DNA of 62,219 bases, counting the filler, from Sphacelaria rigidula (taxonomy: Eukaryota), in the NCBI GenBank assembly GCA_964200075.2. It is 8 parts of 8 records of this genome, joined end to end, with 100 filler letters (N's around TTAATTAATTAA, not from the genome) between each part and the next. Parts side by side here need not be neighbours in the genome. Positions count along the whole stretch, not along the records: positions 23,374 to 31,063 come from CAXNAA020013778.1; 7 more parts are not named here. One strand, given 5' to 3'. The translations under genes and the position numbers were made by a program. The notes under the pieces were generated by a model that saw only the letters and a list, made by a program, of their open reading frames with translations, did no database searches and had not been told where the DNA came from. Below are positions 1 to 62,219 of the stretch, piece by piece (the first letter of the stretch is position 1; every line of letters begins with the position of its first letter).

Positions 1-120
1 CCTTATGCTGTCAAACTCATGTGCCGTACAGCTGCAGCACGACTTCACCATTTGTCATTTCTGTGCTTTGTCTCCGTATATCCAGTACAACGTACCTCAT
101 TATTAAATTTTTATTCAGCA
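1..120 (-). repeat. Exact inverted copy of 709-828
   Basis: Reverse complement of 1-120 is identical to 709-828 (tgctgaataaaa...gacagcataagg). Confidence 0.95.
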
Positions 121-121
121 G

Positions 122-1869
122 ACTTGGATGCAGTGCAGTTGGTGAACGAGTTGGGAACAGTGCATATTACAGCAGCTAGGGGAATTACTTGGATTCTCGA
201 AACAAATGAGTACGCCCCCCCCCCTTTTGAAGTCTTCCCCTTTCCCCCACCCGTCAGTGCCTGAAACAACGTAGAGTTCTCGACAATCCAACATGGTGAC
301 AGATACAGGCAATGCAGTCCAACACGACACAAATTCAGGGGTCAGGTGGAATGTGGGTGTGGCGTTTCAGTTTGGTCCCCCTGAAGGTGTGAGGCAAACA
401 CTTCGTGTACGAGGTGTTTCGGATTGGGTGGTCGGATATGGAAGGAACTTCTTGCTATTGAGACAGCGGTGGTACTTGTCCAATGTTTACGGCCAATCCA
501 GAGCTCGAAGGGGGATGTGCCAGACGATAGCATGGCGTCGGGTCGTACGGTAGGGTACGATTGCGCAAGAGTGTGTGTGAAACGTACTTTCTCTGGGGTC
601 AAGATTTGTACAATTCTGTAACCTTTTCAGCAGCCGTCCTCCTAGGTTCTCGAATCCTGTGAAGCTGTGAACATAATTAAGGCGAAAAAAATACAATTAA
701 ACAACGCATGCTGAATAAAAATTTAATAATGAGGTACGTTGTACTGGATATACGGAGACAAAGCACAGAAATGACAAATGGTGAAGTCGTGCTGCAGCTG
801 TACGGCACATGAGTTTGACAGCATAAGGAGAGCGCGCGCGTACCTACATCGTGCAGCAATATGGTTACATTTTCTGCTTATTTAGAATATCGGTCAGCGG
901 GGCGACTAGAATGCTACGCTCCTGGACAAACTGTCCAAGGTACCCGGTGGGTTTATAAACGAACGTAGTTTTTCGATTGTATGGACGTGACGTCTGAGCA
1001 ATTGCGTTGCACTTGGAGGGGGCTGGTTATATGTCGGTATTATCGGTTAACAGGCTAGGGAACCTGTGAGACCCTGCAGTAAAGACATATTTGTCGAATT
1101 TGGCGAATTTTATTGAACATAAAATCGTGTAGTCGACAAACTTTGCCGGGGAAAGTTGGGCGAGAAACACGTCGGTCAAGAAGCTTGTGCATTTTTTTCT
1201 GATCATGCGGCGTTCTCATGGTGGGAAGCCGCGTTGTTTTGTGGCAAAGGGTGTGCACGCGAGACAACAACCACCAAAACATATGGAGCTCGTGCTTCGC
1301 CCCCCCCCAAGGGGGTTCAGCGACCACATCGGCGAAATGAGTGTCTGAAAACCATATGTAGGGTCTGTAGGAAATGTCAAAGACACGGTATATAGTCGCG
1401 CAGTCACCTTGCATGGTATGCTAGACATGAAGGGCAAAAAGATAAAGTAGGGCAACTAAGTCTGCGTACTGCACAAGTAATGTCAAGATGTTGCACGAAA
1501 ATATTTGTGGTTGCATGGTCTCGAAAGCCAAGTTTAAAGCACCTGAACAAAGTAGTATCCAACTACGGTATCAGGAAGGGACAAGGTAGTAGTCAAGTAC
1601 GGTACAGGGTGCGCCAAGAAGTCAACCTGTTGAATAGAAAACTTAAACAATCGATCACCAGAGTGGGATTAAAATGGATATCATGTCAAGTGACACCAAG
1701 GCAATAACCCTGCCACCAGAATCCTATAAAAAGGTACACGGGATTAGCTATACCAAGCCAGATTGCTGACACTCCACGCCGGAACATACCGTCATGAGCA
1801 AACCGTTCATTGTTTCCTGCGTGTCCTCCCCAAAGCAATCACGTTCAGCGCCGGTCCCCTCATCGGGAT
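122..1869 (+). repeat. Direct duplication, copy A (copy B at 5958-7691, cut by contig end)
   Basis: Colinear, highly similar but not identical sequence with scattered substitutions and small indels; offset about 5.83 kb. Confidence 0.95.
340..1460 (-). mobile_element. Decayed, internally deleted Ty3/gypsy pol relic (RT thumb/connection and integrase C-terminal fragments); second copy about 6180-7260
   Basis: Minus-strand peptides IDNTGVQPAPSKCNAIAQ...TGYLGQFVQGRSILVAPLNDIL (gypsy RT G.TGY.R.FV..YS....PL motif; ORF 6707-7012) and PDAMLSSGTSPFELWIGRK (integrase-tail SPFELLFGR-like); broken by stops and frameshifts. Confidence 0.65.
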
Positions 1870-2198
1870 GTGACATACCCAAGGCAAGAGTGTAGGTGAA
1901 ACAAGGGAGGAAGTAATAGAGGGCAAGATTAGTACGCGTTGAAAGTCTTGGAGTCAGTGAAAATATGGCTCGGTTTTATACCACGTGACTTAGATCGGAA
2001 TGTCATGTGCCGTGCGGTAAATTCGGCGTTTCGGCCTTGCGAACCAGATAGATGAAACGATTACAAGCGGAATCCTGCTCAAGCATGATGAGTACAGGTA
2101 GCGCAACAGACAAGGTCCTGCAGATAGCCTACACCCGCACGGTCAAAAGAAAAACATCACGATCGATCGCCAAATACAAAACTAACAAAACATGAAAT

Positions 2199-2395
2199 GA
2201 AAAATCGTGCAGCTCTACAGAGCAAGACGACGGCGGCGCAAAATTATAAAACACGCAATACAATCGGATGGCTCAAAAGAAAGTTATGGTAGACGCGAAA
2301 AATCGTGCAGCTCTACAGAGCAAGACGATGGCGACGCATCAATATAAAACACAAAATGCAATCAGGTTGCTCAAAAGAAAGTTATAGTAGACGCG
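2199..2395 (+). repeat. Two-unit tandem repeat of about 98 bp
   Basis: gaaaaatcgtgcagctctacagagcaagacg...gctcaaaagaaagttat..tagacgc occurs twice in tandem. Confidence 0.85.
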
Positions 2396-2878
2396 ACACC
2401 CGGAGATGCAGAAAATATTGAAGTGCATGATGAAAGAAAATCAATCAAGACTGAAAAAATTGGAAGCTTTACCGCACGTGCATTTCACAAATCCCCATGA
2501 CCACAATAAAAATGCAAACCATACTGATCATGATGGGTTGGTTGTCCCAATTCTTTTTGCAACAAAACTACCGGAATGATATGAAGAATGTCTAGAAAAC
2601 GATCATTGCTGGTTAGGTACAGCGATGATATTATGGCTGAACAGGTGTAGGTTAGGCTAAGGTGATACAATGCAGGCGACTATGAAAAAACAAAAACTGT
2701 GCGATCAGATCAAAGCAAAGTTCATAAAGAACATGAGGGCGGAAAAAATGCGTGCACATGTCAACATGCGATGCAATAGCGAGCGAGAAAATTACAGCCG
2801 ACAGTAGGCGGTAGAGGCTAAAACAACACAACAAGCGGGACAACAACAGAAAACCAGGGTAGCAGAAAGCACGGTGGA

Positions 2879-2880
<2 letters not shown>

Positions 2881-2912
<32 letters not shown>

Positions 2913-2937
2913 TACAACCGCAACAACAACCACAACC

Positions 2938-3024
<87 letters not shown>

Positions 3025-3030
3025 GCAACA
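2881..3030 (+). repeat. Compound (CAG)n/(CAA)n microsatellite
   Basis: (CAG)9 followed by a long CAA run. Confidence 0.97.
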
Positions 3031-3104
3031 GTAGCCATTGACATCAGCGACAACAGACAACAGACAATAACAACGACAACAACACAGAGCAGCAACAACC
3101 AACG

Positions 3105-3435
3105 ACACACAGCAGCTGCGCGGCGGCGACGAACAGCAGCACAGAAAAGCAGCACAGCCGTGCGGCGAGCAGCAGCAACACACAGCGGCGGCACGGCAGC
3201 GACGAACAACAGCACAGAAAAGCAGCACAGCCGTGCGGCGAGCAGCAGCAACACCCAGCGGCGGCACGGCAGCGACGAACAACAGCACAGAAAAGCAGCA
3301 CAGCCGTGCGGCGAGCAGCAGCAACACACAGCGGCGGCACGGCGGCGACGAACAGCAGCACAGAAAAGCAGCACAGCCGTGCGGCGAGCAGCAGCAACAC
3401 ACAGCGGCGGCACGGCAGCGACGAACAGCAGCACA
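3105..3435 (+). repeat. 73-bp GC-rich minisatellite (about 4 units)
   Basis: Unit gcggcggcacggcagcgacgaacaacagcacagaaaagcagcacagccgtgcggcgagcagcagcaacacaca; it accounts for the repetitive ORFs on both strands. Confidence 0.93.
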
Positions 3436-5539
3436 CAACAACAGCGAAAACCACAACAACGGACAACAACGACGCGGCTGCACAGCTTCCGCAGCTGTCT
3501 GGAGCCTGATGTCCCGAAACGCCCCGCAGTATTTGTTGACCCTCTGGTTCGTGGAACTCGTGCAATCTCGTTCAACCGTATTGACTTTTATCAATTGTTT
3601 TGGCTAGGCTATTTCACTTTTGCTTTGAACGTCTGCAGTGGCGTGCTGATGAACCATCCCGGATGAGCTTGTGCATAAAGTTGTTGGTGGCGCACTGCGT
3701 AGGTTGCATGTAACGAAGTGCAATGCGGCGGGTACGGAGCACAGGGCACCCACGGGGCAAAACAAACTACATAGCCCACGCTCAACTATTTATGCTCAAC
3801 GTGCATATGGTAGGTAGACAGAACAAAAGAGTACGAAGAGCCGAAGCAGCATACCATCATAGTACACAATACATGCTCTCATAGTACACTGTACATGCTC
3901 TCCAAACATCCCAGTGACACAAAGTCGTGAACTTCAAAAGCACTGTCTACTACATGCCAAATGATGTTGCAGGTAAGATACGCTGTGGACACCACAATTT
4001 GTGAACAGGCACACTATTAACTCTATATAAAAGAAGTAACATTTTAGCTCATTCGACCCACATGCCAGAAAACCCTCCCCTCCGAAAGTTTGTGGTCGAA
4101 GCATGCCAGTGTTGACTCTACACAAGCAAGGGTTGGACACCATGTCATGGTACGGTACTCACCGCCTAGGTAGGAAGGTGCCAGTTCAGTGAGCACCTGG
4201 GCTAGCGGGCTCAAACACAACCATGAGTATCGAAGCCATCGAGCTCGACTTTACCGAGTGCAGAGCCAGTCATGTTCGCAGCGTCGGGTTGCAGACCTGA
4301 TGAGCCGCTCAGACGTCAGAACAACATATATATGTTGCATGAAGGTCAGGCTTACATTTGTGAAGACCAGAGAATCCTCTGAGATAGCAGTCCGTGATGG
4401 CGTAGATGTTCTTGTATTATTGGCGTACAGGCTAACTTGAGCTTTGCTAGTTAAGATGCATAGTCCAAAACGCTGTGACACGTGAGGGCAGCCGGCTCGA
4501 TCCAACCATAATGGAGTATGACCCATCAGGTACCAAGCATGACAAAGTATGACACATGGGAACCTAATCGACTGGACAATGACCAATAAATCTGTAACAT
4601 CCCCCTAGCCATATTTATATGGCTAAACAAAATAATATTGGAAGGCTGGAAATGCCAGAACAAAAACAAAGCCTGTGCATCATACGCCTGAAAGTAAAAC
4701 GAGAAAAACCTGCTGAATTACAGTACAGGGGAAAACTCGTTGCAGATATAATGAATGGGTAAACCCTGATAAGGAGGAGAAAACTCCATCCGTTAGGAAA
4801 GGAAAAAATCTATAACGCCCTGTACAACGACGAAAACAGCAGACACGTACGGTCGCTGTCGTTTTCCCGGGATCTCAGTTAGACTGGAGAACGATCAGCT
4901 AGTTAGCTGGATCGTGCGTCGACAGCCTGGATCAGTTACACTGGATTCTGGGGTAGTGCAGGGCTTGAACGTCGCTAAAAACAACCTTTCCACGAAGTGA
5001 TCAATAGTTACAGGAGTGCAGCTTTTGAGGGGTGCTCTTCTGTAACTACTGACGCCTATTCTTCTGGAACTAGAGCCTACGCGCCTTGGCTCACACATGA
5101 TCGTATGTTACCAAATGGGGAGCAATCGATATCAAAGCGACAGAAGAAAAAGACAAGAACACTCGAAATTCATGACTGAAGCGTACGGTAGCAGCAATAT
5201 ATAGTTTGTCATTCCCTTATTTCATCACCCATTCCTCTCGCAATAATATCATATACCACATCACACAACAGCTATTCGTAAACGTCCTTGGCCCCAGTCT
5301 CTCTTTGGTTCCTCCGTTCCAGCTTGGGACGCTCGAGTTCCCGACGAGATACCTCTTTCCAGTCTCCATCTTCGTATCGTACTCGCCGAAAGAAATTCCC
5401 ATAACCATACACATGGTGCTTCAGCTTGGCACTACTATACCCTTTTCAGGAGGTAGCACCTATGGGCAAAAGCTTCAAGGCATCACTTCGTGGGGAAGCG
5501 GGGTGCTTCCAGTGCGATGGCGGGGTCGAAGAAACTGTG

Positions 5540-6035
5540 GGGTGATACAGGTGCAAAAGGCTCATGACGCAGTATGGGGCAATGGGCTGTGGGAACATAC
5601 ATGAGGAACTGTGATCAAAGGAAAGGTGTGGACGATGAAGACGACAGAAATGTGCCAAAAGTGCGATGGTGCTAAAAAGGGAAATATCGAAATATTTCGA
5701 TATTTTGCAAGGAGGCGCACCAGGATGTACGTTATCACCCTCTCTACTTGAGGTATTCTTTGATGATCTGATACTAGCATTAGACATTGCAAAGCAAGGG
5801 GTAAAGTTGCTGAAGAAATTGGAAGCAGGGCAGATAATGATAATGATAATACTTTGATGCGGAAACTGTGCAAATGGCAGCTGGTAAAAGAATACTTGGA
5901 TGCAATAAAATTAGTGAGCAAGTTGTAAACAGTACAGATTGCAACAGCTCAGAGAATACTTGGATGCAGTGAAGTTGGTGAAGGAGTTCGGAACAGTACA
6001 GATTACAGCAGCTAGGGGAATTACTTGGATGCTCG
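5540..6035 (+). mobile_element. Decayed non-LTR (LINE) reverse transcriptase fragment
   Basis: QVQKAHDAVWGNGLWE (D.QKAYD.VW motif), FDILQGGAPGCTLSPSLLEVFFDDL (GV.QGC.LSP.LF motif), then ETVQMAAGKRILGC repeated as ~63-bp units; stops present. Confidence 0.8.
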
Positions 6036-7691
6036 AAGCAAATGAGTACGCCCCCCCCCCTTTTGAAGCCTTTCCCTTTTCCCCACCCGTCAGTGCCTGA
6101 AACAACGTAGAGTTCTCGACAATCCAACATGGTGACAGATACAGGCAATGCAGTCCAACACGACACAAATTCAGGGGCCAGGTGGAATGTGGGTGTGGCG
6201 TTCCAGTTTGGTCCCCCTCAAGGTGTGACGCAAACACTTCGGGTATGAGGTGTTTCGGATGGGGTGGGCGGACATGGAAGGAACATCTTGCTATTGAGAC
6301 AGCGGTGGTACGTGTGTAATGTTTACGGCCAGGTCAGAGCTCGAAGGGGAATGTGTCAGACGGTAGCATGGCGTCGGGTCGTCGGGTAGGGTACGATTGC
6401 GTAAGAGTGTGCGTGAAACGTACTCTCTCTGGGGCCAAGATTTGTACAATTCTGTAACCTTTTCAGCAGCCGTCCCCCTAGGTTCTCGAATCCTGTGAAA
6501 CTGCAGACATAATTATGGCGAAAATAAAATTAGACAATGCATGCTGAATAAAACTATAATAATGCGGTACGTTGTACTGAATATACGGAGACAAAGCACA
6601 GAAATGACAAGTGGTGAGGTCTTGCTGCAGTTGTACGGCACATGAGTTTGACAGCATAAGGAGAGCGCGCGTGTACCTACATCGTGCAGCAATATGGTTA
6701 CCTTTCCTACTTATATAGAATATCATTCAGCGGGGCGACTAGAATGCTACGCCCCTGGACAAACTGTCCAAGGTACCCGGTGGGTTTGGAAACGAACATA
6801 GTTTTTCGATTGTATGGACGTGACGTCTGAGCAATTGCGTTGCATTTGGAGGGGGCTGGCTGTACGCCGGTATTATCGATTAACAGGCTACGGAACCTGT
6901 GAGACCCTGCAGTAAAGATATATTTGGCGAATATGGCGAATTTTACTGAACATAAAATCGTGTAGTCGACAAACTTTGCCGGGGAAAGTTGGGTGAGAAA
7001 CACCTCGGTCAAGAAGCTTGTGCATTTCTTTTCTGATCATGCGGCGTTCTCATGGTAGGAAGCCGCGTTGTTTTGTGGCACAGGGTGTGCACGCGAGACA
7101 ACAACCAGCAAAACATATGGACCCCCCCCCAAGGGGGTTCAGCGACCACATCGGCGGAATGAGTTTCTGAAAACCATATGTAGGGTCTGTAGGAAATGTC
7201 AAAGGCACGGTATGTAGTCGCGCAGTCACCTTGCATGGTACGCTAGACATGCAGGGCAAAAAGATAAAGCAGGGAAACTAAGTCTGCGTACTGCACAAGT
7301 AATGGCAAGACATTGCACGAAAATATTTGTGGTTGCATGGTATCGAAAGCCCAGTTTAAAGCACCTGAACAAAGTAGTATCCAACTACGGTATCAGGAAG
7401 GGACAAGGTAGAAGTCAACTACGGTACAGGGTGCATCAAGAAGTCAACCTGTTGAATAGCAAACTTATACAATCGATCACCTGAGTGAGATAAAAATGGA
7501 GATCATATCAAGTGACACCAAGGCAATAACCCTTCCACCAGAATCCTATAAAAAAGTACACGGAATTAGCTATACCAAGCCAGATTGCTGACACTCCACG
7601 CCGGAACATACCGTCATGAGCAAACCGTTCATTGTTTCCTGCGTGTCCTCCCCAAAGCAATCACGTTCAGCGCCGGTCCCCTCATCGGGAT
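5958..7691 (+). repeat. Direct duplication, copy B of 122-1869
   Basis: Matches 122-1869 from acttggatgcagtg to ctcatcgggat. Confidence 0.95.
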
Positions 7692-7791
7692 NNNNNNNNN
7701 NNNNNNNNNNNNNNNNNNNNNNNNNNNNNNNNNNNTTAATTAATTAANNNNNNNNNNNNNNNNNNNNNNNNNNNNNNNNNNNNNNNNNNNN
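7692..7791. other. Artificial contig spacer (N-run with TTAATTAATTAA); identical spacers at 15483-15582, 23274-23373, 31064-31163, 38854-38953, 46643-46742, 54432-54531
   Basis: Seven identical 100-bp spacers carrying a six-frame-stop linker; the segments between them decrease monotonically from 7691 to 7688 bp. Confidence 0.97.
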
Positions 7792-7942
7792 ATTGATGCC
7801 GATTCAACGGAAGACTAACCTCGCGGTCTGAGGGTTAACCCTTAGACCGCAAGGTTAGTCTTCTGTTGAATCGGCATCAATTTCAAGTTAAAAAAAAAGT
7901 ATGCATGGTCCAGAAAGACTAATCTCGCGGTCTAAGGGTTAA
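7792..7942. mobile_element. piggyBac-like MITE pair, head-to-head (partial 7792-7834; full 7839-7938)
   Basis: TTAA-CCCTTAGACCGC...GCGGTCTAAGGG-TTAA; shared TTAA at 7835-7838. Confidence 0.85.
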
Positions 7943-8754
7943 GACAGGCCCTAAAGTGGGTTAATATATATACCCTATACAGTATTATGGTCTATTTTGG
8001 GAATCTTTTTGAGAATGTTTATGAGAATTCTCAGAAAAATCTCAAAAGCGCCAAAAATTAGTACCCTCTCTGCCCACTACAACCATTCTAGCGATGAACT
8101 CGCCCCTCAGCACACCCCCACCTCGCAAACGGGGCGTCGAGATATCGGTTGGGTGGCCGGAATGGCGGTAGAGATTGCGATGGTCATGCAGCCCCGTGGG
8201 AAAGGCGTGAAATACGGCCATTTTTGGACCGACTGATTTTTTTCGGCCGTTCGGCCGTTCGGCCGCATGGTTCAAGCACCGGCTGTAGAAAAAAAAACTC
8301 GAAAAACACCGCAGATTTCAACAAAATAGTCGAAGAGCAGATCGGACACGGTTGAGGGCCGGTACAAATTTAGGTACTCTGACTCATGAGACAGAGGAAG
8401 TATTTCACGGCGACATTTTTTCATACGTCGGACAGATCATGATCTGTCTGAAACAACTAATGAAAGAAGACTCTCGAGCCCGTTGGTCCAAAAACACAAA
8501 ATATGTGACAGCGGAATCAGTAAAGCCAAAGCGCAACCTTTGCACTACTCGGCATGCTCAGCGTCCGCCACCGTAAGGAGCAAACATGGACAAGTTGGGT
8601 CAGATGATACGGATCATAATCCGGATCAGTATACTGAGAAGAAGTAATTTTCAGACGGATCATGATCTGTCCGACGTGTGCATTTTTTGCATGTGTTGTG
8701 TTTCTAGTCTTGTACCAGTACAAAATACCACATGATCAATGGAGATGAATGGAT

Positions 8755-9582
8755 CACAGGCACCGTAGGTAAGGTACCGTACCGAGCGTAACCCCGGTAT
8801 TTACCGGGGTATCCCATACCGTGGTATGCCTAGGTATCGTAGGTATGACATTTCAAAATACCGGATTGGTCGGGTACGGTAGGTACTGAAATTTCGAAAT
8901 ACCCTGGTATCGTAGGGGTATCACATTTGAAAATATCGGATTTGGCGGGTACGGTAGGTACTGAAATTTCGAAATACGCTGGTGTCGTCGGTATCGTGGG
9001 TATGACATTTGAAAATACCGGATTGGGTCGGTATCGGTAGGGTATGAGATGTCCCAAGTACCGGTACCGGGTACCTGTCTTACCCCCTATACAGAATTCA
9101 AAACCGATCACCTAGCAGTGCGAAGCGTGTCAGACCTGGGTGCACGTTGGGCAAGCGAAGTTTTCACAGGCACCGTAGGTAAGGTACCGTACCGAGCGTA
9201 ACCCCGGTATTTACCGGGGTATCCCATACTGTGGTATGCCTAGGTATCGTAGGTATGACATTTCAAAATACCAGATTGGTCGGGTACGGTAGGTACCGAA
9301 ATCTCGAAATACTCTGGTATCGTAGATATCCTAGGTATGACATTTCAAAATACCAGATTGGGCGGGTACGGTAGGTATTGAAATTCCGAAATACCCTGGT
9401 ACTGCAGGTATCGTAGGTATGACATTTGAAAATACCGGATTTGGCGGGTACGGTAGGAACTGAAATTTCGAAATACCCTGGTATCGCAGGTATCGTAGGT
9501 GTGACATTTCAAAATACCGGACTGGGTCGGTATCGGTAGGGTGTGAGATGTCCGAAATACCGGTACCGGGTAGGTGCCTGTG
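8755..9582. mobile_element. Two copies (8755-9079, 9165-9582) of a MITE-like element with CACAGGCACC/GGTGCCTGTG termini and internal GGTAC/GGTATC subrepeats
   Basis: Near-identical 5' ends cacaggcaccgtaggtaaggtaccg; the second copy ends ggtgcctgtg; copies differ in subrepeat number. Confidence 0.75.
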
Positions 9583-10209
9583 AAATGTATATACTTCGAG
9601 TATCAGTCACGCCGTGCTGTGGAATTCGCCATGACCTTCGCATACTGGACAAACGGTTTCCTCCCGCCGCATGAATAACTTCGAAAAACTAGAACAAATG
9701 AATAGCGACAGATCGCTTGAACTCCGCGATCGTCGCCGCCGGTACCTCGAAAAAAAAAACACCGACGTGCCTCCTTCAGCCTCTACTCTTGTTTTTATCC
9801 TCCCTCCTTAATCTTCGGTCTACTCCTTTTCCTCCTCTTCTTCCTCCTCCTCCTCCTCCTCCTCCTCCTCCTCCTCCATCTCCCCGCCCCCTACCCCAGA
9901 GCCCGCATCCTTCTTTTCCTCCATATATGGATGTGTGTGTACTGTCTACTGTCTACTGTCTAAATAGTCTGGAGTGTGTGCGTGTGTGTGCGGACTCCTG
10001 TATATTATATGTTGCTGCTCTGCAGCTGTAGATGAAAAGATGAGAAAGTCCGAGAATCCGCGACGCAGCAACGAGCGCGCGCGCTGGGGTTTCGCACACA
10101 GAATGACCCCCCAGCCGTTGAAGATAATGCCGAAAAGAAGGGTCCTGGATAGAAAGAAGAAACTGCGCTAAAGGAGGCAGGGGCCTACACCGTACATGTT
10201 CAACGAGGC

Positions 10210-10492
10210 GACCTAGAGTTTTGGTCGTATATCTATGGTTGATTTTTTCGAACAAACTAACGATAACGCTAACCGTAACCCTAACCCCGACCCAAGGCGT
10301 ACGAGATCCTCGGGCAAGGGGGGTGTATGGGTTCTCCTAAACAACAGTGTGCGTTGGTAGATCTGAAATCGTGAGCGGATTTCGACAAAAACGCGTTCTG
10401 GAACGAATCAAAACTTTTTTCAGAACTTTCTCAAGTCTAAAATCAAATAGGCATGTTGTCAACCATAGATATACGATCAATACTCGAGGTCT
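10210..10492. mobile_element. MITE with ~33-bp terminal inverted repeats
   Basis: gacctagagttttggtcgtatatctatggttga ... tcaaccatagatatacgatcaatactcgaggtc. Confidence 0.7.
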
Positions 10493-11256
10493 ACTGCGTT
10501 CAAATTTCGCGTTTCACGTCAAAAATTAGCCTTTAGACCGCGGTGCGGGTAGTCCATCTGGATCATGCATACTTTTTTCAAGTGGATGTTGATGCCGATG
10601 CAGCAGGTGACCGATCCTCGCGGTCAAAGAGGGGAGCCATGATTTTACTTGACTTTTGAACAGAGCTCCCCACGTGGTCCCCGTCCCCCGCCGAAGTACT
10701 ACGAGTAGTAGCATGGCCTAACTTTTGACGTGAAACGTGAGACGTGAAATATGAAATATGAAATGTGAAACGTGTAACGTGTAGGGCCCTGAAAGGAGGA
10801 GGTCCGTCTAGTTGTCTGCAGGTTTTCTGCCCGAGGAAATCGCAAGTGTGCATTTTTCTATCGGAAATCTGCGCCAGGCAATCCCACTTATGCTCTATCC
10901 TTTCTGGAAACTGCTGTTTCTAAAAATCTGCGATATACTTCGGTGTTCCTGCTGTTTTTTTCACAGCCGTTTTTTTGCGTAAAAATACGGAATTCTGCTT
11001 TTTTTGCGGTCGCAGAAGGAGTAAGGGTCTATCCTCGTACAGCATGCCATACGTACTGACTCCGCGTGCACCTGAATGCAGGGTAACAACCGGTGACGGG
11101 GTCTCCGAAAATTGCTACATAGATACCCAACATCCACATATCCATATGCTCTTGAAAAAAGGCGACTTGTGTGGCGAGAAAACAGCTGTTCTGAACCCCA
11201 AATGTGGCAAAGTCCATCCGAGTCTATCTGAGGAGGGTTAGCAGTCCAAGGTTTAG

Positions 11257-11354
11257 CTCTTAGACCGCGAGATTAGTGTTTCTGGATCATGCATACTTTT
11301 TTTCAGTTGAAATTGATGCCGATTCAACAGAAGACTAACCTCGCGGTCTAAGGG
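11257..11354 (-). mobile_element. piggyBac-like MITE copy; divergent subfamily copies at about 10530-10631 and 33322-33422
   Basis: Same ~98-bp sequence as 7839-7938 in reverse orientation, ending AAGGG-TTAA. Confidence 0.85.
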
Positions 11355-11629
11355 TTAAATGCGTTTGAGTGAAAACTGGAGATGAGATCCAGTTTTCACG
11401 AACACGTCCCGAATCCATGAAAAAACTCGATAACCACTTTTTTTGTTCTGTTGTGCCCTAGCGATTCTACATACCCAACTTGACAGTCCAACTCTCAAAC
11501 CTGAGGCGAGAATGGGCCACTTTGAGCCTGGGCCAGTCGAGATTCGGAACAGTATTTTGAAGGCCATTTACTTGCCCAGTTTAGGTACTTGTGCTTCTAA
11601 ATTTTGTGTGGGAAATCGCTAGGGCATAA

Positions 11630-12127
11630 GGCTGCTCCTTATGGCAGACACTGATGAAAATCTGGAAAAGTGCCTTTCTAGATTTTTTACGCCATTGTAC
11701 GCCCTGGAAGAAAGCTGGGCGGACTGTGACACCTTGGAATGCCTAGCTGTACTCGTGGAACGGTTTCAGCACACCTGTGCGTTTTTGCGGTGGTCGCACT
11801 TTTGTTTTGGCAAACCATTCATTTTTATCGGAAACAGCTCATTTTTCTCGCATACCGGTCAAGTCCAGACAAATCTCGGAATTTTTTCTGGACTTGGTCG
11901 GTCTTCGAGAAAAGTGACCGATCTCCGAGAAAACGCAACTTTGGGCAAGAAAATACTGCGACCACCGGAAAAATCGCATAGGTGTGCTGGACTCGTTTCA
12001 ACTAGTACAGCAAGTCATTCCAAGATGTCAAAAACCACCTAGCTCTTTTTTAGGGTGTAAAACGACGCAAAAGCTCCCAGAGAGCATTTTCCCAGATTTT
12101 TATTTTCGTCTGCCATCAAGAGCAGTC
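11630..12127. mobile_element. PIF/Harbinger (Tourist)-like fold-back MITE
   Basis: TIR GGCTGCTCCTTATGGCAGAC ... GTCTGCCATCAAGAGCAGTC, flanked by a 3-bp TAA duplication; long internal inverted symmetry. Confidence 0.8.
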
Positions 12128-12389
12128 TAACAATAAATAAAGTGGATTGGGACATGATGATTTTCTGCCCCCTTTTTCATGAGTTCGCGATTTTTTAGTG
12201 CGGTAAGGACCATTTTGTTGACGAGGTCGTCCTTCGCTCACGGAGAAAAAATGAAGGCTCACCGTTTTCTGTTTTCAGTATAACCCTTGCGATTCCCCAT
12301 GCTCAATCACAAATAAAAAATCTGAAAAGTGACGAGAGAAACTGAGTTAAGGACCAAAAATCATGTTAATTTCACCAAACGCCCACTCA

Positions 12390-13066
12390 GGCCGCTCCTT
12401 ATGGTAAAAAAAAAAAAAACGTAAACATGCTTATTTGTCCTTCGGCGTTTTACGCCCAAAAAAAGAGGTAGGCGGAGTTTGACACCTTGGAATGGCTTGC
12501 TCTACTCGTTGAGATAGTTCCAGGACATCTTCGCGTTTTCTGGTGGCCACAGTTTTCATTTTGGCTAAAAAGAAATTGTGCCTTGAGGTGGTCGAGTCCA
12601 GAGAAAAATGACAGATTCTCGATCTCTAGATTCAAAAGTTCTTGACCATGCTTGGACAAAAATGACAGTTTGGCCAATAAAAAACCACCACCGGAAAACG
12701 CGAAGACGTCCTGGAACCGTCTCAACGAGTAGACCAGGTTATTCGAACGTGCCAAACACCGTCTACCTCTCTTTTATCTTTTAGGGCGTAAAACGAAGAA
12801 TGGACCAAAAAAGTATCTTTGCAGGCGGATCTTCTTTTGTCTGCCATGTTAACCCTTAGACCGCGAGATTAGTCTTCTGTTGAATCGGTATCAATTTCGA
12901 GTGAAAAAAAGTATGCATGATCCAGAAAGACTAATCTCGCGGCCTGAGGGTTAAGCCTTAGACCGCGAGATTCGTCTTCTGTTGAATCGGCATCAATTAC
13001 AAGTCGAAAAAAGTATGCATGATCCAGAAAAGACTAATCTCGCGGTCTAAGGGTTAAGGAGCGGCC
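12390..13066. mobile_element. PIF/Harbinger-like MITE (same family) with two piggyBac-like MITEs nested in its right TIR
   Basis: TCA-GGCCGCTCCTTATGG ... AAGGAGCGGCC-TCA; inserts at 12853-12950 and 12955-13053 bounded by TTAA at 12849, 12951 and 13054. Confidence 0.82.
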
Positions 13067-13674
13067 TCACGAAAATATATATATATATGTTCGTATTTTG
13101 CGCTTTCGATACGACTCTATGCCAAATTTCAAAGCATCAATCTCCAGATGGAGACGCGAAATTCAGATCCAGTGCAGTGGTGCTTCTGCTCGTAATATAG
13201 TCAGTTTAGTACGGAAATATTGTGTACGCCATATCTCTAGAAGAAACATCGAATTAGGAGAAGGTGAGAGTATCGATTGTTTCCCTGTGCTCAAGGGAAT
13301 GTTGCGTCAAAAATCATGTCCTCAATACGGATTATTTATCCGTACGGAACAGGAATTCCTCGACATTGAGTGAATCAACGAGAAAAAAATGGCCAAGGTT
13401 TTCAGCAGACGGGCATCTTCCCCTTGATTTGTGGATCACGACCCAATTTGTCTGTGTCGTTGAGATACGGCTGTGAGAGCTTTAATCCGTTCTTAGGCTG
13501 GCCCAGCTCGTACAACAGTACTACTGTAATGGTGAACTGTTGTCCGTACGATATTCTGCCTCTTTCGTTCAGATACTTTCCGCATGTTCTCGTTCCATAA
13601 TATACACATGTGAATTCCATTTCTGGAAGAGATTCGGCCCAATCTCTCTCCTTGCGCACGATAGCATTCCTTAC

Positions 13675-13735
13675 CGAGCTCCATGTCCACCGCGGCCGAT
13701 GCGGCGTCCTGCGGCACGCTGTTGCTGCAGCCCAT
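13675..13735 (-). CDS. Probable first coding exon of an N-myristoylated/palmitoylated protein, G-alpha-like N-terminus
   Basis: MGCSNSVPQDAASAAVDMEL then G|GTAAGG donor; upstream CAG acceptor at 13810-13812; GC-rich codons. No downstream GAGESGKST exon found in the contig. Confidence 0.42.
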
Positions 13736-15407
13736 CCTCCCTTGCTCCCCTTCGACGCAAAGATGCGCGTTGCGGTCGCTCACGCCGATGCTGTGTGCCG
13801 ACTTGTTATCTGCCATCACCATTGGAACGAACATTAATGGACCAAGGATGATCAGAATCAGTACAGTGATCTCTACATCCCAATCGCAACCGTGTGGAAG
13901 GAGAGTGAACCCCCATACCTCACAAGAGTGCTTACGTTACTGGGAGTATGCTGGATGTATAAGCATAGCGGCCGAAGTACAACAATGAGCTGCCGTGAAG
14001 CTGTGACGAAAGCAAGCGCGAGAAAAAGGAAGCGAGCGGGGTAAGAGAGGGAGAGAGAGGATGGAGGGGAAGGGATACCGACGAGGATGAGGACATTGTC
14101 GTCATTGCGGAATTGAAATTTGTTGCTCACACCAGCGATATCCGATCGGCTGCTTGACTGCTCGTCTTGAACCGCCCGATAGTGAAGTATAAAGTTTGAA
14201 GTTTGCGGTCTTCTCACTGTGGTGTGGTAATCTTCTGTGGTTTCCAGGTAAACGCCGCACTAGAGTACAGTTGTACAGTAGTACAGTATCGTACAAACGG
14301 TAAAGAGTGTACCGTACAACTGTAGCACTGGCGCACACCTGAGCCCCTCCGCTACAAGAACGAACTCAACCGTAGATGTCAGTAGGCACATGGTTGAGGA
14401 TCTACGATGAGGAAAACTTGAGAATTGAGTTTTTTGTTTATACATTTGACCAAGTATGACCTATCAGACCCGTGCAGAACACATCATGTTTCGAACTTTT
14501 TCAGAGCGAAAAATATGATCAAGTGACCGACAAGACGTCTTCTGGGTGTTGACCTTATTCATCGAGTGGAGATAATGCTAATCCACCAAATGAATACACT
14601 GGGCACTCTCGGTTGACGGTAGGATAACGGACAGTTCCTAGTGTACAGAATTATGTCTTTGGCCTGTTCTTGTTGCCCTATCTAAATGCGTTTGGTCACA
14701 TGGCATCACCTGCTGTGCGTTGTTTTTTGTTGGTATCCTGTCTTCTAATAATATTATTCTGGACGCCAGTCTACACCAGCTACAAAAAAAGGTATAACAT
14801 TCTAACTACTAAGAATGCCATACCCTTTGATCAGCTACAATATCTACCTCTTCGTAACACGAGGTTTTACAAATTAATGTATGTTTTTTTAGGGTTCGTT
14901 CGTGCGCGAGGCCGCACATGACGCCCGAAGAGTGAAAAGTGCGTTTTTTGCAAACTTTTTCGAGAATCAGAGATCGCATCTTGCGAGAATGAGGTTGATA
15001 AAAAAACGGGTTTCAACTCCAAAAAATACGGGATTTTCCAAATTTGGAATGGATTTTTTGTTGAAGATGGACTTTGGGAAGCTTCATGTACGCATCAAAA
15101 TATTTTCGAAAAAGACATGCACATGCACTCTCCGCCCGTGATGTGTGGTTTCACTCATCGTTATAAAGTCCATCTGAAATTATTGGTGAAATCCAGGGGG
15201 GGTTTTACCGAACAATGTTGTTGTCGTCCTCCCGTTATTCCGGCACAACAAGTGTTCTTATTTATCATCTAAATCCACTAAAACCACGGGATATTCCAAA
15301 TTGCGGGTGTTTTTTTTTGTGTTCAGGGATGAACGAGGCCGCACATCACGGCCGGAGTGTATTTACAGTTTTTCGAAAATATCTTGATGCGTATATAATA
15401 TGCGGGT

Positions 15408-15482
15408 CGCCCCGTTGGCTCAGTTGGTAATCTCGTAATCTTCTGATGGTTGAGTTGTGGGGTTCGATTCTCGGAGCGATCT
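15408..15482 (+). mobile_element. tRNA-derived SINE head or tRNA pseudogene (cut by contig end)
   Basis: Pol III A box TGGCTCAGTTGG and B box GGTTCGATTC at tRNA spacing, but no clean cloverleaf. Confidence 0.55.
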
Positions 15483-16262
15483 NNNNNNNNNNNNNNNNNN
15501 NNNNNNNNNNNNNNNNNNNNNNNNNNTTAATTAATTAANNNNNNNNNNNNNNNNNNNNNNNNNNNNNNNNNNNNNNNNNNNNGTAGGTTTTTGTCGCCCC
15601 CCCCCCGTTCCCCCCCCCCAGCTTGGGGTGATACCCCGTTTTCCCCCCCCTCCCCCCCCCCCCACCGTCGTGCCTTGGTTCGCAAGCATGTTTGTAGATG
15701 TCGATGAGCTGCCGTCGACAGTCCCTTCCAACCCGATCATCAGTCTCATGAAGAAGTAAGCTTAAGTCGTTGAGCTGTGTTGACGTTCGGGCTGCAGCCC
15801 AAGTCGCGTTGTCGTGGTGAAAAAATACTCTCGGGCGCCAAACATCGGTTTAAACTGTCATGGTGCCCCCTGTTGGCTTTGATCGCCAGGTACCAGAAAT
15901 GATCGCAATGAGCACGCATAACCGCCCTCATCGCGTCGCTACTCAACTCCGACACATTTTGTTACCGTTTCCGTTGCATTTGCTTCTCTGTCTTGCTGCT
16001 GCGATGTGCATTGAGTAAGTAGAGTCACGACAGGTCGTCAGTTCGCAGGGTAGGGTGCCGGGCGGGTTGTCGCTTTTGCTTGCATTTTGGTGGGTGAAAG
16101 TATAGTACAGACAGTATCAGCGGTCGTGGGAGGGAGACTAACGCGGGATGACCACGTAACGACGCCCTGATTGCGAGCAACGTCTGTTCTCTCTCCCGCC
16201 CCATGACTTGCAAATACAGAATATTCGGCGGATAGCGCACAGCTTGTCGAAAGGCTACGGCC

Positions 16263-16905
16263 ATGAACGGGCAATGGCAACCCCCGCAGTTACCTCCCAT
16301 GGCAGAAACCCCAGATCACGCAGCCACGATGGGCCAGCGCAGAGTGGGGGGAGGAGGAGGAGCACGGGGCGGATCGATCAGTCCAGTTCCGGGAAGCGCC
16401 GAGGCTCTCCCCTCGCCCGAAGAGCTTGAAGTCAAGGCAATGAGCCTCGGGTTACCTCCGCTCGAGCAATGCCTACGACGCTGCCCTCGCTGCCTGCAGG
16501 GTGTCCCTATCCGCAGCATGACTTGCCCGCACTGCCAGTTCAGTATCCCGATCTCCGCCAAGACCATGGCCAAGCGGGAGATAAAGGACGCGGCGCAACT
16601 GAGTCCTGGCGTCGCCGGCGGAATGAACGGCGGCTACGGAGGAAACGCGCGGGCGTCAGCGATGGCTTACGGTAGGGGTGCATACGACAACGTGCCTTCG
16701 GATGTATTAGGGCAGGACGGCGGCGGCGACGACGGCGGAGGCAGTGACTCGGAAGAGCGACCAAGGCGGGAGAAGAGGCGGCGGCAGTCAACCAAGAAGG
16801 GGCCCATGACTGCTACTGAGGCGGAGCTTGCGGAGCTTGATGAAGGACTGGGGGAAGATGAGGCCACCAGCTGGAAAAAGACGTCTGGGCAACGTCGATC
16901 AACAG
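16263..16905 (+). CDS. CHD-family chromodomain remodeller, exon 1 (zinc ribbon CPRC..CPHC, low-complexity and NLS-like region)
   Basis: ATG-initiated GC-rich frame ending ACAG|GTGTGC (phase 1), which splices in frame to 18294. Confidence 0.78.
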
Positions 16906-18293
16906 GTGTGCCGAATGTGTGGCGAGCTTCGTGCTTCAGTCGGTGTAATGGTATAGTAGGTGTAGTGGTGGGAGGTGAGGGTATGTTTTCGTGTATTAGA
17001 CGAAGGTTCGCTGGAGTGCCTTCTTTTGCGCCATAGTAGATTGACCTGTGCTGTCAGTTACCAATCCTCGGGTGCGGTATATTCAACGTTTCTCAGGACT
17101 CGGGCCTTCGGTATGTACAGTCACCTGTTGGACACGAACTATGGATACTGCGGGGAATGCGACACGTTTTGTGCTGGACAACATCAGAGGGTGCCGGTTG
17201 CCGAGTGTCGGGCTCCTGACGGGGGTTGCACAAACTGATGAAACTGGTTACTTCAAGATTGCTGTAAGACTAACTCATGAGTGACGTCAACAGCGTACTC
17301 GTTGCACCAGCCTCAGATGTTCATAGATCGTCCAGAATTGCCGACGCGTTTCCGTAGTCGAACAGTGGTGTCCCGTGTCGCTATTGTACAGTACAAGGTT
17401 GGATCGGGTTCTGTATACTGGGATCGTTTACAGCAGGTTGGCATTTCAGTCCCATTCCAGCTTCTGTTCGATCATTTCGTGCCCTGGTGATTCACCGCTC
17501 ATGAGTGTTTTGTGGAGAACATGAGAGGGTCGAGGGGACGGGGACAGCGATCGTGGACTGGTCGATACGAACTGGTTGAAAAGTCGGAATATCAAGAGAA
17601 ATCGCCAAATACGCGTGCGTCTAGTACGGTCGACCAGCGTGCATGAGTTACCAAAATGCAAGGAGATGCAATCCCTCGCCGTTGTTGTGGGCAGCCCTCG
17701 CTGCACGAGAACCCGTGCTGGAGGTTGCGTTGGCTGCAAATCGCTCTGCTTTCCGCCAATCATGATGGTCGATATTGGTCGACTAAGCTGGGGTGACGAT
17801 GGGATCACGACGCTATCGCGTGCAAGTCGCAGCGATAAATGGCATTTCTATTTTTCCAAGCACGCTGCACGACTAGTTTCCGTATGACACCGTTTTTCAT
17901 CGTCTGTCGCTCTGCCCGTATTTGGTGGGTACACTGGCAGCAACATGGCAACAGGGCAACTTCCGGCGCTGTTTTTTACCGGAGCGCGGGTTAACATGTA
18001 ATTCGCACGTGCAACGTTCACAAGTCTCCTATACTAGGTTACTCCTGTGTATTTCATGCCGACGAGCGAACATGACGTGTAGCGCGTCGGGCGGGGACAG
18101 CATCAATACTCTGCGGCCACACCACGTTGAAAATGGCTGCCGCACTCCACCTGGAACTAGATGAGCAGCGGCGATGGCCACCTTTCCTGAGTGTTTCCTG
18201 TGAGAGGATCGCTCTTTTTTTCTTGCAAAACCGGCATAGAATGAAACGGCACGCTGATGCTTATTTGCGGTATTACATTTGCTCGACTGGCAG

Positions 18294-18487
18294 GCCGTGT
18301 ACAGACGGACAAGAGGAAAAAGAAGTGTCCTAGCTGCGGCGAGATGAATCCCATGTCTGTCAAAGTGTGCCGTGAGTGCGACAGCGTTTTTCCTGTGGGA
18401 GCGAGGCTTGACTCGGCCGTGACGAGCGAGGAGCTTCGAGAGAAATTCAGCTTCGAACCGGAATTCAACAAGGACGGCACGCCAATG
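18294..18487 (+). CDS. CHD-family gene, exon 2 (zinc ribbon KKCPSCGEMNPMSVKVCRECDSVF)
   Basis: TGGCAG acceptor, ATG|GTGCGT donor; phases consistent. Confidence 0.85.
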
Positions 18488-19455
18488 GTGCGTTCATGTA
18501 TGTTTTGACACAGAATTCCATGTTTTGGCGCTCATGTGCTTTTTCTTTTTTCTTTCGACACACATTCGTCCGCGGAATAGATGCGTACGCGGCACCCTAG
18601 GTTGGTAGCTACTCGGCGGCTGACGAGAGGTAGTTTGATGAGTACGTTGAGAGCCACCTAGGAGCAGGAAGGCCTGCAGCAGCTCTGTGGAGCAGGGTCT
18701 CGGCTGTTGCTGCAAAGGCTATATTACTGCCTCGTGTCAAAAGCCTACCCAAGTCAAAACGGCTAAAACACGACCGCATCTCACTACAGCTTTCAAAACG
18801 TTGCCGAACGAGGGGCAGGGATGAGGTATCGCATGGATTTCACAGAGTAAACGCTTGGATCGGTTCATGTGGTCGGTTATACATTCTCGTTTGTCACACT
18901 ACCCCCCCTCCCCCCCCCCCATTTCTCGGGGGTAGTCCGTGGTCTCAAGGGATCAACCATTCCCTCCCTGGGTACACCTCTTGCATGCTTGTATGGCGGA
19001 TTGGATCATGACCATTAGCACTCCCGCACCGGGTCGACTCTCGTCAATTTTTGTTTTTTTCTCCTCAACTCCTCACGTTTCAACGACGGAAATCGGAAAC
19101 TTCTAGAGAAAAAAACACGAGCATTTTCCGGGAATCAGGTCTGCAATATTATTACCATTAGCCCGCCCGGGTTCCGGAGCAAGCACACTGTATGCTCTGT
19201 GTGAGTGAAGTTGTACAGTGTCGAGGCTATTTCGGTATCCTCCGTGCGGTGTTTTCGACTACATAACCCTAATATGGTTCACCAAATGGTACCATTGTGT
19301 GGCACGACGGACGCCCTTTCTCTGTAGCGACGAACCTCCCGCGAACCTCCCGTCAACGCCGTGTTGCCCGTCTCTTCCTGCTGTGTTCACTCGGTTTCGT
19401 TCTCCTTGCTTGTTTTGCGACGGCCCTGCTGGTGTGTCATTTTTTCCGTGGGCAG

Positions 19456-19515
19456 ATCGAGAAGATTTTAGCGCGGCGCCCCATTAAACAACCGGATTCT
19501 GACGACGAAGACGCG
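19456..19515 (+). CDS. CHD-family gene, exon 3 (start of chromodomain 1, IEKILARR)
   Basis: GGCAG acceptor, GCG|GTGAGA donor, 60 nt, phase 0. Confidence 0.82.
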
Positions 19516-19819
19516 GTGAGATCCCACTGCTCTATTTGCACCCTAGTCTGTGTATATGTTGGTATCTCTTGCCGTCCGTTTAATTGGAGGCGCGAAACGC
19601 TGTATACTGATTCGTCCTTTTTGGAAGAGGACCAGAACATCAAAAATTAAGTAACAGCGGTCGTAGTCTCTTCCTCTAGTATCGTTGACCGCTGTATATG
19701 TAGAATGGAAGTCGTGCCTCAACTCGGCGTTCGTGTTTTTGTTGTGTATTCTCCGAGTTCCAAGTGCTGCACTTTTTTTTTATCATTAGTTATTTTATTT
19801 TTTCTTGTCGCACTTTGAA

Positions 19820-19970
19820 TCCCTCCGCTTCCTCGGGACGAGTCCGTGGTCTCGAGGGACCAACCCATCTCTCCCCCATATACGCCTTGCATTTTGGTCT
19901 CGCGGATTGGGTTAGCACTACTTGTACTACTCCCGCACTGCACGTCAAACAAACTCAGTCGACTACTTGC
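19820..19970 (-). mobile_element. SINE body fragment (also ~18920-19045 minus; longer copy 50725-51042 plus)
   Basis: Reverse complement matches 50865-51010 (agtagtcgact..gtttgttt...cgcgagaccaaaatgcaaggcg...gagaccacggactc). Confidence 0.72.
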
Positions 19971-20357
19971 TGCACCGTAGGCGGGTAAGCAAGTTTACTT
20001 CAGCGTTGGACTATTTCTTCCAGATTTGTTTTCATGTCAGAGGTACTCAGTGTCCAATTGCCTTCGTTGTGAGTAGTTTTGTCTTGGCTTCTTTCTCAAC
20101 TTTTTTTTCCTCCAGAGTCTCGATCACGAGACGAGACCCGGCGGTCGAACGCTAGAATGGCGACGCCTCCGTGTCTGTCATTGTACTACCGTGCGGTGCT
20201 TGGGAGATGGCTCGCCTATTTTGCTCTCTTGCACGAGAAGGCGGCGGCGGCGGCGGCGGCGGGGAGGATGTTTGTCCTGTTTGTACTCTGGAGACGTTTC
20301 CATCTAACCTTACGTTTTTTTGTCACGTTTATGTTTTGGCGTTACGGTGGTTGCCAG

Positions 20358-20705
20358 ATGTCGGTCCTAAAAAAGCACCACAGGGGAGGTCAACTCGGCC
20401 ACCACTATGAGTGCCTTGTCAAGTTCAAGGGGGTGTCTTACGCCAAGGTGGAGTGGATTAACGAGCTGGATGTGAGGTCCCTAGGCATGGTAGCTTCGCG
20501 CATGCTGACCAACTACCTGAAGAGCAAGGAGCGAGAGGAGGCGGAAAACAGGATAGAGGATGACGAGTATTTCGACCAGTCGTACCTGGAGGTGGAAAAG
20601 GTCCTGGACGAGAAGGTGTTCATGATGGAACGGGAGATTTATCCTGAGGGGTATGACGCCAACGGGCCTACCGATCCGGAGGAGGAAGAGGAGGAGGAGG
20701 AAGAG
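20358..20705 (+). CDS. CHD-family gene, exon 4 (chromodomain 1 and start of chromodomain 2); gene continues beyond the recognisable exons
   Basis: YECLVKFKGVSYAKVEWI ... EYFDQSYLEVEKVLD matches CHD6-9-type tandem chromodomain motifs; CCAG acceptor, GAG|GTAATT donor. Confidence 0.88.
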
Positions 20706-21723
20706 GTAATTTGTAGCACCTGGGAATGAGCCTTCTTTATTTTTGCACGGTGTTTGGGAAGAAGCACATTTGGGGCTGTTTAGGCGACTAGAGTCTGACG
20801 TGGGAGGGAGATGAAGTGTGAGTACAATGCATTAATGCATTATATGACTTCTCAAGTGATCGATCGCATCGAATTCCATTTCACCTGCGGGCTGCTTCAT
20901 GGTTCGTGTGACCCAAAATTCGCTCATAAGCAAATGGCTTTTCGCAATATCTACCCAAAATGTCGCATACCTACATTTTTTGAAACTGAAGGGCATAGGC
21001 ATTGGAAGAGGGTGACATTGCCCAGTTTTTGTTGAAGGCCATGGCGGTGGCGCTAAGGGTCAACATGTGTCTCGACCCATGAGCGCCCGACCAATTGTTC
21101 TGAAATCAAGATACGAATTCCCAGTGTAATCGATATCAGATCTCCACATGCTTCAAACGTTTTTAACAGCGATCAGCTCTGGAATCTAACGGGAAAATAC
21201 AGTTTCGAAAATGGTTACTCGTACTGTGGGATCGAATAATGCCCAACACCTTGATATTTCTCTGATTTAGGGTTCAGGCGTCGTCAGATTTCCACTCATG
21301 ATTCGCATCAGACACCCAGAGAGGCTCCCGATCGTTTCCATTCTAGCTGTCGTGAAAAAAGCTCAGGCCGCCCTCGGACTTGGCAGTTTGGTAGACACTG
21401 GTACTCCAAACTTGAAAAAGTGTTCCTTGAAGTATTCGAACGTTTTTCCGATCTTTGTCGGCTTCCGGGGGTCCCGGCGTGAGGAACCTGGGGAGCCAGT
21501 CAAAAATGCCTCAAGACGAAACGGAAAAGTTGTACGCGTCTCGGCGTAGTCCAAGAAACATGTGTACGTTTGTATGAAGTTTTGCTGCGTAAGTCGGAAA
21601 ATTGATGCGATGGGGCCGTTTCCACGTTGAGCATACCCGCAAGAGTCTGTTTGTACTATAACCAAGCAGTCAGGAATTTGTACCTTTCAAGCTCCCCTTC
21701 ATCGCACATAAGCGCAGATGCTG

Positions 21724-21962
21724 CACGCCGATTCTTGGAGCTGGACTCTGAAATTTTGCACACATACACTGGGGCATGACGAAACTTTCGATGGATGATA
21801 TTTTCTTCGCTGCTTAGTGGGGGTCCATGACCCTGCAGTCACATGTCCTCATGAGACCCCCGATAACCGGCGAAGAAAAAAAAATCATCGTTCATTGAAA
21901 GATTCGTGATGCCCCAGTGTATGTCTAAACGATTTCAGAGTCGAGCTCCAAAAATCGGCGTG
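21724..21962. repeat. Long imperfect fold-back with a TA-flanked Tc1/mariner-like MITE core (21767-21919)
   Basis: TA-CACTGGGGCATGACGAA ... TTCGTGATGCCCCAGTG-TA, with a further ~40 bp of inverted symmetry outside. Confidence 0.75.
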
Positions 21963-22930
21963 AATATTTGCGGATGAGTGAGTTCTGGGACACGAGCGTG
22001 AACCAGCCTGCAGCACTATCTGGGTAATCTTTTTTGTATGAAAATGGGTGCTGGAGGTGTGCAGTTTTTATCATGTATGATGCTTTGGGGACATGATACC
22101 ATCGCCATCTGATGCGCGTCTCATAACACGACGATACTTTGAAGGTGGGTAGGTGTCTACGGTTTCGTAGAATGTCCACATCGTGTCTGAGACAGTTGAG
22201 TACGACCGCGTAGAGGACTCATATTTCTGAGAGAGCGAATCTTGGATTCCCCGTGGCCGACGTTGTAGTCAGGAGTAGGGCTGGCCAAATGTTGCCTTCC
22301 TATCTCGTGTGCTGTTTCGGTGCATACTGTCGATGGCGATTTGTGTGAGACTCTTTTTACGTGTTAAAAGCCGCGACACCGAAGTGTGAGGCGTGTGTAC
22401 CGGGGGAGAGAGATGGGCTGATCACTCGGAACCGCGGACTCGTTCCTGGGAAGAGGAGGGGAGTCAAAAATGTGAACAAAAACAAAATACCACGGCGCGA
22501 TGAAACTTGTTTCTGCCGCAAGCGTGGTCACGACATTTTACCCATTCTATAGTGGTGTCCTTGCTGTGATTGTACTGCGTGAAGCGAAGCGTGACTGGTT
22601 CTCGCGCGTTGGGTTGGTACATTTTGGACACGTTTGTTTGTGTCTCCCCACCGTGTATTAGATCGTATGGTATCCTCTCTTGTGCGTGTCACGATGGACC
22701 TGGGATCATGGAATTCGATTTATCATTATTTCGATGTCCGTCAGACGGCGGTGCATGTGTGTGTATGTTCGAGCTGTAGTTTCCTCCTGACAGACGTGCT
22801 CTCGGCATTTGTGATGTTTTTATTCCTCTTCCGTGGAAACCTGGTAGATGACCGTTTGTCGTACATGTCCTCGGGTTACGTCCACTGGCGTGCGACTGAT
22901 ATTTTCCCATACCCTCCCTCCCTGGTGCGG

Positions 22931-23273
22931 CACCCATGGGGCAGTGTACAAGACGTGGCTGTCTCAGGAAGTGACGATACCAGATAGTAAAGCAACTCAT
23001 TTTAGGCTGTCATCCAAATGATCAATTGCGAGCCTGGTCCGGCGAGAACCCGGCGTGCTCCGTCCCGGCATTGTAGGGATGCGAGGTCGATGGTCTCATG
23101 ACTATAGCATGCATGATCATGAGTACACCCCTCCCCCCGGTGAGACACCCATGAGGCAGTGTATAAGCTATGGCTGTCTCTGGAAGTGGCGATACCAGAT
23201 GGTAAAGCAACCCATTGTAGGCTGTCATCCAAATGATCAATTGCGAGCCTGGTCCGGCGAAAACCCGGCGTGC
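22931..23273 (+). repeat. Dispersed ~215-bp element in tandem (family 1, ending ...ATGAGTACACCCC); other copies 31164-31220 (-), 34742-35040, 42484-42590
   Basis: Shared ttgcgagcctggtccggcgaaaacccggcgtgctccgtcccggc...gtagggatgcgaggtc...catgagtacacc. Confidence 0.88.
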
Positions 23274-24534
23274 NNNNNNNNNNNNNNNNNNNNNNNNNNN
23301 NNNNNNNNNNNNNNNNNTTAATTAATTAANNNNNNNNNNNNNNNNNNNNNNNNNNNNNNNNNNNNNNNNNNNNGAGTCTCGTCACTCCAGCGATGTGGCC
23401 CATTTGTTCCCTGCCTCAAAGGTGAGCCCCCCCGGGGGGGCGGGGGGACCCTGCGGGGAGGCGCATGTCGCCTTCGGCTCCCACCTGTGCAAGCGCAGGC
23501 GGAGGCTGCGGAGAATTTATAACCCTGACACAGACAGCATTTTCCCGGAGCGGCGGCACGTTTTACGCGGTGCGCTAGACGCACGAAGCAAAATACGGAT
23601 TTTGGACAATGCCATCGATCCGCCCTCAAAACGCAGTCCCCTCGGCCCAGACTGCGTGAGACGTCAGTGGATGCATGTGGTGACACGCAGATACACTCAC
23701 TTCCTGCTGGGTGGCTCCTGCCCCGGCAAACAAACACATCGATCCGGATTGCGCACACTCTGGATGATGTCATTCTACGCGGTATATATCTTGGTATCGC
23801 CTGTAGAGGTGCTCATTTCAGGAGACACGGCCGTGCAAGCGCTCTTAGAGCTTGTACGTGCTGAAACTTCGACCACATGTCATGTAGACTACAGACAACA
23901 ACCCCATCTTGCTGAATATGGGGTTGCGCGGTTTGTGCGTGCGTATTGGGACGAAAAGACGTCGGATTCTGTTCCGATTTTTTCTTTTATTTTCTTCTGG
24001 AGTAAGACTGTTCAGTAGTACCCTCAACTCTCCACACTTTCGCACTTGACTACAGTTTGAAATTTCGTTTGATGAGACCTTGTCGGGTCGCAGTGCTACA
24101 TGGATTTGAAGACGCGCGCTAATTTGCCAATTTCCACGATGTGTCATATTAGGCACAACTCGCGATACATCGTCAGCTAGAACGAGCTGAAGGAAAGTGA
24201 GCTTCTTAGGCGGACCAGCCTGTAAAGCACAAGAACCATTTTGCCGACACTTGAACGGACCAAGTTTTGTCATGCCGTGACTAGTGACTGGTGGTGTCAT
24301 GTGCCTCACCTGGTGTTGTGACGACCGCTGACCCTAACGTTTCCCCTCCCAATACTATTTTGGCCCCGATTACTTGACGCGGTAGCTGCTGCTGACTGTG
24401 GGAAGGGTCTCAAAGCCAGTACATGAATACGGGATCCAAAAAATAGACTGTGCGTTGCTGTGCGTGCCCCCAGACTACATTCATGCCACGCATCAAAACT
24501 GGTTATTTTCTGTACACAAGCATGGCTTGGCACC

Positions 24535-24605
24535 TATCCATCCAAGATCCATCCAAGATCCATCCAAGATCCATCCAAGATCCATCCAAGATCCATCCAA
24601 GATCG
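24535..24605 (+). repeat. 11-bp tandem repeat (ATCCAAGATCC)n
   Basis: About 6 consecutive units. Confidence 0.92.
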
Positions 24606-26840
24606 ATCACCACCAAGCAAAGGATATGACAAAGAGCTGCTCTTTGTCATATCCTTTGCCACCAAGCAAGATCGTCACTCACGCAACTGAGGATAAAACA
24701 CGTTTCCCGATTTGAGTTCCCCCGATCGGCAATCTTCATACAGATCCGTTTTTATGACCGCCCAATGTTACGCCGGGGATTACTGTCACGTTTCCCACCA
24801 CCACCCCCAAAATGAAGACGCGACGGAGTCTAAGAAGTGTGAAGAAGGTTATATAACAACTAAAGCGATACACGGCTGTATTATGTATCTGAAGCTACCT
24901 TTTCATCCCAGTTTGGCTCGATTCCACCCAGTACAGCTCACAAGCCAGCGATGGATATCCCTGAAAAAAGTACTGCATTTTTGTACAAGAAAGAAAGTCA
25001 TTTTCCAACATATCCGTCCTTCACGCGACAGAAGATTACTCACCACTGACGGATGTCACGAAGCCGAAACTCTACAGGCAGATATTACTAGACATCAGCC
25101 ATCGTTCAAGCCCTAGCAGACTTCAATTGAGTGTCAAAATAGTGCAATATCTGAAGTAGATTATCTTCACTTCACTCCAACTTCCCAATTTGTGACAAGA
25201 GTGTTCGCCGTCAAGAAGTGGAGGACTGGTAGGTACGCGTTTTTTCTACAGAGAGCAATTCGATTTGTATCGATAGCTGCCGTGTGCGTCGAGATATTTC
25301 CATCTCGGTGGCGGGTGTTATTAACATGTGAGGTGCGGCGTGAAAACCCATCGGGTCACACGTGATATCCACATCGAGCAGGTAGTAATTGCGCCACGTC
25401 CATTTGGTTTACAGCGTGGGGAATATCTTCTCCCGCAAGCATACATGCAACAATTAACACTGCCCGCCAGTGGGAAAGATGTTCCAGACATGTGCTTGTC
25501 ATTGTCGCTGGGGCGACGCATGAAGCCTGCCTACGGGATCGCCGCGCAAGGTCTAAAAGCACACTTGACTGATTGATTGGTTGATTATCTCATATTAGCT
25601 GCTTGCTACAATCCGACCCGAGGTCAGGAGCAGCAAAAATAGAACAGAATAATAAAGATAAAGAAGAAAGAAAGGACCAGAAAAAGACAGGAGCAACGGC
25701 TTCAGAAAGGAAAGAAAGGGTGCAGCGATAACAACAAAACAACACCACCACCACCAAGCAACAAGAACAACAACAAAATAACGACGAACAAACACATACA
25801 CAAACACAAACACAAGCACGAGCAACACAAAAATATGATGATCGCGCATTACGTAGCTGATGGCAACACTCCAGCTCGTGATCAGAGAAAAAAAAGGAGA
25901 AGGAAAAAAAGGAAAAAAAATACACTCACGGTCTGTCGATTCCTTGTGTCGTCAGTGATATTGTAAGCTGTCGGAAACGAAAGAGAGATACCACGGAAAC
26001 TGCTTCAGGATTTGCTTCGAAGCACACGTAGTCACATCGACTGTGCGGTGTGATGGGGACCGAAGTTTGGTGGGCAATAATGAAGGGTTAGGGACGGAAA
26101 ACATCATCTGATGTTCCCCCAGCGTGCAGCACTTGGAACCACTGTTCTGCGACATGGAGGATGGATTACGTGTTCCATCTTCATCACGTACCCAAACTCC
26201 AGCTCCCGCGCCTTCNNNNNNACAGGGGGGATGGATTACTTGTTCCACTTTCTCCCCCCCCCCCCCCCCCCCCCCCCACCATGACCACAGAATATATGCA
26301 CATCGGACCCCAGAAATTCGGTTATCGGATTTCAATCTTGAATGGCATGCAGAAATTGGTGATATCTATCGGTACGTGAAGGAATGCAGGCATATTAAAA
26401 GAAAACATGGTCCACATCTATGAAGATTGCAATAAACCGACTCATCATCGTCAATGAAAACCGTTGTCCTCAATTTTCACGATCGGTTGCTATCACACCA
26501 AATATTCGTGGCGGTTCGCCCGCTGTGCATGGCGCTATGAACGCCGCGTCACGACTGGAGTCCACGCGCGTGTGGTGGTCGTGTGGCACAGTATTCCATA
26601 AGGTTCTCTGCAACACCACGTCTTGATAATCATTTTCGCTTTATTAGTTGTTCGTTCCACAATTATAGTATCACGCATTATCTTGACATACAACCGGCGA
26701 TTCGCCCAAGGGTGAAGCTAGACTACCCGCCGTAGACGTCTGCACACAAGGGCGCACCGCATCAGGCACTCTACAACGTCCCCATCAACCCTACGCACGG
26801 GTTATAACTTCCGTCCGCTGAAGATAACTCCCGCGGTTAC

Positions 26841-29800
26841 TTATATATCTACGCAACTCATCTGCAAGAAACATGTCTTCGACTTTCGATACAGGTGCAA
26901 GCAAAACGCGAGTGCGTCGTCGTCGTCTTTGCCCGCTTCCGATGCCGAATCCTCTTCCTCCGAGTCGCTACACTCGGAGTCTGAATCTCCAAGCCAGATC
27001 CCGGCTGAATGCTTCGATCCGCCCTCTGGCGAACCATCTAGACCGCCGTCGCAACAACTGCGACTGGTAGGATCTGGTCCCGGATCCGATTCCCCTCCCG
27101 CTACCCTCGCCATCATCTCGCCATCTCGTCGGCAGCACCCCTCAACACGACTACTATCTACACCTGCCCCCGGGGCTTCCCTCGCTACATTCGCCTGCCC
27201 CCCGCCACGCAACGCCGCTGACCCGCCCCTTCCACGGTTCGCCGTGGATCCGCCCCTCCCCTTACGACGTCGGCGGAACGTATCGACATTTCCTTGCGCG
27301 GAATCACCTGCAGCAGTAGCGCCGGCCGCTGGGTCAAGGGGTGGCGGCAAAAAGCAGCGGGCCTGGCAACCGCAGCTCAGCGTACAATTCCCCAAACATC
27401 TGCAATATCGGCACCGGTGGCGTCTTTGCGCCGCCCTTTCCGGCTTGCACGCGCATCTGAGGGTTCGCACAATCCCGGATGTATCGACATACGTGTGACT
27501 CGACAAGTATGCAACTATGTTGTCCCGTGTAAGCTCCACCGCCCCTCTGCTCGCCGCCTTTACCCCACCCTTGTGATGAGTCTTTTTTTCTGGTTCAACG
27601 CCCCATCCGCGCCCGTTGAAGTTCACTGCGGGCATGCTCATCCCAAAACCCCCCTCCCCAGTATTCCAATACTGCGTTGGCCTTATCCACGTGCTTTTGG
27701 CAGGCGTCCCAGTCCGGGCAGCACCGGGAAGGCATGTGCCCATGTCCTATGGTGATGCACAGACGAATCTTGTTCATGAAAGACTCCAGATTCTGCCCGG
27801 TCGTGGTGAAGAGATGTCCAGGGCCCGCGGCGACCTGCGCAAATGCGGTTCGTACCTGAAAAAAAAAATCGTGGCCAGTAGCTTGACCCCCTCGTCCACC
27901 TCCACCCTCGCCGTCGATCACCACTATCGCTTTCGTGAACAGATCCGGCGTTCTCAGTGCCTTCAGAACGAATTCCCACATCTTGAGGAAGGGAATCCCG
28001 GATACACGCGGCAGGAAGTCGCAGTCAGCCAATAGATAGGTGAAAACAAACAGCACCACCTTTACAGGATGCGTCAGCCAATCATACAGTCCGTCGGGAG
28101 GCCACGCACTTTCGCTCCCGTCCCTCAGAGTCACGATGGCGCAGTACACCCTCTTCACCAATATGTACCGGGGGCCTCCGTTCACAATGCGTTTGACAGT
28201 TACCTGCACCGCGTTGGAGCCTTGGGGCTCGATATGCCCGCAGGACATGGCCAACAGGACAAGTATACACTGATCAGTATCAGTGGAAGTCACGAGCCAT
28301 TTCTTCAAATGCTTCTGAAATAACGTCCCGGAGTGAATGATGAAGTGCACTGCGGACATCTCTCCCTCACCTATGCCGGGTCCGACTGCGCTATGGATGC
28401 TCCGGTCAGGCCCCTTGCCATCACGCCACCACAACAGATGGGGTTGCAAGTCACCAGTTGAACGGTGCCCCCCCCCCCGCACGTGGTGAATATGTTTCTG
28501 CTGCCGCCGCTGTGGCCACGCTCCCGCTCTCTGATGACGCCGCGAGAGACGACGGTGGAGTCGTCGAGACCCCCCGTCGGCGCCGACACCAGCGCGTGGT
28601 GCCGTCCTCGGCACCGCCGCCGCCTCACCTGTTCCCCTGCCTGTCACCACCTCAAGATATGTCCGCGGGGGCGCCCTTGCCAGATCACTGCAATCGACAC
28701 CTCCGCCGGCCGCAGTTGCCGCCACCCGGCTCCGTGATTCGCGCCGCGCCAAGATGACTCCAGATATTGCCTTCCCCGGGCCCTGGTCGATGGAGAGCAT
28801 GTGTTGCATTGCTCGTCGAAGACGGGGAACTGTATGCCACACACATCTCGATTGCAAACCGGCTGACGTCCGTTCCTCTTCCTCATTCCACTAACCGGGG
28901 TAGGCCCTGCCGGCGCAGCACGCACCCCCCTGCAGCTACCATGATTCTCAGTGAGACCTTGAGAACTACGCCGTCGCGTCGCCAATCTCCCTCTTTCATC
29001 GCGCGTGCGATGTTCACCACGATCAGTATCAGGGGGCCTTGCCCCGCGGTCGGGATGAGTCACTAGCTCGCTGGCAGCCCCGTTCGTAGGCACCGGCGCT
29101 ACCTGCTCTTGCTCCGAACCCGCGCAAGATGAGCTGCCGACACCTTCAACTCTGCATTGGTCGCCCCCAGTGGCGGCAGCATATGTAGCTTTCTTCTTCT
29201 TCTTCCGCTTCGATTTTGACGCCGGCGCGCCTGCACGAGTTGGTCGCGAGGTGTATGGTGAGCCTGGTCGATTGTTACGGTGTCCCGACGGCGTGGAAAT
29301 CTCCCCAGGTGAGCCCCGAGTAGGGCCCCGTCTTGAGTTGTATGGGGATACGGACATCGGCGCTTCCTCGGGAGATTGTATTGCCAGCAGCTGATCCTCC
29401 CTTACGCCGTTTCTGTGCTACAACGCCACCTGCTGTTGTTCATGCCACGCTCCCCATACGCTGTCAACCTCCGGCTTATTCGCCGCGGTTCTCTGCCGCC
29501 TCAATGCACGTACGTCAGCATGTGGTGGTGTGCCCCTGCCGGAGTTGGGCGGTGTACGTCTCTTCTTGGCCTTGGCCGATGGAGTTGAATTTTGTACCTC
29601 TGGGGCCCTACCACCGATAGCTCTCCCGATTTCATGGGGGGTGTTACCCAAATCCTTGAGAGGTACTGTCGGCGGATTCCGTGGTAACACCTCCCGTACA
29701 TTGTTTTCTGAGGCCGAGGTGATGGACACTTCACGAGTCGCGCCTTCCCCGGCCGATCGAAATTTGAAGTTCCTGCCTTCTGCACTCGGATGGTCATTGC

Positions 29801-30071
29801 ACCCCTCCAACCCCTGCTTTTCTACAGATGCGCTATCACTGGACGCGAAGGACGCCTCCGGCTTACTGAACAGCACAGTCGCTGTATCGTTTCCGCAGAA
29901 ACAGGGTCTCAGCCAGTTTTGCGGTTTGACTCGTTCGCCGGTGTGACCCTCGGCGATGTCCCTCACATTATCGATCGGTGCTGCACATTCGGAGTGCGTC
30001 AGGGGATAGTCACTTTCAACCGCGGATGTGGCACGTGTCGGTCGAGATGGAGGCGACAGTGGTGTAGACAC
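26841..30071 (-). mobile_element. Decayed Academ(X)-like DNA transposon ORF: XPG/FEN/XRN-type PIN nuclease plus C-terminal tesmin/CXC-like Cys cluster
   Basis: Intronless, frameshifted frames with motifs in order: GPGIGEGEMSAV, VTSTDTDQCILVLL, YLLADCDFLPRVSGIPF (H3TH-like), PDWDACQKHVDKANAVLEYW..GRGW, CACK..CRYCRCLGNCTLSCGCQARC. No DDE domain or TIRs recognised. Confidence 0.6.
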
Positions 30072-32088
30072 TTCATTACCTGCCCGGAATAGACGGGAAA
30101 ATGATAGATTGACACAACGTATCAGTCGTGCAGTCTTATTTGTTTTTAGATTGCAAAAGACACGGGTTTGTGTGAAATGATGATATCCCGGAACACAGGC
30201 ATCCTCAATGTAGTTCTGATATAACTGTCATCAGCGGGAACAAGAGTAAAGTAGCCAGAGAAGCTGGGTCTTCAGCACCTCTACTTTGCACGGTAATAGT
30301 TCACGAGGGGTATCGGGGTGCTCTTACCTCAAGACCGATTGCGGTGCCGTATCTCACGTTCGGTCTGCCCCGGCCGGTGTCTCAAAAGTGCTCCAGACGT
30401 TGCACCCCAACCGTGAGTCTTGGGGATCTTTCACATCTACGGTCAGCGAATGCGCGGGGGAGTGGATGCGTGTAGGATCGTACGTCAATTATTTCTATTA
30501 CAGATATCTTCAATCGTGCGGTTATCGTGCTGTACTGTCCAACGATAACGGGGTTTTGGTTGCCGCGCCATCTAATGTCATGATCCTGCATGTGATCGTC
30601 GTACTAATGTACTGTCCAAGTTCACAACTCGAAATCTATGTCGTTTACGAGTCTGATTATCTCGCTCCACGTAGGGGGTCGTCCGAACCTGAGTGCAGGA
30701 TCCCAACATGCCATCGATGCGCAATAATAAGGCGCCAGGTGGGATCAATACTTTCCTTCATGGAGTACGTAACCCGCAGAATCACACATGACCCACGGCC
30801 GTATGTCGCTCATCGTACAAGACCGTCATGTAGTACTGTACATGCTGTTTCTTCTCGCACTCGGCGCTGGCCATACCCAAATATTGCACTTCACAGGCTG
30901 TACAATACATGCGCATTAAAAAGGTACCAGGTGGGGTCAATACCTTCCTTCATGGAATACCTAACCCGCACAATTACACATGACCCACGGCCGCATGTCG
31001 CTCATCGTGAATGCGGGTGGCTTCGACAACACCGTCACACAACTACAACGGTACTGTACATACNNNNNNNNNNNNNNNNNNNNNNNNNNNNNNNNNNNNN
31101 NNNNNNNTTAATTAATTAANNNNNNNNNNNNNNNNNNNNNNNNNNNNNNNNNNNNNNNNNNNNCACCCCTACAAAGCCGGGACGGAGCACGCCGGGTTTT
31201 CGCCGGACCGGGCTCGCAACCGGGCAGGGCGGGGGGGGGTGCCGTGAAGTCTGGCGCCGTGTGATTAATCCTTGAAGAACTTGTGTTTTGGTTTTCGTTG
31301 CGAAATAAGTGATTACCCCGGCCGTATTTATCTACATGCGCGGGTGAATCCCGTTGCTTTTGTGCCGGTGATCTCCCGTCCGTTCGTCGACGTCATGTTG
31401 TTATAGCTCTGTAGGAAGCACATCCTGGATAATGACTATGGATTCCATTGTTGAAAAGTGTACTGCGTACTGTACGGGAATTTATTGTCTAACCCACTAG
31501 ACCCCGCAGTCGATACTATACGCAGTACACTTTTTTGATGATGTACTGTGTTGTCATGATCCAGTGTGCGGTAGGAAGTGAAAAGTCTGTCGATCTATAG
31601 TGCATACACACTGCGCGTTTGATCGGTCTGACAGAGTTTCGACCACAGCTGTACTTCGACACAGTTAGTGTGGTTGTTGTTGTTGCTGCTGCTGCTGCTG
31701 TTATAGGGTTCCGTCGGATATCCTTCCAATTTTCCAGCCATATTTTTTGTTTTTTATTTTGTCTTTGCTCGTCTCTTTGTTTATTCCCTTGGTCCTTTGT
31801 TTGTTTGTTTGTTTGTCTTTTTGTAATTCCTTACTTCACTCTATTTTACTTCATCGGTTTTCAGCGAGTGTTTCAGTTTTGTTTTTTCTCGGGTGTGTCC
31901 ACCATGTGACCGCGGCTGAATCCTTGGGATAACAATGGAAGTGCGACAATTAACCAATCAATCGATCATTCATCCAATCAACCCTTTCATTCTATTTTAT
32001 TTTTCACGAACCATTTCCGTCGTCGATGAACTCTTCTGCAGTGGATGATGACTGTATGTATGTGTGTGGCTCGTTTGCTCATCTGCAG

Positions 32089-32256
32089 GAGCTGGAATGG
32101 AGCTTCCGGCTCTTCAATGATATGCGCGAGTCGGGAACGGTCCCGAATGGGGTCACGTGCTCGGCGTTGATGGACGCATGTCTCAAGTCCGACGAGTTCG
32201 ACCTAGCATTTGCCGTCCTGGAGCATATGCTGGATGTGGGCATAGAACCGACCGAG
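32089..32256 (+). CDS. Pentatricopeptide-repeat (PPR) protein, internal exon
   Basis: ELEWSFRLFNDMRESGTVPNGVTCSALMDACLKSDEFDLAFAVLEHMLDVGIEPTE; CTGCAG acceptor, GAG|GTGCCT donor. Confidence 0.9.
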
Positions 32257-33429
32257 GTGCCTACCTGCCACGTTCAATAAGTTGACTCGATCGGTGTTTT
32301 CATTTTTTTTTTTTCTCATCCATCACGTATGTTTCAAAAATCAATTCGTGATGAGCTGATGCTACTACTTGCTGCGAAGGTCAACGTATAGCGAGCGTAT
32401 AAATTATGTTATTCTACGTATTGTTTTCATTTTGATGATCGAAATGTGTAACACAACCAATTGTCACCAGGGTTTTCATTTACTGTAGTAAAAAATGATG
32501 GAATATTTTGCTTATGCTGCTGCTGATGCCTGCATACATCCATATTTATGTTTTAATATTAGCGAGCTACTGAACGTGATGCACTATTTCGTTTCGACCC
32601 TTGACTGATATTTCGACCACGTTATATATATACATATATATATAAATCGGGGGTCGGGAAAATTAATGAGTCGTCTGAAAATCACTTGATTTCAGTGTGG
32701 TTGATTCGTATCGTGCGGATCAATCCTTGTCTCGTACGAATCAATCCTTGAGCTTTGTTTTCAGCGTTGCAACCAAGGTACGCGCAGCCCAGGCACGCGA
32801 AATGGCGCAAAAATTGCGTGGAGACCTTTTTGACCAGCGGTCGAGTTTTTTTCCCTCTTTCGAGCAATCAGGCCTGAAAAATCGTGGATTTGGTAATTCG
32901 AACCGGCAATGATTCGTCCGAACCGTGATCTAAACATGAGAGTTTCGGCGGCTTCGCCGCCACGATCAGTGGATCGCCATCCAAGATACATGAGCACCGG
33001 TGATACCTTTGTGCATTGCGTGAAGGGGAAGTTCATAGTTTGGAGAGGCCTTAGCTGCTCACAAGCTGAGCATGTTGTGCGTGACTTTTTAATTGTGAAC
33101 GTGATGCCGATTCCAAAAAAAATATTCTTGCCTCGTTTGTGATCTGGAGAGGAACATAGATGTCACGTTCACAGGGACTCATGCAAAGGCTCGACACTTC
33201 ATGAACCACCCAACCCTATCAAAGGTGAACCTCTGGAAATCATTGCCCGCGTGAAAACGGAAGCACACGGCTCGATGAGCCGTAGATGGTCATTACCTGA
33301 GCTGTGCGGGACCTTGGTAAACCCTGAGACCGCGATTCGGGTAGTCCATCTGGATCACACATACTTTTTACATGTGAAATTGATGCCAATTCAGCAGGTG
33401 ACCTACCCTCGTGGTCAACGGGTTCATTG

Positions 33430-33990
33430 AATTTGGTCGGATTTCACTGAGAAACGATCATTTGTGTGAGGCGCGCGCAAATCGGTGCTACTGTCCAGAA
33501 TGCAATGAGAAACGATCATGAGAATTATGCCGATTCGATGTCTGGAGTGATGCCAACTGACAATTGAAAAAAAATCTCACGCGCCGCGCTTCATCGTCAA
33601 AATCAGCTGCTCCTCACTCGAGCTGTGCGTGACCTCGCTCAATTAAATCTGTTCAGAATTCAATGAGAAACGATTATTTGTCGTCTAAGACGCGCGCGAA
33701 CCGGTGCTAACCGCGCGCGTTGCGTAGTAGCCCAGGTCATACTTCTGAGAAAACGCCGTAGCTGCTCATCAGCTGAGCACGTTGCGTATGACCTCGCACA
33801 TAGCTGACCAGGATCCCATGAGAAACGATCCGGAAAATGATGCCGATTCAATGTTTGGAGTGATGCCGACTGAGAATTGTAGAAACGTTGCGCGCACCGC
33901 CCCTCATCGTAAAAAATAGTTGCTCATCATATGAGCTGTGCGTGACCTTGCATTAATTTGTTCAGAATCCAGTGAAAAAACGGTAGTATG
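33430..33990 (+). repeat. Degenerate tandem repeats in a PPR intron
   Basis: Recurring gagaaacgatc, tgccgattc.atgt.tggagtgatgcc and gagctgtgcgtgacct blocks. Confidence 0.7.
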
Positions 33991-35125
33991 TGTGAAACGT
34001 ACGCGAATAGGTGCTAGGTTGTTCGTTTTTAGCGCCTCATGATGAAAAAATCGCATGTGTGCGGTCGAGAGGCGGCATCTCGAAGGGGCAAAGGGTACAC
34101 CGACACGATAGCAGAGGAATGCATCAAGCGGAACTCATCGCAACGTTAAAAACGCCATGCAGAACACAGCGCGGAAAGCGTATGCACTCCAAGCCCAAGC
34201 AGAACCGGAACACACCCTAATCCCCAGCGAAATGCAAGCGAAGAGGCTGATACGTATAACCAGCGAAAAACTTTACTCTAACATCATGTAAAGAAGAAAT
34301 GCTGACTTCTCAGAGCTTTAGAAAACTAAATGGCCCCGAAAGATATGTACTCTAAAATCAAGTGACGAAATACATCAAAAGTGAACCTGTCTGAAGGGAT
34401 GCCATTTTTCCGAAATCTAAACTGCTTTTTTATGAAGTGGTATTGACTACGCCGGTTACAGTTGCACTCAAGCGAGCAAGGGGAAAATGTCCTGAATTGT
34501 TGTGATCCCCACGCCTACCTGACGGTTGGCGTCGGTCGGCAACGACGCTGCAAAACACGTCACTCACTGCGTAAGGTAGGCAGCCAGGTTTCCGATCTTT
34601 TCTCGCTTGCGTTTTTTTTTTCTCTCTGCGGTAACCACGATGACGTGGTGGTGATTGGGTCACATCATATTGTGCGGGGGTGGAGAACCTCAACTACGCG
34701 CAAATGTGATGGCCGTACTTCTTAGTGTGTCAGTGGTAAGACACCCATAAGGCAGTGTCATCCGTGGCTGTCTCTGGAAATGGGCGATACCAGACAACGA
34801 AGCAACTCATTCGAGACAGTATTTCATATACGAGATAATCAGTACGCTTCGAGCCGAACAATCTTAGTAGGGTGCAGCTCACCCTTCACGCGACTCGTCG
34901 AACACATCACGACGCTTCGAGCTCGGTGACTGCGAGCCTGGTCCGGCGAAAACCCGGCGTGCTCCGTCCCGGCTTTGTAGGGATGCGAGGTCAATGATCT
35001 CATGACTATGACATGCATGGTCATGAGTACACCCCCCTCCTCTCCTCTGCTCTCACGTGCTCTAATTTCTGTATCATGGGTGTGTGTGTGCGTGTGTGTT
35101 ACGTCACTCTCCATGTGATCTCAAG

Positions 35126-35488
35126 GTAACATACACGTCGCTGCTGACCCAGTGCGCTAGGCTTGGACAAGCAGACAGGGCAAGCATTGTATTGGGTGGC
35201 CTTGACAGTAAACGGCGTGTGGTTGCACCAGCACCATCACCATCGACCAACTCCGCGATTCCCGATACGGCATCGGTTACGCCGCAATCGATTACGCGGA
35301 AGGGAGAGGGGCGGGGGAATAATAGGGCGCAGGACCAAGCACCGGGGGTGGGGCAGGGACACATTGGAGGAGGGAATGCCGGGGTGAAAGCGGGAAAGGA
35401 TGGGGCTTCGTACAAGATTGATAAGAAGTTGGAAAATGACCTGTTGAAGCTGTTTGGACAGGCTGATCAGATCGACGAAGCTTTTAAG
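35126..35488 (+). CDS. PPR protein, internal exon
   Basis: Continues PTE|VTYTSLLTQCARLGQADRA, then a low-complexity insert, then LLKLFGQADQIDEAFK; AAG|GTGCGC donor; phase 0. Confidence 0.87.
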
Positions 35489-36015
35489 GTGCGCAACTAC
35501 CTGTGACAACCAACTAACCAACCGATCAAAATCAATCTGTCAAACAACACTCCCCCGGGGGACATATTTTCGGACCCACACAAAATTCATCCTCTCTCGG
35601 GCATTAAACTGTTGGCACATGCGGTACATGATAGTTTTCTTGGGTCACGCATCTGCGCGTGTGGTCAAGAGTCAAGTGTAGAGTAAGGTCATGCGAAGGT
35701 TTCAAACCAACACGGAACAAGTTGCTCGAAATTTAGTTTGAGAAAATGGCAACATGGTTGCTGTAAAAATTGCGTCTTTTTGACGAAGTATTTACTCTGA
35801 AAATAGACGGAAGAAGCTAAACGAAAAGAGTATGTAGCCGTGGTACCTCCGCTCGTGAATAGCTTTCCAATTTCAAAGCCGTACGCACGTATGCTTTGAT
35901 TTTTTGTTTCTAGATAGAGCGCACCGCCCCCCCCCCCTCTGGAACCGGAATTTTATCACCAACGAATCAATGTTTCGTGTCATGAAAATTACAGTTGGAA
36001 CGTTTAATACGGCCG

Positions 36016-36645
36016 TTACATATATGTACTTCCTCTGTGCCATAAGTCTGTGCAGCTATGGACGTCTGATTGTTTGGGTATTTCAACGCTGATGATTATC
36101 CTATAGCTGGGTTCGTTGGAGAGATAACGCGCAGACGAAGCTGACTTGAAAAAAAATAAAATAAAAAAACTTGTTTCCAATACTAATTTTGGGTCAAAAT
36201 ATACCCCATTTTGACCCTTTTTGGTCCACTTATACCCCAATGTTGACCGAGTTTGGACGTTTTTACCTCGAGCACTAGCGATTACTAGCGATCACGTGCT
36301 GAAAAATTGTCAGATGGGGCGTGCATATGTTAACGTCACGGAGATATCCAAAGCAGTGGTGGTTTTGCGGTTTTCACTTTTTTTCGCACGTTTTTTTGCG
36401 ATTTCCGGGTCTGCTGTGCTTTACTGGGAAAAAAAGTGAAAAATGCCCAAATTTTGACCGGCTCACGTTTCGTCGGTCGCGAGTCTGCACGGGTCAAGCA
36501 CCCATGTTGCAGAAAGAGTATTTTTTTTAGCTAAAAAAACGCCAATGAATGCAGCCAAAAAATCGAAAATCAAATCGGACATCGTTAAGGGCTCATATGA
36601 ACGTAACTGCACAGACTTATGGCATAGAGGAAGTATGTATATATG
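36016..36645. mobile_element. MITE-like element with ~35-bp inverted repeats
   Basis: atatatgtacttcctctgtgccataagtctgtgcag ... ctgcacagacttatggcatagaggaagtatgtatat. Confidence 0.68.
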
Positions 36646-36831
36646 GATACGTATTTCTACCCTCGCTTCACCATACGAAAAAAACGGTCCCGCCGACAGG
36701 TTGTCTGCCTGCGGTACTGTACAGCAGTACTTAGCAGCAGAGTGCTCCTACGGTCTGAAAGGGCGTTTTTGGTCTAATTTATTTCTGGTAATAGCCTGGA
36801 CAAGGTATACCTAACCCTAACGCCACAATCG

Positions 36832-37060
36832 TTAACCCCTTTGGGACCGGACTCCCCGTAATAGTGTGTTTGTGGCACTTGTACCCACTTTCCTCCCACA
36901 ATCCTGTTAGTGGCAGGTGTCTCTGTGTGTTATTTTCAATACCAAATGATGCCATTTCACACTTTTTTGTGAATTAACATTATTTCTACTTGGAAACAAC
37001 ACAAATGGACACCTGCCACTAACACACGATTGTGAGGGAAAAGGGTCCCGAAGGAGTTGA
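36832..37060. mobile_element. Second piggyBac-like fold-back MITE
   Basis: TTAA-CCCCTTTGGGACC ... GGTCCCGAAGGAG-TTGA with internal tgttagtggcaggtgtc/gacacctgccactaaca symmetry. Confidence 0.6.
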
Positions 37061-37819
37061 TACGGAACATGACACAAGCCCCAGATCGCAACGGCACGAT
37101 GTTACATTATACTCCGCAAGCGCAAAAGACCGACGCGTTGTGAGTTGTGAGTCCAGTTATTGTGTCGTTGCGGAGAGACTCGGGAATCATTTCCGGGGAC
37201 AAAGGGGTGTGGTCGTTGTGGCGGTCGTGAACGGCAACATGGCGGGAAAAGAGCCGAATGTGTGGGCGCCCTGGTTGGAGTTGGCGTGTAGATTCCCTTC
37301 TGCGCAGTGTGCTGCATCAGGTACAGTGTGGGAAGCGATGACCCAGGACAGGTACTTTCCGGGTTGACTGGTGGCCCAGATAAGGTACGATTAAAAAATA
37401 ACTCCTAGATTAGGTATACCTGGTCGAAATTTGGCCTAGAAATAGGAAGTGGCTTCTGGAGGCGAGACGTCCTCCTGCGCATGACCATATTTCGCGAGTA
37501 AAATGATTATTTTCTGTTTTGTTTTCGAGGCCCGGGTGTCGAGGAGCCCCCCGATTGTTGTGCGTGAAAAATTCGGAGCGAAACTGGTACAGATTCTGTG
37601 TTTTGCTTGTTTTCGCGTTTTCTGGCCATTTTTTGTACCTTTCTTGGGCAAAACATGAGAAGGTATACCTTTCCTATTTAGGCTATTGCTCTTCTATTTC
37701 TCTCGAGTTTGTTTTGCATTTCTTTGCACTTTACTCTGCTGCGCTTGACTGTCCTTCACCCTCCCTGACTGTACTCCAAATATTTCTCTGTCGCCGATTG
37801 GAATGGACCGCTCGGCCAG

Positions 37820-37949
37820 ATGCTAGAAGGGATGCTGCAACGGCGGGACTCTCCCGACAGCGATACGTGGCTTGTGCTACTCAATGCTGTCGGCACGGCG
37901 GAGGCGCTGGACAAGGCCGTGGCGCTAATAGAGCGATCCAGAACAGAGG
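37820..37949 (+). CDS. PPR protein, internal exon (3' boundary approximate)
   Basis: GGCCAG acceptor; MLEGMLQRRDSPDSDTWLVLLNAVGTAEALDKAVALIERSRTEG continues the 35-aa register. Confidence 0.78.
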
Positions 37950-38625
37950 GTCGGGGTTCAGAGGCAAGTCAACGGGGGGGTGTTTACGCAGTGGATCACA
38001 CTCCAAGTGAGATATATGGCTGTCGTGTTTAATACTAGAGTAGTGTGAGCTTTTGGGTTGACGTAAAATGAGCTTTGATAGATGCATGGCTCGTACTTCC
38101 CGTCTGGACTAGGGTGGCGAGTTCGCTACCAAGTTTCGGGGGTTTGGTAGCTCTTGTATTGGGTTATATTCCGATCGTGAAACCCTTGTCGTCGTGGGAC
38201 TCGGAGGCTTGTTTTCAGCGGATCAACTTTTGAGGTATGGATCATGCTTCGGATGAATGAAGTCTGGCTCGTCGCAATATGAGTTATGTTCCTGTTGATT
38301 TTGTCGAACGAGTAATGCCACGGTAGGGGTGCACAACATATTTTTGAGTTGTCGAATTTTGTAGGAGCTCTTGACCTCATCCAAGACTCATGGGAAATAT
38401 GAGAACACTCCACGGTTAGCACGCCAATGAACCAGAAGTGTCCCCAAGAAATTTTGAACCAAAGATTCCTTTATCCATATTTTGTGTACCTCCCTTTGTA
38501 GGAGCCTCAGAATGAGAACGATCTGGGCACAAATGTGCAAATCCCCTACCATGACATGACTCACTTGTTGTTGTCGTCGTTGTCGTTGCTGCTGTTGTTA
38601 TACGAGCTTGTGGGAGGTATATTGT

Positions 38626-38768
38626 GCCCCCCCCCCCGTCTCGAAAGGGATGCGTGGTCAATGGTCAAACGACTAAAGCAAGCAACAAATGAGTACGCCC
38701 CCCTTCCCGTCTTGAAAGGGATGCGTAGTCAATGGTCAAACGACTAAGGCAAGTAACCAATGAGTACG

Positions 38769-38800
<32 letters not shown>
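38626..38800 (+). repeat. Dispersed element family 2 (~70-bp unit ending AAATGAGTACGCCCC) in tandem; also 46573-46642 (head-to-head) and remnants at 201-232 and 6037-6062
   Basis: gggatgcgtggtcaatggtcaaacgactaa.gcaagcaacaaatgagtacgcccc twice, followed by poly-C. Confidence 0.82.
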
Positions 38801-38802
<2 letters not shown>

Positions 38803-39146
38803 GTCGGCGCCGCGTGGCCCGCGCCGCTGCCACCACCCCCCCCCCCCCCCAACNNNNNNNNNNNNNNNNNNNNNNNNNNNNNNNNNNNNNNNNNNNNTTA
38901 ATTAATTAANNNNNNNNNNNNNNNNNNNNNNNNNNNNNNNNNNNNNNNNNNNNGAAGATTTTAATCCTCCGGGTTCTCATCCTCAATCAAAAGCACCATC
39001 CTCAACATAGATGATTGGCTGTTTCAAGGAGTACAGCAGCAGGGGATTTTATGGTGTCGAAATCCGCCCAGCTCTCTTTCAGGGCGTAATACGACGTAGA
39101 AAAAGCTCCTACAATGCACTTTTCCAGATTTTTTACTTGTCTGCCA

Positions 39147-39917
39147 TCAGGAGCGACCTGATCTGGAAGCATCTTTCCCCCACCAAGTGTGAGAAAACGC
39201 GATGTCCATCGGGGATTTGATCGGGGGAAAGTATTGCAACCCAGCCCCAGTTAGATATTCGCGCCTGGCTCGTTGTATGTGACAGTCGGCTCGGTAGTCC
39301 TCTCCCATGACGGAGCTGCTGACGAGCTCGATGCCATCTCGCAGCATTCCCAGTGCACTCTTGACTGTGCGAATAAAATTTGTCACACGCGATTCCGCCA
39401 CATTTCCAAAAAACAAATATCTGAACACGCTCCCACGCCATGAAACGAAATGCACCCGGTACTCCAACTCAGCATGCCCAGTTTTGATGGTGCGCTCTAA
39501 AGTTACGGTATCTATAACGTCATCGCCACGCTGCGTCAATCGACCAGCAGCGGAGCTGTGCATTACCAGGTTGGTCTGCGGTTCACAGCGGTATTCTTCA
39601 ATCGGGCTGATTCGGGAAACTTGAGAAGTTTTTCTGTGCTATGCGCTCGTAAGTTTTACTGCTGGCCCAGCTCGTATCATCATTGTCTGTGTGACATCTG
39701 AGGGGTACCCCTTCACGATATGCGTGTACCTCTCACAAAATAAGGGGAAGGAATTATACGAGAGTATCGAACCGGGGTCATCATTCAAATTACAGTCTCG
39801 TTGACAAGGGATTGATGATGAAGTCAGGGTAAAAACGTTGGTGCGAGAAAACAGCATGTATGTGCATAAAAGCCAAAACGTTCTGCACCGGACTAAGTTT
39901 CTCCATTCTCTTGCCAA
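39147..39917 (-). pseudogene. Uncharacterised disrupted ORF, interrupted at its 3' end by a Harbinger-like MITE end (39078-39158)
   Basis: ORFs 39639-39917 and 39147-39563 are one frame split by a single TAG; no recognisable family motif. Confidence 0.3.
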
Positions 39918-42889
39918 AAAGGCGTTATTTTATAACAAGATTGGCGGCTTCTATCTTGAGGTCTGTAATTAACAATATTGTCTTACTCACATAGTAGTAC
40001 TGCAGACAGTTGAATGAAGAAGATCGAGAACGAGGTTGCTGCCACTGCCACATCAAAAACTGAATAATATTTAGGGCCATTGTTGTCGACACCTTTTTTT
40101 TTAAATCCCAAAATTTCGGGACTGGCGAGGTACCTGCTCGACGCTCGAACGCTTGCGAGCGCCACGGCCTACACGTAGGGTAGCTCTCCGAAGCGATGCG
40201 CTGCAGTCGGAATTTTTCGGACATCTCCAAAAATGAAGGTTCGAGGAAAGAATGAAGCCGCTTTGTTTCCGGAGAAGTCTGAGCGCAGATTCCAAAAAGT
40301 CCGAATTCGTACGAGATCTCCAAAAACCAGTGTCGATTACAGTGAATGGGCCTGACTGTACCGATACATGTAGCCGCAGCGTCCGAGAGATGCTGCGATA
40401 GCTCCCCCAACAGAAAAGGCACTGATTTTGAGGAGCCAAAATGTACATGTACACCAAGATAACAAAAACCGAACATACCAAGCAGCTGAGAACTCCCACA
40501 CTTAGAATCGTTCTCGCCAATGTCGCCCAAATGAGGGGTTTCATGAAGTCTGAAACCAGCTATCACGTGCTTTATGTCCATGTTCTTCGTGACAGCGTTG
40601 GGGCTAGTTTTCGGAAGGGGGCATTGCGGCATCACTCGTCCGTCTCCTTCTCCTTTGACGTACACAGGTCCCAAGCATGATTTCGTGGCTGGTAGTTTGG
40701 TACTTGGTGTAAGATGCTACCGTACGAATCGTCTACTGTTATTGACTCGCGGCATACGGGTGGCCGGTGGCCGAAAACGCATCCTAACAACCGCCACTGA
40801 GTATGCTTATTATTATTCCGTGTGTGTGATATTGCCGATTTCGGTGATATTTCTTGACTTTACTACAAGAACGGGTTGAGAACGTTTTGAGCATATTTCC
40901 TGAAAGAGCGGAGCATTCGGGTGGTGGTAATAAACAAGCACCTTTCAAGATGTATCCTGTGTCGCACCGGTAGTCCAGATTTTACGTGGCGGCCCTTACC
41001 ACGGGGCACGTAATCTCTGCAAAGAAACATCTTTGCCCGTCAGCCAAAATCGCCTCCGGCAAATGCTACGGAGTAGACCGTGCCGTGCATAGCAAATCGA
41101 AGCGTATGTGATTGATTCCTCATTGTACTTGACGAGAACTATCGTCAAAATTTGAACGCATCGGACCATTTGGCCTATTTTCGACCACTTGGGTTTCATG
41201 AGGAAAATGTACACGCACACACAAGACGAGAGGTTGCTGAAGCAAACGTACATCCGACAAAATCCTCAAAACCAGGAGACAGGGTGCAGTGTTCAAGTAT
41301 ATTACCGTGAGGTCGTCACACCCTGCACATAGAGCATAGTGAGTGCCATCATAACCGACATGGTGCAACTACCGTGGCTTCGACTGGGCAGCGTTGCGCA
41401 CGCTGGGTCATACTGCTCACTTCCAGTCCTGTCTCGAAAACCACAAGCATGGTTAAGCTGTTCGGGGGATACCATCACGTGGTTTTTATAGGTGTGTTTG
41501 TGTGAATGCTCAGGTCGTCGCCAATCCTTGTGGAGAACGAGAGGCGGACAAATTGCAACCATGCCGTGCGTACCAAGGCGGACAACGCTAAACAAGTTGG
41601 AATCTGGGCAATCCTCTGCATTGTGGTAATCGGTGCGGTTCGCAGCTAGTGTGGGCGTGTACAAAACGGCCTGTCTGTACTTACAAATTGACATCACTTT
41701 TTGATCCGTGATTCAAGTTCTAGCTTTGCGGTTGGCTCATTTGAATTGTCGGGTATACTGCGGAGAAAAAAAACGAAAAATGCGTGGGACAAGTTTTTCA
41801 CGAAACGGAACCCGTAATCCACAGACGAACTGTAGGACAGCAACATATTTCTGAAGAACGCTCAAAACTCATGAATTTCAGCCGCAAAGTGGTGAAGGCG
41901 CGGGAGGAGAACAGGGCAGGGATAGCACATAGAAGATTGGTCGCAATCTGTGGTGAGAGTTTGAACAGCGAGAAGATTCAAACTGAACGATAGTGTCGGG
42001 CTCGACAACAGCTACGGCTATAGGCTTCATGCTATCAGAACCTTAAGATAAATTTGACTTCAGCCTATCTGTAACTCAACGTCATCTGTCTTGATTCAAT
42101 AGTGTTGGTCCTCGAAGACTATTATCCTGTACACAGATTCGAACGCCGTTCGAGGTGAAAAAGTAGCCCAACTGAAAAATGTACACAAAATCGGGGCGTT
42201 GAATTACTCCCCTCCTCCTTCCCTATCCTCAGGCTTCCCCCAAAATGAGTATTCCCCAGAATCGAGGTGGTGGATACCGGCCTGCCGCTAGTAAATCGTC
42301 TTGGTGCAGCACTGAATATTGCCAATATCTCTGGTGTCAGCGGGTATACCCCTCAAAGTGGGTGACCTGTATCCATATGCAAGATGATCAGAATGAATCG
42401 GGCCGAGCAATTTTAGCAGGATACAGCTCATCCTTCATGCGACTCGCCGAACATATCTCTACGCTTCGCGCTTGGTGATTGATTGCGAGCCTGGCCCGGC
42501 GAATACCCGGCGTGCTCCGTCCCGACTTTGTAGGGATGTGAGGTCAATGGCCATATGACTGCGGCATGCATGATCATGGGTACACCTCCCTGTCCTCAAG
42601 CCTTTCCTACAATGAGCCTTTTTCAAAAGTGAAATGGGTGAGTGCTGGGCTGCAGTTGGTGAGGGCCCTTGCCTAAACCTGTTTCTGCATCGGTGACATT
42701 TGGGGGAAAGCTGTAAGACTTGATTCTTTCGACTCGTCTTGGTCCGCAATTCCCGAGCTTTCCCTATGGCTACACTGAATATACCCCCAGCATCATGGGG
42801 CTTGGTAGCCTCTGTGTGAAGATGCACGGTCTTGCGTCGTGGTAAAACACCCATCCGAAATAGGGCCACGGTCACGGTTAGAGTTTGGG

Positions 42890-43340
42890 TTAGGTGTTCC
42901 AAATGGATATTCGTTTTCAGGTGAGTGTCCGTCTGAAACATCCCAGGTTCCGATGGACATCTCAGATGGATATACTCGTTGGATACCCCAAATGGATATC
43001 CTAGGTAGACACCCGAGATGAATATATGCATGTCCCAGATGAATTCAATATCCCAGATTGACATTCCAGATTAATATCTATATCCCCGAGCGATATCTCA
43101 GATGGATATCCATCTCCCAGATGAATATCCCAGATAGATATGATATTCAGGATGGATATTCATGTCCCAGATATATGTTCGAGATGGATATCCATACCCC
43201 AGATTTATATCCCGGATGGATATGATATTCCAGATGGATATACAAATTCCCGAGAAAATTCTATATATACATATGTAAACGACATTCCGGATGAACATCC
43301 CAGGTGGATATGATATCCCAGGCAGATGTGATATCCCGGA
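42890..43340 (+). repeat. Degenerate short-period satellite (GGATAT/ATCCCAGAT motifs)
   Basis: Many variants of atcccagatggatat. Confidence 0.8.
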
Positions 43341-43643
43341 TTTAGATTGCGCAAAAATACAGGCCGCCGCAATTTTGTCGCTGCGGGTGACCGCCCAGCG
43401 ATGAGCGCAGCAAACAAGGAGCGTGGAACTACCCTACAGTACTACTACCTCAATTGCCTATGGACCATGTTGAGTTCCGTGTTACTCAGAATGCGGTGGC
43501 ACTCCTTGTCCAAATGCTACTACTAAAGACGTACACAGAAGGACGAGTGTGAAGGCTGGTCAGGGTGGAACTCAAGAGAATGCCAAAAGTATGATGTTCC
43601 TACGACTTCGTTATTCTTCATTGCATACTCTACACAAGTACAG

Positions 43644-43839
43644 GCATGGCCACGGAGTGGACATCTTCCGAGGTGGATTTCAAGAGCTTTTCGAGGCCGC
43701 CATAGCGAGCCTCGAGAGTGCGGAAATCGCTAGAAAGCGGAAAGACCAGTTGACAGCGGAGCTCACGGGACACCGCGAGAAGTTGGTCCACCTCGAGACC
43801 TACGAAGAAGATGCCAAGAGCTCTCGAGCGAATTTGGTG
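43644..43839 (+). CDS. CFAP58/CCDC147-like coiled-coil protein, exon
   Basis: TACAG acceptor, GTG|GTGAGA donor; HGHGVDIFRGGFQELFEAAIASLESAEIARKRKDQLTAEL... heptad pattern. Confidence 0.62.
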
Positions 43840-44827
43840 GTGAGATGGGACCCTTCTTACCGTCGAGCGACATCCGTATCTCATCAGTTGACGGTTGTTT
43901 TGTTGAATGAGCATGCATGCGGAGGAAGAACCTCTCATGTGCGAGGAACGAACGCATTCTGAGTGTATGTATCATCATGCGGAAGATATCGGAGAGAGAC
44001 ATGCTGTGGACACACCCCTGTGTAGCGTACACGCGATGCTGTGATGACGAGCAGAACCACAGTGTTGTCGTCGGGGCTATTGCTTGTCGTTTGTTCTTTG
44101 TTGTCCGCTTTCTATCTCGAAACTCCTCATAGGTCCACAAAAATCACCACAAAATGCGCTTGGACTAATACTCATAAAGGAAAGCGTGATATGACAATTA
44201 TTTGCTATTTACGCGGCTGATGTTGCCGGTACGCGATTGGAACGCGGCACACCATCACGAGACCAGCGGAACTGTCGTACGTATTAAGTGGGTAAGAGGA
44301 TGACAATACTCAGCTGATGTTCACCCTCTGTTGAGACTTCTTGGTGCGACAGCGGCTTTGTCCTGAGCAAAAAACGTGATAATGATACCACCCAAACTAC
44401 TTGGGGGGCTGGGTTGATTGTACAGCTGAAAATCCGGCGAATGCATGACAGGGATATCCGACCGGTGGGCTGCACCGCGGCCTACAGCTCCGTTGTTGAG
44501 AACAGTATGACCTCATCGATGTGAGCGTGCATGACAAGCATGCGTGCCTCACACATAAAATGGCGCAGAGAAGTAGCTCATGTTTGCCAAAACACACGTG
44601 ATCGGTACCCTTTGTTGACCTCATTCATTCATCACGATGCCCGAGATGTTTCTCGATGAAACGCACGCGTTTTGATCTGAGCCATTCTCCACTCCGAACA
44701 GAGCATACTGCAGTACGTCAACTACTCTCAAAAGTTGAACACAAACGAGCCTGACTTGTTTTTTCAATTTATTTCTATCACTCTCGCGCACATGTCGGCT
44801 GTGATCGGATGCACAACAACCAAACAG

Positions 44828-44974
44828 GCATCTCTCGAGACAATGCAGCAACAGCTTACCGAGCTGTCGCATCGCGAGGCGCAGAAGCGTGAAGCTGCAG
44901 CTAAGCTTCGGTCAGAGATCGAGATCGCGTCGTCGAGAATCGCCGCCGGACCCGGCTGGACCACTGAACAAGAG
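44828..44974 (+). CDS. CFAP58-like coiled-coil protein, exon
   Basis: AACAG acceptor, GAG|GTCAAA donor; ...EAQKREAAAKLRSEIEIASSRIAAGPGWTTEQE resembles my recollection of the CFAP58 LK.EI.NL..LVEQGAGLS.GQE segment. Confidence 0.68.
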
Positions 44975-45852
44975 GTCAAATAACGACAGTTGACGACGCT
45001 GTTGCGGGAAACGAGATACAGGACAACAAGTAGTCGAGGGACCTTCCGACTGACTGTGTCCGCAAAAGTGCTCGAAGTGTTACCGGCTTTAGAAGGGTCA
45101 CTGATACATATGTTTCCGTGAATATACGAATCAGATCTTAGGATCTGGCGCTTGTGTTGGCGTGTGAGGTAGAGGATTGCGACGACCTTTCAGGGTTTAC
45201 CAGCCTCGCGTAGAGTTAAGGGTCGTGGAAAAGATACCTCGGCCGTGTTGTACTGTACTGTAGTGTAGTGTCCCTTGCTGCGCGTGCGCTACCTCGCGAC
45301 ACTCGTTAACCCGTACCGTGTACGGGTGGCCCCCACCGCCTCCGCGGAGTACATTTTTTTGCGTTTTTATTTTTTATGTTTGTAAAGTACGTACCACGAG
45401 ATGTCGCAAAGCAAGGGCAGTCGAAGGTAGGACTCGTATTGCTGCGTATCTGTTATTTTCCTCCTTCTTATGTTTTTCCGCTCTAGCAAGAACACTAGGC
45501 AATCGCAGATACCTCCTCCGCAATGGCATACTTTGCATCACGTACATGGATTCACGGAGCCAGCCGAATGTATCAGCTCGTGCTGTAAAAATTCACGCTA
45601 CTGAAGGTCTTCTGCTCCGCATGAGCTTCAAGCTCTTGCCAGTTTCTACGTCCTACTAGCGTTGGCAGTTCCACAGATTACAAGAAAAATTGAGTCCTAG
45701 TACTAGTCATACACGACGCTATCCCAGTGCACTTTTCCCCTTGCCCCTCACGAACCAAGACTGTTGGGAAATCGCATTGCTCCCCCTGCGGCACTACCGG
45801 TGACCTGCCCGCTTCTTGTATCCCCTCCTGCTCGATTGCGTTCAAACTGCAG

Positions 45853-45900
45853 TTTACTCGGAAAGAGTTGCTGGCCGAAGCTGGGGAGCTACAGCGGGAG
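45853..45900 (+). CDS. CFAP58-like protein, short exon
   Basis: CTGCAG acceptor, GAG|GTGAGT donor, 48 nt, phase 0: FTRKELLAEAGELQRE. Confidence 0.6.
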
Positions 45901-47504
45901 GTGAGTGGAGCTGTGATAGAGGAGGAAGCTCAGCAAGCAGAAGATATATCAGAGCAACGCTCGTGGTTTATCGAAGACTAGCTTGTGTTTCCGGTCACGA
46001 TGGCGTCGGAATCGGGCAGATAGACACGAGCGCAGACGAACGAGGAAAATCGAACATGCCCCCGGTCCGTTTCGGAGTGTCGTATACATCTTGCACGCGT
46101 AGACCAGTGTGCTCGAAAGCACAGGGATAAGCCTGCGCGTATGTATACGCTGGATGTTTTCGCGTTTGGGGGGGGCTACGCAGGGAATGTAGGTGTTCGC
46201 TGACCGTTGACGCCGGAAAATCTACTCGTCAAAAACGTCTCTGGAGCGACCAAATCTTACAAATAGGAGTCTTCGTTTTTTATGGACTAGTAGAGGCTCA
46301 AACACAAAAACGAGTGAATATCGTGATGAGGGCAAACGGACGCCACAGTCTTCACCGTGTCTTGTGTGCAAGAGCCATGGCTGGAATAAACGTAACCGAC
46401 ACTAGGAGGATTCGCCGTTCGCCATACGCGCGACACGAACGGCAGAGAAAATCGTCCCGAATACGCCACCTGTATAGGACTTACGCCCCGTGAACTATCG
46501 AAATATTCCGCTATTTTACGAGAAGTTGCACAAGGATGCACTTTATCAACCACTCTATGAGTTATGCTGCGATAGGGGGGGGAGGACTCATTTGTTGCTT
46601 GCCTTAGTCAATGTCAAACGACTAAGGCAAGCAACAAATGAGNNNNNNNNNNNNNNNNNNNNNNNNNNNNNNNNNNNNNNNNNNNNTTAATTAATTAANN
46701 NNNNNNNNNNNNNNNNNNNNNNNNNNNNNNNNNNNNNNNNNNCAGGTTCACATTCGTATCCGACCAACTTCTGAACAGACCTTCAGTCTCCGGAACAAAA
46801 GCACGCCATGGCTAGAATCAACAACGGGTCTGAAGCGGCATCAACAGACTGATATGCGTCTTCATGACAATTAGGAAAATAACGAAATAAAGTAGAAGCG
46901 TGACTGATTCACGGTGCTACGCCATACCCCAGTTGCCAATTGCATGATTAAGAGCGTTCTGAACATGATGCAGTACATGCACACTACAAATCGAAGTATT
47001 GCAGCAGATATATACTTCATGCGAGAACAGAATTGGCAAATGGTAACCCGCGATCACAAAAAACACAGGTATTCTATTCAACGACAGGCGTGTGTTTCGG
47101 TCTGGACGTGGAGAATTTTGCGCCCTTGTTCCCGGGAACTACCAGCAGCCTTGGCTTACTTGTTCCCATTCTCCGCTGCTCATGAAAAGTCTGTGCTGCT
47201 CCATACTACAGATGTATGATATTCGAATCGCTCACCTCGTTGAATGACATTTTCGAGCAGTTCAACCCTTTTAGCTGGTGAATGTGAGTTTACGTTTTTA
47301 TAACTATTTACGATTTTTTCAAGGGTAAGCAAATCAAACACAGTGATTGTTTTGCCTCGGGCGGCGCTCCCGCGAGGCCCCCGTCACCAGCCGGGGGGGC
47401 GATTAAGTGCAAACAACATCGATGTACCAGCCACTGGCGCGGCCAGTTTAAACCTAACTGACCAGAGCTGCTAGTTCACAGCCCTAGAGGCAATGCTGTT
47501 CGGT

Positions 47505-47940
47505 AGGGTATGAGGATATTTACACAACTTACAGAACTAACGGGTACCGGCATGAATTTTGCACAGGGGTTACACAACGTATTGGGTAGGTATAGGAGGC
47601 TTACAGAAAATCCAGAAAAATTTGTCGGGTGAGGAATGCAAATTGTATAGAAAATCGAACCCGCACCCGGGCGTGTTTACAAGGGTATGCCCCAACCGAG
47701 TAGGGGTGAATCTTGTGTACAGAGAATACAAACCTGCCGTGTAAGGGTATAGGGGGGGTTCAATAGTCATAGAACTATCGTGGGCCGGTATGAAAGTCTT
47801 GCAGAAGTCACAGGCCGAGTGAGCAGGAGTATGAAAGTGTTACTCAAGTCACAGACCTTTCGAGTAGGGGGATAAAAGTCTGATAGAATTCACAGAAATA
47901 TCGGGTACCGACATGAAAGTCTTGCAGAAGTCACAGCTTT
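47505..47940 (+). repeat. Degenerate satellite-like array (gggtaccggcatgaa...cagaagtcacag units)
   Basis: Recurring atgaaagtcttgcagaagtcacag variants. Confidence 0.65.
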
Positions 47941-49182
47941 GTCGGTGCCGACAGCACAGTGTAGTATCCACCGAGTTCAATAGCACCCCTCCAACCCTGG
48001 ATGCTACGACCTGCCGTTTGTGCAACGAAATAATTCGTACACCTGATCGAGCTCACCACCACAGTTGCAATTTCGCAACTCCACCCTGGTGAGGAAAACT
48101 GATTTGCGCATGCTTGTGTCCGTGTGACAATCTTGCTGAAACCGCTCACAAAGTACAGACTCTTGGGTTGACAGTAGCAATATAGGAGGTGGTCACCGCC
48201 AGCGTCGTTTATCTAGGTCGAACCAGAGCTAGTCTAGATCATCAAATCATTACATCATCGCGACTGGATACTGCCATGTGATATATTTCTACCAGCTACA
48301 TCCTGCAGCGGAGGCATGGGACAGCTCTCGAACCTCCAGGAGCAGTGTGAAACTACAGGTTGTGTGTGTATGTCATTCAGCGTGTCGTCGTTCGCACCCG
48401 ATGGGAACAACCTACTGTTGTGGTCCTTTGACTTGTGGAACTAACCGTATAGTAAAGTCAGCACAGCAGTAGCACGAGAGAACTCGGGTAGGCAAGCCCA
48501 TCACGAATGACCCCGCTGTGACATCGGGGCGATCCCCGATGCCTTTCCGGATCCGCTTAGCTACAAGCCGTTTCCTGTTAGGCATGAATTGTCTTCAAGG
48601 AAGGCACTGGTAGGAACCACAGCGATCCTCGACTTTTCCACCATAAAGTTTCCCAGGGTTTACACGTACGCTTTGGCATGTCACATCCCCATCCGGCATT
48701 TTATCCCCAGGTATATTTCACGTCCCGTTCCCCCCTCGGAACTCCTTCATGTGTAACGCATTCGTACAGTCCGGGAATACATACCGCATGCAGAGAGCTC
48801 CGATTTCAGCGGTAGGCTACCGAGATTCCCGATAACTACGGTAACCACAGCATTCTCACATTCCGCGGTAGTCGTCCGGCCCCGTACCGTACCACCGCTG
48901 TTCCGGAGAACCAAATGCTGTATCCCGAGAGAAACTAACGGAATATGATACCACCCCCTGCAATACCGCACCTTGGCAGTATCGCACATCATGGACACCA
49001 CAGCGATACCGCAAAACGGCACTCAGGTTTCGAACCATGACAATATTTCCCAAAGCCCGTAACCGAGGATAGCGCTGGAGTTGTCGCGGTCTATGTATTA
49101 TATAGCGCAATACTCGAAGCTGTGTCTGCCAAAGGGTCTATCGACACTATAGTCCCACCTATGGGCTATGGATTGTAAAACC

Positions 49183-51376
49183 TTCAAGGGCAGGTCGGGT
49201 AGGGTATGTACTTTGAATACAAGGGTAGAATACCCGGGGGGGTTTTCTTTCATCTTTACCCAAGTTCTGGGTAGATTGGGTACGACCTCAAATACTCTAC
49301 GCAAATTTTGGATAGATTGGGTATGATCTAAATATTCTACCCGAACATTAGGTGAGCACTGTCAGCAATATCAATTTGGTATGACATCAATGCTCTACCC
49401 AAATTTGGGTAAGAACCGTCAGCCATACCCAGGTGTAGAGTATCACTCGGGAATGGCCTCGATACTTTACCCGAAACTCGGGCAAGTTGGCTACGATCTA
49501 TTATACGCTACCCACAGGTTGGATAGGCTGCACACGTCGGACAGATCAGCTCCCTGTCGCTCGAGTTAGTTGCCAGCGCAGCTCCCTGGTGAGCTATGAG
49601 AGCGGCATGAGCTACGCATGTTTTCCCTGGGTGAGCTGTGAGAGCAACATGAGCTACGCATGTTCGCTCTAGGTGAGCTACCAGCCCGTAGTCAATCAGC
49701 TCATATTCGCCTGGGTGAACTATGAGAGCTGCATGAGCTACGCACATTTGGCCTAGGTGAGCTACCAACCTGAAGCTCATCAGCATCCGATGTATGGTAG
49801 ATTGGGCACGATTTCGATATTCTACTCAAATGATGGGTAAGGCCGTGTTCTAGCACATCAACTTTCGATCGAAAACCAAGGGCCGTGGAATTGATTTGAG
49901 CGAAGCCGTTCATTTTTCGCGAGTTGGGTCGAAGCTCTCGATCGAAAAAGACGATGAAACTCACGAAGTGGTAAATGTTCGCTTGTCCACAGCACAGCAC
50001 TGTACTCTCTGCGCTGTATGCGTACAGTGTGCCTGAGTGTGTATGTGTGTGTTTGTGTTTCGTACAGTATGATGTAAAAGGGAAGCGGCCAACGTGCAGT
50101 ACAGATAGCGCAGGACAATGGGCTCTCAATGTTTACAGTGCGACGTGAAAAAGGCTCGAGCAACGTGCAGCTTTGTACTACCTGCACAGTATATGATTGT
50201 ACGCAAGACTGCCGTCCACCCCACCACGCAGTTCCGTCGCCGATCTGTACCATGAAAAAAGATGCTAAAGTTTTCACCAACAAAATAGAGCATAATACCT
50301 AACTACTGCAGTATATATATCCCTGTGCGCAACTCGTGCTCTGTGCTGCAGGGTTGTGGAGGTAGCTGATAATGTGTTGTGTGGGGATTGTATGGTTCTG
50401 TGAACGGGTGGTATCTGGCGTGGTGGTCTGTAAAAAAAGAGTGAGTTGCTCCTTCGTGCCTTTCCTTCGCATTTTTCCATCGAAAATGCCGAGGGCTGGT
50501 CGGGTACGGTATGTACTTTGGTATATTCGGGTAAAACACCCGGTTATTCACTTCACCCGAAGTTTGGGAAGATAGGGTATGACTTCATGGACTTCACCCA
50601 AATCTTGGGTAGGTTGAGGACGACCTCGAAAACTCCACCGAAAATTTCGGTAGAATTGGTGTGGTCTCAGATACTTTACCCAAATACTAGGCAAGTACAC
50701 TCAGCAATATCTGGATATTGACTACCGCCGCGCCCCGGTGGTGTAATGATCCGACTGTCGCCATTAGGGTGGAGAGAACGAGGGTTCGATTTCCGATGTA
50801 TGGGTGTTTCCTTCGGAGTATGTGATTTCCACCGTGGAAAGCGTGAGAACGTGAGTAAACAAAGTAGTCGACTCAGTTTGTTTGAGATGAGTAGACGCGG
50901 TACGGGAGTGCTGATAGTCATGACCCAATTCGCGAGACCAAAATGCAAGGCGCGTACCGGGAGAGAAATGGGTTGACCCCTTGAGACCACGGACTCATCC
51001 CGAGGAAGGGGAGAAGTTCGAAGTGCGACGAACAAAAACAAAGTATCACTTTGGTATGATCCTGATAAAAAGTGTTTTGTGTAATTTGGGCACGATTTCC
51101 ATACTCTGCGCAAAAATTGTTTAGATTGGGTGCGACCTTCAAGACTCCAAATTTGGATAAGCACTCTCAGCCATACCTGGGTATCAAGTATCATTTGGGT
51201 ATGACCTCAACACTCTACTCCAAAAAATGGGTAAACGGAGTGCGATCCAAAATACTCTACCCAAATCTTGAGTAGATTGGGTGCGATTTTAAGCTTTGCC
51301 CGAATGTTTGAGTACTAAGAGTATGAATTTTTACTACACCGAGTATTAGGTACACCATACTCGACCTGCCCTTGAA
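49183..51376. mobile_element. Non-autonomous TIR element with internal TACCC/GGGTA subrepeats and nested insertions
   Basis: ttcaagggcaggtcgggtagggtatgtac ... gtacaccatactcgacctgcccttgaa; second left end near 50489. Confidence 0.68.
50725..51042 (+). mobile_element. tRNA-derived SINE
   Basis: A box TGGTGTAATGA, B box GGTTCGATTT, body shared with 19820-19970 and 18920-19045, A-rich tail; host repeat resumes after it. Confidence 0.68.
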
Positions 51377-51649
51377 AATTCTCTTGCACCACATACCACA
51401 TGAGGCTGTGGTAGGGTCACCGCTCATGGTGGTCTCCCTCTACCCAATACTCAATACACGTGTACGGTATTGTACTGCACTATACCGACTATGTCACGGA
51501 TAGGCACATACGTTCCGGTCATCCTCTCTGAGGAGTATCTGATTCCAGTCGCCGGCAGCATGAGAATGTGTGTGACAGAGCGAGATTGTTTTAGTAGTGA
51601 TATCAGGCCTATCATTCTCTCACAAGTGCACTCGTAAATGTTTTCGAAA

Positions 51650-51895
51650 AACACCGCGAGCACGATTCGTGTGCTCGAGTAATTGATTTTTCCACCACAA
51701 GCAATGACTCGAGTGGTCGACCTCTACATGTTTACTACAACGAGAAATGACTTGAGTACTCGCCCTACAAAATTTCAGCACCACGAGCGATTACTCGAGT
51801 GCTCGGCGTAATAATCTTTCCCACAACGAGCAATGACTCGAGTACTCGACATATTGATTTTTCCTACCACGAGCAATGACTCGAGTGCTCGCTCT
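51650..51895 (+). repeat. ~41-bp tandem repeats (ccacgagcaatgactcgagtgctcg); further copy at 52825-52930
   Basis: About 6 degenerate units. Confidence 0.8.
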
Positions 51896-54322
51896 ATTAA
51901 TGTTTTGACGGTTAGGACAAATCAACTCGTGAGGCAACTCAAAGTCATCATCTCCATGAATAAATCATGCGGTTCGTACATCAGTTGTAATTCACACAGT
52001 CAACCCTTCTCCATGACTCAAGGCGTGAATGGCTTGTACATGCACGCCATGTGTGACAAGTTCGACGTGAGCGCCTGTATATGTTTCCCACCTTCGGATC
52101 AATGCGGGACCCACGTAAGTCGTAAAGGTTAATTAATCTGCAGTCATGGGGCCTGAACCACACACACTTTCCTCAAACCTGTAATGCGCGCAAGATGCCT
52201 GCACTGCACAATATGTTATATGTTATCCACCCTCGAGTGAATGTGGGACCAACACTCGGCAAAGAGCTGAATTCTGCCATTTCATGTTCATGGGACCTGT
52301 ATCACGCGTATTTTTTTCTCATGGGTATGGGGCTGCATATGTGTTATCCACCCTCGACTCAGCGGACCAATGGTTTATACAGCATGACTGCTTGCGCATC
52401 ATGGCGAGTCAACATAACACCACACCTGGCAGGTACAAGGAGGCGCGGCAGTTCGCCGCGGCTGTTCAGTACCGTGCACGAGCGGTACCTCTGCGTAATG
52501 GTGGAAATATGCGTTCTTCCAATCAAGAACCATCGACGGCGTGGTCGTATGCTGTTGTGTTGGGACCTCACAGGAAGAAAACACGCAATATTGTACTGGA
52601 AACACCTGTATGAATTGCTCCGCCGTGCCGGTACACGAAGCACTATTCACTTTTATGTGCTCCAGACTAACCGACAGCGAAGGGGATGTGGCCGGTACCA
52701 TAGTACGGGGAAAAAACATCGAGGATGTTGTAGATTGCACATCGTGAACAAAGTTGCGCAGTGGTGTACGGTGGTTCACCGCGGTTGGCAATTGCTGTGT
52801 AAAAACAGACCTAACCGTGAATATTTCCCACCACGAGCGATTACTCGAGTGCTCGACGACCTCCGAAAGCAGTCCACGAGTAGCCGAACAAGTGCGAGGG
52901 CCACGAGTCATACTCGTGCTCGACCGACGTGTGACTCATTTCGAGGAACAGAAAAGAGATACGTGGCAGTCACCTCCAGAGTGTTTCACAAAATGAGACT
53001 GTAGAGGAGCAAGTTTTCATGATCTCTAGCGTAGTGGAGGTATGGTGAACTCCAAAGGACCAAGATTACATTACAGTATATAGTACGCGATACCTGTAGA
53101 GGGTACATATTGCTGTGGAGGGAACTCAGGTCTGAGGTCCGGTGCAGGGACAGACCTTCCTCATTGAATTTCGGATTGATTTCAAGCAAGGTCACTTACA
53201 CCGTGCATAGCTGATGAGCAGCTGAGCTCGAGCGTCGTGTTCCTGGATTGCCGTTGCGATGCGTTCCCCAAGTTGACGTCTGATTCCGTTCGGCTGTGTG
53301 TCAAGCCTTCCCATGCGCCTGTACCAACGGAACATCTTCGTCCCTCTTCGGCTTCAAACACAATCGCTCTCGCCAACATAAGCTACCAAGTCAGCTTGGC
53401 ACCTTGTCTGCCTACAACGGCTACGTTGGGACCCAGCGAAACAGGTGTGCGAATCTCTACGGGCATGACCGAAGTATATGACTGAAACACAGGACACCTC
53501 CACAATTCAGCGCGACCAATAACACACAGATATCCACAGCACAAGTGGATCATGCCTAGCACTAGCTCTTGCCCATCTATTGACAGTTTTGTTGTTTGCA
53601 GCAATCTGTTTGGCATTCAAACATGGACGGCAGTGTGTGTGTGTCACATACGCTGCTCCCGATGGAGTCGTGGACCATTGGCGTGCATGTTGGACGGCTG
53701 ATAGAAATCACCGTGCTTCATTCAATTGGGGAACCCTTCGACTGAGAACCTCCCTCAGCTGGACTCAGATGGACGATGCCACACTTTGGTGTGCTGAGCA
53801 CGACCTGCTCCTCTTTCCAGTATCTATCGATGCTAGGGCTTTTGAGTGCTAAGGGGGAATCGTATACGAGAAAACTCAGAAAAGTACCAATTACGGAAAT
53901 TGACAGAGGGTGTGAGTTAGTGTTTTGATTAAAAAACACTCAGTTGTAGGCTCTAGCGTAATGAATTGGTGAAAATGAAAGAAAATGATACCTACATTTG
54001 TTCGCGAGATCGATTTCAATGGCTTCAATCGATGAAAAGTATCCATGGGTCAGAGCCTGGTGGTGGGTAGTCGCAAGACCCCCCGAGGACCGGTCAGTCC
54101 GTAAATTGTTCGAGACTGAATGCACAGATGATTTCTGTTTCGGAATGTGGAGCGGACGCCTAGCTTCTCCCGGTCTCCAAACTGTGGGATCAAATGTTCA
54201 CTGGGATGGGCGGGCACGCGAAAAAACTATTCAAAATTGTTGACTGCGAAAAAAATACGAAACTCCCGTTGTTTAGCTCGAAACTATCGCACCACAGTCA
54301 ACAGTCACAGTCCAGCGGGCAA

Positions 54323-54358
<36 letters not shown>

Positions 54359-54531
54359 ACACAAACCAAAACCACCCCTCCTTTCCCCCCCCCAACCACA
54401 GCCCCACCTCGCACAACCTAGCGTGTGTTTTNNNNNNNNNNNNNNNNNNNNNNNNNNNNNNNNNNNNNNNNNNNNTTAATTAATTAANNNNNNNNNNNNN
54501 NNNNNNNNNNNNNNNNNNNNNNNNNNNNNNN

Positions 54532-54640
54532 ACATTGTGGACGCAGGTTGCCCAAGATGTGTCCGAATGGTCTTGAGTTGTAGAGGAGGGGGCTAGTTTG
54601 TATATGACAGCTTGGACCAAAGCACGCCAAGTCAAGGAGT
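54532..54640 (+). mobile_element. RTE-like LINE ORF2 C-terminal relic
   Basis: WTQVAQDVSEWS*VVEEGASLYMTAW resembles the W...AQD...W....EGA..FM..W tail of RTE elements. Confidence 0.5.
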
Positions 54641-55125
54641 TGTTTGCTGCGCTGCCTCTAGGGTTCCCCCAGTGCCGACCGATGATCTCCAAAACGTAAC
54701 CTGTAGTCCATGCGGGCAGTACACTCGCTGCGGCCGTTTTCCGAACAGCTGTGGTGGTCGTATATGAGGGTGCCTGAGGTTGTTTTTGTTGTTGTTGAGT
54801 TGAACCCTCATATGGTGGTCATGATAATCTCCTCGTGTCACCTGTCCTTTCCCGTTTTGTGTTTTATTATCCTCTCTCTTCCTTTCTTTCGGTGTTCATT
54901 TTTGACAGATCTGGCGTTTGATGTTTGTGTGTTTGTTTTTCTTTCTTTCTTTCTGTCCTCTCCCCGTTGAACTCGGGGGAGCTACTTCTCACCGGTTTTC
55001 GTGGCGTCGCTCTTCTTGTTTTTTCTTCATGTTGGTAATGTGTCTGGTAAGGAATAGCAGGGACGGTATTGGAAAGGCGAGCCTACGTCTGTGACCACGG
55101 GTTCGCGAGATCGGACTAATGTGCG

Positions 55126-55174
55126 GAAATAATAATATTAATAATAATAATGATGATAAAAATAGTAATGAGAA

Positions 55175-55224
<50 letters not shown>

Positions 55225-55272
55225 ATACTAATACTAATACTAATAATAATAATAGTAATAATAATAATAACT
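55126..55272 (+). repeat. (TAA)n/(TAC)n compound microsatellite
   Basis: Direct reading. Confidence 0.95.
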
Positions 55273-56572
55273 ATTCGCCGTTCAGTCCACCATAATAAGT
55301 CTGTTTCATTTCCCATTGTTCTGACTACAACCATTAACTTCCTCATCCTTATACATATATATATATATATTATAGATGTATAAAATATATATCGCGACTC
55401 GCGAGAGCGCGGCATTCCGCCCACGCTTCCTTACGCCCGCGCGCCAGAATATGGGCGCCCCCCGAGCGGGGGAGCTCCTCGCGAGTCGCGCCTGCATTAC
55501 ATTACTATTATATCGATTGCTCAGCCGCGGTACATGATCGTAGACGAATCTCTCTGGTTGTCGCCGCTTGGTGCAAGGTTTTGCGGGAAGAAATGCGTCG
55601 AGAATTTTGAATTTCCCCTCGAGGTGCCTGTCAACGCCAACAAGAGGCTGACAAGATCATTTTACAGTACGGTCCGAAGAGCGCAGTAACTGCCTCAGTG
55701 AACAGGAGTATCTTAGACATATTCAGCGGTATACGGTGCACAGTAGGTTTGCAGGAGGTCATGAAATACATATGTGTGTGTCAACCATGTCGATGTAGTC
55801 CGCATATACCATCACTTCACTGAAGTGCAGGTCCCACGACCGCAAAACGTAAATTCACGGTTGACATGTGTACAGTAGACAACATGGAGCCTTCTTTTTC
55901 ACGATGTATTACTATGGTTTTGCAGCGCAGCGACGCGTGTCACGCCAGTGCGCGATCGGGAGCGTGAGCCCGTCTTTTCCTGCTCCGTCTGTGGGGGGCG
56001 TTACACGTGTGGTACATTTTCGTGGACGAATCTCCCTGACTATCGTCGTGACACGCGAGCCATGTCGATGTAGTCCGCAAATATACGATTTGTTTGGCAT
56101 GCAGACCACACTACCGCAAAACAATCGTGAAATTCCAATATTGATGAGTCGTCACCGTTGACGTGTTTATGCATAGAACCTCGTTTTCTGAAAGATATAA
56201 TGTTTTGCAGCACCGTATACGTGCCGGTCACTGTTGTTTGTCTACACAACGGACGGTGCGGCAAACGGCAACAAATCACATATGTGTGCTTCGTGGCGAA
56301 GTCAGAGAGAGGGAGCGGTGTAGTACTGCGCCGCTTACTCATGAAGGCTTCTGTTGTCCTCGTGTTTCCGGGAGTTGAGCCTAATCATATTTCAATATAC
56401 CTCACCGGCACATGCAGGCGTTGTGGTACGACATGGGATGATAGGGTCGGAGAACAAGACAGGCAGTACATCATTGTTTCAAGAACGATGTCGAACCTTA
56501 GTACCCTAGGGTATATAATACAGTAATATCAACATCACCCACAGCAATACTACCAAGCACAGCCGCTATCCC

Positions 56573-57890
56573 ATGTCCACCAACTCCTCCAGCTTCTCAA
56601 TGGTCGGGGAGGGGGACAGATCCAACAACTCATTCATGCAATGGGAGCGGCCAACACCGCCCCGCCAGTATAAGGAAGGCCGAAGAAATGCAGGAGAAGC
56701 GGAAGATCAACAGCTGGCTCTCGGACGAAAACAAGGCACTCTTCCACATTCTCAGGGGCGGGGTCTCCATTTCCATTCCCATGTCCGATGGAAACATGAA
56801 ATTCAAACTCCGCGAAGTGGCCGACACCAACCGGGGCATGCTGATCGACCTTCAGACGTTGACCGACGTAGACGTCGCCAACTTCCACTCCCCGGTGCCA
56901 CCTGGCATAAACAAACCTACTTTCGCGCCCGAGGTTCACGTCTTCACATTCACCAAGGCGTCGGCCACCATCATCAACTTCGGCACCAACGACAACGACG
57001 GTGAGCGGGATAGGAGAGCTTTCATCACAGGTGAGCTGACGAGGATGGCGTCGGCGCTGGACGCGTACACCGGGAAAAACTACGCCGCTCTACACAGAGA
57101 CGAAGCGGCCGTAAAACCCGCATGATTACCGACTTCAACCACGACATCAACGGGTGGCTGACAGAATGCAGGGACGCTGGGCTGAATCTGCGCATGGAGT
57201 CTCCCGCTGCCCCACCCGCCAACGGGCAGGGCCCCGCGGCGCCGGTACCAGCGTTCACCCGCGTGAAGATGCTCACCGCTGACGGCCACCCCAGCAGCCT
57301 CATTGGACGCCAAAACTCCGGGCTCACGGTAGCAAGCTCACCCGCGCAGCCCGCCCCTAAGACAGCCGTCAAGCGAAAGGCGCTCCCCGACGCGGGCACG
57401 AGCAAGGCGGTAAAACGCGTCGCTCCCCACCCTCCGTCGTACCCGCCCCAGTGGCTACACCTCACGCCACCGAACACCGATTTCAACACGAAACTGGCGC
57501 CATGGGCCCCACCGGCGGGCGTCTGCTTACGAGCTTGGCAGGGCCTCATGTGCCCACGGGGGCGCGGCTGCCGCCTCCCGGACCACACCAGAAAGCATGA
57601 AGCCGTCGGGGGCCCTCCCCCTCCAGCCGTCAGCCGTTCTCAAGATAACTCCAACAGCCCCGACCGCGGCTACGGCAAAACCACCAGTACCAGCGGCACC
57701 GGCGGCCGTAGCGAGCACAGTGGCGCGCTTTTCCCAGAACTTCGGCGGAAATGGCGGAGCCGGGCGGGGCACCCGAGGGTGCGGGCACCGCCAGTCGACG
57801 GGGCCCACCAGTCTTGGGGGAGGAGGAGCACCGGTCACTCGCCCAAGCCCCCCAACCGGGGTCGGTGGCGGCAAGCTTCTTTCACGGTGA
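56573..57890 (+). pseudogene. gag-like ORF1 with CCCH-type finger, frameshifted
   Basis: Consecutive frames 56573/56688/57122/57597; CLRAWQGLMCPRGRGCRLPDH (C-x8-C-x5-C-x4-H); Pro/Ala/Gly-rich tail. Confidence 0.55.
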
Positions 57891-58311
57891 GAGCAGAAGT
57901 ACCGACGCATGTAGCAACCCTAAAGCACGTCACAGCGGTATATCGCGTAGTCCCATTCCGCATTACCCACGCCCGACAAAAAAGTCGATGACCAACCCCA
58001 CCAAGACGTACTGTAACAAGCAAATGTCGGCAGGGTACACTAGATTGGACGATAGAGCGCACACGCATGAAATTTTCGATGACATCACCGCCCCGCGCAA
58101 TGACACGAAAAACATCAAACACGCGAAAGATGGCCCGCACGACCACAGTAACCGGTCGGTTCTTAGGTCCAACGGAACGTACGAGCGTGCACAGGTAAGT
58201 CAGCAACAAGGTCAGGCAATCCGCCTGTCCATGACTAACGAAAACAACAGCAGTACACGCAGACACAACGTCAAAACCACTTCGCACATCCCCACACACA
58301 GGAGACGTGTA

Positions 58312-59095
58312 GAAGCAGATCCGGCGGTCGGCAGTTACGCACAGGTAACCCTGAACGTCGGTAGATTGGACGATAACAGAACTCATGCTCCCCGTGAAAT
58401 TCGAATGCCATCCAGTGCAGAAGAAGACCCGGCGTTCGGCAGTTCCGAGGGAACCTTGAACAACGACACGTCTATGTTGACGAGCGCAAAGCGTGCAAAG
58501 TCGACAACCAGTAACTTACTAGGAACAAAAGAACATAGAGGTGCAGAAGAAGACCCGTTGTTTGGCAGTTCCGAGGGAACCCTGAACAACGACACGTCCA
58601 TGTTGACGAGCGCAAAGCGTGCAAAGTCGACAACCAGTAACTTACGAGGAACAAAAGAACATAGAGGTGCAGAAGAAGACCCGTTGTTTGGCAGTTCCGA
58701 GGGAACCCTGGATAAGGGCACGCCCATGTTGACGAGCGCGAGGCATGCAAGAGTTCGAACCAACCATCATCGCTCAGATGAAGACCCGGCGGTCGGCAGT
58801 TACGCACAGGTAACCCTGAACGCCGGTAGATCAGACGATAACAGAACTCATGCTCCCCGTGAAATTCGAATCACAACAAGTGCGGAAGAAGACCCGTCGT
58901 TCGGCAGTTCCGAGGGAATCCTGAACAACGGCACGTCCATGTTGACGAGCGCAAAGCGTGCAAAGTCGACAGCCAGTTACTTACGAGGAACAAAAGAACA
59001 TAGAGGTGCAGAAGAAGACCCGTTGTTTGGCAGTTCCGAGGGAACCCTGGATAACGGCACGTCTATGTTGACGAGCGCAAAGCATGCAAGAGTTC
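58312..59095 (+). repeat. In-frame higher-order tandem array of 7 units (A-B-B-C-A-B-C)
   Basis: Unit starts 58312, 58420, 58546, 58672, 58777, 58885, 59011 (108/126/126/105/108/126 bp); shared core encodes E[AE]DP..GS..[GV][TI]L. Confidence 0.93.
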
Positions 59096-59252
59096 AAAAC
59101 AGCACCTGGTGCGCTAAAACAAAACCGTTGCCTAATAGGTACAAACAGGTAGCCCCAGAAAAGGCTCGCACACGTCAACGATTGAGAAGCCCACAGAGAA
59201 AAAAAACAACACCGGCAGTAAGGAGATCATCGGTAGGCGAAATTTTGGGTCG

Positions 59253-61272
59253 GTGAGAAACTCACCTCCAGTTGGGACCACACGCCAACGAAGCCCGACC
59301 GGATTCACAGAGCACCCAAGCAAAAACTTCAATACCCGGTGGAAACAGCAACAGCAAGGACTATCGAATACACACATAGATATAACAGAAATGAAACGCA
59401 CCATCACAGACCTAGCCGCCACATGCACGAGTCTCGTCCGACTTAACCACGGAAGAATCGGGGACGTAGCGAAGGGGCTCGGCGGCACTCTGGTGTCACC
59501 GCCGATGAACCTGAGAAACATCCACGAGTATTTCGGAAACCAAAAACACTTCCCTCGGATACGAGAACTCCTGCACATGATTGGGTACGGAGTCCCAATG
59601 AACACATCGTCTCGCGATCCCGATCCTCGAGGAGCGCTGAAATACGGTAATCACCGCAGTATTGAAGAACATATGCCTCAAGTCTGTGAGAAGTTGGTAG
59701 AGGATGTACGAAGGAACATATGCTTGGTGTTTGAAAAAGGGGCGGCGCTCGAAATCAGAGGCCTCAGAATGGCCCCGCTTGGGGCAGTAGTAACTAGCAA
59801 AGTCAGGATTATCAACGACTTTTTGGTTGATCCCAGCGTACCGAAGGGAGAAAGAGGCGGCCTCAACCGGGACACGATTGTAGACGAGGTGCCGCAATGC
59901 CTCTGCGGAGAGGCACTGCCAAATCTACTTAATGAACTCCGGAAGTGACGTGTCAAGTTTCCGGATAGCAGAATCTTACTGTCAAAGGCGGACGTCTCGA
60001 GTGCATTTATAAATGTCAGGATCGCGCCCGACCAGGCGCAGAGCTGCTGCTACGTGGTAGACGATGTTTTAGTAGCAGACTGTCGGCTCACGTTTGGATG
60101 GACGGGATCCCCCGGCTACTGGGGACTTTTGTCACAGGCCAGTGAACATGCACACTGCAATACCACAATACTCGACGCCGTAATACTCGACGAAGGGAGA
60201 GAGATGATGAAACACGTGACCATAGTCGAGCCCTGGGAAGAAGGGACGCCTACAAAGGTCCCGCCCGACGCTGCTATTCCCCCGGCAAACGGGGGGGGAC
60301 TGCACGACCCCTTTTTCGTTAGCGTGTATGAGGGCGTCTATATTCTAGCAAGGGTGCAGCACGGCGCGCAAGATAAATCGGCGCTACCCGCATCAGCTTT
60401 GCTAGCCTCAGATCACATCAGACTGTTCGGTCCCGGAGAGCCAGGCGAGATACCCATCCTCGCACCTAAAAAAAGTACAAACTGGGACACCAGTGTAGAT
60501 GCGTTGGGATTCACGATCAACACACACACACCATGAGGATAGCGATCACTCGAGAAAAAGTCGAAGCTATCACTGAATCGCTGGAGCGCGACTGGCCCGC
60601 GGGCGAGACACGCGCAACCGCGCAAGACATACTTAGCATAGCTGGAAAACTCTGGAACCTCACGTTTGTTGTAGGACCCGGAAAATATTTCGTATGGCAA
60701 CTACTACGCCTCACCGACCTACACGTAGCCGCAAAAAAGAAACGTCAGGTGAGAGGAACAGTAAACCTTGGCTGGGAGTTTCACGAGAATATCGCCTTTT
60801 GAAAATGGGCTATTGCGGAGAACCTGGTGCAACGCGGTGAATCGCTTAGCGCCCCGTCCTTTGCCCACACCAAACGCACCGCATCTCGTAAATACATCTC
60901 CGACGCGAGCCTGGCAGCGGTAGGACGGTACTGCCCAGAGCTCGGGTTATTTGGGCGGTATTCTTCACCACATGAGCGCACATGCGAACTGAAGAGAAAA
61001 GCAAAAGATAGAGAAACCTGTGCGATCACCATCAATCTACTAGAACTGTGTGGAATGTTCATGACCGCCTGCGCTATCCAGATGTTAAAGGGCGAAAGGC
61101 CCACGGAGAGAAGGGACCCAATCCTGACGCGCGGCGACAACTCGTCGGCTGTGCACTGGGTAATAAATGCGGGGAATCAAAAGACAGACGTGCCGCCCTC
61201 CTGATGCGAATGATGGGTCGCATGGAAGTCGCCACCGGGTGGTGTACTATAGCGAAACACACACCGTTTTAA
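59253..61272 (+). pseudogene. Reverse transcriptase-RNase H pseudogene (DIRS-like)
   Basis: YGNHRS, APLGAVVTSKVRIIND, KADVSSAF, RLTFGWTGSPGYW, catalytic site read as YEGV, LGFTINT, AGKL; RNase H SDAS, INLLEL, GDNSSAV, AKH. Confidence 0.85.
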
Positions 61273-62219
61273 TTTTGTGGATGCAGTTCATAAAAATCAA
61301 ACTCTCTAGCTTTCACAGATCTTGCGACTTCGGTGCAGTTTGTTACCGTGACCACGTCTGAGCCGACAGGCGTACGTGCGGTAGAGCAACGAAACGTAGC
61401 TATGATCCGGTTTGCCTGCCGTACTGCCGACAGCGTCGCGTGAAAGCCACAAGACCATTGCTGTCGGCGGTTTGATGACGTGGGTCTCGAATGCAATGAC
61501 ATGCGGTTGATCGTAGAGCACTCTCGTCTCTCCTCCCAACTTGCAATAACCCATGACCTCCTGACATTGGAATAATTATTACTTATGGGAGGCTACTCGT
61601 ACTGTACCGAGCTGTTCACGCGACCAGCGTGTGCTGCAGATTGCCTATGCGCCACGCTAGCAACAGTGAGGTCACCACCATAGGTATCTTTTTTCACTCC
61701 ACATGTCAAAAAGGATCCTACAAATGTTTGATCTCTCATACAACCCCTTAAACTGGCGTGTGGCACGCCCTTCTGCTCGGCCACCCGGTCGGGGGAGGTC
61801 GGCGAAAATCAACGATGAATAACACCCCCTAAGTTCAAATTGGATCTATTTGTTATTGCCGCAGCATCGCCCTTGCTGGCANNNNNNNNACGGGAACATT
61901 GCCCTATTTTTTCAACGACATGTTTTTCAGCGCACAGAGGCGCGTCCTGTCCAAAAGGAGAGGTAGAGAGAAATCGATCTTCTCGTTTGCGACAGGCAAG
62001 AAGAGACGACGGAATCTCTCCGCACGTCGATGTTCTGGCACATGAAAAAATTGGCACATGCTGGTGTAATAAAATTGATGATGCCAGTTTCTCAAGCGAT
62101 TGGTAATCGCCGAGCGAGGACACACAAAGGACACGGGCGAGGAGTTTCTTCCCTGTCGTTGCTTTTCTCTCTGGTGATATCGTCATCGACACGCGTGTAC
62201 ACCGCATTCGTTAGGTGCA

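Follow-up and report, generated by a model that had tools for sequence, protein, structure and literature searches.

A minus-strand nuclease stretch of Sphacelaria rigidula is very probably the 3′ remnant of an Academ-type cut-and-paste DNA transposon that is common in brown algae. The Academ-type family is a new brown-algal form of a known, poorly studied superfamily; it probably works like AcademX and belongs to that lineage. The copy in the window (the whole stretch of DNA that was analysed, 62,219 nucleotides) is a dead deletion derivative of this family and is unable to move itself. An earlier note, made from the window alone, had proposed an Academ(X)-like transposon, and this reading is supported by the DDE regions, terminal inverted repeats (TIRs) and target-site duplications (TSDs) of relatives and by the fusion of nuclease and transposase.

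The window consists of eight unrelated contigs (about 7.7 kb each) joined by artificial N44-TTAATTAATTAA-N44 spacers, and the real genomic context of the element is positions 23374-31063 only (contig G000:C13778). Besides the element, this contig holds only 1.4 kb of other sequence. The genome searched was the assembly of 244 Mb in 27,214 contigs. The bounds first given for the feature, 26841-28857, were too narrow, as the real extent is from 24763 to at least 31063 (Table 1). In alignments to genome copies, the likeness of the element to other copies ends at 24763, and contigs from two public runs depart from the reference at 24762 and have different flanks. The left end of the window copy lies beyond the contig edge at 31063; relatives continue for at least 420-460 bp past this position.

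Table 1. Features of the element and its surroundings, with positions counted along the whole window.
Feature	Position	Strand	Basis
Artificial spacer between contigs, outside element	23274-23373
Visible extent of element: Academ-type DNA transposon, non-autonomous, with internal deletion	24763-31063	-	Multi-copy alignments and public-run contigs
Right TIR CAATGTTACGCCGGGGA, one substitution against family CAGTGTTWCGCC	24763-24779	+	Terminal pattern count
3′ non-coding part of element	24780-26840	-	66-91% shared with other copies
Stop	26841-26843	-
Acidic tail and stop codon of polyprotein	26841-26990	-	Frames; acidic ends also in P0170-P0172
Acidic tail	about 26990-26900	-
Nine-cysteine CXC-type cluster, putative Zn/DNA-binding	27354-27455	-	Cys count; pattern in 26 stored proteins
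FEN-superfamily 5′ nuclease C-half (I-region, H2TH-like part, following helices)	27600-28407	-	38% to P0170 residues 1353-1609, E 3e-47
GRGWG	27614-27600	-
One-base frameshift in G run, splits nuclease from CXC frame	27650-27660	-	Frames and public runs
KANAVLEYW	27684-27658	-
PDWDACQKH	27717-27691	-
Small deletions of 8 bases and 1 base, shifting the frame of about 21 codons	27848-27911	-	Alignment to L046; same places in public runs
SGIP	28002-27991	-
DCDFLP	28026-28009	-
ILVLL	28266-28252	-
STDTD	28287-28273	-
GEGE	28371-28360	-
Remnant of low-complexity basic N-terminal polyprotein region	28680-30161	-	35% to L105 1059-aa N-terminal frame, E 4e-45
Deletion junction, 5,908 bp missing against L101	28728-28730	-	Double match to L101
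248-nt GT-AG intron, 5′ part of element	30080-30327	-	Skipped in two runs; sites conserved
Artificial spacer between contigs, outside element	31064-31163	.

The motifs that the earlier note had listed on the minus strand are all present at the places and in the order given there. They fall in two frames, 27598-28890 and 26841-27746, in agreement with its statement that the copy is frameshifted; its cluster of nine cysteines and the acidic tail after it were also found. Two of its motifs are less general than assumed. GEGE is present in the window copy but is not family-wide, as its third residue is Ala in 30 and Gly in 20 of 56 public proteins. DCDFLP is a private mutation of the window copy, and the family form is GCDFLP (Gly in 95 of 110 public proteins). 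The description 'intronless' holds for the stretch that was noted, but not for the element, which has a GT-AG intron upstream in this copy and two more in full copies. A Pfam scan of the window frames gave no match, including to TCR. The motifs are nevertheless not due to chance, because the nuclease segment has at least 158 matches in the genome (a lower bound, with 145 of 370 candidates scored) and there are public homologues down to E 1e-96, the best match when a longer relative was used as the query. Most of the genome matches contain scattered stops. A conserved readthrough stop, considered because many copies had '1 TAG', was rejected, as the stops are at scattered positions.

The decay of the window copy can be read from its alignment with the close relative L101. 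Window position 28730/28728 matches both L101:1180 and L101:7089 at 86-91% identity; therefore, 5,908 bp are gone. The lost interval holds, in L101, the DDE transposase (3483-5720) and the N-terminal half of the nuclease (5975-6436), and tblastn of the window found only the N-terminal region and the C-terminal half of the nuclease as remaining parts. Thus, the DDE transposase that the earlier note could not see in this copy is absent through a 5.9-kb deletion at about 28729, and the nuclease that it described is present as the C-half, the N-half having gone with the deletion. The N-terminal remnant contains the beginning of a Cys motif as well as a stop at 29418-29420, and three frameshifting indels are located at 27911, 27848, and about 27655. 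The remaining nuclease keeps five of the seven acidic active-site residues. The copy is immobile because it lacks the transposase, as well as two of the nuclease's seven carboxylates, and the rest contains the frameshifts and the stop. It is a deletion derivative, as most two-ended copies are, and could have moved only with the enzyme of another copy.

The ends of the element read CAGTGTTWCGCC and have the form CAGTG...CACTG. The terminal pattern has 162 exact matches in the genome, compared with one for the reversed control. Pairing between left and right ends is limited to 12-17 bp. The predicted TIRs were found in relatives, and the right one is also present in the window copy. To survey TSDs, 80 loci were fetched, which were picked for a nuclease, transposase, or terminal match and not at random, and they yielded 13 left-right pairs in 12 loci. 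Exact TSDs were five of 4 bp and one of 5 bp, and TSDs with one mismatch were two of 4 bp and two of 5 bp. A TSD, exact or with one mismatch, is consequently present in 10 of the 13 pairs (4 bp in seven, 5 bp in three). The other three pairs have none; in one of these, from L051, the right end is a second one that lies further out. None of the 13 pairs has an exact 3-bp TSD or one of 6-10 bp. In permutations, none of 20,000 reached six exact (mean 0.17) or ten near-exact TSDs (mean 0.75). The earlier prediction of 3-4-bp TSDs is borne out for 4 bp, the commonest length, but not for 3 bp, and it did not include the 5-bp class.

The top shared 6-mer near the ends is AGACGC, which occurs in 14 of 25 left ends (mode 43-44) and 11 of 35 right ends (mode 54). 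On the right, its distance from the end is about 10 bp greater than on the left. The ends may follow a short/long rule on the basis of this 6-mer, the level of which was also reached by one of three controls.

Longer relatives bear upstream frames with the motifs DN(C)D, GDEET, GDWH, and DERQE (D-D-H-E). This region is of the DUF6589 type, which we take to be the Academ transposase. L034 passes the Pfam cut-off for DUF6589 at E 1.6e-7; most scores, including those of L049, L104, and L102, fall short of it. For the transposase region, the genome gave at least 90 matches, with 85 of 181 candidates scored. PF20231 was found on 11 of 19 public homologues, the named ones being from Ascophyllum, Scytosiphon, Laminaria, and Ectocarpus, and in the Atlas the region lies near mollusc and basidiomycete clusters with DUF6589 (0.93-0.94). 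Hence, the upstream DDE domain that had been predicted is found in relatives as a DUF6589-type region. The predicted structure of the transposase is only partly confident, with the region of the first catalytic Asp at pLDDT < 50, and Foldseek gave nothing for it at E ≤ 0.001. The transposase insert of the present subfamily has a weak EsV-1-7 Cys motif (best E 1.4e-4, under the cut-off).

The transposase and nuclease are joined in the same protein in P0170, P0171, and P0172. P0170, a Nemacystus gene model of 1802 amino acids, contains the transposase, both nuclease halves, and the acidic tail, and it is without CXC, which P0171 has. Transposase and both nuclease halves were found together in 13 fetched loci. 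None of the 12 two-ended elements holds all three parts; the contigs are short. A left end is linked to all three in C4632, and both ends are linked to transposase pieces in L052, L063, L065, and L124. The full element would be about 12.7 kb or more. The 248-nt intron is skipped in contigs of two runs (X1 and X2), the RNA status of which is a guess (15-19% of words), and not in those of the other two. Its donor and acceptor are kept in all 11 relatives aligned over the whole stretch. The skipping points to spliced transcripts from family members and not from the window copy. As read from the sequence, full copies have two further introns, one on either side of the transposase core, and one subfamily is without the second.

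The nuclease was modeled from the 925-aa frame of L032 with 73 sequences. In the model, 351 residues have pLDDT ≥ 90, and the Ala/Gly/Pro-rich spacer of up to 300 amino acids between the N and I halves is disordered. The fold matches the FEN superfamily at Z 12-16: Xrn1 (Z 16.4, rmsd 4.3, 356 residues aligned), EXO1 (16.1, 3.8, 275), FEN1 (13.1, 3.8, 234), and XPG (12.9, 3.6, 237). Seven carboxylates are listed for XPG and XRN1 (PMC5499597), and all seven have counterparts kept in 86-100% of the covering homologues. They are D63 (30/33), D108 (47/47), E517 (53/56), E519 (49/56), D549 (73/81), D551 (71/83), and D636 (96/109), counted where the site was covered among 198 public proteins that were themselves found by likeness to the family. 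Pfam gave no match to the nuclease in 73 members, and profile searches of PDB sequences gave chance matches only and no nuclease. The dN/dS of the C-half, calculated for 26 of 30 loci over at least 200 codons, was 0.21 between subfamilies (148 pairs, dS ≥ 0.8) and 0.59 within subfamilies (135 pairs, dS < 0.25). These values suggest that the nuclease is selected in active lineages and decays in copies.

Within the same transposon, the nuclease could instead be an XRN-type 5′-3′ exoribonuclease, acquired separately from the XPG-like one in animal AcademX, whose substrate at the element would be RNA, such as that in R-loops or silencing RNAs. We consider this unlikely, although several comparisons lean that way. 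All three PDB matches of Foldseek at E ≤ 0.001 are XRN1/XRN2, while EXO1 and FEN1 appear at E about 0.5, and the first 22 rows from the viral structure library are XRN-family or unnamed, with no FEN. The aligned length is 352-364 residues for XRN structures, compared with 275 for EXO1 and 237 for XPG. With comparison sets of 16 giant-virus XRNs and 11 FEN1-type proteins, the nuclease profile scores 41.4 to XRN and 30.3 to FEN1, and it is collinear with XRN through D..IH, K..Q..R, GEGE, D.D, G.DFLP, and the W.L.YY helix. However, XRN lies equally close to FEN1 (39.1) and to the nuclease, FEN1 sequences take the top ranks when hmmsearch is run with the nuclease profile, and EXO1 equals XRN by Z. 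The XRN_N profile has no match to the nuclease, and identity to XRNs is 9-19%. In the XRN phosphate pocket, of which we assume the residues other than Lys93 and part of the numbering, the counterparts of Lys, Gln (at K+4 in 40/45), and the first Arg are kept, but the second Arg is not; the position that follows the conserved Arg holds Thr in 31/45. In the Atlas, the C-half resembles unnamed clusters from chordates and arthropods (0.92-0.95), and one of these has TCR on 14% of its members, as would be expected of ordinary AcademX C-halves. The XRN-type reading also cites GE[AG]E, GCDFLP, and XRN-like C-terminal helices. The remark of the earlier note that the GEGE motif was more XRN-like is thus borne out in part. 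The nuclease is a distinct branch of the FEN superfamily that leans to XRN in the sequence profiles, rather than an established XRN, and the label 'XPG' looks doubtful. It is likewise improbable, to a similar degree, that brown algae have their own Academ lineage with an XRN-type nuclease, or that the 'XPG' of all AcademX is an unrecognised XRN/EXO1-like family. The former case would be the first fusion of a transposase with a domain of this type, and the domain may have RNA or R-loops as its target while the element transposes, or may serve to counter silencing. The latter case would bear on the origin of XRN.

The family could also be an unnamed superfamily of its own, or a third Academ lineage besides AcademX and AcademH, with the DUF6589 transposase in common. 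Its short TIRs, its spliced gene, the 5-bp TSDs in 3 of 10 pairs without any of 3 bp, and the fact that no animal or fungal protein was reached by sequence would fit, but we rate this possibility as low. The commonest TSD of 4 bp is within the AcademX range, the transposase, FEN-type nuclease, and Cys cluster form the AcademX layout, and the Atlas ties both domains to animal clusters. A far less probable origin is an endogenous giant-virus (NCLDV) gene. The best viral structure matches are NCLDV XRNs and the EsV-1-7 motif is present, if weak; yet these matches are 9-18% identical, no better than cellular XRNs, and a search of 2.9 million IMG/VR contigs with the window protein found no relative. 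Copies bounded by TIRs and TSDs contradict a viral gene, as do the transposase fusion and the spliceosomal introns, and the contig offers little sequence besides the element. A host nuclease gene or domesticated copy is just as improbable. The purifying selection between subfamilies and the spliced contigs in two runs would agree with such a gene, but the window copy lacks the N-half and is disrupted by a stop and three frameshifting indels, more than 150 copies are dispersed, and the XRN_N (5 matches) and XPG_I (3 matches) loci of the host are on other contigs, with none of the XRN_N places among the element copies. The single-copy host gene and the viral gene that the earlier note had named as outcomes against its proposal were therefore not what was found.

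In the Academ-type reading that we prefer, a single spliced gene encodes a large protein that consists, in order, of an N-terminal low-complexity/Zn region, a DUF6589-type DDE transposase, a FEN-superfamily 5′ nuclease, CXC, and an acidic tail. By the chemistry of DDE enzymes, the transposase would bind the ends, excise the element, and join it to the target with a stagger of 4 or 5 bases, the fill-in of which would give the TSD. The fused nuclease fairly likely serves to trim 5′ DNA flaps, or the strand that is not transferred, at transposon ends or insertion gaps; RNA is an unlikely substrate, and something else is slightly less likely still. Such trimming could also explain the variation of the TSD between 4 and 5 bp. 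The CXC cluster probably aids DNA binding.

All homologues with an organism name in public protein searches are brown algal, and animal AcademX was not reached by sequence search from the family proteins. Our literature searches turned up no description of Academ in brown algae, although Repbase, Dfam, and closed papers could hold one, and no paper containing both DUF6589 and Academ. In a curated study of Ectocarpus transposable elements, neither 'Academ' nor 'XPG' occurs in the text, Table 1, or five supplements (PMC12477816); the curation aimed at abundant families, and its 51 DNA/Unknown families carry no description in these parts. Nevertheless, Ectocarpus proteins of the element family exist. 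The host range, short TIRs, 5-bp TSDs, and XRN/EXO1-leaning nuclease are new. A role of the nuclease in setting TSD length has been suggested (PMC10045372), and the 1802-aa gene model, the defined ends, and the mixed 4/5-bp TSDs allow this to be tested. Academ is among the least studied groups of eukaryotic transposons, and the brown-algal lineage extends it to stramenopiles. The lineage also names a repeat family that is missing from the curated Ectocarpus library and accounts for many 'unnamed protein' gene models.

Drosophila P elements have TSDs of 7-8 bp, and both these and their ends are unlike those of the brown-algal element. The P-element transposase (PDB 6p5a) is nevertheless the best structural match of the transposase model, a weak one below the caution level of the tool (Z 5.5, rmsd 6.8, 240 aligned). 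With XRN1/XRN2 (PF03159) and EXO1/FEN1/XPG (PF00752/PF00867), the nuclease shares the FEN-like PIN fold and the seven acidic residues in order, as well as the arch Lys described for XRN1/XPG-type nucleases (PMC5499597). It differs from them in its fusion to a transposase, its long spacer, its low identity, and the lack of a Pfam match.

AcademX elements occur in animals and the red alga Chondrus, and they have a transposase-nuclease fusion with a C-terminal Cys-rich (CXC) cluster. The AcademX lineage of the Academ superfamily was reportedly described by Kapitonov and Jurka 2010 and Kojima 2020, the latter (Mob DNA 11:15) being said to give animals, Chondrus, and fungi as the host range. AcademX is the nuclease lineage with 3-4-bp TSDs, AcademH has 9-10-bp TSDs and a helicase, and TSD length is linked to the accessory enzyme (PMC10045372). 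The brown-algal element resembles AcademH in its DUF6589-like transposase, the Atlas neighbours of which include Basidiomycota clusters. However, 0 of 13 pairs have TSDs of 9 or 10 bp, and its partner is a nuclease and not a helicase, none of which was seen in the scanned frames of fetched full-length relatives. At about 12.7 kb, it is also larger than the bivalve Academ elements, for which 100 consensus sequences have a mean of 5.6 kb (PMC10294476). It is like AcademX in its DDE-type transposase, its FEN/XPG-superfamily nuclease followed by a Cys cluster, its TIRs, and its mostly 4-bp TSDs, and it differs in its brown-algal host, its 5-bp and absent 3-bp TSDs, its TIRs of 12-17 bp, and a nuclease with GE[AG]E and GCDFLP, the fold of which is near XRN1/EXO1 and further from XPG.

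Two right ends, at 7896 and 8168, are separated by 272 bp in L051, a genomic locus carrying a relative of the element. Because a target-site duplication is found at the inner right end only, this arrangement suggests that an element was inserted in the end of an older copy. The hexamer AGACGC lies approximately 10 bp deeper inside the right ends than inside the left ends, and this was not above the control.

The intron between the transposase and the nuclease is absent in one subfamily (loci L034, L037, L116, and L120) and present in the other subfamilies. A divergent homologue from JGI (P0087, 28%) possesses the GEGE, DTD, GCDF, and CXC motifs, and its source may lie beyond brown algae.

Short motifs of the element in the window and in related genomic loci (L-numbers)
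Feature	Location	Strand	Remark
AGACGC	window 24816-24821		element end
AGACGC	L031:1382-1387		element end
Weak EsV-1-7 Cys motif	L104:3673-6123, residues 332-365	-	transposase insert; likewise L108, L038, L049, L102
W-x-x-C-x2-C...C-x2-C	L105:3352-6528, residues about 484-503	-	N-terminal region
W-x-x-C-x2-C...C-x2-C	window about 28850-28800		N-terminal region

The window contains seven artificial spacers (N44-TTAATTAATTAA-N44; 7692-7791, then every ~7.8 kb), and the contigs on either side of them are size-sorted and mutually unrelated. The first contig is bounded by a 1.74-kb direct repeat (93%; 122-1869 and 5958-7691) and also has a perfect 120-bp inverted repeat (1-120/709-828). This structure may have arisen by tandem duplication or be what is left of an LTR- or DIRS-type element. 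Other repeat elements probably account for long, internally repetitive GC-rich frames and for repeat arrays with units of ~41 and 43 bp (49268-51292, 51679-51896, and 56502-59945).

A 270-aa insert within the transposase is present in the window copy's subfamily and includes one weak EsV-1-7 Cys motif (best E-value 1.4e-4, under the cut-off). Adjoining the element copy in L035, a 761-aa frame (7138-9420, minus strand) consists of tandem Cys/His repeats, which by eye resemble EsV-1-7 repeats. The deletion in the window copy lies just past the N-terminal Cys motif. This motif resembles a RanBP2-type finger; its only Pfam match was Zn_ribbon at an E-value of 0.27.
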